A DNA stretch of 49,561 nucleotides from Nitrospinota bacterium (GTDB taxonomy: Bacteria > UBA8248), in NCBI GenBank assembly GCA_036231405.1, contig JAZAHK010000026.1, positions 1 to 49,561 on the forward strand. Reading direction: 5' to 3'. Of this stretch, positions 1-49,561 are shown piece after piece; the stretch's first letter is position 1; each line of letters starts with the position of its first letter. The notes under the pieces were generated by a model. It did not search any database, was not told where the DNA came from, and saw nothing but the letters and a program-made list of their open reading frames with translations. The position numbers were made by a program, and so were the translations under genes.

Positions 1-120
1 TTGTTTACGTTTAGCTTCCAGTTCTTGTTTACGTTTAGCTTCCAGTTCTTGTTTACGTTTAGCTTCCAGTTCTTGTTTACGTTTAGCTTCCAGTTCTTGT
101 TTACGTTTAGCTTCCAGTTC
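1..120. repeat. 24-bp exact tandem repeat x5 (coding, ELEAKRKQ on minus strand), truncated by window edge
   Basis: ttgtttacgtttagcttccagttc at 1, 25, 49, 73 and 97, with no spacers. Confidence 0.97.
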
Positions 121-2322
121 TTGTTTCTGCTTCAAATTAGCAACTGCTTTTCTTAAGGAGGGGTTTCTCAAAATAAATTTTTGAATTTCCGGGATAAGTT
201 TATTTAATTCTTCAAGCTTTGGAGACTTTAGGGACGCGATTAATTTTTTCAAAACAGGGAGAATTTTTTGGACAGTTTCTAAATCATTAAGCATATTTTT
301 CGCTATAAATGACTTAAGGAAGCTTCTTAAATCTTTTCCTGACATTATTTTTTCATTTAACAACTTTAATTTTGAGATTGCTCTGGCCTTTTCCCTCTTC
401 GCCTCAAAGGCAGAAAATCCTTTCACTTTCGGTAGGAGTTTTCTAAGAGTCTCTAAACTCTTTTTTAAACGTAGGACTTCTTTTTTCTTTTGAGATTGTT
501 TTACCTTCCCAATTAATGTAGCTATCTCTATTAGATAGGGAGTTCCTGCATTCTTTTGAAGAAAAAGTTGTATGTCGTTAGACAATTTGGTTGCTTTAGA
601 TGAAAGAGGAGGGAACAACTTCATCTGCAATTCTTTTTTTCGTTTTCTTTCAGCAACTAATTTTCGTCTCTTTTTCTCTGCTTCTAATTTACGTTTTTCT
701 AACAATTTCTTTCTGGCCAGTTCTGCTTCTCTTTTCTTTCTAGCTAGTTCTGCTTCTCTTTTCTTTCTAGCTAGTTCTGCTTCTCTTTTCTTTCTAGCTA
801 GTTCTGCTTCTCTTTTCTTTCTAGCCAGTTCTGCTTCTTTTTTCTTTCTAGCTAGTTTTTCTATTCTCTTTAGTTCTTCTTTTCTTTTTACTTCGATAAG
901 CCTTAATTGCTCCGCTTTTTCTTCTGTCAAATTTATAAGTATTATCTTTGTGCTCTTTGACTCCACTCTGAATGCTGTCTTGACTTTTGAATGAGATAAA
1001 AGTTTCCTGTAGGTTGTTGTAGCAGGACCGGTTTTTAAGAACTTAAACGACCTACCGTAAACAGGACAGAGAGTAGCTCCCCTATCTGAGCTCCAAGAAG
1101 TCCATTTATTTTCAAAGGTACCTTCTATTTTGAAACAATATATATCCCCAAGTTCAGGATCGTTTTTTATATATTCTTCTTTTACTTCCGCTATATATTG
1201 CCATTCACTACTTCCTCTAGATAAATTATAGGTGAATTTTTTCCCTTTTCGTAAAGGAAAGATTCGTTCTACATACTTTAAATTTTCAGGTCCTATATCT
1301 TCATAAGATTTGAGAATTCCTATATGAAGCCTTTTGGTTCCATCATCGTAAGTCATTGTTTCTGGATCTAAATCCCAACCTGGAAATTTCTTATAGATAT
1401 GCATGTGCCTTGAAGATTCAAGATAGGATGTTCCGGCTTTTTTCTTGACTTTTACAGAAACTTTGGGTTTTGGTGATTTTTTCTTGGCTTTTTCGAGAAT
1501 TTTCGGTTTAGAAGAGCTTTTCTTTCCTGCAAAAACTTTTTTGCCTAACTTCCAAATTCCTCCTCCTGCTGAACCACTACTCTCTAACGTTATTTCTGTC
1601 ACTGTACCGCTGATCGTACGTGTACCGCCAGAATCCTTTTCACATTCAATTTCTTCAAGATCGCCGTCTTTGTAAATTTCACCTTCGCATGTACCTTCGA
1701 CATGTGGAGAATGGTTGAGATATGTAATTTTGTATTTTTTGCCGTCTTTAGAATATTTGATAGTTATTATGAAATCTGAAAGACCATCATTACTTGGGAT
1801 CTGTTTGGACTCAAATCCTGCCCAGTAAGGAGTTCTAGATCCGGCCTTAGTTTTTATAGAAATTATTGGTTTTAAAGACTTCTTCTTCGTTTTTGCAAAG
1901 ATGGTTGATTTTGGGGAAGCTTTCTTTTTCGCAAGAATTCTTTTGTCAATCCAGGTTGCATCTCCAGCGTTACCATCGCCAGTAAGTTCCAACTTTTTAA
2001 CAGTTCCGCCTAATGATCTTGTAGCACTTCCTGTATAAACACATACTTTTCTTTCGAGAACTCCATTTGCAAAAACTTTTCCTTCGCAAGTGCCTTCATG
2101 TTCTCCGAATGAGGTGTCATCGAGCTTGAAATTAGCTTTGTATTTTTTACCGTCTTTCGAATATTTTATTTGAATGTACCAATCTGATTCACATTCATTG
2201 CAAGATAATTCTTTGGACTCATAGCCTGCCCAGTATGGAGTTCCAGCCGCTTGTGTAGAAGTTGTCATTGTTAATGAAAAGAGAAAAACAATCACCAATC
2301 CAAAATAGAGGATTCTTTTCAT
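1..2322 (-). CDS. Large secreted modular protein, partial (>=774 aa, runs off left edge): signal peptide, two TPYWAG modules, a third domain, Lys/Glu coiled-coil repeats
   Basis: Not in the ORF track. I read the frame from ATG at 2322 to base 1 and found no stop. Starts MKRILYFGLVIVFLFSLTMTTSTQA-AGTPYWAG, overlaps the upstream stop as ATGA, and ends in (ELEAKRKQ)n. Confidence 0.9.
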   Translation of the reverse strand, partial: MKRILYFGLVIVFLFSLTMTTSTQAAGTPYWAGYESKELSCNECESDWYIQIKYSKDGKKYKANFKLDDTSFGEHEGTCEGKVFANGVLERKVCVYTGSATRSLGGTVKKLELTGDGNAGDATWIDKRILAKKKASPKSTIFAKTKKKSLKPIISIKTKAGSRTPYWAGFESKQIPSNDGLSDFIITIKYSKDGKKYKITYLNHSPHVEGTCEGEIYKDGDLEEIECEKDSGGTRTISGTVTEITLESSGSAGGGIWKLGKKVFAGKKSSSKPKILEKAKKKSPKPKVSVKVKKKAGTSYLESSRHMHIYKKFPGWDLDPETMTYDDGTKRLHIGILKSYEDIGPENLKYVERIFPLRKGKKFTYNLSRGSSEWQYIAEVKEEYIKNDPELGDIYCFKIEGTFENKWTSWSSDRGATLCPVYGRSFKFLKTGPATTTYRKLLSHSKVKTAFRVESKSTKIILINLTEEKAEQLRLIEVKRKEELKRIEKLARKKKEAELARKKREAELARKKREAELARKKREAELARKKREAELARKKLLEKRKLEAEKKRRKLVAERKRKKELQMKLFPPLSSKATKLSNDIQLFLQKNAGTPYLIEIATLIGKVKQSQKKKEVLRLKKSLETLRKLLPKVKGFSAFEAKREKARAISKLKLLNEKIMSGKDLRSFLKSFIAKNMLNDLETVQKILPVLKKLIASLKSPKLEELNKLIPEIQKFILRNPSLRKAVANLKQKQELEAKRKQELEAKRKQELEAKRKQELEAKRKQELEAKRKQ
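707..857. repeat. 27-bp tandem repeat x~5.5 (coding, KREAELARK)
   Basis: Unit ttctttctagctagttctgcttctctt with a few substitutions. Confidence 0.95.
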
Positions 2323-2760
2323 GGAGAGGCTTTCTTTTTTGCAGCTATTTTTTTGTCAATCCAAACTGCTCCTTCAGTATCGCCGCCATAACTGCCGCCG
2401 CCAGTATTGAACAGTTCTAACCTTGTAACAGTTCCGCCTAAACTTCTTTGCTTTCTTTGATAAGAATAGGTGTTACAAAGTTTTTTTTCGAGAATTCCAT
2501 TTGGGAAAACTTTTCCTTCGCAAGTACCCTCTATTGTAAAATGGAAACTAAGATCATCCATTTTGATATCGGCATAGTATTTTTTTCCGTCTTTCGAATA
2601 TTTTATTTGAATGTACCAATCTGATCCACATTCATTGCATTTGATTTCTTTGGACTCAAAACCTGCCCAGTATGGAGTTCCAGCCGCTTGTGTAGAAGTT
2701 GTCATTGTTAATGAAAAGAGAAAAACAATCACCAATCCAAAATAGAGGATTCTTTTCATG
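2150..2760. repeat. Direct duplication at 437-bp offset between the 5' parts of two adjacent genes
   Basis: 2225-2323 is identical to 2662-2760 (99 bp). 2150-2202 versus 2587-2639 differs at one base. Confidence 0.93.
2319..2759 (-). CDS. Secreted single-module protein, paralog of the N-terminus of the downstream gene (146 aa)
   Basis: Start moved to ATG 2759 (MKRIL, AAAGGA upstream). Signal peptide, CNEC, KYSKDGKKY and EGTCEG motifs. Confidence 0.88.
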   Translation of the reverse strand: MKRILYFGLVIVFLFSLTMTTSTQAAGTPYWAGFESKEIKCNECGSDWYIQIKYSKDGKKYYADIKMDDLSFHFTIEGTCEGKVFPNGILEKKLCNTYSYQRKQRSLGGTVTRLELFNTGGGSYGGDTEGAVWIDKKIAAKKKASP

Positions 2761-2947
2761 CTCCAAGATCCTTTCCACAAAAAAAGGCAATGTATGTGTT
2801 GTTTGTTTTATTTATTAAATTATACTTATCAGGGGTGACCACTACAAGTTCGACAAATATTTAAAAAATCATTATGATTTTGGTCACGCTCGTAAAATTA
2901 AATATCAACGTTCTATAGAGTAAAGAGAAGTTTGTTGATAAAAAACT

Positions 2948-3022
2948 ATGGAATCGAGAAGAAGCAAGATAATGAGTTTTGAAATAGTTTTACAGATTAT
3001 GAAAGAGAGTGAAGCTAAGTAA
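2948..3022 (+). CDS. Possible 24-aa peptide (MESRRSKIMSFEIVLQIMKESEAK)
   Basis: In-frame ATG..TAA whose stop directly abuts the next ATG at 3023. No recognised homology. Confidence 0.25.
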   Translation: MESRRSKIMSFEIVLQIMKESEAK

Positions 3023-3271
3023 ATGAAAAAACAAAATGAAAAATACTATCAATTCTCGCCAGCTGCACGAAAATTTAATCAAGCTAACGGCCATTCTGCT
3101 AGTAAAAAAGAAGTACAGGATGAAATTGATAGCACGATAAAAAAAGATAAAACACATTCTTGTATGACTAAAAAAGAATCAGAGGAATTTTGGAGTAAAT
3201 TTACAAAGGATGAAAAAGAAGTGATCGATTTTATAGACAGGGCAATTGTGAATAAAGAATTTGAGGAATAA
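3023..3271 (+). CDS. Hypothetical protein (82 aa, charged)
   Basis: ATG start, natural composition, ends 6 nt before the amidase start. Confidence 0.6.
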   Translation: MKKQNEKYYQFSPAARKFNQANGHSASKKEVQDEIDSTIKKDKTHSCMTKKESEEFWSKFTKDEKEVIDFIDRAIVNKEFEE

Positions 3272-3277
3272 AAGTCT

Positions 3278-5578
3278 ATGAATAACAAATCTTTTAAGCT
3301 TGAAGAAGCGACGATAGAGCAGTTGCATGACGCGATTCGAAATGGAGAAGTTACTTGCAAGGAGGTTGTGGAAAGGTATATAGAGCGAGCTCAAAAGTAT
3401 AACGGGGTTGCAAGCATGCTTGTGACTGAGGATGGAGAAAGTGTAGAGAAAGTTCTAGGAGTAGAGAGAGCACAGTCAGAACTTTTATTTCCAACAGAAA
3501 CCGTAAAAGCTTCCACTATCTTACCTGATTTGGATAAGTACGAAGGTCCTCCCATAGAATACGGAAGAATGGAAGCTACTTCTTCTGATCCCGAAGTCTT
3601 TCAGCAGTTTGGAATGATTGCAGGTGTTCCTGATGCGGGGCAGGTGAATGCTCTTGCCACTTTGAATATTAGGGGAGAGCGTTCTGTTACTTGTAAAGGA
3701 GAGTTTGATAAGCATCCTTCCGAAGGTCCTTTGCCTCCTGGTGCTCCTCCTGTTTGTGAGATGTTTAGGCAGTATCCTGATGCCCTTGAGCGTGCTGCGG
3801 AACTGGATGAAGAATACGGAACTAATCCAGACTTAGAAAAGATGCCTATGTACGGAGTGGTTTTTTCATTCAAGGATCCTTTTGACACGAAAGATATGCG
3901 TTCTACAGGCGGAGGCGATGCTGCATATGATATGGATTTTCCTGCAAGGGATCATATTTTAGTAGAACAACTTCGAAAAAAAGGTGCGATTATCTATGCC
4001 AAATCGGTCAGTACAGAATATAACGGCCGTGCAGATAATCCCGGAGGAAAAAATAATCCAGACAAAATTTTGCCATCTGTTCTTGGATACCAAAGAACGA
4101 CATGGGGAGGAAATCCTTCTAATTCTTACGATACAACGAGAGCAGCTTCTTTGGGTTCTAGTTCTGGTTCGGCTGTCTCTGTTAGTACGAATCTCGTTAT
4201 GGCAAGTCTCGGTGAGGAAACAAGAGCTTCTTGTAGAGGTCCTTCGAATCATAATGCGGTATCTTTGATACTTCCGCACAAGTCTATGCTAGGTTTTGAT
4301 GGTGGTGCGATTGGCGCAGATATTTACTGTGACAGAAGCGGCATTATGTGCAGGACGATTGTGGACTGTGCAAAAGTACTGGATTCTCTTAAAGATGAAG
4401 AGAACGGCTATTATGACCCTAGGGATCCCTTCACCACGATACCGCGTTCCTCGATACTGAATACTTCTTTTGCAGAACATGTACAACAGTCAGGGGAAAA
4501 AGGTTCTTTAAAGGGAACGAGGATAGGTGTTATTCGTGAATCGTTTGTCTATGATCCTGTTTCTGTCAGTGAAGAACCTATTGTGTCGGCTGCAAATACA
4601 GAACTCAAAGAAGTGTTGCATTCACATCTTGGGGCTACTTTGGTGGAATCGGTCGATCCACTTTGGGAACCAGATCCTTCTTTGGAAACGATGAAAACCG
4701 ATTTCAGAAAAGCGTTGTGTAAGTTGGTTCCCGTCTTTATGCCAGATATACTTTTTAGACTTGATGTAAATAGGGAACCTCTCTTTAAAGAATTTGCGGC
4801 ATCTATTGTTCCTACGGAATTTGCTCCGGGAGTAGTATTTGGTTCAGGAACGATGAACCCAATAGATTATTTAGTGGAACTAGCTGAGGGAAGAGTGGAA
4901 CCTCCTTCTAATTTTGATATCGCTACCATACAGCAGCAAGAACTCGCAATGTCTTTCCGTTTCCATATTCCTCAGTATTTAACTAGGCGCGCACAAGATT
5001 GGAAGGATAAAGGTTTTACGGAAACTCTTTCTGATTTCCCCGCATTGAATGCACGTTCTAAGTTTTGGGGAGATGATCATAGAGCTTCTTTTAAAAATTG
5101 GGAAGAGGTGGTGGATCCAAGGAATCCTCATGGGAACAGGCAAGGCGTGGATGAACGTATAATGCTAAGAGAACTTCTTCGTAGAGTCGATATGATGGTT
5201 CTTATTGAAAATAATTTAGATGTATTTGTTAGATTACATACACCATTCCCACCTGCGATTATTGGTGGAGCGAGTCAGCCAGGGCATTGGCAAAATATAA
5301 GATTGGAAACACGTTATGGTCCAAATGCAGGTTTGACTGAAGTGTTGGTTCCTGCAGGGTATGTGACTACCGCCTACGATCCAGTTTTTGTTCTCAGCGA
5401 AGATAGGAAACAGTATGTTGCTGCCCATTCGGAAACTCCAACTCAAATTCCTGAACCGGGACTTCCATTTTCTTTAGTATTTAGAGCAGAGCCTGGGAAG
5501 GAAGATCTGATCCTGAATGTAGCTTCCGCTTATCAAGCTGCTTCAAATCGAAGAATAATTCCACCATCTTTTTCTTGA
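3278..5578 (+). CDS. Amidase signature family protein (766 aa)
   Basis: LEEATIEQLH N-terminus, FKDPFDT catalytic Lys, GSSSGSAVSV, and GEETRASCRGPS nucleophile region. Confidence 0.9.
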   Translation: MNNKSFKLEEATIEQLHDAIRNGEVTCKEVVERYIERAQKYNGVASMLVTEDGESVEKVLGVERAQSELLFPTETVKASTILPDLDKYEGPPIEYGRMEATSSDPEVFQQFGMIAGVPDAGQVNALATLNIRGERSVTCKGEFDKHPSEGPLPPGAPPVCEMFRQYPDALERAAELDEEYGTNPDLEKMPMYGVVFSFKDPFDTKDMRSTGGGDAAYDMDFPARDHILVEQLRKKGAIIYAKSVSTEYNGRADNPGGKNNPDKILPSVLGYQRTTWGGNPSNSYDTTRAASLGSSSGSAVSVSTNLVMASLGEETRASCRGPSNHNAVSLILPHKSMLGFDGGAIGADIYCDRSGIMCRTIVDCAKVLDSLKDEENGYYDPRDPFTTIPRSSILNTSFAEHVQQSGEKGSLKGTRIGVIRESFVYDPVSVSEEPIVSAANTELKEVLHSHLGATLVESVDPLWEPDPSLETMKTDFRKALCKLVPVFMPDILFRLDVNREPLFKEFAASIVPTEFAPGVVFGSGTMNPIDYLVELAEGRVEPPSNFDIATIQQQELAMSFRFHIPQYLTRRAQDWKDKGFTETLSDFPALNARSKFWGDDHRASFKNWEEVVDPRNPHGNRQGVDERIMLRELLRRVDMMVLIENNLDVFVRLHTPFPPAIIGGASQPGHWQNIRLETRYGPNAGLTEVLVPAGYVTTAYDPVFVLSEDRKQYVAAHSETPTQIPEPGLPFSLVFRAEPGKEDLILNVASAYQAASNRRIIPPSFS

Positions 5579-5585
5579 AACAAAA

Positions 5586-5622
5586 AACTATCTTATATAA
5601 CAATTAGTTATATAAGATAGTT
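5586..5622. terminator. Perfect 16-bp inverted repeat between convergent genes (probable bidirectional terminator)
   Basis: aactatcttatataac-aatta-gttatataagatagtt. Confidence 0.65.
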
Positions 5623-5655
5623 AATATAAATATAGTTAATAAATTACGTTAAGTA

Positions 5656-6051
5656 TTAAAGCTTCAGTCCTAATCTTTTTGCTACTTCTTCCGCATCATC
5701 AGCTCTGTTATAGTCCTGTGCTAAATCCCCATCACCAACAGGACTTTTTACTGCAAAAAAAGTTGCTGGACCATCGATTGCGCATACTCCGTGCCTGGTA
5801 TTCCTAGGTATATGTACCAGGTCACCTTCTTCTATAATCGTTTCTTCATCACCCAAAACTTTTCTCATTTTTCCTTCTAAGACTAAGACAAACTGTTCTT
5901 CATTGGGATGAAAATGTGGCGGTGGACCTTCTCCTTCCTGATAAGTTACAAATCCAACTTTGATTAGTTCTCCTGCTACTGATTTCACACCAAGTCCTTC
6001 GACTTTGTCCGATGTTTGTACTTCCATTTCCGATACTTTATAAATAGGCAT
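5656..6051 (-). CDS. Cupin domain protein (paralog 2)
   Basis: PPHFHPNEEQF...GDLVHIPRNTRHG cupin motifs 1 and 2. Confidence 0.92.
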   Translation of the reverse strand: MPIYKVSEMEVQTSDKVEGLGVKSVAGELIKVGFVTYQEGEGPPPHFHPNEEQFVLVLEGKMRKVLGDEETIIEEGDLVHIPRNTRHGVCAIDGPATFFAVKSPVGDGDLAQDYNRADDAEEVAKRLGLKL

Positions 6052-6099
6052 TTTTATTTCCTTTAAAATTTTTGTTGAAAAATAACTGTATAAAATCCG

Positions 6100-6504
6100 T
6101 TACTTCGGACTTGTATTTTTTAAACCTAGTTTTTCAATGATTCCTTCTGCATCTAAAGCTTTATTATAGTCTTGAGACATATCTCCATTGCCTACAGGAC
6201 TCTTGGCAGCAAAGAAAGTGGCAGGACCATTTATCGCACATACACCGTGTCTAGTATTTCTAGGGATATGAATTAGATCTCCTTTTTCAACAATTCTTTC
6301 TTCATCTCCTAGGACTTTTCTCATTTTACCATCGAGAACGAGTATAAATTGTTCTTCGTTTGGATGAAAATGTGGGGGAGGTCCTTCGCCTTCTTGGTAT
6401 GTGACAATTCCTACTTTTATTAGTTCACCTGCTACAGTTTTTCCTGTCGCAGGACCAACATTGGATTTTTTTGCTTCCATTTCAGAAATTTTATAAATAG
6501 GCAT
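6100..6504 (-). CDS. Cupin domain protein (paralog 1)
   Basis: Same motifs, AGGAGG RBS, closely similar to its neighbour. Confidence 0.92.
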   Translation of the reverse strand: MPIYKISEMEAKKSNVGPATGKTVAGELIKVGIVTYQEGEGPPPHFHPNEEQFILVLDGKMRKVLGDEERIVEKGDLIHIPRNTRHGVCAINGPATFFAAKSPVGNGDMSQDYNKALDAEGIIEKLGLKNTSPK

Positions 6505-6530
6505 TTCTCAATCCTCCTAAGTTGAAAATA

Positions 6531-7607
6531 CTATTGATTTAATTTGATTGTTTGTCCAGTCTTAGAAGATTCCTCAATTGCATTAGTCACTAATAGAGTT
6601 TGTCTGCCTTCCTTGGCAGTTGTATGATTACAAGGTTTTCCAGTAGAAAGGTGATCGAGCCATCCTCTAGTTTCGTTAGAGATCGGGCCCCAATAGTCTC
6701 CCATTGCCCAATCACCCGAAGAATTCGTTTGCATAAATAACATATTAGCATTGTGTCCTGGAACATAAGCATGCGGTACTCCTTTATCTGTAAATAACAC
6801 ACTATCTTTATTGTCTGTGTCTAGAAGTATCACTCCATCCTGACCTATAACTTCAAACCTTGCACTTTGTCCGTATGTTGGATACTTTGCCGGCAGCACA
6901 CAAGAGATTCCTAAATTTACAACAGTTCCATCATTGAATGTAATTATTGTCCATGTAACATCTTCTTTATCAAATCCCATCTCTTTAAAAACTATAGAGT
7001 TTCCTCTTGCAAAAACCTCCACAGGATATAAATCTTTTAAAAACCAGCATGCCATGTCTACGTAATAGGTTAATACATCATTCACAGGAGATGCATGTGG
7101 AGAGCGGGTCAATGGTTGAACAATTTGGGCTCTAGTACTATAGACCCTAGATTGGATTCCGATAATTTTCCCTAGTCTCCCTTTCTCAACCTGTTCTCTT
7201 GCGAGCATCCATCTTCTATCGTGTCTTCTTGAATAACCAATTCTCAGATCTGTACCTTTTTCCTCAAGTTTTTTTATTATGATGTCTGCTTCTTCTATGG
7301 AAAGAGTCAGAGGTTTCTCAACAAAGATTGGTTTCCCAAGTTCAATAGCTTGTAGTATCGATTCAGTGTGATCGTGTTCTGGCGTGGAAATGAAGACTGC
7401 ATCCACTTCGGGGTTAGAAATGATTTCGTAGTTGTCTCCAGAAGAGTAGTCTGCTGTAACATTTTCAGCTAAATTTTCTGCCTGCTTAGGATCTTTGTCA
7501 GAAAGTGCTAGATACCGAACAGAAGGATGACTAGATGCAAGACTCGCACGTAAACTCCCAATTCTCCCACAACCGATAACTCCAATTCCGATTTGTTTTT
7601 TTTTCAT
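6531..7607 (-). CDS. Gfo/Idh/MocA family oxidoreductase
   Basis: IGVIGCGRIG Rossmann motif, VFISTPEHDH, FVEKP. Confidence 0.92.
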   Translation of the reverse strand: MKKKQIGIGVIGCGRIGSLRASLASSHPSVRYLALSDKDPKQAENLAENVTADYSSGDNYEIISNPEVDAVFISTPEHDHTESILQAIELGKPIFVEKPLTLSIEEADIIIKKLEEKGTDLRIGYSRRHDRRWMLAREQVEKGRLGKIIGIQSRVYSTRAQIVQPLTRSPHASPVNDVLTYYVDMACWFLKDLYPVEVFARGNSIVFKEMGFDKEDVTWTIITFNDGTVVNLGISCVLPAKYPTYGQSARFEVIGQDGVILLDTDNKDSVLFTDKGVPHAYVPGHNANMLFMQTNSSGDWAMGDYWGPISNETRGWLDHLSTGKPCNHTTAKEGRQTLLVTNAIEESSKTGQTIKLNQ

Positions 7608-7625
7608 TCTGTATTCCTCTTGTTT

Positions 7626-8627
7626 TTATTGAAAGTCGGAATCCCATACTTTTGCAAGTCCTCTCATTTTTTCTTCTTCAAATTTAGGTTTCCCAGAGCA
7701 ATTAGTAATTTCATCAATTTGATTTTCTCTAGAGAATCCAATAAGAACGGACGAGACAGCGTCGTTACTTAATGCAAAGCGTATGGCAGATTGAGAAATT
7801 GTCTCGTTATTTTCTCCGATTATTGTTTTTATTTTTCCTGCTCTTCTAACATCTGTATCGTATTTTGATCCTAAAGAAAGTAAGGGAATTTCTCCTTTTA
7901 GAAAATTCGTGTCGTTTGTCAAAGCACCTAAAGCAAGGGCACGGATAACAAAGATTCCCATACCTAATTTTCTACATTTTTCGATTAAGAGATTATAATT
8001 GATAGCACTAAAATTCTGGGGAACCGATAAACCTGCACTAGGGTTAAGTAAATTGTAATATATCTGAATAGTTTGAAACTCATTTGTGCTTACTACTTTA
8101 TCTAAAGTTTTAGGGTCTCCTAGTCCAGTGATACCGAAATATCTCACCATATTTTTTTTCCTTAGTTCTTTGAATGCTTCTAAAATTCCATTGTTTTTGT
8201 AAATATCGTTTGGGGAAATAGAAAGTGGGACAGGCCATATCCTGTCTTCTGTGATGAAGTTATGTATTTGTATTATTTCTATATGGTTTCTTTTCAGTCT
8301 ATCTAAACTTCTTTCTACAGACTGCATTACTTCTTTGTATGGATTTTCTAGTTGTTCAGGAAGAAGCCTGATCTTTGTTCCGATGATTACTTCTGAAGAT
8401 TCCTCATTTAGGATTCTGCCAAGATTATTTTCAGATTTCCCGCTACCATATGCGGCCGCTGTGTCGAAGTAAGTAATTCCGTTATTTAGCGCTTTGGTAA
8501 TTGCAGAATTTTGCTCTTTTTTATCTTCTTCAACCATAAGTCTACTGATTCCACCTGTACCAAAGCCAATTTCTGAGACTATGATATCTGTTGTGCCAAG
8601 TTTTCTATATTCCAAATTGTTCTTCAT
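7626..8627 (-). CDS. Aldo/keto reductase
   Basis: YRKLGTTDIIVSEIGFG, FDTAAAYGSGKSE, IGTK, SLDRL..IQIH. Confidence 0.92.
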   Translation of the reverse strand: MKNNLEYRKLGTTDIIVSEIGFGTGGISRLMVEEDKKEQNSAITKALNNGITYFDTAAAYGSGKSENNLGRILNEESSEVIIGTKIRLLPEQLENPYKEVMQSVERSLDRLKRNHIEIIQIHNFITEDRIWPVPLSISPNDIYKNNGILEAFKELRKKNMVRYFGITGLGDPKTLDKVVSTNEFQTIQIYYNLLNPSAGLSVPQNFSAINYNLLIEKCRKLGMGIFVIRALALGALTNDTNFLKGEIPLLSLGSKYDTDVRRAGKIKTIIGENNETISQSAIRFALSNDAVSSVLIGFSRENQIDEITNCSGKPKFEEEKMRGLAKVWDSDFQ

Positions 8628-8783
8628 CCCCTACAAGAATAACTTCTATAGAAAAAGAAATAGTTTTACAAATCGACTTTAAAATTACAAAAGAGTAGAA
8701 TGAACTTGTAAGTGATACTGTATATAGATGCTGCTGTTTAGTCCATTCGTCTTTAATGTTTCGCTGATAAATCGGAGAGTTTT

Positions 8784-9671
8784 TTGATCCTATCGATAGA
8801 ACCAGTTTTTATGGCTCTTTCTGCGTCAGTCTTTTACTCTATAACCTTAATCTTTTTTCGTAGGGGCCTTGAATATGGTTCTCCCTTCGTTGCTATTCTT
8901 TTTATCAATGCATTTGTTTGTATTGCTGGATTCTTCTTTTCATCACTAACAGAGCACATCCCACAGATTTCATTGAATGCATTATTCTGGTTTATCGTAA
9001 CAGGGATTGTAGGTTTTGGTATTGGTCATCTTATCGCATTTATAGGGATTCAAAAAATCGGTGTCAACAGAAGTGCACCTATAACTTCAGTTACTCCAAT
9101 ATGGAGCGTTTTATTTGCTGTGCTATTTTTGAACGAAAAACCTAATTTTTATGTTTGTTTTGGAACATTTTTAATTGCAGCTGGTGTATGGATTCTTTCT
9201 ATTAAAAGCAAAGTAGAGGAGGTGGCTAACGAAGATATAAAGAGCGGGTTAATTTGCTCATTATCAGCTTCAATTCTTTTTTCCATAATGCCGGTTTTCT
9301 TGAAATATGCTTATTCAGACCAAGCTACACCTTTTTTCGGAATGTCTGTTGCTTTTGGAACTGGGGCTATTGCAGTTTGTCTAACGAGACCTTTCCTTCC
9401 TAAAGATGTGAATCGAAAAACAGAAAAATTAGGATTTCAGTTTTTTGCAATTGCAGCATTTTTTAACGTTTTTGCATCAATCTTTATGTGGCATTCAATG
9501 CATAAAGGCGATATTTCCGTTATTATTCCTGTTAGCAGACTGAATACTTTGTGGGTTTTAATTTTAAGTTTTTTCTTTTTGAAAAAAGTGGAAACTCTAA
9601 GTCTACGTATTGTGATTGGTGCGCTGATTGTTCTTATAGGTGGTATGCTAGTTATTGTTTATAGGTTCTAA
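8784..9671 (+). CDS. EamA/DMT family transporter
   Basis: About 10 hydrophobic segments in two repeats, LFAVLFLNEK; TTG start with GGAGAG RBS. Confidence 0.88.
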   Translation: MILSIEPVFMALSASVFYSITLIFFRRGLEYGSPFVAILFINAFVCIAGFFFSSLTEHIPQISLNALFWFIVTGIVGFGIGHLIAFIGIQKIGVNRSAPITSVTPIWSVLFAVLFLNEKPNFYVCFGTFLIAAGVWILSIKSKVEEVANEDIKSGLICSLSASILFSIMPVFLKYAYSDQATPFFGMSVAFGTGAIAVCLTRPFLPKDVNRKTEKLGFQFFAIAAFFNVFASIFMWHSMHKGDISVIIPVSRLNTLWVLILSFFFLKKVETLSLRIVIGALIVLIGGMLVIVYRF

Positions 9672-9704
9672 TAATTTTAAAATACTGAGTATAGGCAGTA
9701 AATT

Positions 9705-10823
9705 ATGTTTGTTCCTCTTTATGATTTCAAACGTCACGTTGATGTTCTTGAGAAAGATATTGTCTCGTCAATTCATTCCGTAATGGAAAGACAAGACTTT
9801 ATTATGGGAAAAGAAGTTAAAGAACTAGAAGAGGAAATTGCTAAATATATAGGAAGTTCTTTTGCTTTTGGAGTGTCTTCTGGGACAGATGCACTTATTC
9901 TGTCTTTGATGAGTTTAGGTGTTGGTATCGGGGATGAAGTAATGACTACCCCTTTCAGTTTTTTTTCTACAGCAAGTGTCATAGCTCGTTTAGGTGCAAA
10001 GCCTGTTTTCGTTGATATAGAAAAAGAAAGTTTGAATCTCAACTCTTTAAAAGTTCCGGAATTAATGAGTTCAAAAATTAAAGCTATTATCCCTGTTCAT
10101 CTTTTTGGAAGAATGGCTAAATTAGATTCTCTCCTTAAACTTAAATCTGATTTTCAATTCTCTATTGTAGAGGATGTAGCTCAGGCTTTAGGTGCAAAGA
10201 GTGATTTAGGTATGGCAGGTTCCGTTGGTGATATTGGATGTTTTTCTTTCTATCCTACTAAAAATTTAGGAGCATTCGGAGATGCAGGGATGATTACCAC
10301 TTCATGTAATGACTTAGTTAACCCCATATCATCGCTTCGAATTCACGGTTCTTTGAATGGGAAAAGTTATGAGTCGATTGGAGGAAATTTTCGTTTGGAT
10401 ACGATGCAAGCAGCTGTTTTGCTTGTGAAATTAAGAAAAATAGATGAATGGAATAAAGAAAGGATTAAATTAGCTAAGCATTATAATAATCTTTTAGAAG
10501 CACTTGAAATTCAAGAATTTTTAGGTTTCCCAAAGATATCGGATGACGGTCATGTTTTTCATCAATATGTCGTGAGAGTAAAGTATAGAGAAGAGTTGAA
10601 AAAGTTTTTGCAAGCAGAAAACATTAGTACGGGAGTCTACTATACAGATCCATTGCATTTGCAACCATGTTTTCAATTTCTGGGTCATAAAAAAGGTGAT
10701 TTTCCTGAATGTGAGCTCGCGTGTTCTGAAGTATTGTCACTTCCGATTTTTCCGGGTTTGAAATTTGAAGAGCAAATCTATGTCGTGGAAAAAATAGAGG
10801 AATTTTACAGAAAGAAAAAATAA
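9705..10823 (+). CDS. DegT/DnrJ/EryC1/StrS sugar aminotransferase
   Basis: SSGTDAL, IIPVHLFG, VEDVAQA, SFYPTKNLGAFGDAG (PLP Lys). Confidence 0.95.
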   Translation: MFVPLYDFKRHVDVLEKDIVSSIHSVMERQDFIMGKEVKELEEEIAKYIGSSFAFGVSSGTDALILSLMSLGVGIGDEVMTTPFSFFSTASVIARLGAKPVFVDIEKESLNLNSLKVPELMSSKIKAIIPVHLFGRMAKLDSLLKLKSDFQFSIVEDVAQALGAKSDLGMAGSVGDIGCFSFYPTKNLGAFGDAGMITTSCNDLVNPISSLRIHGSLNGKSYESIGGNFRLDTMQAAVLLVKLRKIDEWNKERIKLAKHYNNLLEALEIQEFLGFPKISDDGHVFHQYVVRVKYREELKKFLQAENISTGVYYTDPLHLQPCFQFLGHKKGDFPECELACSEVLSLPIFPGLKFEEQIYVVEKIEEFYRKKK

Positions 10824-10887
10824 TTTTCGTTTATAAAGAGTTTTTTGTTATTGTTGAATTATGGTCTTTTTTATAGGAGCTTGAGAG

Positions 10888-11718
10888 TTGGATTTGTATG
10901 GTCTTTTAGAAAAGAGTAGTTCTGTGCTGTTGTCTTATCTTTTGAATATCATCGGCGCAATAGTTATCCTAATTTTAGGAAAGATTTTTGCCAATTGGTT
11001 TGCTCGGATTGTCGATAGGGGTATGGAACGTGTTCCTGGTCTCGATCCTACTCTAAAACCACTGGTTCTGAATATTCTACGTTATTCTATATATGTATTT
11101 GTAGTTGCCGCAGTTCTTGCCCAGTTTGGGGTGCAAACAGCAAGCATCATTACCGTTCTTGGCGCTGCTGGTTTAGCGATAGGACTTGCTCTACAAGGCA
11201 CACTTTCGAATATTGCGTCTGGTGTGATGTTAATCCTACTCTCTCCTTTAAAGGTTGGGGAGTATATTGATGCAGAGGGTGTTGCCGGTACAGTTGTAGA
11301 GATTGGTTTGTTTTCAACGAATTTAAAGACTTTTGATGGCATTTTTGTTTCAGTCCCCAATTCTACTCTGTGGAGTAGTACAATTAAAAACTATTCACGT
11401 TTTCCAACTAGAAGAATTGATTCTGTAGTTGGAATTAGTTATGAAGATGATGTAGATAAAGCGATTGCCATGCTCTTAGAAGTTTTGGAATCAGAGCCAA
11501 GAATCCTATCTAATCCTTCTCCTAAAGTTCTTGTAGATGAATTGGCTGACAGTTCTGTGAATCTTAATATGCGCGGTTGGGTAGTAAGTAAAGATTACTG
11601 GGATGTTTCGTTTGATTTGAAACGAGAATCAAAATTAAAGTTAGAGTCAAATGGTTTCACAATCCCATTCCCGCAAAGGGATATTCATTTATATCCTGAC
11701 AAGGATCAGTCTAGTTGA
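10888..11718 (+). CDS. mscS: Small-conductance mechanosensitive channel
   Basis: LGAAGLAIGLALQGTLSNIASG, IPFPQRDIH. Confidence 0.93.
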   Translation: MDLYGLLEKSSSVLLSYLLNIIGAIVILILGKIFANWFARIVDRGMERVPGLDPTLKPLVLNILRYSIYVFVVAAVLAQFGVQTASIITVLGAAGLAIGLALQGTLSNIASGVMLILLSPLKVGEYIDAEGVAGTVVEIGLFSTNLKTFDGIFVSVPNSTLWSSTIKNYSRFPTRRIDSVVGISYEDDVDKAIAMLLEVLESEPRILSNPSPKVLVDELADSSVNLNMRGWVVSKDYWDVSFDLKRESKLKLESNGFTIPFPQRDIHLYPDKDQSS

Positions 11719-11735
11719 AAAGTCTTGCATTTTTT

Positions 11736-12080
11736 CTAGGACCTAAGAAGTAATGTTAAAAAGGCGACGAGTAAGACAAACACTCCTAACCAAAGGAATT
11801 TCCCTTCGCTCCCAAGATAATTGTACCAGTCCTCTTTTTCTTGAGTAGTGAGTTCGTTTTCAGTCGAGGATGAATCCTCGATGGAGTTTTCTGAGTTTGT
11901 TCTTCTCTTTTCATTCATCCTTGTCCTAGCGGTCCAATTGAGTAGTGCAAAATATAGAAGAAACAACAGTAGGAAAGATACTGCTGTCAGTCTTGCTGCG
12001 ATATGAGTACCAAAAATCCAACTCCCTGCTGCTAGTCCAATTATTCCAATTAGAAAAAAAGGAGCACAACCTGTTAGCAT
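11736..12080 (-). CDS. Hypothetical membrane protein (3 hydrophobic segments)
   Basis: AGGAG RBS; two N-terminal TM-like segments, an acidic loop and a C-terminal TM-like segment. Confidence 0.7.
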   Translation of the reverse strand: MLTGCAPFFLIGIIGLAAGSWIFGTHIAARLTAVSFLLLFLLYFALLNWTARTRMNEKRRTNSENSIEDSSSTENELTTQEKEDWYNYLGSEGKFLWLGVFVLLVAFLTLLLRS

Positions 12081-12115
12081 TTCATCTCCTAGATATTTAT
12101 ATGGGAGTATATGAA

Positions 12116-12712
12116 CTAGAATTTATTTTCAGTACCATCTATAAGACGGCCGATATTTTCTTTATGCCTAAAAATTATGATAAAGGCAACGATTACTGAA
12201 AGGAAAATAATATTCGAGGAATAATTAAAGAAGTATGCAGAAATAGGGAAGGCAATAACTGCTATAAGAGAACTGATAGAAACAATTCTTAAAGTAGAAG
12301 CAAAAAGAATAAAGACTCCCAAGGAGAGGAGTGATAGATAGGGAGAAAGAGCAAAGAAAACTCCTAAGGAAGTCGCGACTCCTTTCCCTCCCCGAAATTT
12401 TACGAAAGGAGAAAAAATATGGCCAAGTATTGCGACCAACCCACAGAGCAATTCAGGAGCAAAAAATAAATTGTAATTTTTTTGTATTTGACTCCCTATT
12501 AAAACTGCAATACTTCCTTTTGCTATATCTGCGATTAAAGTTAAGATAGCAATACTTTTATTTCCTGAGGAACGTAAGACATTTGTAGCTCCAATATTTC
12601 CGCTTCCTGTTTTCCTCGGGTCTTCCGCCCGAAATATACGAGAAAAGACAATTCCGAAAGGTATTGAACCTAAGAGGAATGCAAGAAAAGACGAAAAAAT
12701 GATTGGAATCAT
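12116..12712 (-). CDS. plsY: Glycerol-3-phosphate acyltransferase PlsY
   Basis: GSGNIGATNVLR, GHIFSPF..FRGGKGVAT, RHKENIGRL. Confidence 0.96.
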   Translation of the reverse strand: MIPIIFSSFLAFLLGSIPFGIVFSRIFRAEDPRKTGSGNIGATNVLRSSGNKSIAILTLIADIAKGSIAVLIGSQIQKNYNLFFAPELLCGLVAILGHIFSPFVKFRGGKGVATSLGVFFALSPYLSLLSLGVFILFASTLRIVSISSLIAVIAFPISAYFFNYSSNIIFLSVIVAFIIIFRHKENIGRLIDGTENKF

Positions 12713-13227
12713 TGGAAAATTTCCTTGGCAGATTTTCTGAAATATTCAATGCCAGAAATGATCGCTAAAATCATAGCTAAGATTAAGAGATATCTCGCAA
12801 AAACTGGAAATAAATTTAAAATGAGCATAGTGATGGAGGCTACCTCCAACACCATTTTACATTTCCCCATCATCTGTGCAGGCATAATATTGCCTTCGTT
12901 TATAGCAAATGCTCTTAAAACTGTAACTAGAAATTCTCTGCCTATAATTATCCCAGCAAGCCATGCATCAACTCTTCCGAGTGAGACTAAAGGAAGTAAA
13001 GCAGAAATAATTAGCAATTTATCTGCTATTGGATCTAATATTGCTCCTAGAGTGGTCGTTTGATTTCTTCTGCGTGCAAGATGTCCATCTAACCAATCAG
13101 TAAATGTAGCTATGATAAAGAATAGGGCAGCGATTTTGTTTGAACTTTTTGATCCCTCTATTAGGAATAATACAACTATAGGAATTAGCAGGATCCTAGA
13201 GCAGGTCAATGTATTAGATAGATTCAA
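12709..13227 (-). CDS. pgsA: CDP-diacylglycerol--glycerol-3-phosphate 3-phosphatidyltransferase
   Basis: TDWLDGHLARRRNQTTTLGAILDPIADK, GREFLVTVLR. Confidence 0.95.
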   Translation of the reverse strand: MNLSNTLTCSRILLIPIVVLFLIEGSKSSNKIAALFFIIATFTDWLDGHLARRRNQTTTLGAILDPIADKLLIISALLPLVSLGRVDAWLAGIIIGREFLVTVLRAFAINEGNIMPAQMMGKCKMVLEVASITMLILNLFPVFARYLLILAMILAIISGIEYFRKSAKEIFQ

Positions 13228-13240
13228 AACTTATCCCAAA

Positions 13241-14254
13241 TTATTTAAAGATTTCAAAAAAGTCGAAGCCTTTCTCTTTGTTTTGTTTTATGAGTTTATT
13301 CTTTTTTATTTTCTTTTTTGTTGTAGTTTCATTTTTGAAAAACTTAAAAAAGTCGAAGCCTTTCTCTTTGTTTTGTTTTATGAGTTTATTCTTTTTTATT
13401 TTCTTTTTTGTTGTAGTTTCATTTTTGAAAAACTTAAAAAAGCCAAGACCTTTCTCTCTCCAATTTAATTTCTTATTCTTAAAATCAGAAGACATAGTTT
13501 TGATTGATTCTAAGAAATTTATTGCTTTTTTTCTATATTTTGTTCGAGGGTAGTCCTCTAATAATTGCATGAAAGTTTTCCAGGCCTTTTTGTAACTTTG
13601 TTCTTTGAAATATGCATTTCCTAGGTAGAAGAGAGAGTTTTCTTTTACCTTTAAAGAGTCAGGGTAATTAAGAATTATTTTATTGAATCTTGGAATACAT
13701 GAAACATTAATTCCCTTCTTGAAATAAAAATATGCTATGGAAAACTCATGTTCTGATAAAAACTCCTGTATCTCTTTTATTTTTTGTGTAGTTTTTTCTT
13801 TATATTTAGATTTTGGGAATCTTTTTAATAATTCTCTGAAATTTTTCAAGGCATTTTGAGTGTTTTCTTGATCCTGGTCATGGTAATTAGTGACATTAAA
13901 GTAAGACATTGCGAGTAAAAAGTAGGCCTTGTCAGTGAGTCTGCTTAATGGGTAAAGCTGTACGAATTCTGAAAACTGAACTTGAGCTTCTAAAAACTCT
14001 TCATCTCGATAATAAACTTCGGCCAGATTAAAAAGTGCTTCTCTTCGGTGTTTACTATTTGGGTATTTTTTTAAAAGGAGTTCGAAAGCATTTTTTGCAT
14101 TTTCATATCTCTCGGAAACGAGGTCTTCTTGCCCTATCGTTAATAATCTTCCTGGTGGGGCTCCTTCTTTTGGTTTCGAGAAGCAACCATTCAGGCTCAT
14201 AATTGAGACAATTAGAAAGATTGTTATTCCAGTAATTTTTAGGTTAAAAATCAT
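13241..14254 (-). CDS. bamD: Outer membrane assembly lipoprotein BamD with repeat-expanded C-terminus
   Basis: Lipobox LNGC, TPR helices, DQDQENTQNALKNF, EHEFSIAYFYFK. Start uncertain (14254 or 14284). Confidence 0.85.
   Translation of the reverse strand: MIFNLKITGITIFLIVSIMSLNGCFSKPKEGAPPGRLLTIGQEDLVSERYENAKNAFELLLKKYPNSKHRREALFNLAEVYYRDEEFLEAQVQFSEFVQLYPLSRLTDKAYFLLAMSYFNVTNYHDQDQENTQNALKNFRELLKRFPKSKYKEKTTQKIKEIQEFLSEHEFSIAYFYFKKGINVSCIPRFNKIILNYPDSLKVKENSLFYLGNAYFKEQSYKKAWKTFMQLLEDYPRTKYRKKAINFLESIKTMSSDFKNKKLNWREKGLGFFKFFKNETTTKKKIKKNKLIKQNKEKGFDFFKFFKNETTTKKKIKKNKLIKQNKEKGFDFFEIFK
13256..13457. repeat. 90-bp exact tandem repeat x2 plus a diverged partial copy at the bamD 3' end
   Basis: 13256-13345 is identical to 13346-13435; encodes FFKFFKNETTTKKKIKKNKLIKQNKEKGFD. 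Confidence 0.95.
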
Positions 14255-14346
14255 TTGTATGGCTTTCAAATTAAATAAAATCATTTAAGAGAATAATGAG
14301 TATATTTAGATTTAATCTCTTTGCAATCAACTTAATTTAGAAAAGA

Positions 14347-15987
14347 CTATTTTCCAATTATGATTATATCTCCTGGGTATATAACGCTCGAAGATGGTAT
14401 TTTATTAAGTAGAAGGAGAGATTTTATTTTTACCCTATATTTTTTTGCAATCAATGAGATATTTTCTCCTTTTTTTACTTTATGTTTCTTAGTTCTAATT
14501 TGTTTTTTTTTCTTTCTCACTTTTCTTTTATCAATTTTAGCATTTCTTTTGATTATTAAAATATCACCTGCAAAAATTCGGTTTGCATGTTCTATGTTGT
14601 TTGTTTTCAATATATTGTAAATGCTAGTTCTATATTTTATGTCTATTCCCGATATAGTTTCTCCACGTTTTACCAAGTGTGTTAAACCTGAGGGATTTAT
14701 ACTTTTATTGCTTAATATTATTTTTGTTTTCTTGAGTTTGGGTAAATGAATAGTTTTTCCAATTCTCAAACGCTTCGGTTCAATATTAGGATTGAATTCC
14801 ATTAACGTAGACATTGGAATTTTTAGTTTTATTGCTATCGAACTAAATGTGTCTCCACGTTGTATCCTATACTTTCCCGCACGAATATAACTCTTAGGAG
14901 GAAGTTTGCTGAGTCGTGAAAGAAAGAACCTAGCTTTCCATTTTGGTAGCTGAATCGTATGCCCTCTTCCTGGTGGGGTCTGCCATCTTCTAAGCTGGGG
15001 ATTGTATTTTTTGAGGTTTTTAATACTCATTTTCGATAATTTTGAAACTAGTCTTAAGTTCATTCCTCTAGGGAGAGGTACAGTCTCAGTTTCTAAAGGG
15101 AGTTGGTAATTTAGGTCTACAAAACCGAAAACTTTTGGATATTTAGCTAAAATTAGACCTGCTATGTATTTCGAAACATATTGTTTTGTCTCGTTAGGTA
15201 CGTATCTAGTTCTAATTATTTCCCAATATGTTTTTTTTCTTGTTCTCTTCAATATCCTTTGTATCCTATTTTCACCAGCATTGTATGCGGCTAATGCTAA
15301 GTGCCAATCTTGAAATTGTTCATGCAATTTTTTCAGATAAACGGCTGCGGCCTTCGTAGACTTAATTGGGTCACGTCTTTCGTCTACATAATAATTTATC
15401 TTCAGTCCAAATCTTCTTCCTGTCCCTGGCATAAATTGCCAAGGGCCAACTGCACCTGCCCTCGATCTTGCTCTTAAGTTAAAGCCACTTTCAATTAGAA
15501 CTAAGTAAGCGAGATCTTCTGGTATTTTGTTCTCTTTTAAGATTTTTCTGAATAGAGGAATATACCTTCCGCCTCGCTCCATCCACCGTTTGAATCGATA
15601 TCTAAACTTTGAAGAGGTGAAAAAATTGATCCATCTATCGACCCTAGAATTTCTATTTATAGGTATATCGAATCGAAAACCATTAGGCGTCAAGTTTTCA
15701 GGCAGTTTTAATTTCGGTGTTTTTTCGGCAATTTTCACAGGAGAAGGTAAAATGATATCATGAGGAGGGCTTAATTCTAGATTTTTCTCTTGATTCTTTT
15801 TTACAGGGATTACTCTTTTTACAGGGATTACTCTTTTTACAAGGATTACTCTTTTAGCTTTCTTTTTCTCCTGAACTTTATCGGAGCGTTTATTTTTAAT
15901 AACTTCGGGAAGAGTTTCTTTAAGACTGGACGTGCAACTTGTTATAAAAAGAGTGGAGACAATTAAGACAAAAAGTATTTTCATCAT
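14347..15987 (-). CDS. mltD: MltD-like lytic murein transglycosylase lipoprotein with three clear LysM domains
   Basis: Lipobox ITSC, LIESGFN, GAVGPWQFM, ALAAYNAG; LysM starts YRIQRGDT, HLVKRGET, HKVKKGEN. Confidence 0.9.
   Translation of the reverse strand: MMKILFVLIVSTLFITSCTSSLKETLPEVIKNKRSDKVQEKKKAKRVILVKRVIPVKRVIPVKKNQEKNLELSPPHDIILPSPVKIAEKTPKLKLPENLTPNGFRFDIPINRNSRVDRWINFFTSSKFRYRFKRWMERGGRYIPLFRKILKENKIPEDLAYLVLIESGFNLRARSRAGAVGPWQFMPGTGRRFGLKINYYVDERRDPIKSTKAAAVYLKKLHEQFQDWHLALAAYNAGENRIQRILKRTRKKTYWEIIRTRYVPNETKQYVSKYIAGLILAKYPKVFGFVDLNYQLPLETETVPLPRGMNLRLVSKLSKMSIKNLKKYNPQLRRWQTPPGRGHTIQLPKWKARFFLSRLSKLPPKSYIRAGKYRIQRGDTFSSIAIKLKIPMSTLMEFNPNIEPKRLRIGKTIHLPKLKKTKIILSNKSINPSGLTHLVKRGETISGIDIKYRTSIYNILKTNNIEHANRIFAGDILIIKRNAKIDKRKVRKKKKQIRTKKHKVKKGENISLIAKKYRVKIKSLLLLNKIPSSSVIYPGDIIIIGK
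15797..15855. repeat. 18-bp tandem repeat x3 (KRVIPV) in the MltD N-terminal linker
   Basis: Unit ctttttacagggattact, one copy with a substitution. Confidence 0.85.
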
Positions 15988-16028
15988 TTTCTCTTATTCT
16001 CTTTCCACTCTGGTTTTATTATTTCTAC

Positions 16029-17474
16029 TTATCTGCGATGTTCGCTTGTTGAAATGTTTTTGAATAAATTCAATTGATCCTTAGCATTTTCAATCGAAAT
16101 AGGGTACTTACCATTAAAACATGCAACACAGAACTCATCCTCGTTCGGCCTAACACATTTCAGAAGTCCTTCCATGGAGAGGTAGCTTAAAGAGTCTACT
16201 TCTAAAATATCTCTTATTTCATCCGGACTTTTTGAAGAGGCTATTAATTCCTCCTTGCTAGGCATATCAATTCCAAAGAAACATGGATTTGTGATAGGAG
16301 GAGAACTTATCCTCATGTGCACTTCCTTCGCTCCCGCAGTTCGTATCATTTCAACTATTTTATTGCTTGTAGTTCCCCTTACTATAGAATCGTCAACTAC
16401 TACTACTTTTTTCCCAGCTAAATAGTGTTTTATAGGATTTAGTTTAATTTTAACACCGAAATGTCTTATGGATTGTTGCGGCTCAATAAAGGTCCTTCCA
16501 ACGTAGTGATTTCTTACTAAACCCATTTCTAATGGAATTCTAGACTCATTAGAAAATCCTAGTGCCGCTGCTAAACCCGAATCCGGAACAGGAACTACTA
16601 CGTCTGCATCGATCTTACTTTCTTTAGCTAATTCAGCCCCAAGTTGCTTTCTAATTGTGTATGCATTGTGCCCAAATAGGAAACTATCTGGTCGTGCGAA
16701 GTATATGAACTCAAAAATACACTGAGTAATAGAAGTATTTTGGAATGGCCTATAACTTTCTAAGCCATTTTTCCCAACTACTACCATTTCTCCTGGCTCA
16801 ACTTCTCTGACGAATTCTGCATCCATTAGATCCAAGGCACAGGTCTCGCTGCACATAACCCAAGCTATCTCTTCGTTTGTTCCGGTCATTTTTCCTAATA
16901 CTAGAGGACGAAATCCGTTAGGATCTCTTATCCCAAACAATTTGTCATGGGTCATTATAGTTAGGGCGAAAGCACCTTTTAGCATTCTTAATGCTTCGAT
17001 GATAGCATTTTCTATTTCTTGCTCTTTTGATTTGGCAATTAAATGAAGGATAGCTTCACTGTCAGTTGTAGTCCGGAAAATAGAACCATTTTCTTCAAGA
17101 CTTTTTCTAAGTTCTATTCCATTAATTAGATTGCCATTGTGCGCAAGTGAAATAGTTTGATTTGTAGTTACTACTGTTAAAGGTTGAGCATTTTCTATAT
17201 TAGAATGACCAGCGGTCGAATATCTGTTGTGTCCCATAGCGATATGACCTTGTAGGCTTGAGAGTCTTTCCTTATTAAAGATATCGGAAACTAGTCCCAT
17301 TCCAATTTCAGAATGTACCTTTTTTCCATTCGAAGTGGTTATTCCAGAACTTTCTTGTCCCCTGTGCTGAAGCGCATAGAGACTTAGGTATGCCATGTTC
17401 GCAGCTTCAGGATGACCGTAGATGCCAGTTACTGCACATTCTTCGCGAGGATGGTCGTCAACGATTTCTATCAT
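16029..17474 (-). CDS. purF: Amidophosphoribosyltransferase (propeptide, Fe-S type)
   Basis: PREE|CAV, QHRGQES, GHNRYST, VVDDSIVRGTT, FCVACF. Start at 17474 by TAATG overlap with purL. Confidence 0.97.
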   Translation of the reverse strand: MIEIVDDHPREECAVTGIYGHPEAANMAYLSLYALQHRGQESSGITTSNGKKVHSEIGMGLVSDIFNKERLSSLQGHIAMGHNRYSTAGHSNIENAQPLTVVTTNQTISLAHNGNLINGIELRKSLEENGSIFRTTTDSEAILHLIAKSKEQEIENAIIEALRMLKGAFALTIMTHDKLFGIRDPNGFRPLVLGKMTGTNEEIAWVMCSETCALDLMDAEFVREVEPGEMVVVGKNGLESYRPFQNTSITQCIFEFIYFARPDSFLFGHNAYTIRKQLGAELAKESKIDADVVVPVPDSGLAAALGFSNESRIPLEMGLVRNHYVGRTFIEPQQSIRHFGVKIKLNPIKHYLAGKKVVVVDDSIVRGTTSNKIVEMIRTAGAKEVHMRISSPPITNPCFFGIDMPSKEELIASSKSPDEIRDILEVDSLSYLSMEGLLKCVRPNEDEFCVACFNGKYPISIENAKDQLNLFKNISTSEHRR

Positions 17475-19717
17475 TAAAAAAATCCTTTCAAAGAATTTTC
17501 CCATGCGTTAATAATTTTTTCAATTTCAAAGTCAATTATAGGAGAACTTCTGTCTGAATAGATAGTGTACTTTTCTCCAACAATACCTATTTCAGTCAAA
17601 AGAACATTGTTTTTTTCGGAAATTTCATTTAAAGACGAAACATGTTCTGCATCGAGAGAAACTATAATACGAGAGCATGTTTCTCCGAAAAGAATTGAGT
17701 CGACCCTTCCTGCGCAAGATTTAGGCAACCTTACGATAGGGCCCAAAGATGAAGATTGTGAGGAAAGAGTTGATTCCGCAAGAGCAAGAGCTAGTCCTCC
17801 TTCTCCAAGATCATGAGCGGAGTTAATCAATCCTTTTTTTACTGCATCTTGACATGTAGAATTAACAGATTTTGCTGATGATAAGGTAGAAATTGGAGTT
17901 TCCCCCCCTTCGACACCAGTTTTAATCCAGGCTAATTCATGTGGGGTGTTGTTAAGTAAGGGAATTTCTTCTGAAGGACTAATAAGAAAAATTTTGTCAC
18001 CCAAATTACGAAATCCTTGAGGTACAGTAAGAAAATGATTTTCTATTAGACCTACCATGCCAATCACAGGTGTTGGATATATGTCATTGCCATGTGTTTC
18101 ATTGTATAAACTAACATTGCCACTAACGACCGGAATTTCTAATTCGCTGCATGCTTTGGACATGCCATCGACTACGTCTGAGAATTCTCTCATTACTTTC
18201 GGATTTTCTGGATTGCCGAAATTTAAACAATTTGTTAAAGCAATCGGTTCTGCACCTTTACATGAAAGATTTCTGGCAGATTCTATTATGGTGAAGAGAG
18301 CACCGTTGTAAGGATCCAATTTGCAGTAACGAGCGTTTGAGTCAACAGTAAAAGCTAAAGCTTTATTAGACCCTTTTATTCTAGTTACTGAGGCATCTTC
18401 TCCAGGTTTAATTATGGTATTTGTTTGAACCATATGGTCATATTGTTCCCAGATTGGCTCCTTGTTCCCGTGATTCGGGTGGTTTAGAAGCATTAGAAGG
18501 GATTCTCCAAGATTGTCGTTCTCATCTAACCCTTCAATAGGGTCAGGAAGTTCTAGTTTCCTAGTTTTTGACATCTCTCTTTTATAAATAGGGGCTTCAT
18601 CTGTAAGAAAATTAATGGGAAGGTTTGTAACTTCTTCATTATTGAAAAGGATTTTTAATTTTTTGTCGTTTGTTACTTCGCCAATTATTTGAGTCTCCAG
18701 ATCCCATTTGCTAAAAATTTCATGAACTTTTTTTTCTTTTCCTTTTTTTGCAACAAGTAACATTCTCTCCTGACTCTCTGATAACATCATCTCGTATGGA
18801 TTCATGCGTGGTTCTCTACATGGAACTCCGTCTAATTCCAGTAGGATCCCGGTTTCAGAACGACTAGCCATCTCTACTGAAGAAGAGGTAAGCCCGGCAG
18901 CACCCATATCCTGTATTCCAATTATTACGTCTGAATTCATTAATTCTAAACACGCCTCTAGAAGTAGTTTTTCCTTGAAAGGGTCACCCACTTGAACGGT
19001 TGGACGTTGTTCAGACGTTGAATCTTCAAAGCCTGAAGAGGCCATCGATGCCCCGTGTATGCCATCTCTCCCTGTTTTTGCACCAACATAAATAACTGGA
19101 TTCCCATATCCCGAAGCATTGCCTCTGAAAATTTTGTCACACCTAAGTAATCCTGCACACATTACATTAACAAGGATATTTCCGTTGTAAGTAGAATGAA
19201 ATTTTGTTTCTCCGCCAATTGTTGGCACTCCAATACAGTTTCCATATGAGGATATTCCGGACACAACGGAACTTGAGAAGAATTTTGTTTTTTCGTGGTT
19301 TGCATCTCCAAAATGAATACTGTCTAAGAGAACTATTGGTCGGGCCCCCATAGTAAAAATATCTCTAAGAATTCCCCCTACGCCGGTTGCTGCTCCCTGG
19401 AAGGGCTCAATATAAGATGGGTGATTATGACTTTCCATTTTAAAGGCTACTCCAATGTTATCTCCTACGTCTATTACTCCAGCGTTTTCACCTGGGCCTT
19501 GAAGAACACGTTCACTTTTTGTTGGAAACCTTTTAAGGTGTATTTTGCTGCTCTTATAAGAGCAATGTTCGTTCCACATAGCAGAGAAGATCCCGAGTTC
19601 AGTGAAGTTAGGGGTCCTTCCTAAATGTCTCTTTATTTTTTTCCATTCATTCGAAGAAATTCCGTGTTCTAGTGCTGTTTTAAGTTCTATTTTTGAGTTG
19701 TTGTTTTCTTTTCTCAT
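17474..19717 (-). CDS. purL: FGAM synthase subunit PurL
   Basis: [26 protein letters not shown]. Confidence 0.97.
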
Positions 19718-20406
19718 GATGTTGAATAGGAAAGGGCGGATGAAAAAATCTTTAATCCATCCTTTCCTCCTAAAATGGATTCACACGCTCTTTCAGGATG
19801 AGGCATTAATCCTAAAACATTACCTTCTTTATTGGATATGCCAGCGATGTTTTTCAAGGAACCATTTGGATTGGCAGATTTAACGATTGAGCCGCTAGAG
19901 TCACTATATCGAAAAATAATTTGTTGATTGTATTCGAGGTCTTCTAAAATATTTTTTTTGCAAAAAAAATTGCCTTCACCATGTGCAATAGGCATTTTGA
20001 GAACTTCTTTGTTTTTCATTTTGTTAGTAAAAATAGAATGTGAACTCTCACACCTAATCCAAATATTTTTGCAAATAAATTTTAGTGAGCTGTTCCTAAT
20101 GAGAGTTCCAGGTAATAAATCAGATTCCGCTAGAATTTGGAATCCATTGCAGATTCCAATGACTGGTCTTCCTTCGTTTGCATGTTTTTTAATACTTTTC
20201 ATTATGGGAGAAGTTTTAGCTATTGCACCTGCTCTTAGGTAGTCCCCATAACTGAATCCGCCTGGAATTATGACAATTTCATTCTTTTCAATAGAGGTAT
20301 CCCCATGCCATATATATCTAACTGGTTTTTCTAAGAGATTGCAGATTGCATGAAAACAATCGTGGTCACAATTGGAACCCGGAAAAACAATCACAGCGAA
20401 ACCCAT
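19714..20406 (-). CDS. purQ: FGAM synthase glutaminase subunit PurQ
   Basis: [31 protein letters not shown]. Confidence 0.97.
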
Positions 20407-20436
20407 TAAAAATCCTCGGTGTTATTCTTCGTTTAT

Positions 20437-20682
20437 TTAGTCAAGTTCTATTTCGTAGTTCTCAATTACAAGGTTTACTAAAAGCTCTTCGCACATTCTT
20501 TTTATGTCTTCAGCGATTTTTTTCGAATTGTCAACTGATGAGATGTCTATCTCTATAAATTTTCCAATCCGGACATCCTCTATTCCTTGAAACCCTAAGG
20601 ATGAAAGTGACTGCATTACTGTTTGACCTTCAGGGTCTAATACTCCATTTTTGTACGTAATATGGATTCGTGCCTTGCGCAT
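20437..20682 (-). CDS. purS: FGAM synthase subunit PurS
   Basis: GVLDPEG, VRIGK, LLVNLVIENY. Confidence 0.95.
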   Translation of the reverse strand: MRKARIHITYKNGVLDPEGQTVMQSLSSLGFQGIEDVRIGKFIEIDISSVDNSKKIAEDIKRMCEELLVNLVIENYEIELD

Positions 20683-20706
20683 TAAGCCCTCATTTCTTAA
20701 ATATTT

Positions 20707-21420
20707 TTACTCAATTACAAGCTTCTCTATTTCTGCGTATGCATCTTCTATATTACCAAGATCGTGTCGGAATCGATCTTTGTCTATTTTTCTGCCAGTC
20801 CCTTTTTCCCAAAACCTACAGCTATCTGGGGTGATTTCATCTGCTAAGATTATTTGATTGTCCTCAGTTGGGCAGCGTCCGAATTCAAGTTTAAAGTCCA
20901 CTAGATCTATATTTTTACTTGAAAAAAATCCACTCAAAAAACTATTGATTTCTAGCGCATATTTTCTCATAGTTTCTAATTCTTCTTTTGAAGCTAGGTT
21001 AAATCCTACGGCTGTGTCTTCATTAATTAGTGGGTCATCTAAGTCATCATCTTTATAGTGCAGGTCTATAATAGTATTTGTTAATCGCATTCCTTCTTCG
21101 ACACCCATTCTTCTAGCCATACTGCCTGCTACAATATTTCTAATTACTACTTCGACTAAGATAATTTCTACTTTTCTCACTAACATTTCTCTGTCAGAGA
21201 GAGTTTCAATGTAATGGGTTGGGATACCTTTCTTCGCAATTTCTTCAAAGATTCTAGAAGAAATTTTGTTGTTAAAAATTCCTTTTGATTGGATTGTTCC
21301 ACTTTTTTTCCCATTGAATGCAGTTGCGTCATCCTTGAAATATGCTATGTATTTATTTGGATCGTCTGTCTGATAAATGATTTTTGCTTTTCCTTCATAA
21401 AGTTGATCTCTCTTTTCCAT
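20707..21420 (-). CDS. purC: SAICAR synthetase
   Basis: LYEGKAK, VDFKLEFG, ADEITPDSCRFW. Start placed at MEKR (AGGAG RBS). Confidence 0.97.
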   Translation of the reverse strand: MEKRDQLYEGKAKIIYQTDDPNKYIAYFKDDATAFNGKKSGTIQSKGIFNNKISSRIFEEIAKKGIPTHYIETLSDREMLVRKVEIILVEVVIRNIVAGSMARRMGVEEGMRLTNTIIDLHYKDDDLDDPLINEDTAVGFNLASKEELETMRKYALEINSFLSGFFSSKNIDLVDFKLEFGRCPTEDNQIILADEITPDSCRFWEKGTGRKIDKDRFRHDLGNIEDAYAEIEKLVIE

Positions 21421-21472
21421 CGATTCTCCTTTCACTTAATAATCTTTTTGTTCTCCAAAAAATGACTTTTAT

Positions 21473-22771
21473 TTAGTTCCCAAAAACGCGATTAAAAATC
21501 TTGTCAAGATTTTTGAAATGAATATCTAAATCGAAACAGTTCTCGAGTTCATCCATAGAAAGTACTTTATTAATATTCGGGTCATTTTTTAAGAGTTCTA
21601 TAAAATTGTCACCATCATGAAAAACTTTCATAGCAGATTTTTGTACGATTGCATATGCATCTTCTCTTGACATTTTTGATTCCCTTATTAGTGCCAACAT
21701 TACGTGTTCACTCATCAGTAATCCGTTTGACTTTTCATAGTTTTCTTTCATTTTTTCTTTGTAAATAACCCAGCTTTCAATGATTTCGTTTAGTTTGTTT
21801 AACATGTAATTTAGTAGAATTGAACTATCTGGAAGGATGACTCTTTCTACTGATGAATGGCTTATATCTCTTTCATGCCAAAGAGAAACATTTTGTAGTG
21901 CTGCTGTCGCGTTTGATTGAACTATTCTAGCAAGACCACAAAGTTGTTCAGAAACAACGGGGTTTCTTTTGTGAGGCATTGCTGAACTTCCTTTTTGTCC
22001 CTTACTGAAAAACTCTTCAGCCTCTCCAACTTCGCTTCTTTGTAAATGTCTTATCTCTGTGGCTACTTTTGAAATACTAGATGCGGTTAGAGCTAGCATT
22101 AGGAGAAAGTCTGCGTGGCGGTCTCTTTGTATAATCTGACTACTTGCAGGTGCCGCTCTCAAACCTAATCTTGAACAAATGGCTTCTTCGGTTTTGGGCG
22201 TTATATGTGGATTTACTCCTACCGCACCAGAAATTTTACCTACACTTATTGTTTCGTTTATTCTTTCCATCCTTTTTTCTGCTCTGTCGAATTCTCCATA
22301 CCAGACAGCAAGTTTGTGCCCTAAAGTTGTTGGTTCAGCCTGCATCCCATGTGTTCTACCCGTAATAAGGGTATTTTTATGTTCTAATGCCCTTTTCTTT
22401 AGAGTATTTTTTAACCTTTTAATATCTTCTACGATGATAGATGTAGTTTTAGATAGTTGTAATGCTAAACTGGTGTCTAATACATCGCTACTTGTTAAGC
22501 CCATGTGAATATAACAAGATTCCTTCCCTACATATTCAGCAACGTTAGTCAAGAAAGCAATTACGTCATGTTTAGTTGTTTTTTCTATTTCTCTAATTCT
22601 TTCTGGGTCAAAATTTGCTTTTTCTTTAATTGTTTTCATTGCTTTTTTCGGAATATATCCTTCAGATGTTAATTGTTCACAAACGGCAATTTCAACTTCT
22701 AACATACATTGAAGTTTCATTTTCTCTTCCCAAATCTCTTTCATTTCTTTCCTGGAATATCTGTTAATCAA
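21473..22771 (-). CDS. purB: Adenylosuccinate lyase
   Basis: GRTHG, GSSAMPHKRNP, WHERDISHSSVER. Confidence 0.97.
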   Translation of the reverse strand: MINRYSRKEMKEIWEEKMKLQCMLEVEIAVCEQLTSEGYIPKKAMKTIKEKANFDPERIREIEKTTKHDVIAFLTNVAEYVGKESCYIHMGLTSSDVLDTSLALQLSKTTSIIVEDIKRLKNTLKKRALEHKNTLITGRTHGMQAEPTTLGHKLAVWYGEFDRAEKRMERINETISVGKISGAVGVNPHITPKTEEAICSRLGLRAAPASSQIIQRDRHADFLLMLALTASSISKVATEIRHLQRSEVGEAEEFFSKGQKGSSAMPHKRNPVVSEQLCGLARIVQSNATAALQNVSLWHERDISHSSVERVILPDSSILLNYMLNKLNEIIESWVIYKEKMKENYEKSNGLLMSEHVMLALIRESKMSREDAYAIVQKSAMKVFHDGDNFIELLKNDPNINKVLSMDELENCFDLDIHFKNLDKIFNRVFGN

Positions 22772-22790
22772 TTCTTCCCCCTTCCATACA

Positions 22791-23582
22791 TCAATTGAAA
22801 CCTAATAATTCTGTGGGTTTTTCTTGTGATGCGAGGCAGATTTTTATCTCTTGTTTTGAACTTGAACCGTTCTTTACTCTTAGTGCTTTTTTTATGCTTG
22901 ACATTATTAGAGATTCCGAATTGTTCTCCTTGCTGATGTGAGCACACACTACCCATTCTAATCCTTGATTTATTATTTTCTGTAATAGCATGCCAGCTTC
23001 ATTATTGTTTAGGTGTCCTAATTTACTTTTAATCCTTTGTTTTACTACCCATGGGTACTGTCCGTTTAGGAGCATCTTGGAATCATGATTGAATTCCAAA
23101 ACTATCCCCTGAAGACCTTCTAATTTTTTGTTAGTTAAACTCGTTGCGAATCCCATGTCTGTTGCTAGACCAAAACGATAACCATTATCTGATGTGAAAA
23201 TTAGACCAAAAGGATCAGCTGCATCATGTGGAATGCTGAAAGGTTCAGCCCTTAAACCACAAATAGGGAAAGGTTCTCCTACTTCTATTTCAATATGTTT
23301 AGGTATTCCATTTAAGAAATTTTTGCCCGTTTCAATGGTTCCTTTATTTGTCCAAATGGGGAGATCCCATTTTCTTGCTAGAGAACCGGCACTTCTAATA
23401 TGGTCGATATGCTCATGTGTTACGATTATGCCACTTAAGTCGTTTGGGCTAATTTTGTACATAGAAAGACGTTTAACGATTTGTTTCGCACTTAGTCCTG
23501 CATCAATTAGAAATGCAGAATTGTCATTTTTTATTAATGTTGAATTCCCTCTGCTTCCACTTCCCAAAACAGAAATTTGCAT
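22791..23582 (-). CDS. MBL-fold metallo-hydrolase (YycJ/WalJ-like)
   Basis: LGSGSRGN, THEHIDH, HDAADP, LEFNHD, AHISKENN. Confidence 0.9.
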   Translation of the reverse strand: MQISVLGSGSRGNSTLIKNDNSAFLIDAGLSAKQIVKRLSMYKISPNDLSGIIVTHEHIDHIRSAGSLARKWDLPIWTNKGTIETGKNFLNGIPKHIEIEVGEPFPICGLRAEPFSIPHDAADPFGLIFTSDNGYRFGLATDMGFATSLTNKKLEGLQGIVLEFNHDSKMLLNGQYPWVVKQRIKSKLGHLNNNEAGMLLQKIINQGLEWVVCAHISKENNSESLIMSSIKKALRVKNGSSSKQEIKICLASQEKPTELLGFN

Positions 23583-23608
23583 AAAACTTTTATTTAAACC
23601 TCTTTATA

Positions 23609-24601
23609 TTAAGGCGAAAGTGACATTTCATTTTTAATTTTTCCCCAATATATTTCAGACCCTTTTTCTAATGATGTGAATTCCTTCACGAAACCGGTGG
23701 ACCTAAGCTTTTCTATATTAGCCTGTGTAAAATATTGATAATTTTCTCTGATTTCTAGGGGAGTATCAATGAATTCAATATTCTTATTTTTCCCCATAGC
23801 ATGAAAAACTGATTCTGCTAATTCAATAAAAGATTTTGCATTGCCGGTTCCTAGATTGTAGACACCGTTTGGCAATGGGTTGATTGTTAATCCAAATAGT
23901 AGTGTGACGATATCGTCGACTAAAATAAAATCCCTTTTCTGAAGCCCATCTTCTATTCCATTTTTATGAGAGCGGAAAAGTTTTACTTTTCCGCTCTCAT
24001 TTATCTGTTGGAATGCGTGTCCAAAAACACTTGACATTTTTCCTTTATGTTTTTCCCCGTATCCATAGACGTTGAAAAATCGGAAGCCAGCCCAAATTGG
24101 TGGTCTGTTTTCTCTATTCCTTTCTAATACCCAAGAATCAAAAAGCAATTTCGACAGACCGTATGGATTCAGAGGTGTGAAATTATTTAAGGATGTTCTA
24201 TCGTCATATCCTTTCTCTCCATTCCCATATATGGCTGCACTGCTTGCGTAGAAAAAAGGAATTTCATGTTTTGATGCAATTTTCCATAAATTCTTGGAGT
24301 ATTCAGTATTCCTTTTAGATAAATAATCTTTGTCCATTTCGTATGTATTAGTACAAGCTCCAAGATGAAAAATATGTTTGCAAGAAGATTGATTTTCTTG
24401 TAACCAAATTTGAAAATCTTCTCGGTCAATTTTATTTATTTGTTCTTTCCCTTCGTATATTTGAGAGATTTGTGGGCGTGTTTCAAAGTGTGAAAGTTTG
24501 TCAACAAGAACAATATCTTGTTTTGATTTTATAAATTCTATCGCTAGTCGTGAACCAATAAATCCCGCAGCGCCAGTTATAACTATTTTGTTCCTTTTCA
24601 T
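23609..24601 (-). CDS. hldD: ADP-L-glycero-D-manno-heptose 6-epimerase
   Basis: TGAAGFIGS, YASSAAIYG, YGLSK, FFNVYG..EKHKGKMSS, YQYFTQA. Confidence 0.93.
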   Translation of the reverse strand: MKRNKIVITGAAGFIGSRLAIEFIKSKQDIVLVDKLSHFETRPQISQIYEGKEQINKIDREDFQIWLQENQSSCKHIFHLGACTNTYEMDKDYLSKRNTEYSKNLWKIASKHEIPFFYASSAAIYGNGEKGYDDRTSLNNFTPLNPYGLSKLLFDSWVLERNRENRPPIWAGFRFFNVYGYGEKHKGKMSSVFGHAFQQINESGKVKLFRSHKNGIEDGLQKRDFILVDDIVTLLFGLTINPLPNGVYNLGTGNAKSFIELAESVFHAMGKNKNIEFIDTPLEIRENYQYFTQANIEKLRSTGFVKEFTSLEKGSEIYWGKIKNEMSLSP

Positions 24602-26085
24602 TTCTTTTCCTTAGGATTAGGAGATTTATGTTTTTTGATTATGGTTTGTACGATTTCTGTTGTAGAAATTCCCTCGACATATGGTAGGATTTGCACATGA
24701 CCACCATTTTTTTTCACAAATCTATTTCCTACTATCTCCTCAGGGAAATAATCTCCACCTTTTGTGAGAACATCTGGTTTGATCTTTTCTATTAATTTTA
24801 AAGGAGTATCTTCATGGAAAATTGAAACAAACCCTATTGAAGAAAGAGAAGCTAGCATTTTGGCCCTTTCTCTTTGTTTATTGAAAGGTCTGCTTTTTCC
24901 TTTAAGTCTTTTTACAGAAGAGTCACTGTTTAGCCCTACAATTAAAATATCTCCAAGTGCTCTGGCCCTTTCTAAATATTCTATATGTCCAGAATGGAGT
25001 AAATCAAAACAGCCATTGGTAAAGACTATCTTTCTACCTGAAAGTCTTAGTTTTTTTATTGTAGCCGATATATTCTCTCTTGAAATTATTTTATTTGAAA
25101 AAGAGTTTTCGTAAGTTCCAAGAGAATTTTTCAATTCTTCTCCTGTTAGCGTGGAGGTGCCTACTTTACCAACCACAATTCCAGCAGAAAGGTTGCTTAG
25201 GAACAAAGTGTCTTTAAGATTAGAGTTGCCTAGCAAACCCATAGTAAAGACCGCAGTAGCTGTATCACCAGCGCCAGTAACATCAAAAATTTCTTTGGCA
25301 TTTGCTGGTTCGTGCCCAATTCGTCCTTTCCGATCAAACAGCGTCATCCCATCTTTTCCTCTAGTAAGAAGAATGAATTGAGTTTCTGCAGTTTTGAAAA
25401 GTTTTTTAACTGCGATATCCAATTCATTTTCTTTTTTTGCTACTTTTCCCACAGCAGCAGAAAATTCGGATATGTTAGGAGTGATAGCTGTAACCCCTTT
25501 ATATTTCTTGTAATTATTGCCTTTCGGGTCAACAACAACTTGAATTTTCTTTTTTCTGCATGTAGTTGAAAGGAATTTAAGAAGTCCATCGGTGAAAACA
25601 CCTTTAGAGTAGTCTGAACAAATCACTCCATTTATTCTCTTTAAAACAGGAGTTATTTTTTTGATTAATTTCTTTTCGAGATCTACGTGATTACTGTTTT
25701 CTTTGTCAACGCGAAGAACATGTTGATTTTTAGAGATGAAACGAGATTTAGTAATATTGCTAAAATTTTTTGTCTTGCAAATTAAAGAAGTGTTAATCCC
25801 GTAAAGTTTTGCTTTATCTAGTAGTTCTAGTCCTTCGTTATCGTGTCCTATTATCCCACAGAGGTATACATTGCATCCTAGCTGTGCAAGATTATTTGCG
25901 ACATTGGCAGCTCCGCCCAAAGCCGATGATTCTTTTTCCCAAGCCAATATTTGGACTGGAGCTTCAGGTGAAATTCTTTCAATTTCACCCCATATATATT
26001 GATCTAGAATCAGATCTCCTATGACTAAAATACGGGGTTTTACCCCTTCATGCCAACGGTCTAATAAAAAAGTCATCTGAGACAA
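24598..26085 (-). CDS. hldE: Bifunctional heptose 7-phosphate kinase/heptose 1-phosphate adenylyltransferase
   Basis: RISPEAPV, DVTGAGDT, FTNGCFDLLHSGH. Start uncertain (26085 TTG or 26076 ATG). Confidence 0.95.
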   Translation of the reverse strand: MSQMTFLLDRWHEGVKPRILVIGDLILDQYIWGEIERISPEAPVQILAWEKESSALGGAANVANNLAQLGCNVYLCGIIGHDNEGLELLDKAKLYGINTSLICKTKNFSNITKSRFISKNQHVLRVDKENSNHVDLEKKLIKKITPVLKRINGVICSDYSKGVFTDGLLKFLSTTCRKKKIQVVVDPKGNNYKKYKGVTAITPNISEFSAAVGKVAKKENELDIAVKKLFKTAETQFILLTRGKDGMTLFDRKGRIGHEPANAKEIFDVTGAGDTATAVFTMGLLGNSNLKDTLFLSNLSAGIVVGKVGTSTLTGEELKNSLGTYENSFSNKIISRENISATIKKLRLSGRKIVFTNGCFDLLHSGHIEYLERARALGDILIVGLNSDSSVKRLKGKSRPFNKQRERAKMLASLSSIGFVSIFHEDTPLKLIEKIKPDVLTKGGDYFPEEIVGNRFVKKNGGHVQILPYVEGISTTEIVQTIIKKHKSPNPKEKK

Positions 26086-26254
26086 TCTCTATTGGTATTA
26101 AGTAACTAAAAGTGAAAAGGCGGAGTAATGATAAAGAAGAACATTAAAATACTAGAGAACAAGATACTACTAATGTAGCCGAATTGCACAATGATTTTCA
26201 AGCTAAGTTAAAATATAACAACAAATTTTAAAAAAACATAAATAATTTATTTTT

Positions 26255-27208
26255 TTAAAATAAATTCAGACGCATCTTGAAGTCGGCAATCGCTTCTTCT
26301 AAACCTTTATTTAATGTTGTTTTTGGCTCCCATCCGAGAATCTTTTTTGCCCTTGTAATGTCAGGTTGTCTTATTTTTGGGTCATCTTCGGGGAGTTCTT
26401 GGTAAATGATCTTACTTTCACTTCCTATCTTATTTAAAATTGTTTTTGCAAGAGTTTCTATTGTCATCTCTTTTGGATTCCCTAGGTTGATCGGTTCCGT
26501 GGAATCTGAGTCCATCAATTTTCTTAACCCCTCTATCAAGTCAGAAATATAACAGAAACTTCTGGTTTGTTTTCCATCACCGAAAATCGTAATTGGCTCT
26601 CCTGATAGAGCTTGATAGATGAAACCTGGAATTGCCCTTCCATCATTAAATCTCATTCCCGGACCATAAGTATTAAAAATACGAGCGATGCGAATTGGGA
26701 TATTATGTTTTTTGTGATAGGCGATGGTAAGCGCTTCTGCAAATCGTTTTGCCTCGTCATATACTCCTCTGGGTCCAGTAGGATTTACATTCCCCCAGTA
26801 AGTCTCTGGTTGTGGATGAACTTCTGGATCTCCATAAACTTCAGAGGTAGATGCAAGAAGAAATTTTGCATTTTTATTCTTTGCAAGACCGAGTGTATTG
26901 TGGGTTCCAATAGCTCCAACTTTTAAAGTTTCAATCGGTAGTTTGAGATAGTCTATAGGACTCGCTGGACTTGCTAAATGAAAAATTTCATCTATCTCAT
27001 CTCGAATTTCTATTCTTTGTGTAATGTCATGTTCTATAAATTTGAACATGTTAGATTGAACATTTATTTTATCTGAAACTTTTCTTTTCTCACTTGTAAT
27101 AAGGTTGTCTAAACAAAGAACTTTGTGTCCGGATAAAAGTAATGACTCACACAGATGCATGCCTATAAAGCCTGCTCCTCCAGTAACTAAGACACTTTTG
27201 GACGTCAT
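26255..27208 (-). CDS. UDP-glucuronate decarboxylase family SDR
   Basis: HLASPASP, ASTSEVYGDP, YWGNVNP.GPRGVYDEAKR, DDPKIRQPDI. Confidence 0.93.
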   Translation of the reverse strand: MTSKSVLVTGGAGFIGMHLCESLLLSGHKVLCLDNLITSEKRKVSDKINVQSNMFKFIEHDITQRIEIRDEIDEIFHLASPASPIDYLKLPIETLKVGAIGTHNTLGLAKNKNAKFLLASTSEVYGDPEVHPQPETYWGNVNPTGPRGVYDEAKRFAEALTIAYHKKHNIPIRIARIFNTYGPGMRFNDGRAIPGFIYQALSGEPITIFGDGKQTRSFCYISDLIEGLRKLMDSDSTEPINLGNPKEMTIETLAKTILNKIGSESKIIYQELPEDDPKIRQPDITRAKKILGWEPKTTLNKGLEEAIADFKMRLNLF

Positions 27209-27235
27209 GTTCTCCTTTCAACTGAAAATTGTTAA

Positions 27236-29497
27236 CTAGTTTTTTTCCCAACCTTTTCTGAATGTGGGGATTCTCTCTCCTTCAATTACTCCAAGTAAGT
27301 TGAATCCTACGAAAATTTCAGTTTTATCACTAAGGTCGCTAACGGTTAAAATTGTATCCCAACAACATGACTTGCGCCTTAAAATAAATTTTTTCTCGAG
27401 AACTTTTTTGTCAGAACGGTTAACCCTAGTTATTAATTCGAAGAACCAGTTCTTTAGGAAAGCAAATCCTCCAGATAAATTGAAATGGCTTTCTCCAGTA
27501 CTTATTGGTGTTATATTTCTTTGCCTTTTCCATGTTCTGTCAAGGTAGAGGTAACCGTTTCTACCGATCGAATATCTTATAGCTGTTGAGTATTTATTTA
27601 TTTCGCTCTCGTATGGTGCGTAAGTTGCTTTTTGAATCAAACTTAACTTTCTTATAATTGAAGATTTAGCTTCTATATCTATATCACCAGAGGGGCGAAT
27701 TGAGTTTGTGCTAAGTTTCTGTTTTCTCCTCTTCTCGTCTATGTTGTACTGTTGTGATATTGAAAGTTTTAGAAGTTCTCTTGTTTCTAGCCCCTGGTCA
27801 CTTTTATATTTTGTCAAAATCCTATTTGTTAATGTGTAATCGGCTATATTTTTGTCACCTAGTGAGTCAATAGAATCCAATTCTAAAGTTAATTGTCTGT
27901 CCCTTGAGTCCATTGATGGGGTGTATTTGTAATTGCTTTCTAGTTCTATGGTGTGTTTGAATTTGTTCATTTTGCCTATGTGGGCATCATAAATCTTACT
28001 AAATTTTGGGCCTTTGAGATGAAATTCACTGAACCACATCTCTCTAGAAATAGAGGAGGTTAGCTGCTGTTCCTTTGTGGGGCTTCCTCCTATGCTCGAG
28101 TCAAGTTTTCGTTGTGTCCAGAATGTTTCATGGAATCCGAATTCGGACGTAAGAGTTAAGGAAGGAAGAATTTTCATTGGGATAGACAAACTGGGTTTTA
28201 AGTGGAATCTCTCAAACGAAATAGTAGATGGAGAGTCGACTCTTCTTAGTTTGTGAAATGAGGTTTTTAAGTTCATATAGAGGTCTCTTGATCCATATTT
28301 CCAATTGTCGATTTCAACACTTATTCCTGGTGCCACGTCATATACATCTCCATCGTTTTCGTTTACCCCCCTTGTTCTGCTAGCGCGAAGTTTAAACCTC
28401 CCGGGAAGATTGACAAATTCTCTGCGTATATCGACATGTGATTTCGTACTCTGTCTTGTTCTGTCGTGTAAATTTATGTCTAGAGATCTGTCTATGTATG
28501 GTCTTCCTGCTTCTTCTATTTTCGCGTCTATGTCTGTCCTGTAATCTGTTAAATACGTTTTATATTTTCCTTTGAGGTCCCAAAATTGTTTAGTAGGTTT
28601 GTTTTTTTTTGGGGGAGATTTAGCGTTTATAGTTTGTCCATTTATTTCACCAATAGTCGTTTCGTCGGATTTAAACCTATATTCGCCTTTCCACCGGAAG
28701 CCCCTTTTTGACATGTAGTCAAGACCGAAAGTAGCGTCTGAAGAACGATTTATGGCCCAGAAGTAATCTGCCACGATTTGGTTTCCGTTTTTTTTTCCTA
28801 GTCCTATTTTTGGGGGCAGAAATCCTGAAGCTCTTTTTTGTTTGATGGGGACAATTGCCCATGGTGAAGCGATAACTGGAAATCCGGATATCTCGAGTCT
28901 AGGATTTTTAAGTTCTGCATATCCACCTATTTTAAAATTTGTTTTTTTAGATCTTAAGGCCCAATCAGGTTTGTCTCCTTTACAGGAAGTGAATGTTCCC
29001 CCAAGAACTTCGTAATGGTCGTAGGATAGCCTTCTGATTACATTGGCTCGTATGTAATATGTAGCGGCAATAAAACCATAAGCAGAAAAAATAGTTAGTT
29101 TTTCACTATCCAAATTAAATTCTGCTCGAGTTCCTATAACCCTATCGTTTTTAGTTTGAAAAACAACATTTCCTGTTGCAATTCCGTCATGTGTAATAGT
29201 TTGAATTTCTATGTGGTCAGCTTGTAAACGATGTCCTAAAAACCTTATGTCGGCAAAACCTTTTCCAACTACTCTTTGACGGATTTTGTCATTTATGATT
29301 TTGTCTGCTGAAATTGCAGTTGCTGCATTTGAGTCTTTTAGAAATGCTAGTGGTCCACTACTTTCTTTGAAGTTTCTTGCATAATTATTGGTGATTTCCT
29401 TCGATGGGTTTAAAAGTGAATTGGCAAATATTTCGATGTTTGTTAAGTGGGAGAAAAGCAATGAAATTATTAAAATCAAAAAAGTTGTCCAGTTCAT
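27236..29497 (-). CDS. lptD: LPS-assembly protein LptD
   Basis: Signal peptide, FTSC...PDW, RASGFLPP, YFWAI, C-terminal CCW. Confidence 0.85.
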   Translation of the reverse strand: MNWTTFLILIISLLFSHLTNIEIFANSLLNPSKEITNNYARNFKESSGPLAFLKDSNAATAISADKIINDKIRQRVVGKGFADIRFLGHRLQADHIEIQTITHDGIATGNVVFQTKNDRVIGTRAEFNLDSEKLTIFSAYGFIAATYYIRANVIRRLSYDHYEVLGGTFTSCKGDKPDWALRSKKTNFKIGGYAELKNPRLEISGFPVIASPWAIVPIKQKRASGFLPPKIGLGKKNGNQIVADYFWAINRSSDATFGLDYMSKRGFRWKGEYRFKSDETTIGEINGQTINAKSPPKKNKPTKQFWDLKGKYKTYLTDYRTDIDAKIEEAGRPYIDRSLDINLHDRTRQSTKSHVDIRREFVNLPGRFKLRASRTRGVNENDGDVYDVAPGISVEIDNWKYGSRDLYMNLKTSFHKLRRVDSPSTISFERFHLKPSLSIPMKILPSLTLTSEFGFHETFWTQRKLDSSIGGSPTKEQQLTSSISREMWFSEFHLKGPKFSKIYDAHIGKMNKFKHTIELESNYKYTPSMDSRDRQLTLELDSIDSLGDKNIADYTLTNRILTKYKSDQGLETRELLKLSISQQYNIDEKRRKQKLSTNSIRPSGDIDIEAKSSIIRKLSLIQKATYAPYESEINKYSTAIRYSIGRNGYLYLDRTWKRQRNITPISTGESHFNLSGGFAFLKNWFFELITRVNRSDKKVLEKKFILRRKSCCWDTILTVSDLSDKTEIFVGFNLLGVIEGERIPTFRKGWEKN

Positions 29498-29548
29498 ACT
29501 ACATAGACCATCTTTCTCTGAATTCTTTGGTTGGGGTTCTAGAAAAAT

Positions 29549-30403
29549 TTAATTTATTCGATTCCAACTCTTTTCTTGTTCCCTATCCTGATTTTGATGA
29601 TAAACATCTTCGGTAGATTTGATTTCTTTTTTATTTTTAAAGATAGTCGTTACAGGACCAGAAACACAGAATAACGCCATTACTACGAATGTCATTAACT
29701 TGGGTGCGGCAGCAGCCATAAATAAAATCAAGATTACACTTACGGATGTCCTAAATGGATATTTAAGTCGCCTGTTAAATATGTCTATTTTTTTGTATCT
29801 TATAGTACTAACCATAAGAAAAGATAATACGTAGGCAACTACTGCAATTGATTCCATCGGGACAAATGACTTGTAGGTTGTGTTTTCTAGAAGACAAACG
29901 AATGATGCAATAAGTCCGGCGGCTGCCGGAACTGGTAGCCCTCTAAAATCCCCACCTGTCTTTCCTGAGTTGGCCATAGTGTTAAATCTTGCCAATCGGA
30001 GTGCACCACAAGCAGAGAAAACGAAAGCAGCTAGCCAACCAATTCTCCCGAACGGTGTTAGTGCCCAAATGTAAATCAATAAACTTGGCGCTATAGCAAA
30101 TGTTACCAAGTCGCACATTGAATCGTACTGAACACCGAACGAACTAGTTGTTCTCGTTTTTCTGGCGACTGCTCCATCCAACCCATCTAGTACTATTGCA
30201 AAAAGGATTGCAAGGGATGACCAGAAGAAATCATTGTTGATTGCAGCAATGATAGAATAAAAGCCAGCAAAAAGACCACCGGTTGTTAGTAGGTTAGGCA
30301 AGAGAAAAATACCTTTTTTAAGCCTATGTTTCCTTGAATTTATTTTTTTTCGTCTTCTTTTCTTGAAATTTTTAAGACGAAAAGGAACCTGATTTTGCGA
30401 CAA
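29549..30403 (-). CDS. pssA: CDP-diacylglycerol--serine O-phosphatidyltransferase
   Basis: LPNLLT, DGLDGAVAR...FGVQYDSMCD, LRLARFN. Start moved to TTG 30403, preceded by GGAGGAG. Confidence 0.93.
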   Translation of the reverse strand: MSQNQVPFRLKNFKKRRRKKINSRKHRLKKGIFLLPNLLTTGGLFAGFYSIIAAINNDFFWSSLAILFAIVLDGLDGAVARKTRTTSSFGVQYDSMCDLVTFAIAPSLLIYIWALTPFGRIGWLAAFVFSACGALRLARFNTMANSGKTGGDFRGLPVPAAAGLIASFVCLLENTTYKSFVPMESIAVVAYVLSFLMVSTIRYKKIDIFNRRLKYPFRTSVSVILILFMAAAAPKLMTFVVMALFCVSGPVTTIFKNKKEIKSTEDVYHQNQDREQEKSWNRIN

Positions 30404-31022
30404 TGGTTTCTCCTCCGCGAACTCTCTCTCCAAGTGAGACACATGGTGAATATCCAGGAGGTACAATTAAGTCAGTTCTAGACCCGAATTGTATAAGCCC
30501 GAATCTTTCCCCCTTGTTGATATAATCACCTTTTATTTTCCAGCACACTATTCGACGCGCAATAAAACCTGCTATCTGTACAACCAAGAAATTATCTCCT
30601 GAATTCGTTTCAATTTCAATAGTATTCCTTTCATTAATTTCAGAAGAATTCTTTTTGTATGCGGCTATAAAATTTCCCTTGAAATAATTTACTTCCTTTA
30701 TCTTCCCAGAAACTGGGGAACGATTGATGTGAACGTCTAAAGGAGAAAGGAAGATCCCTAATAAAATTGAGTTATCTTTTGCTATTTCAAGAGCAATCAC
30801 TTTGCCGTCAGCTGGTGAAATGATTGAGCCTTCGGTTTTTGGCGTTTTTCTTTTTGGGTCTCGAAAAAAAAATGCAACTGCGATCGTCAGGAAAACAAAC
30901 AAAATTAAAAGGATAAAAAAATTTAAATAAAAAGAAAAAAAGGATAGTGAAGCGAAGAACAAAATAAATTTCCATCCTTCGCGAGCAATTAACGGTCTTT
31001 TTGTTTCTGTCGAGTTAGACAT
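30372..31022 (-). CDS. psd: Phosphatidylserine decarboxylase (short type)
   Basis: FFRDP, SPADG, IFLSPLDVHINRSP, FGSRTD autocleavage motif. Confidence 0.94.
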   Translation of the reverse strand: MSNSTETKRPLIAREGWKFILFFASLSFFSFYLNFFILLILFVFLTIAVAFFFRDPKRKTPKTEGSIISPADGKVIALEIAKDNSILLGIFLSPLDVHINRSPVSGKIKEVNYFKGNFIAAYKKNSSEINERNTIEIETNSGDNFLVVQIAGFIARRIVCWKIKGDYINKGERFGLIQFGSRTDLIVPPGYSPCVSLGERVRGGETIVAKSGSFSS

Positions 31023-31023
31023 T

Positions 31024-31557
31024 CTAGTTTTTGATATTTTTTAAAATAGTGGGTCCTTTTGAAATTGCAGTTTTGCCGGTTCTCGAAATTTCTGTGATTC
31101 TATAGGGTTGAAGAAGTTCTATAAGATTCAGTATTTTTTCCTCCTCTCCAGTCGTTTCTAATATCATTTCACTTGGAGTTATTTGTAGTACCTTAGAATG
31201 AAATATTTCTGCTATTTGTAAAATTTCATCTCTTGTTTCTTTTGAAGAGGAGACTTTCATTAGAACCATCTCTCTTTCTATGCTTTCCCCATGTTTCATT
31301 TCGGTCACTTTGATTGTATCTATAAGTTTCCCTAACTGTTTGCGTATTTGTTCTATGATCTTCGAATCCCCTGATGTCACGATTGTTATTCTTGAAATAC
31401 TAGGATCTTGAGTAGTTCCTACCGAAAGGCTTTCTATATTGTACCCTCTAGCACTGAATAAACTCGCTACTTTTGCCAAGACGCCAAATTTATTTTCAAC
31501 TAAAATTGCTATCGTATGCGGAGTATCAGACGAATTCTTTTCTTCAATTGTCGACAT
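31024..31557 (-). CDS. ilvH: Acetolactate synthase small subunit, long (IlvH-type)
   Basis: VENKFGVLAKVASLFSARGYNIESL, QIRKQLGKLID, EISRTG. Confidence 0.93.
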   Translation of the reverse strand: MSTIEEKNSSDTPHTIAILVENKFGVLAKVASLFSARGYNIESLSVGTTQDPSISRITIVTSGDSKIIEQIRKQLGKLIDTIKVTEMKHGESIEREMVLMKVSSSKETRDEILQIAEIFHSKVLQITPSEMILETTGEEEKILNLIELLQPYRITEISRTGKTAISKGPTILKNIKN

Positions 31558-31588
31558 CTCTCTACTCCTTGTTGTTTGAATTTGACAT

Positions 31589-31870
31589 TCATTTGTCTAA
31601 AACAGAGATGAAAAGTTTTTTTGTTTTTTCTTTTTCATAAGGTAAAATTTCCACAGATTTCACGTCATAAAGTTTACTTAGTTGTTTCCCTATTTGATTC
31701 ATTTTTTCTTCTTCAACCTGACTAACTATAACCATTCTTGTTATTTTTTTGTCCACAGTTGGTGCGGCAACTATTGATTCTATATTATAACTGCGCCTAG
31801 TAAAAAGACCGGCAACATGAGACAGAACTCCTGGATGATTATTTACTAGTATTGAGAAGACTTGTCTCAT
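31589..31870 (-). CDS. ilvN: Acetolactate synthase small subunit, short ACT-only (IlvN-type)
   Basis: VNNHPGVLSHVAGLFTRRSYNI; ATGA overlap with the upstream large subunit. Confidence 0.88.
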   Translation of the reverse strand: MRQVFSILVNNHPGVLSHVAGLFTRRSYNIESIVAAPTVDKKITRMVIVSQVEEEKMNQIGKQLSKLYDVKSVEILPYEKEKTKKLFISVLDK

Positions 31871-33561
31871 GATTTGACTTCCGCGTCAGATTGATTTAGT
31901 TGCATCTCGCTGTTGGGTGCGCCAGCTGGAACCATTGGCCATACATTTTCCCCTTCATCAACATGGAAATTGATTACTACAGGCCCATCAATCTTAGATG
32001 CTTCTTCTAGAGATGGAACAACCTGTTCTAAAGAGTCTACATCAATTCCGTGAACTCCATATCCTTCGGCTATTACTTTGAAATCAGGATTCTTGGGATA
32101 GTAAGAATGAGAGTATCTTTTTTCAAAGAATAATTCCTGCCACTGCCTTACCATTCCAAGGTACCCATTATTTAATATAGCTACTTTAACTGGAATCCCA
32201 TATTGGGATGCAGTTGCTAATTCCGTTAAAGTCATCGCAAAACTTCCATCACCGTCGATAAGCCATACTTCTTTTTCGGGGCGCGCAATTTTTGCTCCTA
32301 TTGCAGCAGGGAGGCCAAAGCCCATTGTCCCTAATCCTCCAGAAGATACCCAACTGTTGGGTTCGTTAAAACGAATAAATTGGGCAGCCCACATTTGATG
32401 TTGCCCAACTCCTGTTGCATAGATTGCATCGCCTTTAGTTAATTCTTGTATTTTTTCAATGACATACTGAGGCTTGATGGGGCCGCCAACTTTATAATTA
32501 AGAGGAAAATCAGATTTCCATTTTTTTATTTTCTTTAACCAGTTGTCGCAGTGGAGTTCTCCAACATCTTCATTTAACACCTTAAGTACTTCTCTGACAT
32601 TGCCGAGGATTGGAATATCTGTTGAAATTCTTTTTCCTAGTTCAACGGGGTCTATGTCAACGTGACAAATTTTAGCTTGCTTGCAAAATCCAGAAGTATT
32701 TCCTGTAACACGGTCGTCAAAACGTCCTCCTAGATTGATTAATAAATCGCAATCATCTAGCGCGAAGTTTGCATACGCAGTTCCATGCATTCCAGGCATC
32801 CCAAGAAAAAGGCTGTCCGTTCCTGGAAATCCTCCTAGCCCAAGTAATGTATTGATAACAGGGATTTTGGATTTCTTGGCAAACTTTGTTAGTTCACCTG
32901 ATGCTTTTGCTTTTAATATCCCTGCTCCTGCTAGAATGAGAGGTTTTTTTGATTTTTTGAGTGTAGAGATTAGTTCACCTATCCCCTCAATGCTTTCTTT
33001 AGAAAGTTCCGATTGGAATTCTTCTCCCGCATATGAAGTTTCAGATCTCTTGTAAGTGGTTTTTTTTACCTGAATATCTTTAGGGAAATCTATCAGCACA
33101 GGCCCTGGTCTTCCTGTAGTGGCAATTTTAATGGCCTCTTTTGTGATGTTTTGAATATCCTTTACATCTTGTATTAGCCAATTGTATTTTGTGACTGGAA
33201 TGGAGCAACCGTAAGTATCTGCTTCTTGGAATGCGTCAGTTCCTATCATAGGAGACGCAACTTGGCCTGTAATAGCAATCATAGGAACGGAATCCATATG
33301 AGCATTGGCAAGACCAGTAATGATATTTGTTGCGCCAGGTCCGGAAGTTGTTATTACGGCTGCAATTTTACTGCTAACTCGCGCATATCCATCAGCCATA
33401 TGCGCGGCACCTTGTTCATGTCGAGTTAGAATGTGTGGAAATTCTGATTGAAGAAGTTCGTCATAAAAAGGCATTATTGCACCACCTGGAATTCCAAATG
33501 CAATTTCAACACCACCTGCTTTTAGTTCTTCTAACATAATCTGAGAACCATTTAATTCCAA
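31867..33561 (-). CDS. ilvB: Acetolactate synthase large subunit (copy 2)
   Basis: GIPGGA, RHEQGAAH, GDGSF...NNGYLGMVRQWQ. Confidence 0.95.
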   Translation of the reverse strand: MELNGSQIMLEELKAGGVEIAFGIPGGAIMPFYDELLQSEFPHILTRHEQGAAHMADGYARVSSKIAAVITTSGPGATNIITGLANAHMDSVPMIAITGQVASPMIGTDAFQEADTYGCSIPVTKYNWLIQDVKDIQNITKEAIKIATTGRPGPVLIDFPKDIQVKKTTYKRSETSYAGEEFQSELSKESIEGIGELISTLKKSKKPLILAGAGILKAKASGELTKFAKKSKIPVINTLLGLGGFPGTDSLFLGMPGMHGTAYANFALDDCDLLINLGGRFDDRVTGNTSGFCKQAKICHVDIDPVELGKRISTDIPILGNVREVLKVLNEDVGELHCDNWLKKIKKWKSDFPLNYKVGGPIKPQYVIEKIQELTKGDAIYATGVGQHQMWAAQFIRFNEPNSWVSSGGLGTMGFGLPAAIGAKIARPEKEVWLIDGDGSFAMTLTELATASQYGIPVKVAILNNGYLGMVRQWQELFFEKRYSHSYYPKNPDFKVIAEGYGVHGIDVDSLEQVVPSLEEASKIDGPVVINFHVDEGENVWPMVPAGAPNSEMQLNQSDAEVKS

Positions 33562-33572
33562 TGGAACGTCTC

Positions 33573-35342
33573 CTAATTATCTGGCAGTGCGCTTAGTTTT
33601 GCGCTAAATTTTTCTTTTCTTGAATCGTAGACGATCATGTCTTTGGTGCTCCCTCCAGCAGGAATCATGGGGAAAACTAATTCATCTGGATCGACGTTTA
33701 CGTCAAGAATAAAAGGTCCAGGAGTAGTCGTCATTTTTTTGATTGCGGGACGCAATTCAGTTTTCTTTGAAATTGACATTCCACATGCTCCATATGCTTC
33801 AGCAAGTTTTACATAATCAGGGGAACAGTCCAATTCTACTTCACTGAAACGCCTGTCCATAAATAAATCCTGCCATTGTCTAACCATCCCTAAACTTGCA
33901 TTGTTTAGAATGAAGATTTTAACGTTGATTTTGTATTGTACTGCAGTTGCTAATTCTTGAGAAACCATTTGGAAACTTCCATCGCCAGCAATATCGATCG
34001 CGATTTTGTCTGGTCTTGCAAGTGCAGCACCTATTGCAGCAGGGAACCCAAAACCCATAGTCCCTAGTCCTCCTGATGAAATGAATTGTCTTGGGAAAGT
34101 ACAGTTGTAAAACTGTGCTGCCCACATCTGGTGTTGTCCTACTTCAGTTGTAATAATAGCTTTATCTCCAATTTCTTCGCTAAGTGTGACTATAGCTTCC
34201 TGAGGTTTAATGGGTTTTCCTCTTTGCGAACTATAACTTAGGGGATATTTTTTTATCAGGTTTTGAGTTTTTTTAATCCAAACTGGTCTAGTTTGTGATT
34301 TAATAACTTTGTTTATTTCAGATAGTATGAGTTTTGCATCTCCAACAACGGGGATATCCGCATGTTTGTTTTTCCCAATCGCTGTTGGGTCAATATCTAT
34401 ATGTACTATCTTTGCGTTTTTAGCAAACTCAGAAACTTTACCTGTCACTCTATCGTCAAATCTCGCACCAACTGCAATTAAAAGATCACATTCCGCTACG
34501 GCGTAATTAGCATAAGCAGTACCGTGCATCCCGAGCATACCTAAAGAGAGTTTATGATTGTTTGGAAATGCACCAGCACCCATTAAAGTCCATGTAACTG
34601 GGATCTCTGCCTTTTTCGCTAGTGACAGAAGTTCTTTATGAGCATCGGAATGTATCGCACCACCACCTACATACAATATCGGTTGCTTGGAATTTTTTAT
34701 TGCTTCACATACGCGTTTTATTTGTCGTGGATGACCTTGTGTTGTTGGTTTATAACCCCTAATACTAACTTTTTGATTTATAAATTCTTTAGCATTTCCT
34801 AATATTACGTCTTTAGGTATATCTATAAGCACCGGTCCTGGTCTTCCGGTTCGAGCGATATGAAATCCTTCCTGAAAAATTCTAGGCAAGTCTTCAGTAT
34901 TTTTTATCAAGTAACTGTGTTTTGTTACTGTTCTCGTCATACCTATAATATCTGCTTCTTGGAAAGCATCATTTCCGACCATTGAGGTTGCAACTTGACC
35001 AGTAATGCAAATTAAAGGTACTGAATCCATGTACGCGTCAGCTATGCCTGTTACTAGATTCGTTGCACCTGGTCCTGAAGTGGTTAGACAAACCCCGACC
35101 TGTCCACTTGCCCTTGCATATCCTTCGGCCATATGAGCAGCACACTGTTCGTGTCTAGTAAGAATATGTTTTATATTGTTTCCTTTTAGGAAAAGGTCCA
35201 AAACCGTTATTAAAACAGCTCCAGGATGACCAAATATAAATTCTACCTTTTCTCTTGCTAGACTTCTTAAAATAAGTTCAGCGCCAGAAAATTCAGATTC
35301 GTTAATTTGGGTTGCCTTTTTCATAGCCATGTAAATCCTCAT
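33573..35342 (-). CDS. ilvB: Acetolactate synthase large subunit (copy 1, probably IlvI-like)
   Basis: RHEQCAAH, TSGPGATN, GDGSFQM...NNASLGMVRQWQ. Exact start Met uncertain. Confidence 0.95.
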   Translation of the reverse strand: MRIYMAMKKATQINESEFSGAELILRSLAREKVEFIFGHPGAVLITVLDLFLKGNNIKHILTRHEQCAAHMAEGYARASGQVGVCLTTSGPGATNLVTGIADAYMDSVPLICITGQVATSMVGNDAFQEADIIGMTRTVTKHSYLIKNTEDLPRIFQEGFHIARTGRPGPVLIDIPKDVILGNAKEFINQKVSIRGYKPTTQGHPRQIKRVCEAIKNSKQPILYVGGGAIHSDAHKELLSLAKKAEIPVTWTLMGAGAFPNNHKLSLGMLGMHGTAYANYAVAECDLLIAVGARFDDRVTGKVSEFAKNAKIVHIDIDPTAIGKNKHADIPVVGDAKLILSEINKVIKSQTRPVWIKKTQNLIKKYPLSYSSQRGKPIKPQEAIVTLSEEIGDKAIITTEVGQHQMWAAQFYNCTFPRQFISSGGLGTMGFGFPAAIGAALARPDKIAIDIAGDGSFQMVSQELATAVQYKINVKIFILNNASLGMVRQWQDLFMDRRFSEVELDCSPDYVKLAEAYGACGMSISKKTELRPAIKKMTTTPGPFILDVNVDPDELVFPMIPAGGSTKDMIVYDSRKEKFSAKLSALPDN

Positions 35343-35399
35343 AAGAAAGACTATTGAAGTACAATATTAAAACATAAAGTTATAAATAACTTCAGGCGG

Positions 35400-35429
35400 A
35401 TTCTACTCTTCTATGGTAAATTAGGTCAA
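35400..35429 (-). promoter_or_regulatory. Putative sigma70 promoter for the ilv-psd-pssA-lptD run
   Basis: TTGACC-N18-TAGAAT on the minus strand. Confidence 0.55.
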
Positions 35430-35479
35430 GCTAGAAGGAGGGTAACGAGAACGAGTCTAAGTAATTGAATTGTAAAACC

Positions 35480-35695
35480 TTAGTTATTTTCTTCGCTCAT
35501 TTTTTCAATTTGAGTTTTAATTAGTAGTTTTTTCTTCTTTAGTTCTTTTATTTTTTGTTCTTCATCTGCAGTCAAAAACCTCTGGTTTTCTAAAATAGAA
35601 AGCTCGCTTTCTAACTGTAAATGTGTTGTCTGAAGGGTTAAAACGGTGTTTTGATCATTATTAACTTTTTCTTCGGTTGTATTTTGATCTGTCAT
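35480..35695 (-). CDS. DUF465/YdcH-like small coiled-coil protein
   Basis: H..LE.EL..LE...LT..EE...KELKKKKL..K pattern; AGGAG RBS. Confidence 0.75.
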   Translation of the reverse strand: MTDQNTTEEKVNNDQNTVLTLQTTHLQLESELSILENQRFLTADEEQKIKELKKKKLLIKTQIEKMSEENN

Positions 35696-35761
35696 TTCTC
35701 TCCTAATTTCAAAGGTGTGAATTACATAGAAATTTCAAATAAGAAAAAATATATGACTAGA

Positions 35762-35789
35762 ATTCTAACGCTTACTAAGTTCACGTCAA
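35762..35789 (-). promoter_or_regulatory. Putative sigma70 promoter for the DUF465 gene
   Basis: TTGACG-N16-TAGAAT on the minus strand. Confidence 0.45.
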
Positions 35790-35809
35790 GTGCTTTTATA
35801 GATAATAGA

Positions 35810-36538
35810 CTATCCAAGTTTTACCTCCCGGCAATAAGTGGGTAGTACGTTTTCGGTGTTTTGAAAGTCACCTCTTTTCAGTTTCTCTAGTGTTAGTAGT
35901 CCTACAGATAGAGAAGAAGTGTTGATCGGCAATAAAAAGGGGTCTTTATATTTATTTTTTAGGTAGTATATTCTTTCACTATCCATTGAAGAATATACTA
36001 AGATAGTCTTTTGGTCGTTCTCAACTTCAAATTCATCGAATTTGATCAATGCATCATCTGTTTTCCGTAAACAATGATATTTTTTGTCAGACTGTTTTTT
36101 AGAAACTTCAAATTTAGCGCTAAAGATATTATCCTTATCTGCGTTTCTGACGCATATAATAGATTTTGGTGAAATTTCTGTACTTTCCGAAAATCCTCTG
36201 ATAGCCTCTTCTGCTAGAATTTCTAGTGAAGAAAATCCAAAAATTGGGCAACCTAAACTCAAAGAGAGTCCTTTGGCAGTAGAGATTCCGATCCTGATAT
36301 TCATGTAGGAACCAGGCCCAGTTGACACCCCAATTCCACATATATTTTTAGCATTCAATTTTAATCTTATGAAAGTTTCTTGTATTGCAGGTAATAAGGT
36401 TGTTGAAATCTTTTGATTCTTTTCAAGAGTGCTAGTAGTGGAAGAAATGTCCTTGCAATTTAAAAACGTAATTTGCCCACACGGAACCGATACGTCAAAT
36501 CCCAAAACCCATTTATTTTTCAAGTTTATTTTTGGCAT
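35810..36538 (-). CDS. tsaB: tRNA threonylcarbamoyladenosine biosynthesis protein TsaB (divergent)
   Basis: VLGFDVS, GVSTGPGSYMNIRIGISTAKGL, SSLE, C-terminal PTY.R. Confidence 0.85.
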   Translation of the reverse strand: MPKINLKNKWVLGFDVSVPCGQITFLNCKDISSTTSTLEKNQKISTTLLPAIQETFIRLKLNAKNICGIGVSTGPGSYMNIRIGISTAKGLSLSLGCPIFGFSSLEILAEEAIRGFSESTEISPKSIICVRNADKDNIFSAKFEVSKKQSDKKYHCLRKTDDALIKFDEFEVENDQKTILVYSSMDSERIYYLKNKYKDPFLLPINTSSLSVGLLTLEKLKRGDFQNTENVLPTYCREVKLG

Positions 36539-36583
36539 ATTTTAATAGGAAAATTTAAATGGAAAAATGTACAGGAAAATAAA

Positions 36584-36619
36584 TTTAGCAGGAAAGAGTA
36601 ATTGCTCTTTCCTGCTAAA
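36584..36619 (-). terminator. Intrinsic terminator after atpE
   Basis: Perfect 15-bp stem tttagcaggaaagag/ctctttcctgctaaa with a 6-nt loop, followed by a T-rich tract on the minus strand. Confidence 0.85.
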
Positions 36620-36626
36620 ATGGAAC

Positions 36627-36941
36627 TTAACCCAGAATGATAATCAAGCAGATAACAAACGTGTAAATTACCAATGATTCAATAAGTGCAAGTCCAATTA
36701 TCATAGAAATTCTTAAGTCTGCACCGGCTCCTGGATTCCTAGCGGTGCCACTTAGTGCACTAGATATACTCCAGCCTTGAGAAATAGCTCCGGCTGCAGC
36801 AGCGATTGCAAGTGCGAATGAGGAAGAGATGATTCTCCATTTAAGTGTTTCAGAACCTGTTGCCGCAGTAGCTGCAAAAGCTTCTGTAGCCATAGCAAAG
36901 AATGCTGCAAAAACTCCATAGAAAATTACCAACCGTTTCAT
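36627..36941 (-). CDS. atpE: ATP synthase F0 subunit c with signal-peptide-like N-terminal extension
   Basis: ARNP loop, LALIESLVIY; AGGAG RBS. Confidence 0.95.
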   Translation of the reverse strand: MKRLVIFYGVFAAFFAMATEAFAATAATGSETLKWRIISSSFALAIAAAAGAISQGWSISSALSGTARNPGAGADLRISMIIGLALIESLVIYTFVICLIIILG

Positions 36942-36998
36942 TGCTTTCTTCTCCTTGTAGTAATAAAGAAAACGAAATAAAGCTTAATTTACAGTCAA

Positions 36999-37721
36999 TT
37001 AAACTGGATGAGCTTCTAACTCTCCGTGGTGTTCATCATCGTGGTCGTGTCCCTCTAATGAGCCTGCGATATAAATCATCGTTAAAAGAACAAAAACAAA
37101 AGTCTGTATAAAACTACCAAAAATTATGAACATCTGCATAGCCCAAGGGATAGGCAAAAAAACTTGGAAACAAAGAAGCATTAATACACCTAGAACAAGT
37201 TCTTCCCCTGTAATGTTCCCAAATAATCTCAGAGTTAAAGAAAGCGGGCGTGCAAAATGTGAAATTATCTCTATAGGAACCATGAGAGGTGCGAGCCACA
37301 TTATGGGGCCTGTGAAATGTTTTAAATATGCCCAGCCACTTTTCTGGAATCCAACATAATGAGTTGCAAGAAAAACTGTTAGGGCACAACCTATGTTTGT
37401 ATTTATATTACTTGTTGGAGCCATGAATCCAGGTAGTATTCCAATTAAATTTGACAGGAAAATATATACTCCTAAAGTGAAAACTAAAGGAAAATATTTC
37501 TTTCCCTCTTCTCCCAATGGTCCTTCCATAAAACTAAAAACAGCGTCGAACAGTGTTTCGAAAACGTTCTGTTTCCCGAGTGGAATAATTTGAAGGGTTC
37601 TGGTTGTAAGAAAGGCAATTAAAAGTACTACCACCATTACTGCCCATGTATAAGTTACATTAGGAAAATCAGAAAGGGCCGGGAAGAAATCTAAATATAA
37701 AAAAGGGTGAAACTTTTCCAT
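36999..37721 (-). CDS. atpB: ATP synthase F0 subunit a
   Basis: PTSNIN, RPLSLTLRLFGN, IQTFVFVLLTMIY. Confidence 0.96.
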   Translation of the reverse strand: MEKFHPFLYLDFFPALSDFPNVTYTWAVMVVVLLIAFLTTRTLQIIPLGKQNVFETLFDAVFSFMEGPLGEEGKKYFPLVFTLGVYIFLSNLIGILPGFMAPTSNINTNIGCALTVFLATHYVGFQKSGWAYLKHFTGPIMWLAPLMVPIEIISHFARPLSLTLRLFGNITGEELVLGVLMLLCFQVFLPIPWAMQMFIIFGSFIQTFVFVLLTMIYIAGSLEGHDHDDEHHGELEAHPV

Positions 37722-37727
37722 CGTTAA

Positions 37728-38135
37728 TTAAACCTTTCTAAAATTACTAGATTTAAATGTTTCTGTAATTCCAAAAATGAAAAATGACATAATTGGGATA
37801 GACAATCCGAATACAATAAATATTACTGAAAGATCCAACATTCCTATTCCGATCCAAATAAATGACAAAAGCGCAAGAAATCTTATTGTGTAGAGGAAGT
37901 GTATAGTTATTTTTTTTGCATTTTCTTTGTTGCCAATTAATCTTAAGAAGTATGTATCCATACACTTAAGATTCAATAGAGAAAGAACCCCGAAGGTAAA
38001 AACAGCGAGAAAATCTTTAAAGGTGAAAAAACAAAGTGTGATTAATGAAATTGAAGAAAGCAAAGTAATGCAAAAAATAGAAATCTTTTGTGCTGTTTGC
38101 TTTGAGTCTGAATTTGGTTCAGTAAACTTGCTCAA
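37728..38135 (-). CDS. atpI: ATP synthase protein I (UncI-like, 4 TM)
   Basis: Four hydrophobic segments, conserved-looking R in YTIRF, located directly upstream of atpB. Confidence 0.7.
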   Translation of the reverse strand: MSKFTEPNSDSKQTAQKISIFCITLLSSISLITLCFFTFKDFLAVFTFGVLSLLNLKCMDTYFLRLIGNKENAKKITIHFLYTIRFLALLSFIWIGIGMLDLSVIFIVFGLSIPIMSFFIFGITETFKSSNFRKV

Positions 38136-38324
38136 TTATTTTGTACTCCTAAGTATTTCTCGAAAAGCAGACACAAAACCAAGTATAAGGCCAATGACCA
38201 TTATCCATGGATAAGTTGAAAACAAATAATCCAACCCATAACCCATCAATCCACCAACAAGTGGTGCAGTTACAAAATTCCATCCCAATGAAGCAGCTCT
38301 TAATTGTTTGAAGCTACTTTTCAA
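38136..38324 (-). CDS. atpZ: AtpZ/ATPase gene 1 family protein
   Basis: GGLMGYGLDYLFSTYPW...GLILGFVSAF. Confidence 0.85.
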   Translation of the reverse strand: MKSSFKQLRAASLGWNFVTAPLVGGLMGYGLDYLFSTYPWIMVIGLILGFVSAFREILRSTK

Positions 38325-38420
38325 TTTATTCCCTTCATACTGATTGTAAAAGGGCTATAAAATTATAAATAAACAACTATTGTAAAAAGGGCGAAAACAT
38401 AAATCACACTAACGATCGAA

Positions 38421-38449
38421 AAACTAACAACAGGAAAGTTGAGTGTCAA
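38421..38449 (-). promoter_or_regulatory. Putative sigma70 promoter of atpZIBE
   Basis: TTGACA-N17-TAGTTT with an extended -10 TGn. Confidence 0.6.
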
Positions 38450-38603
38450 GACCTAAAGTTGAATAAAATTATGTCTCTTTTAGATTGAATTTGTTAATAT
38501 TTAAGTGCAAGATTCGATTCTGTTTAGATTGTTGTTTTAAATTAATGTGATTTTTTGTTTAGGTTCTGATTTTCTAATCTTTTATTTTTATAGGATTTTC
38601 TGC

Positions 38604-40025
38604 ATGAATAAGAAGAAACATACAGGTTCTACCAGAAAAAAAATTAGGAAGCCTTGGGGAGGTAGGTTCTCTAGTTTCGCAAACTCTTTCGTAGAAGGCT
38701 TCACAGAGAGCGTTTCGTTTGATTATAGATTAGCAGAGTTTGATATAGAAGGATCAATTGCACATGCTGAGATGTTAGGGGAAAAGAAGATTATTTCTCG
38801 CAATGACTCTAGAAAAATTGTCCAGGGTTTAAAGTCTATTTTATCTGATATTTTGTCTAAAAAGTTTTTCTTTGATCCTAGATTGGAAGATGTCCATATG
38901 AATATAGAGGCTGCTCTTATTGATAGGATAGGTCCTGTTGGAGGGAAACTTCATACTGCTAGGAGTCGAAACGATCAAGTTTCAACATCTTTGAGACTAT
39001 GGTTAAGGGACCAAATTGATGAGATTTTAAATATTTTGAAGGAACTACGTGTTTGCATAGTGACACAAGCAGAAAAAAATATTGAAGTATTGATTCCTGG
39101 TTATACTCATTTGCAAAGGGCTCAACCAGTTTTTCTGTCTCATCACTTGATGGCTTATACTCAAATGTTTAGTAGGGACTATCATAGATTCTCCGAGGTA
39201 AGGAAAAGAGTAAATGTACTTCCGTTGGGTTCTGGTGCTTTAGCTGGAACTAGTCACCCGATTGACAGAGAACTTCTTTCAAAGAAATTGAATTTTGATT
39301 CTGTGTCTTTAAATAGTATTGACGCCGTAAGCGATCGTGACTTTGTGATTGAGTTTGTTTCAACTGCTTCAATTTCTATGATGCATCTCAGTCGTTTAGG
39401 AGAAGAAATAGTGCTTTGGGCCAGTGAGGAGTTTGATTTTATCAATTTGCCAGACGCTTTTGCTACTGGTAGTTCATTGATGCCGCAGAAGAAAAATCCT
39501 GACGTTGCTGAACTCGTGAGAGGGAAAAGTGCAAGGACATATGGAAATCTTGTTTCATTGTTGACAATGATGAAAGGTTTGCCACTCGCGTATAATAGAG
39601 ATATGCAAGAGGATAAGGAGCAGGTTTTTGACGCTTCAGACACACTTCATTCTTCTTTGACTGTTACGTGTTTGTTGCTTGATTCTTTGACCTTTAATAA
39701 AGAAAAAATGTCAAAAGCAGTGAATGAAAGTTACATGACTGCTACTGATATTGCTGATGCGATGGTAAGGAGAGGAATTCCTTTTAGGGATGCTCATGAA
39801 TCTGCTGGTAAGATTGTTTTATATGCCACAGAAAAGGAAATTCCATTTAATGAATTAGTACTTAAAGATTTACAGAAATTTGTTCCTCACGTTAAGAGTT
39901 CAGATCTTAAAGAGGCATCTGTAGAGAGATCCATTGCTAATAGGAATAGCAAAGGAGGCTCGTCTCTCACGAGCGTAAAAAGACAGATAAGGTTAGAGAG
40001 GAAAAAACTTGGAGATATTCTTTGA
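38604..40025 (+). CDS. argH: Argininosuccinate lyase
   Basis: WGGRF, EDVHMNIE, HTARSRNDQ, GSSLMPQKKNPD. Start placed at MNKK. Confidence 0.97.
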   Translation: MNKKKHTGSTRKKIRKPWGGRFSSFANSFVEGFTESVSFDYRLAEFDIEGSIAHAEMLGEKKIISRNDSRKIVQGLKSILSDILSKKFFFDPRLEDVHMNIEAALIDRIGPVGGKLHTARSRNDQVSTSLRLWLRDQIDEILNILKELRVCIVTQAEKNIEVLIPGYTHLQRAQPVFLSHHLMAYTQMFSRDYHRFSEVRKRVNVLPLGSGALAGTSHPIDRELLSKKLNFDSVSLNSIDAVSDRDFVIEFVSTASISMMHLSRLGEEIVLWASEEFDFINLPDAFATGSSLMPQKKNPDVAELVRGKSARTYGNLVSLLTMMKGLPLAYNRDMQEDKEQVFDASDTLHSSLTVTCLLLDSLTFNKEKMSKAVNESYMTATDIADAMVRRGIPFRDAHESAGKIVLYATEKEIPFNELVLKDLQKFVPHVKSSDLKEASVERSIANRNSKGGSSLTSVKRQIRLERKKLGDIL

Positions 40026-40156
40026 GGTATAGATCTTTATTAGTTCTGATTTTTTTGATAATTTTTATTTTTCTTGCTTCTGTTAGTTGTGGAGTTAAAG
40101 GTCCTCCCAAAGCACCTATGAAAAAAGTTTCTAAAGATTTTTCAACAGGGAGATAA
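40022..40156 (+). CDS. lptM: Small lipoprotein, LptM (YifL/LppL) family (44 aa)
   Basis: Not in the ORF track. MRYRSLLVLIFLIIFIFLASVS-CGVKGPPKAP..., TTGA overlap with argH, classic argH-lysA position. Confidence 0.8.
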   Translation: MRYRSLLVLIFLIIFIFLASVSCGVKGPPKAPMKKVSKDFSTGR

Positions 40157-40163
40157 GTTTTCA

Positions 40164-41438
40164 ATGAGTGATGATTTTAGCTATATAAGTGGGGAATTAT
40201 GCGCAGAGCAGATTCCAATTGCAGAACTTGCGGAAAAGTATGGGACTCCATTTTATGTATACAGTCATGCTGCTCTCACGCGTCAATTTAGTAGTTTTAG
40301 TAACGCATTTTCTTCAGTTTCACATTTAGTTTGTTTTGCTATGAAAAGCAATTCAAATATTGCGATACTTCGATTATTTTCTGGAATGGGCGGTGGTTTA
40401 GATATAGTTTCTGGGGGAGAACTTTATAGGGCTGTAAAAGCAGGAGTTCCCGGCGAGAGAATTGTTTTTGCGGGTGTAGGTAAGTCAGATGAAGAAATTG
40501 AATATGCACTAAAGCAAAAAGTTCTCATGTTTAACGTAGAAAGTGAAGAGGAAATGTTCAACATTAATGAGGTAGCTCAAAGAAACAGTCAGGTTGCAAG
40601 AGTGGCTCTAAGAGTTAATCCAGATGTCGATCCGAAGACACATCCATATATTTCTACGGGACTAAAAAAAAGTAAATTTGGAATAGATATTTCGAAGGCG
40701 AGAGAGGAATATGCTCGAGCAGCGAGTTTTGGTTCTATTGAACTTTCTGGGGTTCATTGTCATATTGGAAGTCAAATAACGACTACCTCTCCTTTTGCTG
40801 ATGCAGTAGAAAAGGTAGTAGAACTTGTTGGTTCTTTGCGTTCAGATGGTCATGAGATTTGTTTCTTGAATCTTGGAGGAGGTCTAGGAATCTCGTATAA
40901 AGATGAAAATCCTCCACATCCAAACGATTATGCTAAGACTATTGTCCCGTTGATAAAGGATTTAGGATGTAAAATAATCTTTGAACCAGGAAGGTTTATT
41001 TCTGGCAATGCTGGTGTTTTAGTTACGAGGGTACTATATAAAAAGCAGAACCCAGAAAAACGTTTTGTTATCGTAGATGCTGGCATGAACGATTTGATTC
41101 GTCCAAGTTTGTATGAGGCTTTTCAAAAAGTTTTGCCAGTCGAAGAACAACTTTTGGGCACTACGAAGTTTTTGTCTGATTTAGTAGGTCCTATATGCGA
41201 AAGTGGGGACTATCTTGCGAAAGATAGAGAAATGCCAGAATTTTCTAGAGATAATCTAGTTGCCGTTATGAGTTCAGGTGCATACGGATTCACTATGGCA
41301 TCAAACTACAACTCTCGTCCAAGACCACCAGAGTTGTTGGTTCAAGGAAAAGACTCTTACTTAATTAGAGCAAGGGAGTCTTATGAGGATTTGATTAGGG
41401 GAGAGGAAATACCTTCATTTCTATTGTCTAAGGAATAA
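40164..41438 (+). CDS. lysA: Diaminopimelate decarboxylase
   Basis: FAMKSN, HCHIGSQ, EPGR, GPICESGD, GAYG..MASNYNSRPRP. Confidence 0.97.
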   Translation: MSDDFSYISGELCAEQIPIAELAEKYGTPFYVYSHAALTRQFSSFSNAFSSVSHLVCFAMKSNSNIAILRLFSGMGGGLDIVSGGELYRAVKAGVPGERIVFAGVGKSDEEIEYALKQKVLMFNVESEEEMFNINEVAQRNSQVARVALRVNPDVDPKTHPYISTGLKKSKFGIDISKAREEYARAASFGSIELSGVHCHIGSQITTTSPFADAVEKVVELVGSLRSDGHEICFLNLGGGLGISYKDENPPHPNDYAKTIVPLIKDLGCKIIFEPGRFISGNAGVLVTRVLYKKQNPEKRFVIVDAGMNDLIRPSLYEAFQKVLPVEEQLLGTTKFLSDLVGPICESGDYLAKDREMPEFSRDNLVAVMSSGAYGFTMASNYNSRPRPPELLVQGKDSYLIRARESYEDLIRGEEIPSFLLSKE

Positions 41439-41442
41439 GTAA

Positions 41443-42270
41443 ATGGTTGAAAATATAAAGTTTATGAAATTAAGTGGTAGTGGCAATGATTTCATCTTTG
41501 TTGAAAACTTCGATAATGAATTTAAAGAAGAGTCTATGGCTGATTTTGTTAAGTCAGTATGTAGGCGTGGTCTCTCAGTAGGTGCAGATGGACTTATGTT
41601 TATTGAATCAAGTGAAAAAGCGGATTTTAAGTGGCGTTTTTTTAATGCTGACGGTAGTGAAGGCGAAATGTGTGGGAATGGTGGACGTTGCGCAATACGT
41701 TTTGCTAAAGAAACAGGTCTGATCAAAAAAAAAGGTTCTTTTGAAACTATGGCTGGAGTTTTGGATGCTTCCATTGATGGAAATCGTGTGAAAGTAAAAA
41801 TGACAAAACCACACAGCTTTACACAATCTACCAAGATTATTCTAAGGGATGAGGAAGTATTATTAGATAGTATTAATACTGGAGTGCCACACGCAATTCT
41901 CTACACAAAAAATCTAGATTCTGTAGACGTTCTAAATGATGGTAGAGAGATTAGAAGACATTCTATATACCAGCCAGACGGAACTAATGTGAATTTTGTT
42001 AAAGTTCTTGATAGTAATAATATTACTATAAGAACTTATGAGAGAGGCGTTGAGGATGAAACTCTTGCATGTGGTACTGGTGCTGTTGCATCGTCACTTT
42101 TAGCGGCTGCTCGAAATCTTGTAGAGTCGCCCGTAAATGTGCAAGTTAAAAGTGGAGAGTCTTTGATGATCCATTTTGAAGGGAATCCAGAAGACACAAG
42201 TGATGTTTATATGGAGGGTGACACTAGATTGGTTTATACGGGCGAGATGCAAACGGATGCTCTTGCATAG
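41443..42270 (+). CDS. dapF: Diaminopimelate epimerase
   Basis: GNDF, NADGSEGEMCGNG, YERGVEDETLACGTG. Confidence 0.97.
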   Translation: MVENIKFMKLSGSGNDFIFVENFDNEFKEESMADFVKSVCRRGLSVGADGLMFIESSEKADFKWRFFNADGSEGEMCGNGGRCAIRFAKETGLIKKKGSFETMAGVLDASIDGNRVKVKMTKPHSFTQSTKIILRDEEVLLDSINTGVPHAILYTKNLDSVDVLNDGREIRRHSIYQPDGTNVNFVKVLDSNNITIRTYERGVEDETLACGTGAVASSLLAAARNLVESPVNVQVKSGESLMIHFEGNPEDTSDVYMEGDTRLVYTGEMQTDALA

Positions 42271-42297
42271 ATAATTAAATATTAAGAGGTTTTTAAA

Positions 42298-42942
42298 GTG
42301 AGTGATTTTGATTTAACAATGACTGACAAACTATTGTCAACGACCAGATCTGTCAGAAAGCGTTTAGATTTAGAAAAAGAGGTCGATTTAGATGTGATTA
42401 ATGAATGCCTTCGACTTGCAATTCAGGCTCCCACTGGTTCTAATAAACAGGGATGGAGATGGATAGTTGTTTCTGACGAAGATGCCAGAAAAAGTTTGGC
42501 CGATATTTACAGGACTGGGAATGGTCACTATTTAGAATCTGGAAAGTTGAATGCGTCTGATGGAGGGGAAACACAGAATGAACGTGTTTTCGACTCGGCT
42601 ATTTATCTTGCAGAGAATCTTGAGAAAGTTCCAGTACATGTAATCCCATGTATTCAGGTAAAAGTCCCGCTTAATATGAAAACTACTCTTCCATCTGCTT
42701 TATATGGATCGATTATCCCAGCCATATGGAGTTTTCAGTTGGCGCTTCGATCACGTGGTTTGGGCTCAGTCTATACTACTCCACATTTGGAAAAACCAAT
42801 AAAGGAACTTCTCAAAATTCCAAAAGATTTTATCCCGGTCGCCTTAATTCCTGTTGCTCACACTATTGGCAAAAATTTTAAAGCTGCTAATAGAAAACCG
42901 TTAGAAGATGTAGTTTTTATGAATATTTGGAATAATTCTTAA
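42298..42942 (+). CDS. Nitroreductase family protein
   Basis: TTRSVRKRLD, QAPTGSNKQGWRWIVV, LALRSRGLGS. Confidence 0.9.
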   Translation: MSDFDLTMTDKLLSTTRSVRKRLDLEKEVDLDVINECLRLAIQAPTGSNKQGWRWIVVSDEDARKSLADIYRTGNGHYLESGKLNASDGGETQNERVFDSAIYLAENLEKVPVHVIPCIQVKVPLNMKTTLPSALYGSIIPAIWSFQLALRSRGLGSVYTTPHLEKPIKELLKIPKDFIPVALIPVAHTIGKNFKAANRKPLEDVVFMNIWNNS

Positions 42943-42974
42943 ACTTACTTTTTTGTTTTTATGAGGGATTTGAT

Positions 42975-43778
42975 GTGTCTAAAAGAGTAGTAGTTTCTGG
43001 TGCCGGAGGAAGGATGGGGCAGAGTATTGTTTCTCAGGTATTTAAAGATAAAAAATTAAGTCTTTCTAGTGGTCTAGAACATCCAGGTTTTTCTAGTATT
43101 GGAACCGATATCGGTGTTTTTGCAGGCGTGGGTGAACTTGGTGTTTTGTTTGAATCAGATCCGAATCTAATGGACGGCGATGTTTTGATTTCTTTTGCAA
43201 CTCCTGATGCGACTTTAGAACATTCTAAGATAGCATCTGAAAAAGGTCTGTCTTTGGTTATAGGTACTACTGGCCTAGATGGGTCTCAGCAAGAAGAAAT
43301 AAATCAAATTTCGAAAAAAGTTCCTTGCGTGTTTGCCCCTAATATGAGTGTGGGAGTTAACGTTCTCTTTAGGCTTATTAAGGAAGCGGCATCTTTGCTG
43401 GGTCGTAACTATGATATTGAGTTGATGGAAATTCATCATGATCAAAAAGTAGATTCACCTTCAGGAACAGCGGTTAGAATGGGAGAAATTTTGTGTGAGA
43501 TTACTGGGAAGACCTATCCTGAAGATATAGTTTTTCATAGAGAGGGTATCATAGGGAAACGTGTTTCTGGTTCTATTGGAATCCAAACACTAAGGGGTGG
43601 TGATGTGCCAGGTGAGCACACTGCTTTTTTCTTTGGTTCCGGTGAAAGATTAGAAATAACTCATCGTGCTGGGAATCGGGATAATTTTGCAGCGGGTGCG
43701 GTGAGAGCTGCAAATTGGATTGTAGATCAACCTCCTGGATTGTATGGAATGAATGAAGTTTTAGGAATTGACAGTTAA
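42975..43778 (+). CDS. dapB: 4-hydroxy-tetrahydrodipicolinate reductase
   Basis: GAGGRMG, IGTTG, APNMSVGVN, EIHHDQKVDSPSGTA. Confidence 0.96.
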   Translation: MSKRVVVSGAGGRMGQSIVSQVFKDKKLSLSSGLEHPGFSSIGTDIGVFAGVGELGVLFESDPNLMDGDVLISFATPDATLEHSKIASEKGLSLVIGTTGLDGSQQEEINQISKKVPCVFAPNMSVGVNVLFRLIKEAASLLGRNYDIELMEIHHDQKVDSPSGTAVRMGEILCEITGKTYPEDIVFHREGIIGKRVSGSIGIQTLRGGDVPGEHTAFFFGSGERLEITHRAGNRDNFAAGAVRAANWIVDQPPGLYGMNEVLGIDS

Positions 43779-43811
43779 GAATTCGTGGGTTTAAAGAATA
43801 GGGCGAAGGTA

Positions 43812-44327
43812 ATGTCGAATACCAAGGATGGGATTGAGTATATAAGATTAAAAAATAGCAGGGTTTTGGCTATGGTCGTACGCCAAGATTTCGATAGTTA
43901 TGATTCTTTTCCTCCTTTTTTGGATAATGATTCGGAAAAAGAGCATCTTGCAAAAGCGTATTCTGGGCAAAATTTTGAGTCTGAAAGAAGGACTAAAGCT
44001 CATATTACCGATGACGAATTGCCGTTGCAGATAATTTTACTTAATCGAAGTCCGGGTTCTGTTGTAAATCCTCACTATCATCAGGTTACCGAACGTCCTA
44101 ATAACGAGACTCGTCATCAAATAATGGTTTGTAGAAATGGTTCTATGAAGATTGGTGTTTATTCCAAAGAGGGCGAATTTGCGGGAGATGTAATTTTAAA
44201 GTCCGGAGACTTAATATTGATGTATGAAGGTCATAGAATAGAATTTCTTGAAGAAAATACGAAAGCAATTGAAATTAAAGAAGGCCCATTCCCTGAAACA
44301 GACGAAGCAGATAAAGTAGATTTTTAG
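43812..44327 (+). CDS. Cupin-fold protein (WbuC-like)
   Basis: [22 protein letters not shown]. Start placed at ATG 43812. Confidence 0.65.
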
Positions 44328-45274
44328 CTCTGTATTAGCCCCAATTCTTGGGCAAATAATTCCGCAGCCTTTTTGAATGATAATTGGTGTTTTGAGGTAG
44401 GTTTTACAGGCCTATGATATTTCCCTAGAAAACGATTTTTTGATGACCATATTTCTCTTACAAGTAAAACAGAATCAAGTTTTCCATCACTTTTCTTGTC
44501 AATATATATATAATAAAAAAGACTGTTTTGGTTAGTTAATTTTCCAAAATAAGCTTCACCTGCATGGTAAATTTCTTTTTTGAATTCACTCGATGGGATA
44601 ATGAAGGAGAGATTCCTGCTTCCGAAAATTGAATCAACCACTTTAGCTTTGTATGTTTTCCCATTTATTTTTTTAAAAATAGAAAATGTGTTTTCAGCGA
44701 GTTTAGGTTTTGTTTGACTAAGTGCAAATGAAGAAATTTTCCCATAGATAGATTTGTTTAAATTTTTTGAAAGGTTATTTGATAATCCATAAATAAAGAT
44801 AAGTAGAGTTGCTGCAATGGCAATAACAGGGAAACGAAAAATCGAACTTTTTGGATGTAGACTAGGCTTTCCTCTATTGCTGGAAACATCCTCTCGTATC
44901 TCAGATATAGATTTATACATATCTTCTTCGGAAAGATCGACTGGTTCTGGTTTCCATTCTGGTTCTTCAACAATTGCTTTTGAGGATGTAGATGTAACTG
45001 TGGCAGAAGCAGAAGTTGCAGCAGGTTGTGCGGTAAAAAAATCTGCATTGATTTTTGTGTAACTTGACCATTTTGAAGGTAAATCCCCTTCAGCGAAGAT
45101 TGCTTCAACAGGGCAGGCAGGAACACACGCTGCACAATCAATGCACTCTACTGGGTCAATAAACAACATGTTGCTGGAACCGTCTTCTGCTTCATGGATA
45201 CAGTCTACAGGACATACATCAACGCAAGCAGTATCTTTCGTATCCACACATGGTTCTGCAATTACATGTACCAT
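44324..45274 (-). CDS. 7Fe-type ferredoxin fused to a linker, one TM helix and an unknown C-terminal domain (316 aa)
   Basis: C9-x7-C17-x3-C21P-x2-C25 and C44xxC47xxC50xxxC54P; hydrophobic [17 protein letters not shown] at about aa 148-164. Confidence 0.88.
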
Positions 45275-45509
45275 TCAGCAAAATCCTTTGGATAGGGAAG
45301 GTTAAACTAAACACTCCCCACATTAATATATTAACTTTTATTTTATAGCAATAGTGTTTTCTAAATTTAGTTTTTCAAATATCTTCTATTTTATTCTAAT
45401 TTGTTAATTAAAATAACAAGTTCGTTGAGCTTTTTTTCTACTTAGATAATAATCGAGTTTCAATCAACTTTATTTAACTTTAGGATTTTTTTAGGAGGTA
45501 TCTCTTTCA

Positions 45510-46676
45510 ATGGAAATTAAACTTGCTGAACGACTTGGCAATTTGCCACCGTATCTTTTTGCCGAAATAGACCGAATGAAAGAGGAAGCAGCTAACGATG
45601 GAAAAGATATCATAAGTCTTGGAATAGGAGATCCAGATCTTCCTACACCGGAGCACATTATTACACAACTTGATGTTGCTTCTAGGAAAGTTGAGAATCA
45701 CCAGTACCCCTCATATATCGGGATGAAATCCTTTAGAGAAGCGTGTAGTGAATGGTATGAAAATCGATTTGGGGTTTCACTCGATCCTAATTCTGAAGTC
45801 CTCACTCTTATAGGATCAAAAGAGGGAATTGCTCATATTCCACTAGCTTTTGTAAATCCAGGAGATTATGTTCTTGTTCCTGATCCTGCATATCCAGTGT
45901 ATGAGGTAGGTACATATTTTGCTGATGGAAAAGTTCATTTTATGCCACTTAAAGAGGAGAATAGATTTCTCCCTGTACTAGAGGACGTTCCTAGTGATAT
46001 AGCAAAAGCCTCTAAGTTAATTTTTGTTAATTATCCCAACAACCCAACTGCCGCATGCGCAGATATAAAATTTTACGATAAACTTGTAGAGTTTGCGGGA
46101 AGTTATGATGTTATTGTTTGTAGTGATAATGCATACTCTGAAATGTTTTTTGATGGGGTTCCTCCATTAAGTTTTTTGAATGCGAATGGTGCTAAAAAAG
46201 TTGGTATAGAATTTCACTCTCTTTCAAAAACTTACAATATGACTGGTTGGAGAATCGCGTGTGCTGTTGGCAATCCTGAAGTTTTAGCTGGATTAGGGGC
46301 GATAAAAACAAATGTTGATTCTGGGGCTTTTCAAGCAATTCAAGAAGCAGGTATTCGTGCTATAACATCAGACCAATCCTGTGTTGCAGAAATGCGTTCG
46401 ATTTATGAGAAAAGAAGAGATGTTGCTTATAAAGCTTTAAAGGAACTTAATCTTGAGGTAAATAATCCTCAGGCAACTTTTTATATGTGGATTAGATGCC
46501 CGGAAGGGTATACTTCAACAGATTTGACAGCCCATATACTTAAGAACACGGGAGTTGTTACAACTCCTGGTGTCGGCTTTGGACCCCATGGGGAAGGCTA
46601 TATTCGTATGGCTTTAACCGTGCCAGAAGACAGACTTTTGGAAGCTTTCGATAGGATAAAGAAAGTGGGTTTTTGA
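45510..46676 (+). CDS. dapL: LL-diaminopimelate aminotransferase (class I/II PLP enzyme)
   Basis: LPPYLFAEID, SLGIGDPDLPT, LIGSKEGI, NYPNNPT, FHSLSKTYNMTGWR; lysine pathway context. Confidence 0.85.
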   Translation: MEIKLAERLGNLPPYLFAEIDRMKEEAANDGKDIISLGIGDPDLPTPEHIITQLDVASRKVENHQYPSYIGMKSFREACSEWYENRFGVSLDPNSEVLTLIGSKEGIAHIPLAFVNPGDYVLVPDPAYPVYEVGTYFADGKVHFMPLKEENRFLPVLEDVPSDIAKASKLIFVNYPNNPTAACADIKFYDKLVEFAGSYDVIVCSDNAYSEMFFDGVPPLSFLNANGAKKVGIEFHSLSKTYNMTGWRIACAVGNPEVLAGLGAIKTNVDSGAFQAIQEAGIRAITSDQSCVAEMRSIYEKRRDVAYKALKELNLEVNNPQATFYMWIRCPEGYTSTDLTAHILKNTGVVTTPGVGFGPHGEGYIRMALTVPEDRLLEAFDRIKKVGF

Positions 46677-47191
46677 TCGAACAGAATCCTGTATTCATTG
46701 CGCTTGGGGCAAATCTGGAACATAGAACGTCTCAACTTAATAAAGCTATAGAACTCTTGTCTATGGAAGAAAAACTAGTTTTCCGTTCTGTTTCTTCGTT
46801 TTATGAGACTGAGCCAGTGGGAGTAGAACCACAGCCTGTCTATCTGAATGCCGTGGCAGAATTCAAATGTTCGCTCACCCCACGCCAACTCTTAAATTTG
46901 GTTTTAGGAATTGAAAAAAAAATGGGAAGAGTTAGGGCCACTAAAGGTTCCTCAAGACTTATCGATTTAGATATTCTTCTATATGGACAATGTGTATTGA
47001 AAACTCCATCTTTAGAAGTTCCTCATCCAAGAATGCATGAGAGACGTTTTGTGCTTGTGCCCTTAAGTGAGATAGCCCCTAAGGCATTTCATCCAATTTT
47101 AAAAATGACAGCTAAAGAAATTCTTGAAACGGTTACGAAAAAAAAATATTGGGTGAAAAAAATAGAAGGTGATTCTAGCCCCCTTCTATGA
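46673..47191 (+). CDS. folK: HPPK (7,8-dihydro-6-hydroxymethylpterin pyrophosphokinase)
   Basis: IALGAN, SSFYETEP, RLIDLDILLYG, PHPRMHERRFVLVPL. Confidence 0.95.
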   Translation: MIEQNPVFIALGANLEHRTSQLNKAIELLSMEEKLVFRSVSSFYETEPVGVEPQPVYLNAVAEFKCSLTPRQLLNLVLGIEKKMGRVRATKGSSRLIDLDILLYGQCVLKTPSLEVPHPRMHERRFVLVPLSEIAPKAFHPILKMTAKEILETVTKKKYWVKKIEGDSSPLL

Positions 47192-47264
47192 AATAATTCA
47201 TGTGCTTGGCTTTATTTATTAGCTTTTTTAAATTTTAATTGAAAGCAAATGGGCAAGTTCGAAA

Positions 47265-48107
47265 ATGCAACTTATTTCTTCTCCAGAACAAATGCATATC
47301 TTGTGTTCTAATTTCAGGAAAAAGACCACGAATGTTGGTCTAGTTCCAACTATGGGAGCTCTGCACAATGGCCATAAGAGTTTGATAGAGACATCATTGA
47401 AAGAAAACGATACTACTATAGTTAGTGTTTTTCTAAATCCTACACAATTTAACTCGTCCAACGATCTTGAGAGTTATCCAAGGATGATAGATGATGATTC
47501 CAAACTCTGCAGTTCTCTTGGAGTAGACTATCTCTTTGTTCCAAATACTGAACAAATTTATCCCTCTGGTTATTCGTCGTGGATCAATGTAGGGGGGATT
47601 TCAGATAAACTTTGTGGTATTGGAAGACCTGGTCATTTTCGTGGTGTCTCTACAGTCGTATTGAAATTGTTAATGATTTGTCTCCCTGATTATGCTTATT
47701 TCGGTGAAAAAGATTATCAACAATTTTTAATTGTTAGTCGAATGTGTACTGACTTGTCGTTAGATACTCAAATCGTTCTATGTCCGATTATTCGTGACTC
47801 AGACGGATTAGCTTTAAGTAGTAGAAATATTCATTTAAGTCCAGAAGATAGAGAAACTGCTCTTTTGGTTGTCAAAGCAATGAAAAGAGTTGAGAAATTT
47901 TTCCTTGAGGGTGAGAATAATTGTTCCAAATTAATCCAAACCGCAAAAGAAATACTTACAGAACCAAGTTTAGAGTTGGAATATATAGAAATTGTAGATT
48001 CTGAAACCCTGGAAAGCTTGAAAGAAATTAAGGATTCAGCGCGAATTATGATTGCAATTAAAATAGGTTCAATTAGATTAATAGATAATTTATATCTGGA
48101 ACTTTAA
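47265..48107 (+). CDS. panC: Pantoate--beta-alanine ligase
   Basis: VPTMGALHNGH, RPGHFRGV, FGEKDYQQ, GLALSSRN, RLIDN. Confidence 0.97.
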   Translation: MQLISSPEQMHILCSNFRKKTTNVGLVPTMGALHNGHKSLIETSLKENDTTIVSVFLNPTQFNSSNDLESYPRMIDDDSKLCSSLGVDYLFVPNTEQIYPSGYSSWINVGGISDKLCGIGRPGHFRGVSTVVLKLLMICLPDYAYFGEKDYQQFLIVSRMCTDLSLDTQIVLCPIIRDSDGLALSSRNIHLSPEDRETALLVVKAMKRVEKFFLEGENNCSKLIQTAKEILTEPSLELEYIEIVDSETLESLKEIKDSARIMIAIKIGSIRLIDNLYLEL

Positions 48108-48108
48108 A

Positions 48109-49561
48109 ATGGGTATCCCTAGAAGATTCAGAATACAATTTCTTATATTCCTTCTATGTTTTTGTTTCTCCTCATTATCTAATATGTATCCATTAGAGGC
48201 ACGTCAAGAAGGCGAGTTAGAGAATTCTTTTATATTCGGGTTGAAGTTGTTTCAAGATGGACTTTATCTTCCAGCAAGAGAAGCTTTTTTAGATTTTTTG
48301 AAAAAAAACGGAAGCGGTAGAAATGCGGTTATTGCTAGATTTCTACTAGCAGAGTCTTTCAGAAACACCAAGCAATATGATTTGGCAAAGAAAAATTTTC
48401 AACTACTATTAGCTGGTACAACCAACAGGTCAGAAAAAATTTATCTGAAGTCTTATATCAGACTTGGTGAGATTCTTGAACTAGAAGGGAGAGTTATAAA
48501 AGCAGCTGCCAACTACGAGAGCGCGTTTGCCAATCTTATTAGGATGAAATCAAAAAAAGAATCCTATTTATCTCGTTTGATTACGAAGAAATTCTTTTGG
48601 GCATCAATTGCTAGGTACGAGAAAAAAGATTGTAAGAAGTCTATTGAGAATTTAGTCCAACTTGAGAAAATCTCTGATTGGAAAGACTCTGTTCAGGAAG
48701 AAAGCTATGCCTACTATCTTTTTGTTAGAGGAGATTGTGCACTTAGAGCTAACAATTTTAAGTTGTCTAGAAACTACTTCAGTAAAATTCTCTCTTTAAA
48801 AACAAGTGCAAGTTTTCGAGATCAATCAAAATTTTATTTGGCGGTATCGTTTGATAAATCCAGAGAGACTGAAAGATCACTAGTTCTTTATCTTCAGATC
48901 GTAAATCAAAAAAAAATAACTAATCTTGATGTTTTTCTTCTTTCATTATGGCGTTTGTCGGAAATCTCAGAAGAGGGTTTGAAATGGAACAATTCTTTGA
49001 GATATCTAAAATTATTCAGGAAAACAATAGAGATTCGAAAATTGGTAGAAGACGAAAAATTTTCTGAATTTTATGGATTATCAGAAGTACGGATAAAAGG
49101 AATTAAGAATTTTTTAGAACAGGTTAAACAGAGAAATTTAGAGATAAAAACACACGATAATGTATATAAGAGAAAAGTAATTGATCGTAAAAAAAAGATT
49201 GAAAAAATTGACAAAAAATACTTAGAGGAAGTTAAAAAGCGAGGGGAAAAAGTCCAAAAAAGAAAACAGGCGTATCGCAAAGCTTTAATTAATTACAAAA
49301 AGAAAGTACGTAAATTGGAAGAGGAATATCTTGAGAAGGTGAAGGAGAGGAAGAAGAAGGTACGTGCGCTGAAAGTAGAGAATACCAAGAAACTTGATTC
49401 TTACAAAAAGAAAATACGTAGATTGGAAGAGGAATATCTCGAGAAGGTGAAGGAGAGGAAGAAGAAGGTACGTGCGCTGAAAGTAGAGAATACCAAGAAA
49501 CTTGATTCTTACAAAAAGAAAATACGTAAATTGGAAGAGGAATATCTCGAGAAGGTGAAGG
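48109..49561 (+). CDS. Exported TPR-repeat protein with a Lys/Glu coiled-coil repeat region, partial (runs off right edge)
   Basis: Not in the ORF track. Frame read open from ATG 48109 to the end. Signal peptide MGIPRRFRIQFLIFLLCFCFSS..., TPR-like GLKLFQDGLYLPAREAF and ARFLLAESF. Confidence 0.88.
   Translation, partial: MGIPRRFRIQFLIFLLCFCFSSLSNMYPLEARQEGELENSFIFGLKLFQDGLYLPAREAFLDFLKKNGSGRNAVIARFLLAESFRNTKQYDLAKKNFQLLLAGTTNRSEKIYLKSYIRLGEILELEGRVIKAAANYESAFANLIRMKSKKESYLSRLITKKFFWASIARYEKKDCKKSIENLVQLEKISDWKDSVQEESYAYYLFVRGDCALRANNFKLSRNYFSKILSLKTSASFRDQSKFYLAVSFDKSRETERSLVLYLQIVNQKKITNLDVFLLSLWRLSEISEEGLKWNNSLRYLKLFRKTIEIRKLVEDEKFSEFYGLSEVRIKGIKNFLEQVKQRNLEIKTHDNVYKRKVIDRKKKIEKIDKKYLEEVKKRGEKVQKRKQAYRKALINYKKKVRKLEEEYLEKVKERKKKVRALKVENTKKLDSYKKKIRRLEEEYLEKVKERKKKVRALKVENTKKLDSYKKKIRKLEEEYLEKVK
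49294..49561. repeat. 108-bp coding tandem repeat, ~2.5 near-identical copies, truncated by window edge
   Basis: Unit EEYLEKVKERKKKVRALKVENTKKLDSYKKKIR[RK]LE, with gaggaatatct at 49321, 49429 and 49537. Confidence 0.95.

Follow-up and report, generated by a model that had tools for sequence, protein, structure and literature searches.

The closest described relatives of the protein presented here are free 7Fe ferredoxins, namely 2v2k (105 amino acids [aa]), 1bc6 and 1h98 (77 to 78 aa), and Azotobacter FdI (106 aa). Nitrospinaceae are the ocean's main nitrite oxidizers, and they fix CO2 by a ferredoxin-dependent rTCA cycle, while their electrons enter at very high potential. Both Lucker et al. 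2013 (PMC3578206) and, in a later paper, Kop et al. 2024 (PMC10839748) contain passages that treat the origin of the reduced low-potential ferredoxin for the rTCA cycle of Nitrospina as unresolved. The gene studied here lies in a window, i.e., the whole analysed stretch of 49,561 nucleotides, from a Nitrospinota bacterium (contig JAZAHK010000026.1, assembly GCA_036231405.1), whose family is read as Nitrospinaceae. Residues 3 to 89 of its product align with the free 7Fe ferredoxins at E values from 1.7e-30 to 1e-16 and match them at every cluster cysteine; whereas the free proteins are soluble and comprise 77 to 107 aa, the window protein has 316 aa, one transmembrane (TM) helix, and a second domain, and thus it falls outside the size range of small soluble single-domain ferredoxins (about 77 to 115 aa). 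A mainstream FdxA tied to the membrane may bear on how Nitrospinaceae handle low-potential electrons.

The fused gene and its ferredoxin head

The gene (44324..45274, minus strand) is a single ATG-started open reading frame of 316 aa without an internal stop, and AAAGGA lies 9 to 14 nt 5' of the ATG. The first-pass annotation had described one frame running past the end of the ferredoxin, and this uninterrupted frame bears it out; the extension beyond the ferredoxin head comprises 236 residues (linker, TM helix, and periplasmic domain). Free 7Fe ferredoxins of 77 to 78 aa do end at the junction position, and the long frame could be two genes, one for a free ferredoxin and one for a membrane protein downstream, that were fused by a miscalled frame or by an error in sequencing or assembly. 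Nothing was found in favour of such an artefact. The junction (nt 45035), which had been singled out for a check, lies inside Logan contigs from three DNA runs (X1, 44200-45113; X2, 44660-45360; X3, 44840-45130) that belong to two studies, and all of them read through it without an indel; one of the runs may be the source sample of the window itself. Stop-free full-length matches (query residues 1 to 312-316) are present in 21 genomes, G000 among them, and several of these are assemblies of one or two contigs; 40 protein clusters cover 96 to 100% of the query, and the linker is under selection for length and composition. No stop after NADFF was found in the genome matches or the contigs, nor was the architecture found already characterised in the literature searched. 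The chance of an artefact is therefore negligible, and the fused gene is real.

The head (aa 1 to 80; 45035..45274, minus strand) is an FdxA-type 7Fe ferredoxin according to Pfam, NCBIfam, and its solved relatives. Pfam reports only Fer4 families on the 316-aa protein, inside residues 4 to 66. FdxA_Actino, which covers residues 1 to 99 (E = 1.2e-31), and FdxA_Protbact are the top NCBIfam families; the whole protein scores under the equivalog cut-offs of NF045480 (109.1 bits versus 125) and NF045490 (83.5 versus 135), and the linker stands in the place of the final 12 FdxA profile positions (the C-terminal helix region). Among solved structures, the best matches are to 7Fe ferredoxins, with 2v2k_A (E = 1.7e-30) ahead of 1bc6_A (77 aa) and 1h98_A (78 aa); the latter two terminate at ...DFF, the end point of the head itself. 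Eight cysteines are present in the head (C9, C17, C21 followed by Pro, C25, and C44-x2-C47-x2-C50-x3-C54 followed by Pro), and each of the eight has an aligned counterpart in the solved 7Fe ferredoxins (2v2k_A, 1bc6, 1h98, and the Azotobacter FdI entries). The FdxA pattern C-x7-C-x3-C-P ... C-x2-C-x2-C-x3-C-P is formed by C9, C17, C21-P22, C44, C47, C50, and C54-P55, which line up with 2v2k_A and 1bc6_A and do not vary among 20 sequences. C9, C17, and C54 are the predicted ligands of the [3Fe-4S] cluster and C21, C44, C47, and C50 those of the [4Fe-4S] cluster, with C25 as an extra cysteine; this assignment draws partly on the alignment to solved 7Fe ferredoxins and partly on the cluster ligation of Azotobacter FdI. 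The cysteine register and the lengths of 1bc6_A and 1h98_A agree with the earlier description of a complete FdxA-type ferredoxin that ends where free homologs end.

The head is well conserved, with a mean identity of 82% to 19 full-length relatives and a within-genus dN/dS of 0.024 to 0.030. Compared with FdxA heads from other phyla, whether free or fused to something else, it is 57 to 70% identical (best-segment identities). The other FdxA-like gene, of which the window genome has its own copy (L102:6010-6321, 103 aa), forms a long separate branch (3.11) in the tree and falls outside the clade of the fused heads and 60 free representatives; the fused head is therefore the only mainstream FdxA of the family. 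No lead came from the surroundings of the free ferredoxin gene that the window genome also carries.

Linker, membrane helix, and periplasmic domain

The head is followed by a flexible linker (aa 81 to 113, 33 aa; 44936..45034, minus strand) that is rich in Ala, Pro, Ser, and Thr and has a pLDDT below 50. In relatives the linker comprises 33 to 42 aa, and its composition is kept (A 32%, P 20%, G 11%, E 10%, and K 8%) while its sequence is not (34% mean identity; dN/dS = 0.16 to 0.33). The cytoplasmic juxtamembrane segment (aa 114 to 147; 44834..44935, minus strand) contains a conserved motif at aa 119 to 135, (M)Y-x2-(L/I)S-x2-R-x-(D/E)(V/L)-x3-RG, and residues 114 to 135 are 58% identical among relatives. 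The single TM helix (aa 148 to 166; 44777..44833, minus strand) ends in a conserved SNNxSK..N on the periplasmic face. A Kyte-Doolittle scan gives one hydrophobic segment, with the best 19-residue window at 143 to 161, and the models place the helix at 148 to 171 or 149 to 172. The full-length AF2 model has a mean pLDDT of 58.9 and is uninformative for the head and linker, as residues 1 to 147 are below 50. Because the head has no signal peptide and there is one TM helix, the C-terminal domain is placed outside the cytoplasm. The protein is thus predicted to be a bitopic inner-membrane protein with a cytoplasmic N terminus and a periplasmic C terminus; with its single hydrophobic segment and intact head, it fits the bitopic, membrane-tethered 7Fe ferredoxin that had been proposed.

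Of 42 family genomes, 40 carry the fused architecture in a single copy (39 of 41 relatives and the window's own). The gene had been put forward as a single-gene novelty; the architecture was indeed not found described in the literature searched, but it is a family-wide feature and not unique to one genome. The module formed by the juxtamembrane segment, TM helix, and C-domain extends further, as it is single copy in 46 of 51 genomes of the phylum, and the orthologue in the sister family carries an SH3-like head in place of the ferredoxin. These SH3-headed proteins (L091:2715-3614; P0269-P0282; 297 to 310 aa) are 20 to 25% identical to the window protein (profile E values of 1e-54 to 1e-68), are likewise single copy, and follow the same topology logic, with a KGKTRRKR cluster on the same side as the head. 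The homology begins at the juxtamembrane motif, which both forms share, and continues through the TM helix and the C-domain, whereas the head of roughly 70 aa, SH3-like by weak structural leads only, the basic linker, the lack of cysteine clusters, and the gene neighbourhood are different. One of them is named "hypothetical protein [Nitrospinota bacterium]". Since the sister family has another head at this position, the module is the older part and the ferredoxin was swapped onto it, and since that other head is non-redox, the core job of the module needs no ferredoxin. The C-domain defines a periplasmic domain family that is new and whose cytoplasmic heads can be exchanged.

The periplasmic C-domain (aa 167 to 316; 44327..44776, minus strand) is modelled as a helix, a six-stranded antiparallel sheet, and a C-terminal helix (AF2 mean pLDDT = 83.2), and it has a net charge of +15 and no cysteine. 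Its dN/dS of 0.035 to 0.052 (about 0.04) indicates a constraint similar to that on the head (about 0.03). Together with residues that are invariant across the ferredoxin-headed and SH3-headed subfamilies, this value shows that the C-domain is functional. Neither the TM helix nor the C-domain contains a cysteine, or a His or Met conserved in both subfamilies. The C-domain therefore does more than anchor the protein passively and does not serve as an electron wire, and the redox link through the membrane to a periplasmic partner suggested by the first-pass annotation has no visible path.

No described family was found to include the C-domain, in line with its earlier designation as an unknown domain. 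Pfam has no family for it, and in a lenient scan of 14 members no family occurred in more than two; a sequence profile matched no PDB entry at E values up to 10, Foldseek against the PDB returned nothing at an E value of 0.001 or better, and the ESM Atlas held no match of 0.9 or more. Structural superposition gave a best Z-score of 5.7 and no chain at 8 or more. The middling matches are mutually unrelated folds (VC0508, p32/C1QBP, polo-box, porins, TipC2, and START-like), and they include 3rpx_A (RMSD = 3.2 Å, 90 aligned residues), 6mf5_A (3.8 Å, 81), and 2w56_B (4.6 Å, 101). In a whole-protein search of representatives, which is weak on remote C-domain relatives, 5 of 150 among the matches listed reach the C-domain and the rest are matches to the ferredoxin head; word-indexed profile searches, a method that distant relatives could escape, found only the ferredoxin-headed and SH3-headed architectures. 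Judged from the model, the α-β6-α periplasmic domain appears to be novel.

The first-pass annotation pointed to a DxxxDG-like loop in residues 257 to 269 ([13 protein letters not shown]) of this domain. The loop, D259-K-K-S262-D-G264-K-L-D267 (44474..44500, minus strand; DxxSDGxxD/E), sits in a β-hairpin between strands 110 to 120 and 129 to 138 of the C-domain model. None of D259, S262, G264, and D267 varies among 20 full-length relatives, and the loop is invariant or nearly so in both subfamilies. In the DxDxDG calcium loop, acidic or amide ligands occupy positions 1, 3, 5, and 9, and Gly occupies position 6. Here, D259 (position 1), D263 (position 5; Asn in two SH3-headed rows), G264 (position 6), and D267 (position 9; Glu in one row) are conserved, whereas position 3 is Lys in the ferredoxin-headed form and Gly in the SH3-headed form. 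The conservation of the loop thus stands, while the canonical third ligand position does not, and for this candidate metal-binding loop the binding of calcium is a guess.

Gene neighbourhood and possible functions

The ferredoxin-fusion gene has no co-directional neighbour. An AT-rich, divergent intergenic region (45275..45509, no strand) separates it from a class I/II aminotransferase gene, and a promoter and terminator scan was not above shuffles (7 promoter-like sites in this region versus a shuffle mean of 5.6). Rfam and tRNA scans of the window found nothing. A 182-nt contig of run X20, which is guessed to be RNA, covers 44637-44817 and is not counted as evidence of transcription. On the other side, a convergent gene (43785..44327, plus strand) overlaps the fusion gene by 4 nt in its stop region and encodes a cupin-like protein of 180 aa with an HxH...H motif that is WbuC-like, below the cut-off. 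The lysA-dapF-dapB-cupin-ferredoxin-aminotransferase-folK-panC block is syntenic across the family; beyond the ferredoxin gene, the upstream content varies by genus (a lipoprotein in L113 and a receiver-TPR protein in L109). A bitopic anti-sigma factor was considered and rejected: no anti-sigma Pfam family was detected, DUF4179 appeared in only 2 of 14 members at an E value of 0.052, and the neighbours are dapB, cupin, and aminotransferase genes (hpt and MFS genes in the sister family), with no ECF sigma gene.

Our tentative reading, held at slightly less than even confidence, is that the protein carries electrons on a membrane-tethered swinging arm, which is mounted on a functional envelope module. 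An intact FdxA-type ferredoxin on the cytoplasmic side would be borne by a flexible Ala/Pro-rich arm of 33 to 42 residues, and the membrane end would be the older, independently functional module of juxtamembrane motif, TM helix, and α-β6-α domain. The ferredoxin would act as a one-electron carrier that stays at the cytoplasmic face of the membrane and may shuttle electrons among redox enzymes in the membrane or near it. The ancestral role of the periplasmic domain (e.g., localisation, assembly, or ligand binding) would persist, and the domain may so fix the place of the carrier in the membrane, with no electron flow across the membrane through this protein. Several points speak against this reading: the fused gene lacks a co-directional neighbour and its upstream content varies by genus, a second NuoF does not co-vary with it (see below), and a tethered carrier would reach soluble POR/OGOR less easily. 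In addition, as the module also carries a non-redox head, the ferredoxin could be a regulatory input and not a carrier.

The latter possibility, in which the swapped-in Fe-S head reports the cytoplasmic redox or Fe-S state to an envelope or signalling module, or is released or occluded, would make the protein a sensor of redox state, oxygen, or iron. A link to redox-dependent regulation has been described for Azotobacter FdI. The module is older than the fusion and has orthologues that bear a different head, its C-domain is constrained as strongly as the ferredoxin, and the juxtamembrane motif is kept across both head types, all of which favour a sensor; however, the whole carrier surface of the head is kept at the identity to other phyla and the dN/dS given above, an output domain, sigma factor, kinase, or transcription factor is neither fused nor consistently adjacent, and Pfam shows nothing signalling-like. 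We consider sensing unlikely, while giving it real weight. Both alternatives named by the first-pass annotation, a transmembrane redox sensor and a subunit of an undescribed complex, stand as rivals to the carrier. If the head is only a sensor, the module is still new and its interest is narrower. More doubtful still is a dedicated partnership with the WbuC-like cupin, in which the ferredoxin would supply electrons to this metalloprotein or remove them in a family-specific membrane pathway. Among the 40 module-bearing family genomes, 37 have the 3' ends of the two genes facing each other no more than 2 kb apart (the other three are G003, where the cupin was not found with the query, G046, where it is on another contig, and G047, where it is 665 kb away), with gaps from an overlap to about 1.7 kb, as derived by hand from the coordinates. 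In nine mapped family loci the cupin-ferredoxin gap is 55 to 550 bp, while the dapB-cupin and ferredoxin-aminotransferase junctions each have an insert of 1 to 3 kb in most of them; the cupin is 63 to 73% identical across genera, and in the SH3-headed family its orthologue lies elsewhere in four of four genomes with both genes. The adjacency may nevertheless be inherited gene order, as the whole block is syntenic, and the genes are convergent and not co-transcribed; the cupin is also present without the ferredoxin fusion (f2 and f4), and a second copy lies elsewhere in most family genomes.

The tethered FdxA could also be a dedicated membrane-face acceptor and shuttle for pmf-driven reverse electron transport in Nitrospinaceae, docked by its novel domain under the periplasmic nitrite-oxidising machinery, which we regard as a long shot. 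If true, it would supply the missing link from a membrane complex to the ferredoxin-dependent rTCA enzymes, within a supercomplex patch that spans the envelope from nitrite to ferredoxin. A second NuoF, used as marker for the NUO-2 that is proposed to reduce ferredoxin, does not co-vary with the fused gene: one NuoF is present in four of four genomes of the window's genus, five of five of g2, and four of four of g9, and two are present in the SH3-headed g13 to g15. A link between NUO-2 and the tethered ferredoxin is weakened by these counts. No molybdopterin ORF as large as NxrA was found in the window's own assembly, and nxr genes are described as hard to bin in a passage of Kop et al. 2024 (PMC10839748). 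With regard to ferredoxin reduction, the tethered FdxA offers a concrete, clonable handle.

Comparison with other tethered carriers

Among the open-text papers listed on the subject, none names a membrane-anchored, membrane-tethered, or transmembrane ferredoxin, and neither "7Fe" nor "FdxA" occurs in the supplementary text to Lucker et al. 2013 (PMC3578206). Other, uncharacterised FdxA fusions of 411 to 430 aa (alignment A3; L004, L016, L023, L033, L034, and L077) were found in records of Poribacteria, Planctomycetota (Engelhardtia), and Chloroflexota. They have an N-terminal FdxA head that is 57 to 69% identical to the window protein over residues 1 to 80, followed by an acidic flexible linker and a membrane anchor, whereas they contain two or three hydrophobic segments and a C-terminal region unrelated to the C-domain of the window protein. 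The BLASTP similarity stops in the linker and TM region, and hhalign gives a probability of 1.0% for the window family (A2) against A3. In the head tree, the A3 heads form a separate clade (96/83), and the Nitrospinaceae heads are supported at 99/97. Because the C-terminal regions are unrelated and the heads form separate clades, membrane tethering of FdxA arose at least twice.

Membrane-anchored carriers of soluble type exist, such as cytochrome c_y of Rhodobacter, and the E2 components of 2-oxoacid dehydrogenases have Ala/Pro-rich swinging arms. The window protein has no sequence relation to either and may resemble them in its working, i.e., a compact carrier domain at the end of a long tether, flexible and rich in Ala and Pro, that keeps it at a membrane or complex and lets it shuttle over a short range. 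It differs from both in that the carrier, an Fe-S ferredoxin, lies in the cytoplasm, the anchor is C-terminal to it, and a large conserved periplasmic domain follows.

Fused gene and ferredoxin head

The fused ferredoxin gene (44324..45274, minus strand) encodes 316 aa from an ATG start codon without an internal stop, and AAAGGA lies 9 to 14 nt ahead of the ATG. Pfam recognizes only 4Fe-4S families in the protein, all inside residues 4 to 66. In NCBIfam, FdxA_Actino matches residues 1 to 99 (E = 1.2e-31, 109.1 bits; cutoff, 125) and FdxA_Protbact matches residues 1 to 92 (83.5 bits, under its cutoff of 135). A search of the first 100 residues against PDB sequences gave 36 distinct matches at an E value of 1e-5 or better, the top 28 of which are 7Fe-type ferredoxins; the best is 2v2k_A (1.7e-30), followed by 1bc6_A (77 aa), 1h98_A (78 aa), 1bqx_A, and the Azotobacter FdI series. 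All cluster cysteines of the head are in register with the PDB 7Fe-type ferredoxins, and the end of the head at ...DFF, where the first-pass annotation had placed the junction, is the exact C-terminal end of 1bc6_A and 1h98_A. A Kyte-Doolittle scan gave a single hydrophobic segment (top window, residues 143 to 161), and residues 167 to 316 have a net charge of +15 and no Cys. The earlier description of a ferredoxin joined through one transmembrane (TM) helix to a basic domain is thus accurate. In the sources, the protein is named only "ferredoxin" or, wrongly, "PreA subunit."

The junction (nt 45035), which the first-pass annotation had wanted confirmed in reads, is spanned by Logan contigs of three DNA runs, which come from two studies. 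They cross it free of indels, with 7 substitutions in X1 (44200 to 45113) and none in X2 (44660 to 45360) or X3 (44840 to 45130); one of the runs may represent the sample from which the window itself was assembled. In a collection of 5.8 billion proteins, 40 protein clusters (312 to 355 aa) cover 96 to 100% of the query at 46 to 83% identity. Stops and architecture were also searched for in 41 genomes, namely, the window's own and 40 relatives. Among the 25 that belong to the window's family (G000 to G024), which we read as Nitrospinaceae from record titles and the literature, the match spans residues 1 to 312-316 stop-free in 21 and is partial, at contig ends, in 3; the remaining genome (91% complete) yielded the free-type ferredoxin only. 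An assembly artifact was rejected on the basis of the indel-free contigs, the full-coverage clusters, and the stop-free genomes. Of the 80 loci retained from named genome records, only 2 have the whole architecture (one titled as a Nitrospinota MAG and one as "bacterium"), and the other 78 share the head alone or the head plus part of the linker. The protein clusters include members from Tara and other marine data, and the runs containing the stretch are all marine or seawater metagenomes.

Membrane module and exchanged heads

Constraint was compared as the mean identity to the window over 19 full-length relatives and as rough dN/dS values against three congeners (dS, 0.6 to 2.0). These values are 82% and 0.024 to 0.030 for the head (residues 1 to 80), 34% and 0.16 to 0.33 for the linker (81 to 113), 58% (114 to 135) and 0.18 to 0.34 (114 to 147) for the juxtamembrane segment, 40% and 0.13 to 0.15 for the TM helix (148 to 166), and 48% and 0.035 to 0.052 for the C-domain (167 to 316). 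The C-domain is constrained like the ferredoxin and is therefore not a mere anchor. Across relatives, the linker retains both its length (33 to 42 aa) and a composition of 32% A, 20% P, 11% G, 10% E, and 8% K.

The AlphaFold2 model of the module (mean pLDDT = 83.2, pTM = 0.74) was built on A2, an alignment of 14 proteins over their last 177 residues. It contains the TM helix, one short helix, an antiparallel sheet of six strands in which another short helix separates strands 3 and 4, and a long helix at the C terminus. Among the residues invariant in both subfamilies are N167, N173, S215, P227, E240, D259, G264, E274, and S277, and D214, R220, S262, D267, and Y286 are nearly invariant. A DxxSDGxxD/E hairpin, which we take to resemble a calcium loop, has K or G at its third position. 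Since the TM helix and C-domain contain no Cys and no His or Met common to both subfamilies, no electron route across the membrane through the fused protein appears visible at the sequence level. Foldseek gave no PDB match to the C-domain at an E value of 0.001 or better. VIA-align against 48,161 representatives gave a top Z-score of 5.7 (2w56_B, RMSD = 4.6 Å, 101 aligned), with 7 chains scoring at least 5 and no chain reaching 8; a second-look structure search also reached 5.7 (polo-box 6mf5_A; C1QBP 3rpx_A), a value that is background by the tool's own calibration. The C-domain profile had no match among PDB sequences, a lenient Pfam scan gave no consistent family, and an Atlas search gave none at 0.9 or more. 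By these searches, the C-domain is an undescribed domain.

When A2 was searched against all 51 genomes of the phylum, exactly one module match was found in 46, distributed over the window's own genome, 39 of 41 others of its family, 6 of 7 in the sister family f4, and neither of the single genomes of f2 and f3. Word-indexed profile searches of a large protein collection, which may miss remote relatives elsewhere, returned two architectures only, with 19 matches of 86 to 336 aa (5 ferredoxin headed and 14 without a Pfam domain) and 1 among longer proteins. The single-copy f4 orthologue (297 to 312 aa; L091:2715-3614, plus strand; L092:5176-6075, minus strand; further loci, L093 to L095) starts with a nonferredoxin head of about 70 aa, which a basic linker (KGKTRRKR) joins to the juxtamembrane motif, TM helix, and C-domain that it shares with the fused protein. 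Its head has no match in Pfam or NCBIfam; residues 2 to 65 of the Atlas model of P0270 give TM-scores of 0.83 to 0.89 to proteins of 60 to 64 aa, and both these matches and the SH3 hints are weak leads only. In three genera, the module with the SH3-like cytoplasmic head lies in a conserved block (hpt, a 98-aa protein, module, MFS, and a 535-aa protein). Homology of the two forms starts at the cytoplasmic motif (M)Y..(L/I)S..R.(D/E)(V/L)...RG, which indicates that the module predates the fusion and that the ferredoxin is a swapped-in head.

In a rough tree of 88 heads (86 columns; bootstrap not fully settled), the 17 heads from Nitrospinaceae group in a single clade (support, 99/97) nested within the mainstream FdxA radiation. 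The free ferredoxin of the window's genome (L102:6010-6321, minus strand, 103 aa) is on a separate branch 3.11 long. Judging from this placement and the head matches per genome, the mainstream FdxA of these genomes occurs only in the tethered form. The free ferredoxin has 7Fe-type Cys spacing, a very divergent sequence, and unrelated metabolic genes around it.

Gene neighborhood

The fused ferredoxin gene has no codirectional neighbor and lies in a housekeeping block in the order argH-like lyase, lysA-like decarboxylase, dapF, nitroreductase, dapB, cupin, ferredoxin gene (opposite strand), class I/II aminotransferase, folK, and panC. Synteny of the block is preserved at 9 other loci of the family, with inserts at the dapB-cupin and ferredoxin-aminotransferase junctions, the latter varying by genus (a lipoprotein in L113 and a receiver-TPR protein in L109). 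The nitroreductase-family gene (42298..42942, plus strand), between dapF and dapB within the lysine/DAP block, has no counterpart by tblastn in the nine other mapped loci. The cupin-like protein (43785..44327, plus strand, 180 aa) has no Pfam match and is WbuC-like in NCBIfam (1.2e-9, below the cutoff); H97, H99, and H150 are invariant, and its identity across genera (63 to 73%) exceeds the conservation of its ferredoxin neighbor. By a hand count from match coordinates, the cupin and ferredoxin genes face each other with their 3' ends and are no more than 2 kb apart in 37 of 40 module-holding family genomes (exceptions, G003, G046, and G047); in f4, the cupin gene is away from the module in all 4 genomes that have the two. 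A second cupin copy is present at another site in most family genomes (G000:C28:56850-57347 in the window's own). Because the whole block is conserved, this adjacency is a lead, not proof of a link to the ferredoxin.

Elsewhere in the window are a tandem Cupin_2 pair (5656..6504, minus strand), two tandem TPP-enzyme (acetolactate synthase-like) large-subunit genes followed by one small-subunit gene (31867..35342, minus strand), and two large ORFs that run off its ends (1..2322, minus strand, 774 aa so far; 48109..49560, plus strand, 484 aa so far), neither with a Pfam match at 1e-6 or better. At another locus of the same genome (L106, G000:C23:1-19000; 2722..7779, minus strand), a NarJ-like chaperone, a 956-aa molybdopterin oxidoreductase, and a 505-aa Fer4_11-NrfD fusion lie in a row. 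The 505-aa protein is a fused Fe-S and membrane subunit, and the genes represent a Psr/Ttr-like complex with its electron transfer and membrane subunits fused.

Proposed role and comparison with known systems

The best-supported reading of the fused protein is a cytoplasm-facing, membrane-tethered ferredoxin that acts as a short-range electron shuttle. The head would face the cytoplasm while held to the membrane, the flexible Ala/Pro arm would let it shuttle electrons over a short range, and the periplasmic module carrying it would have retained its own function and probably decides the protein's placement. This shuttle is favored because the carrier head is intact and strongly constrained, the composition and length of the arm are conserved, and the protein is single copy and family-wide. 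The main alternative takes the head as a redox sensor that provides input to the conserved module; the swap between ferredoxin and SH3-like heads and the constrained C-domain keep this reading alive.

Lucker et al. 2013 (PMC3578206) and Kop et al. 2024 (PMC10839748) describe ferredoxin reduction for the Nitrospina rTCA cycle as unresolved, with NUO-2 as a candidate. NuoF counts, which are subject to MAG incompleteness, argue against a strict tie of the fused ferredoxin to NUO-2: a single match is found in the window's genus (4 of 4 genomes), g2 (5/5), and g9 (4/4), two or more are found in 20 of 23 genomes of g8 (mostly two, one of about 562 aa), and the SH3-headed genera g13 to g15 also have two. 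The small-genome marine lineages may be without a second NUO set such as that described in Nitrospina gracilis.

Neither 7Fe nor FdxA has an entry in the text supplement to the genome paper on N. gracilis (PMC3578206), and the phrases "membrane-anchored," "membrane-tethered," and "transmembrane" ferredoxin were not found among the papers listed. A group of 411- to 430-aa proteins (A3; P0048 to P0121; loci L004, L016, L023, L033, L034, and L077) combines an FdxA head with an acidic linker, 2 or 3 hydrophobic segments, and a C-terminal region that is conserved and ends in ...HYAKLKG; the loci with matches extending past the head are from Poribacteria, Planctomycetota (Engelhardtia), and Chloroflexota by their record titles. 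The C terminus of A3 is unrelated to that of the Nitrospinaceae fusion (hhalign probability, 1%), and in the rough head tree the A3 heads form a separate clade (96/83). A3 is a separate, apparently undescribed family and a second, independent FdxA-membrane fusion, the existence of which also favors the shuttle. The novelty of the Nitrospinaceae protein lies in the new tethered architecture of a known carrier and in a new periplasmic domain family.
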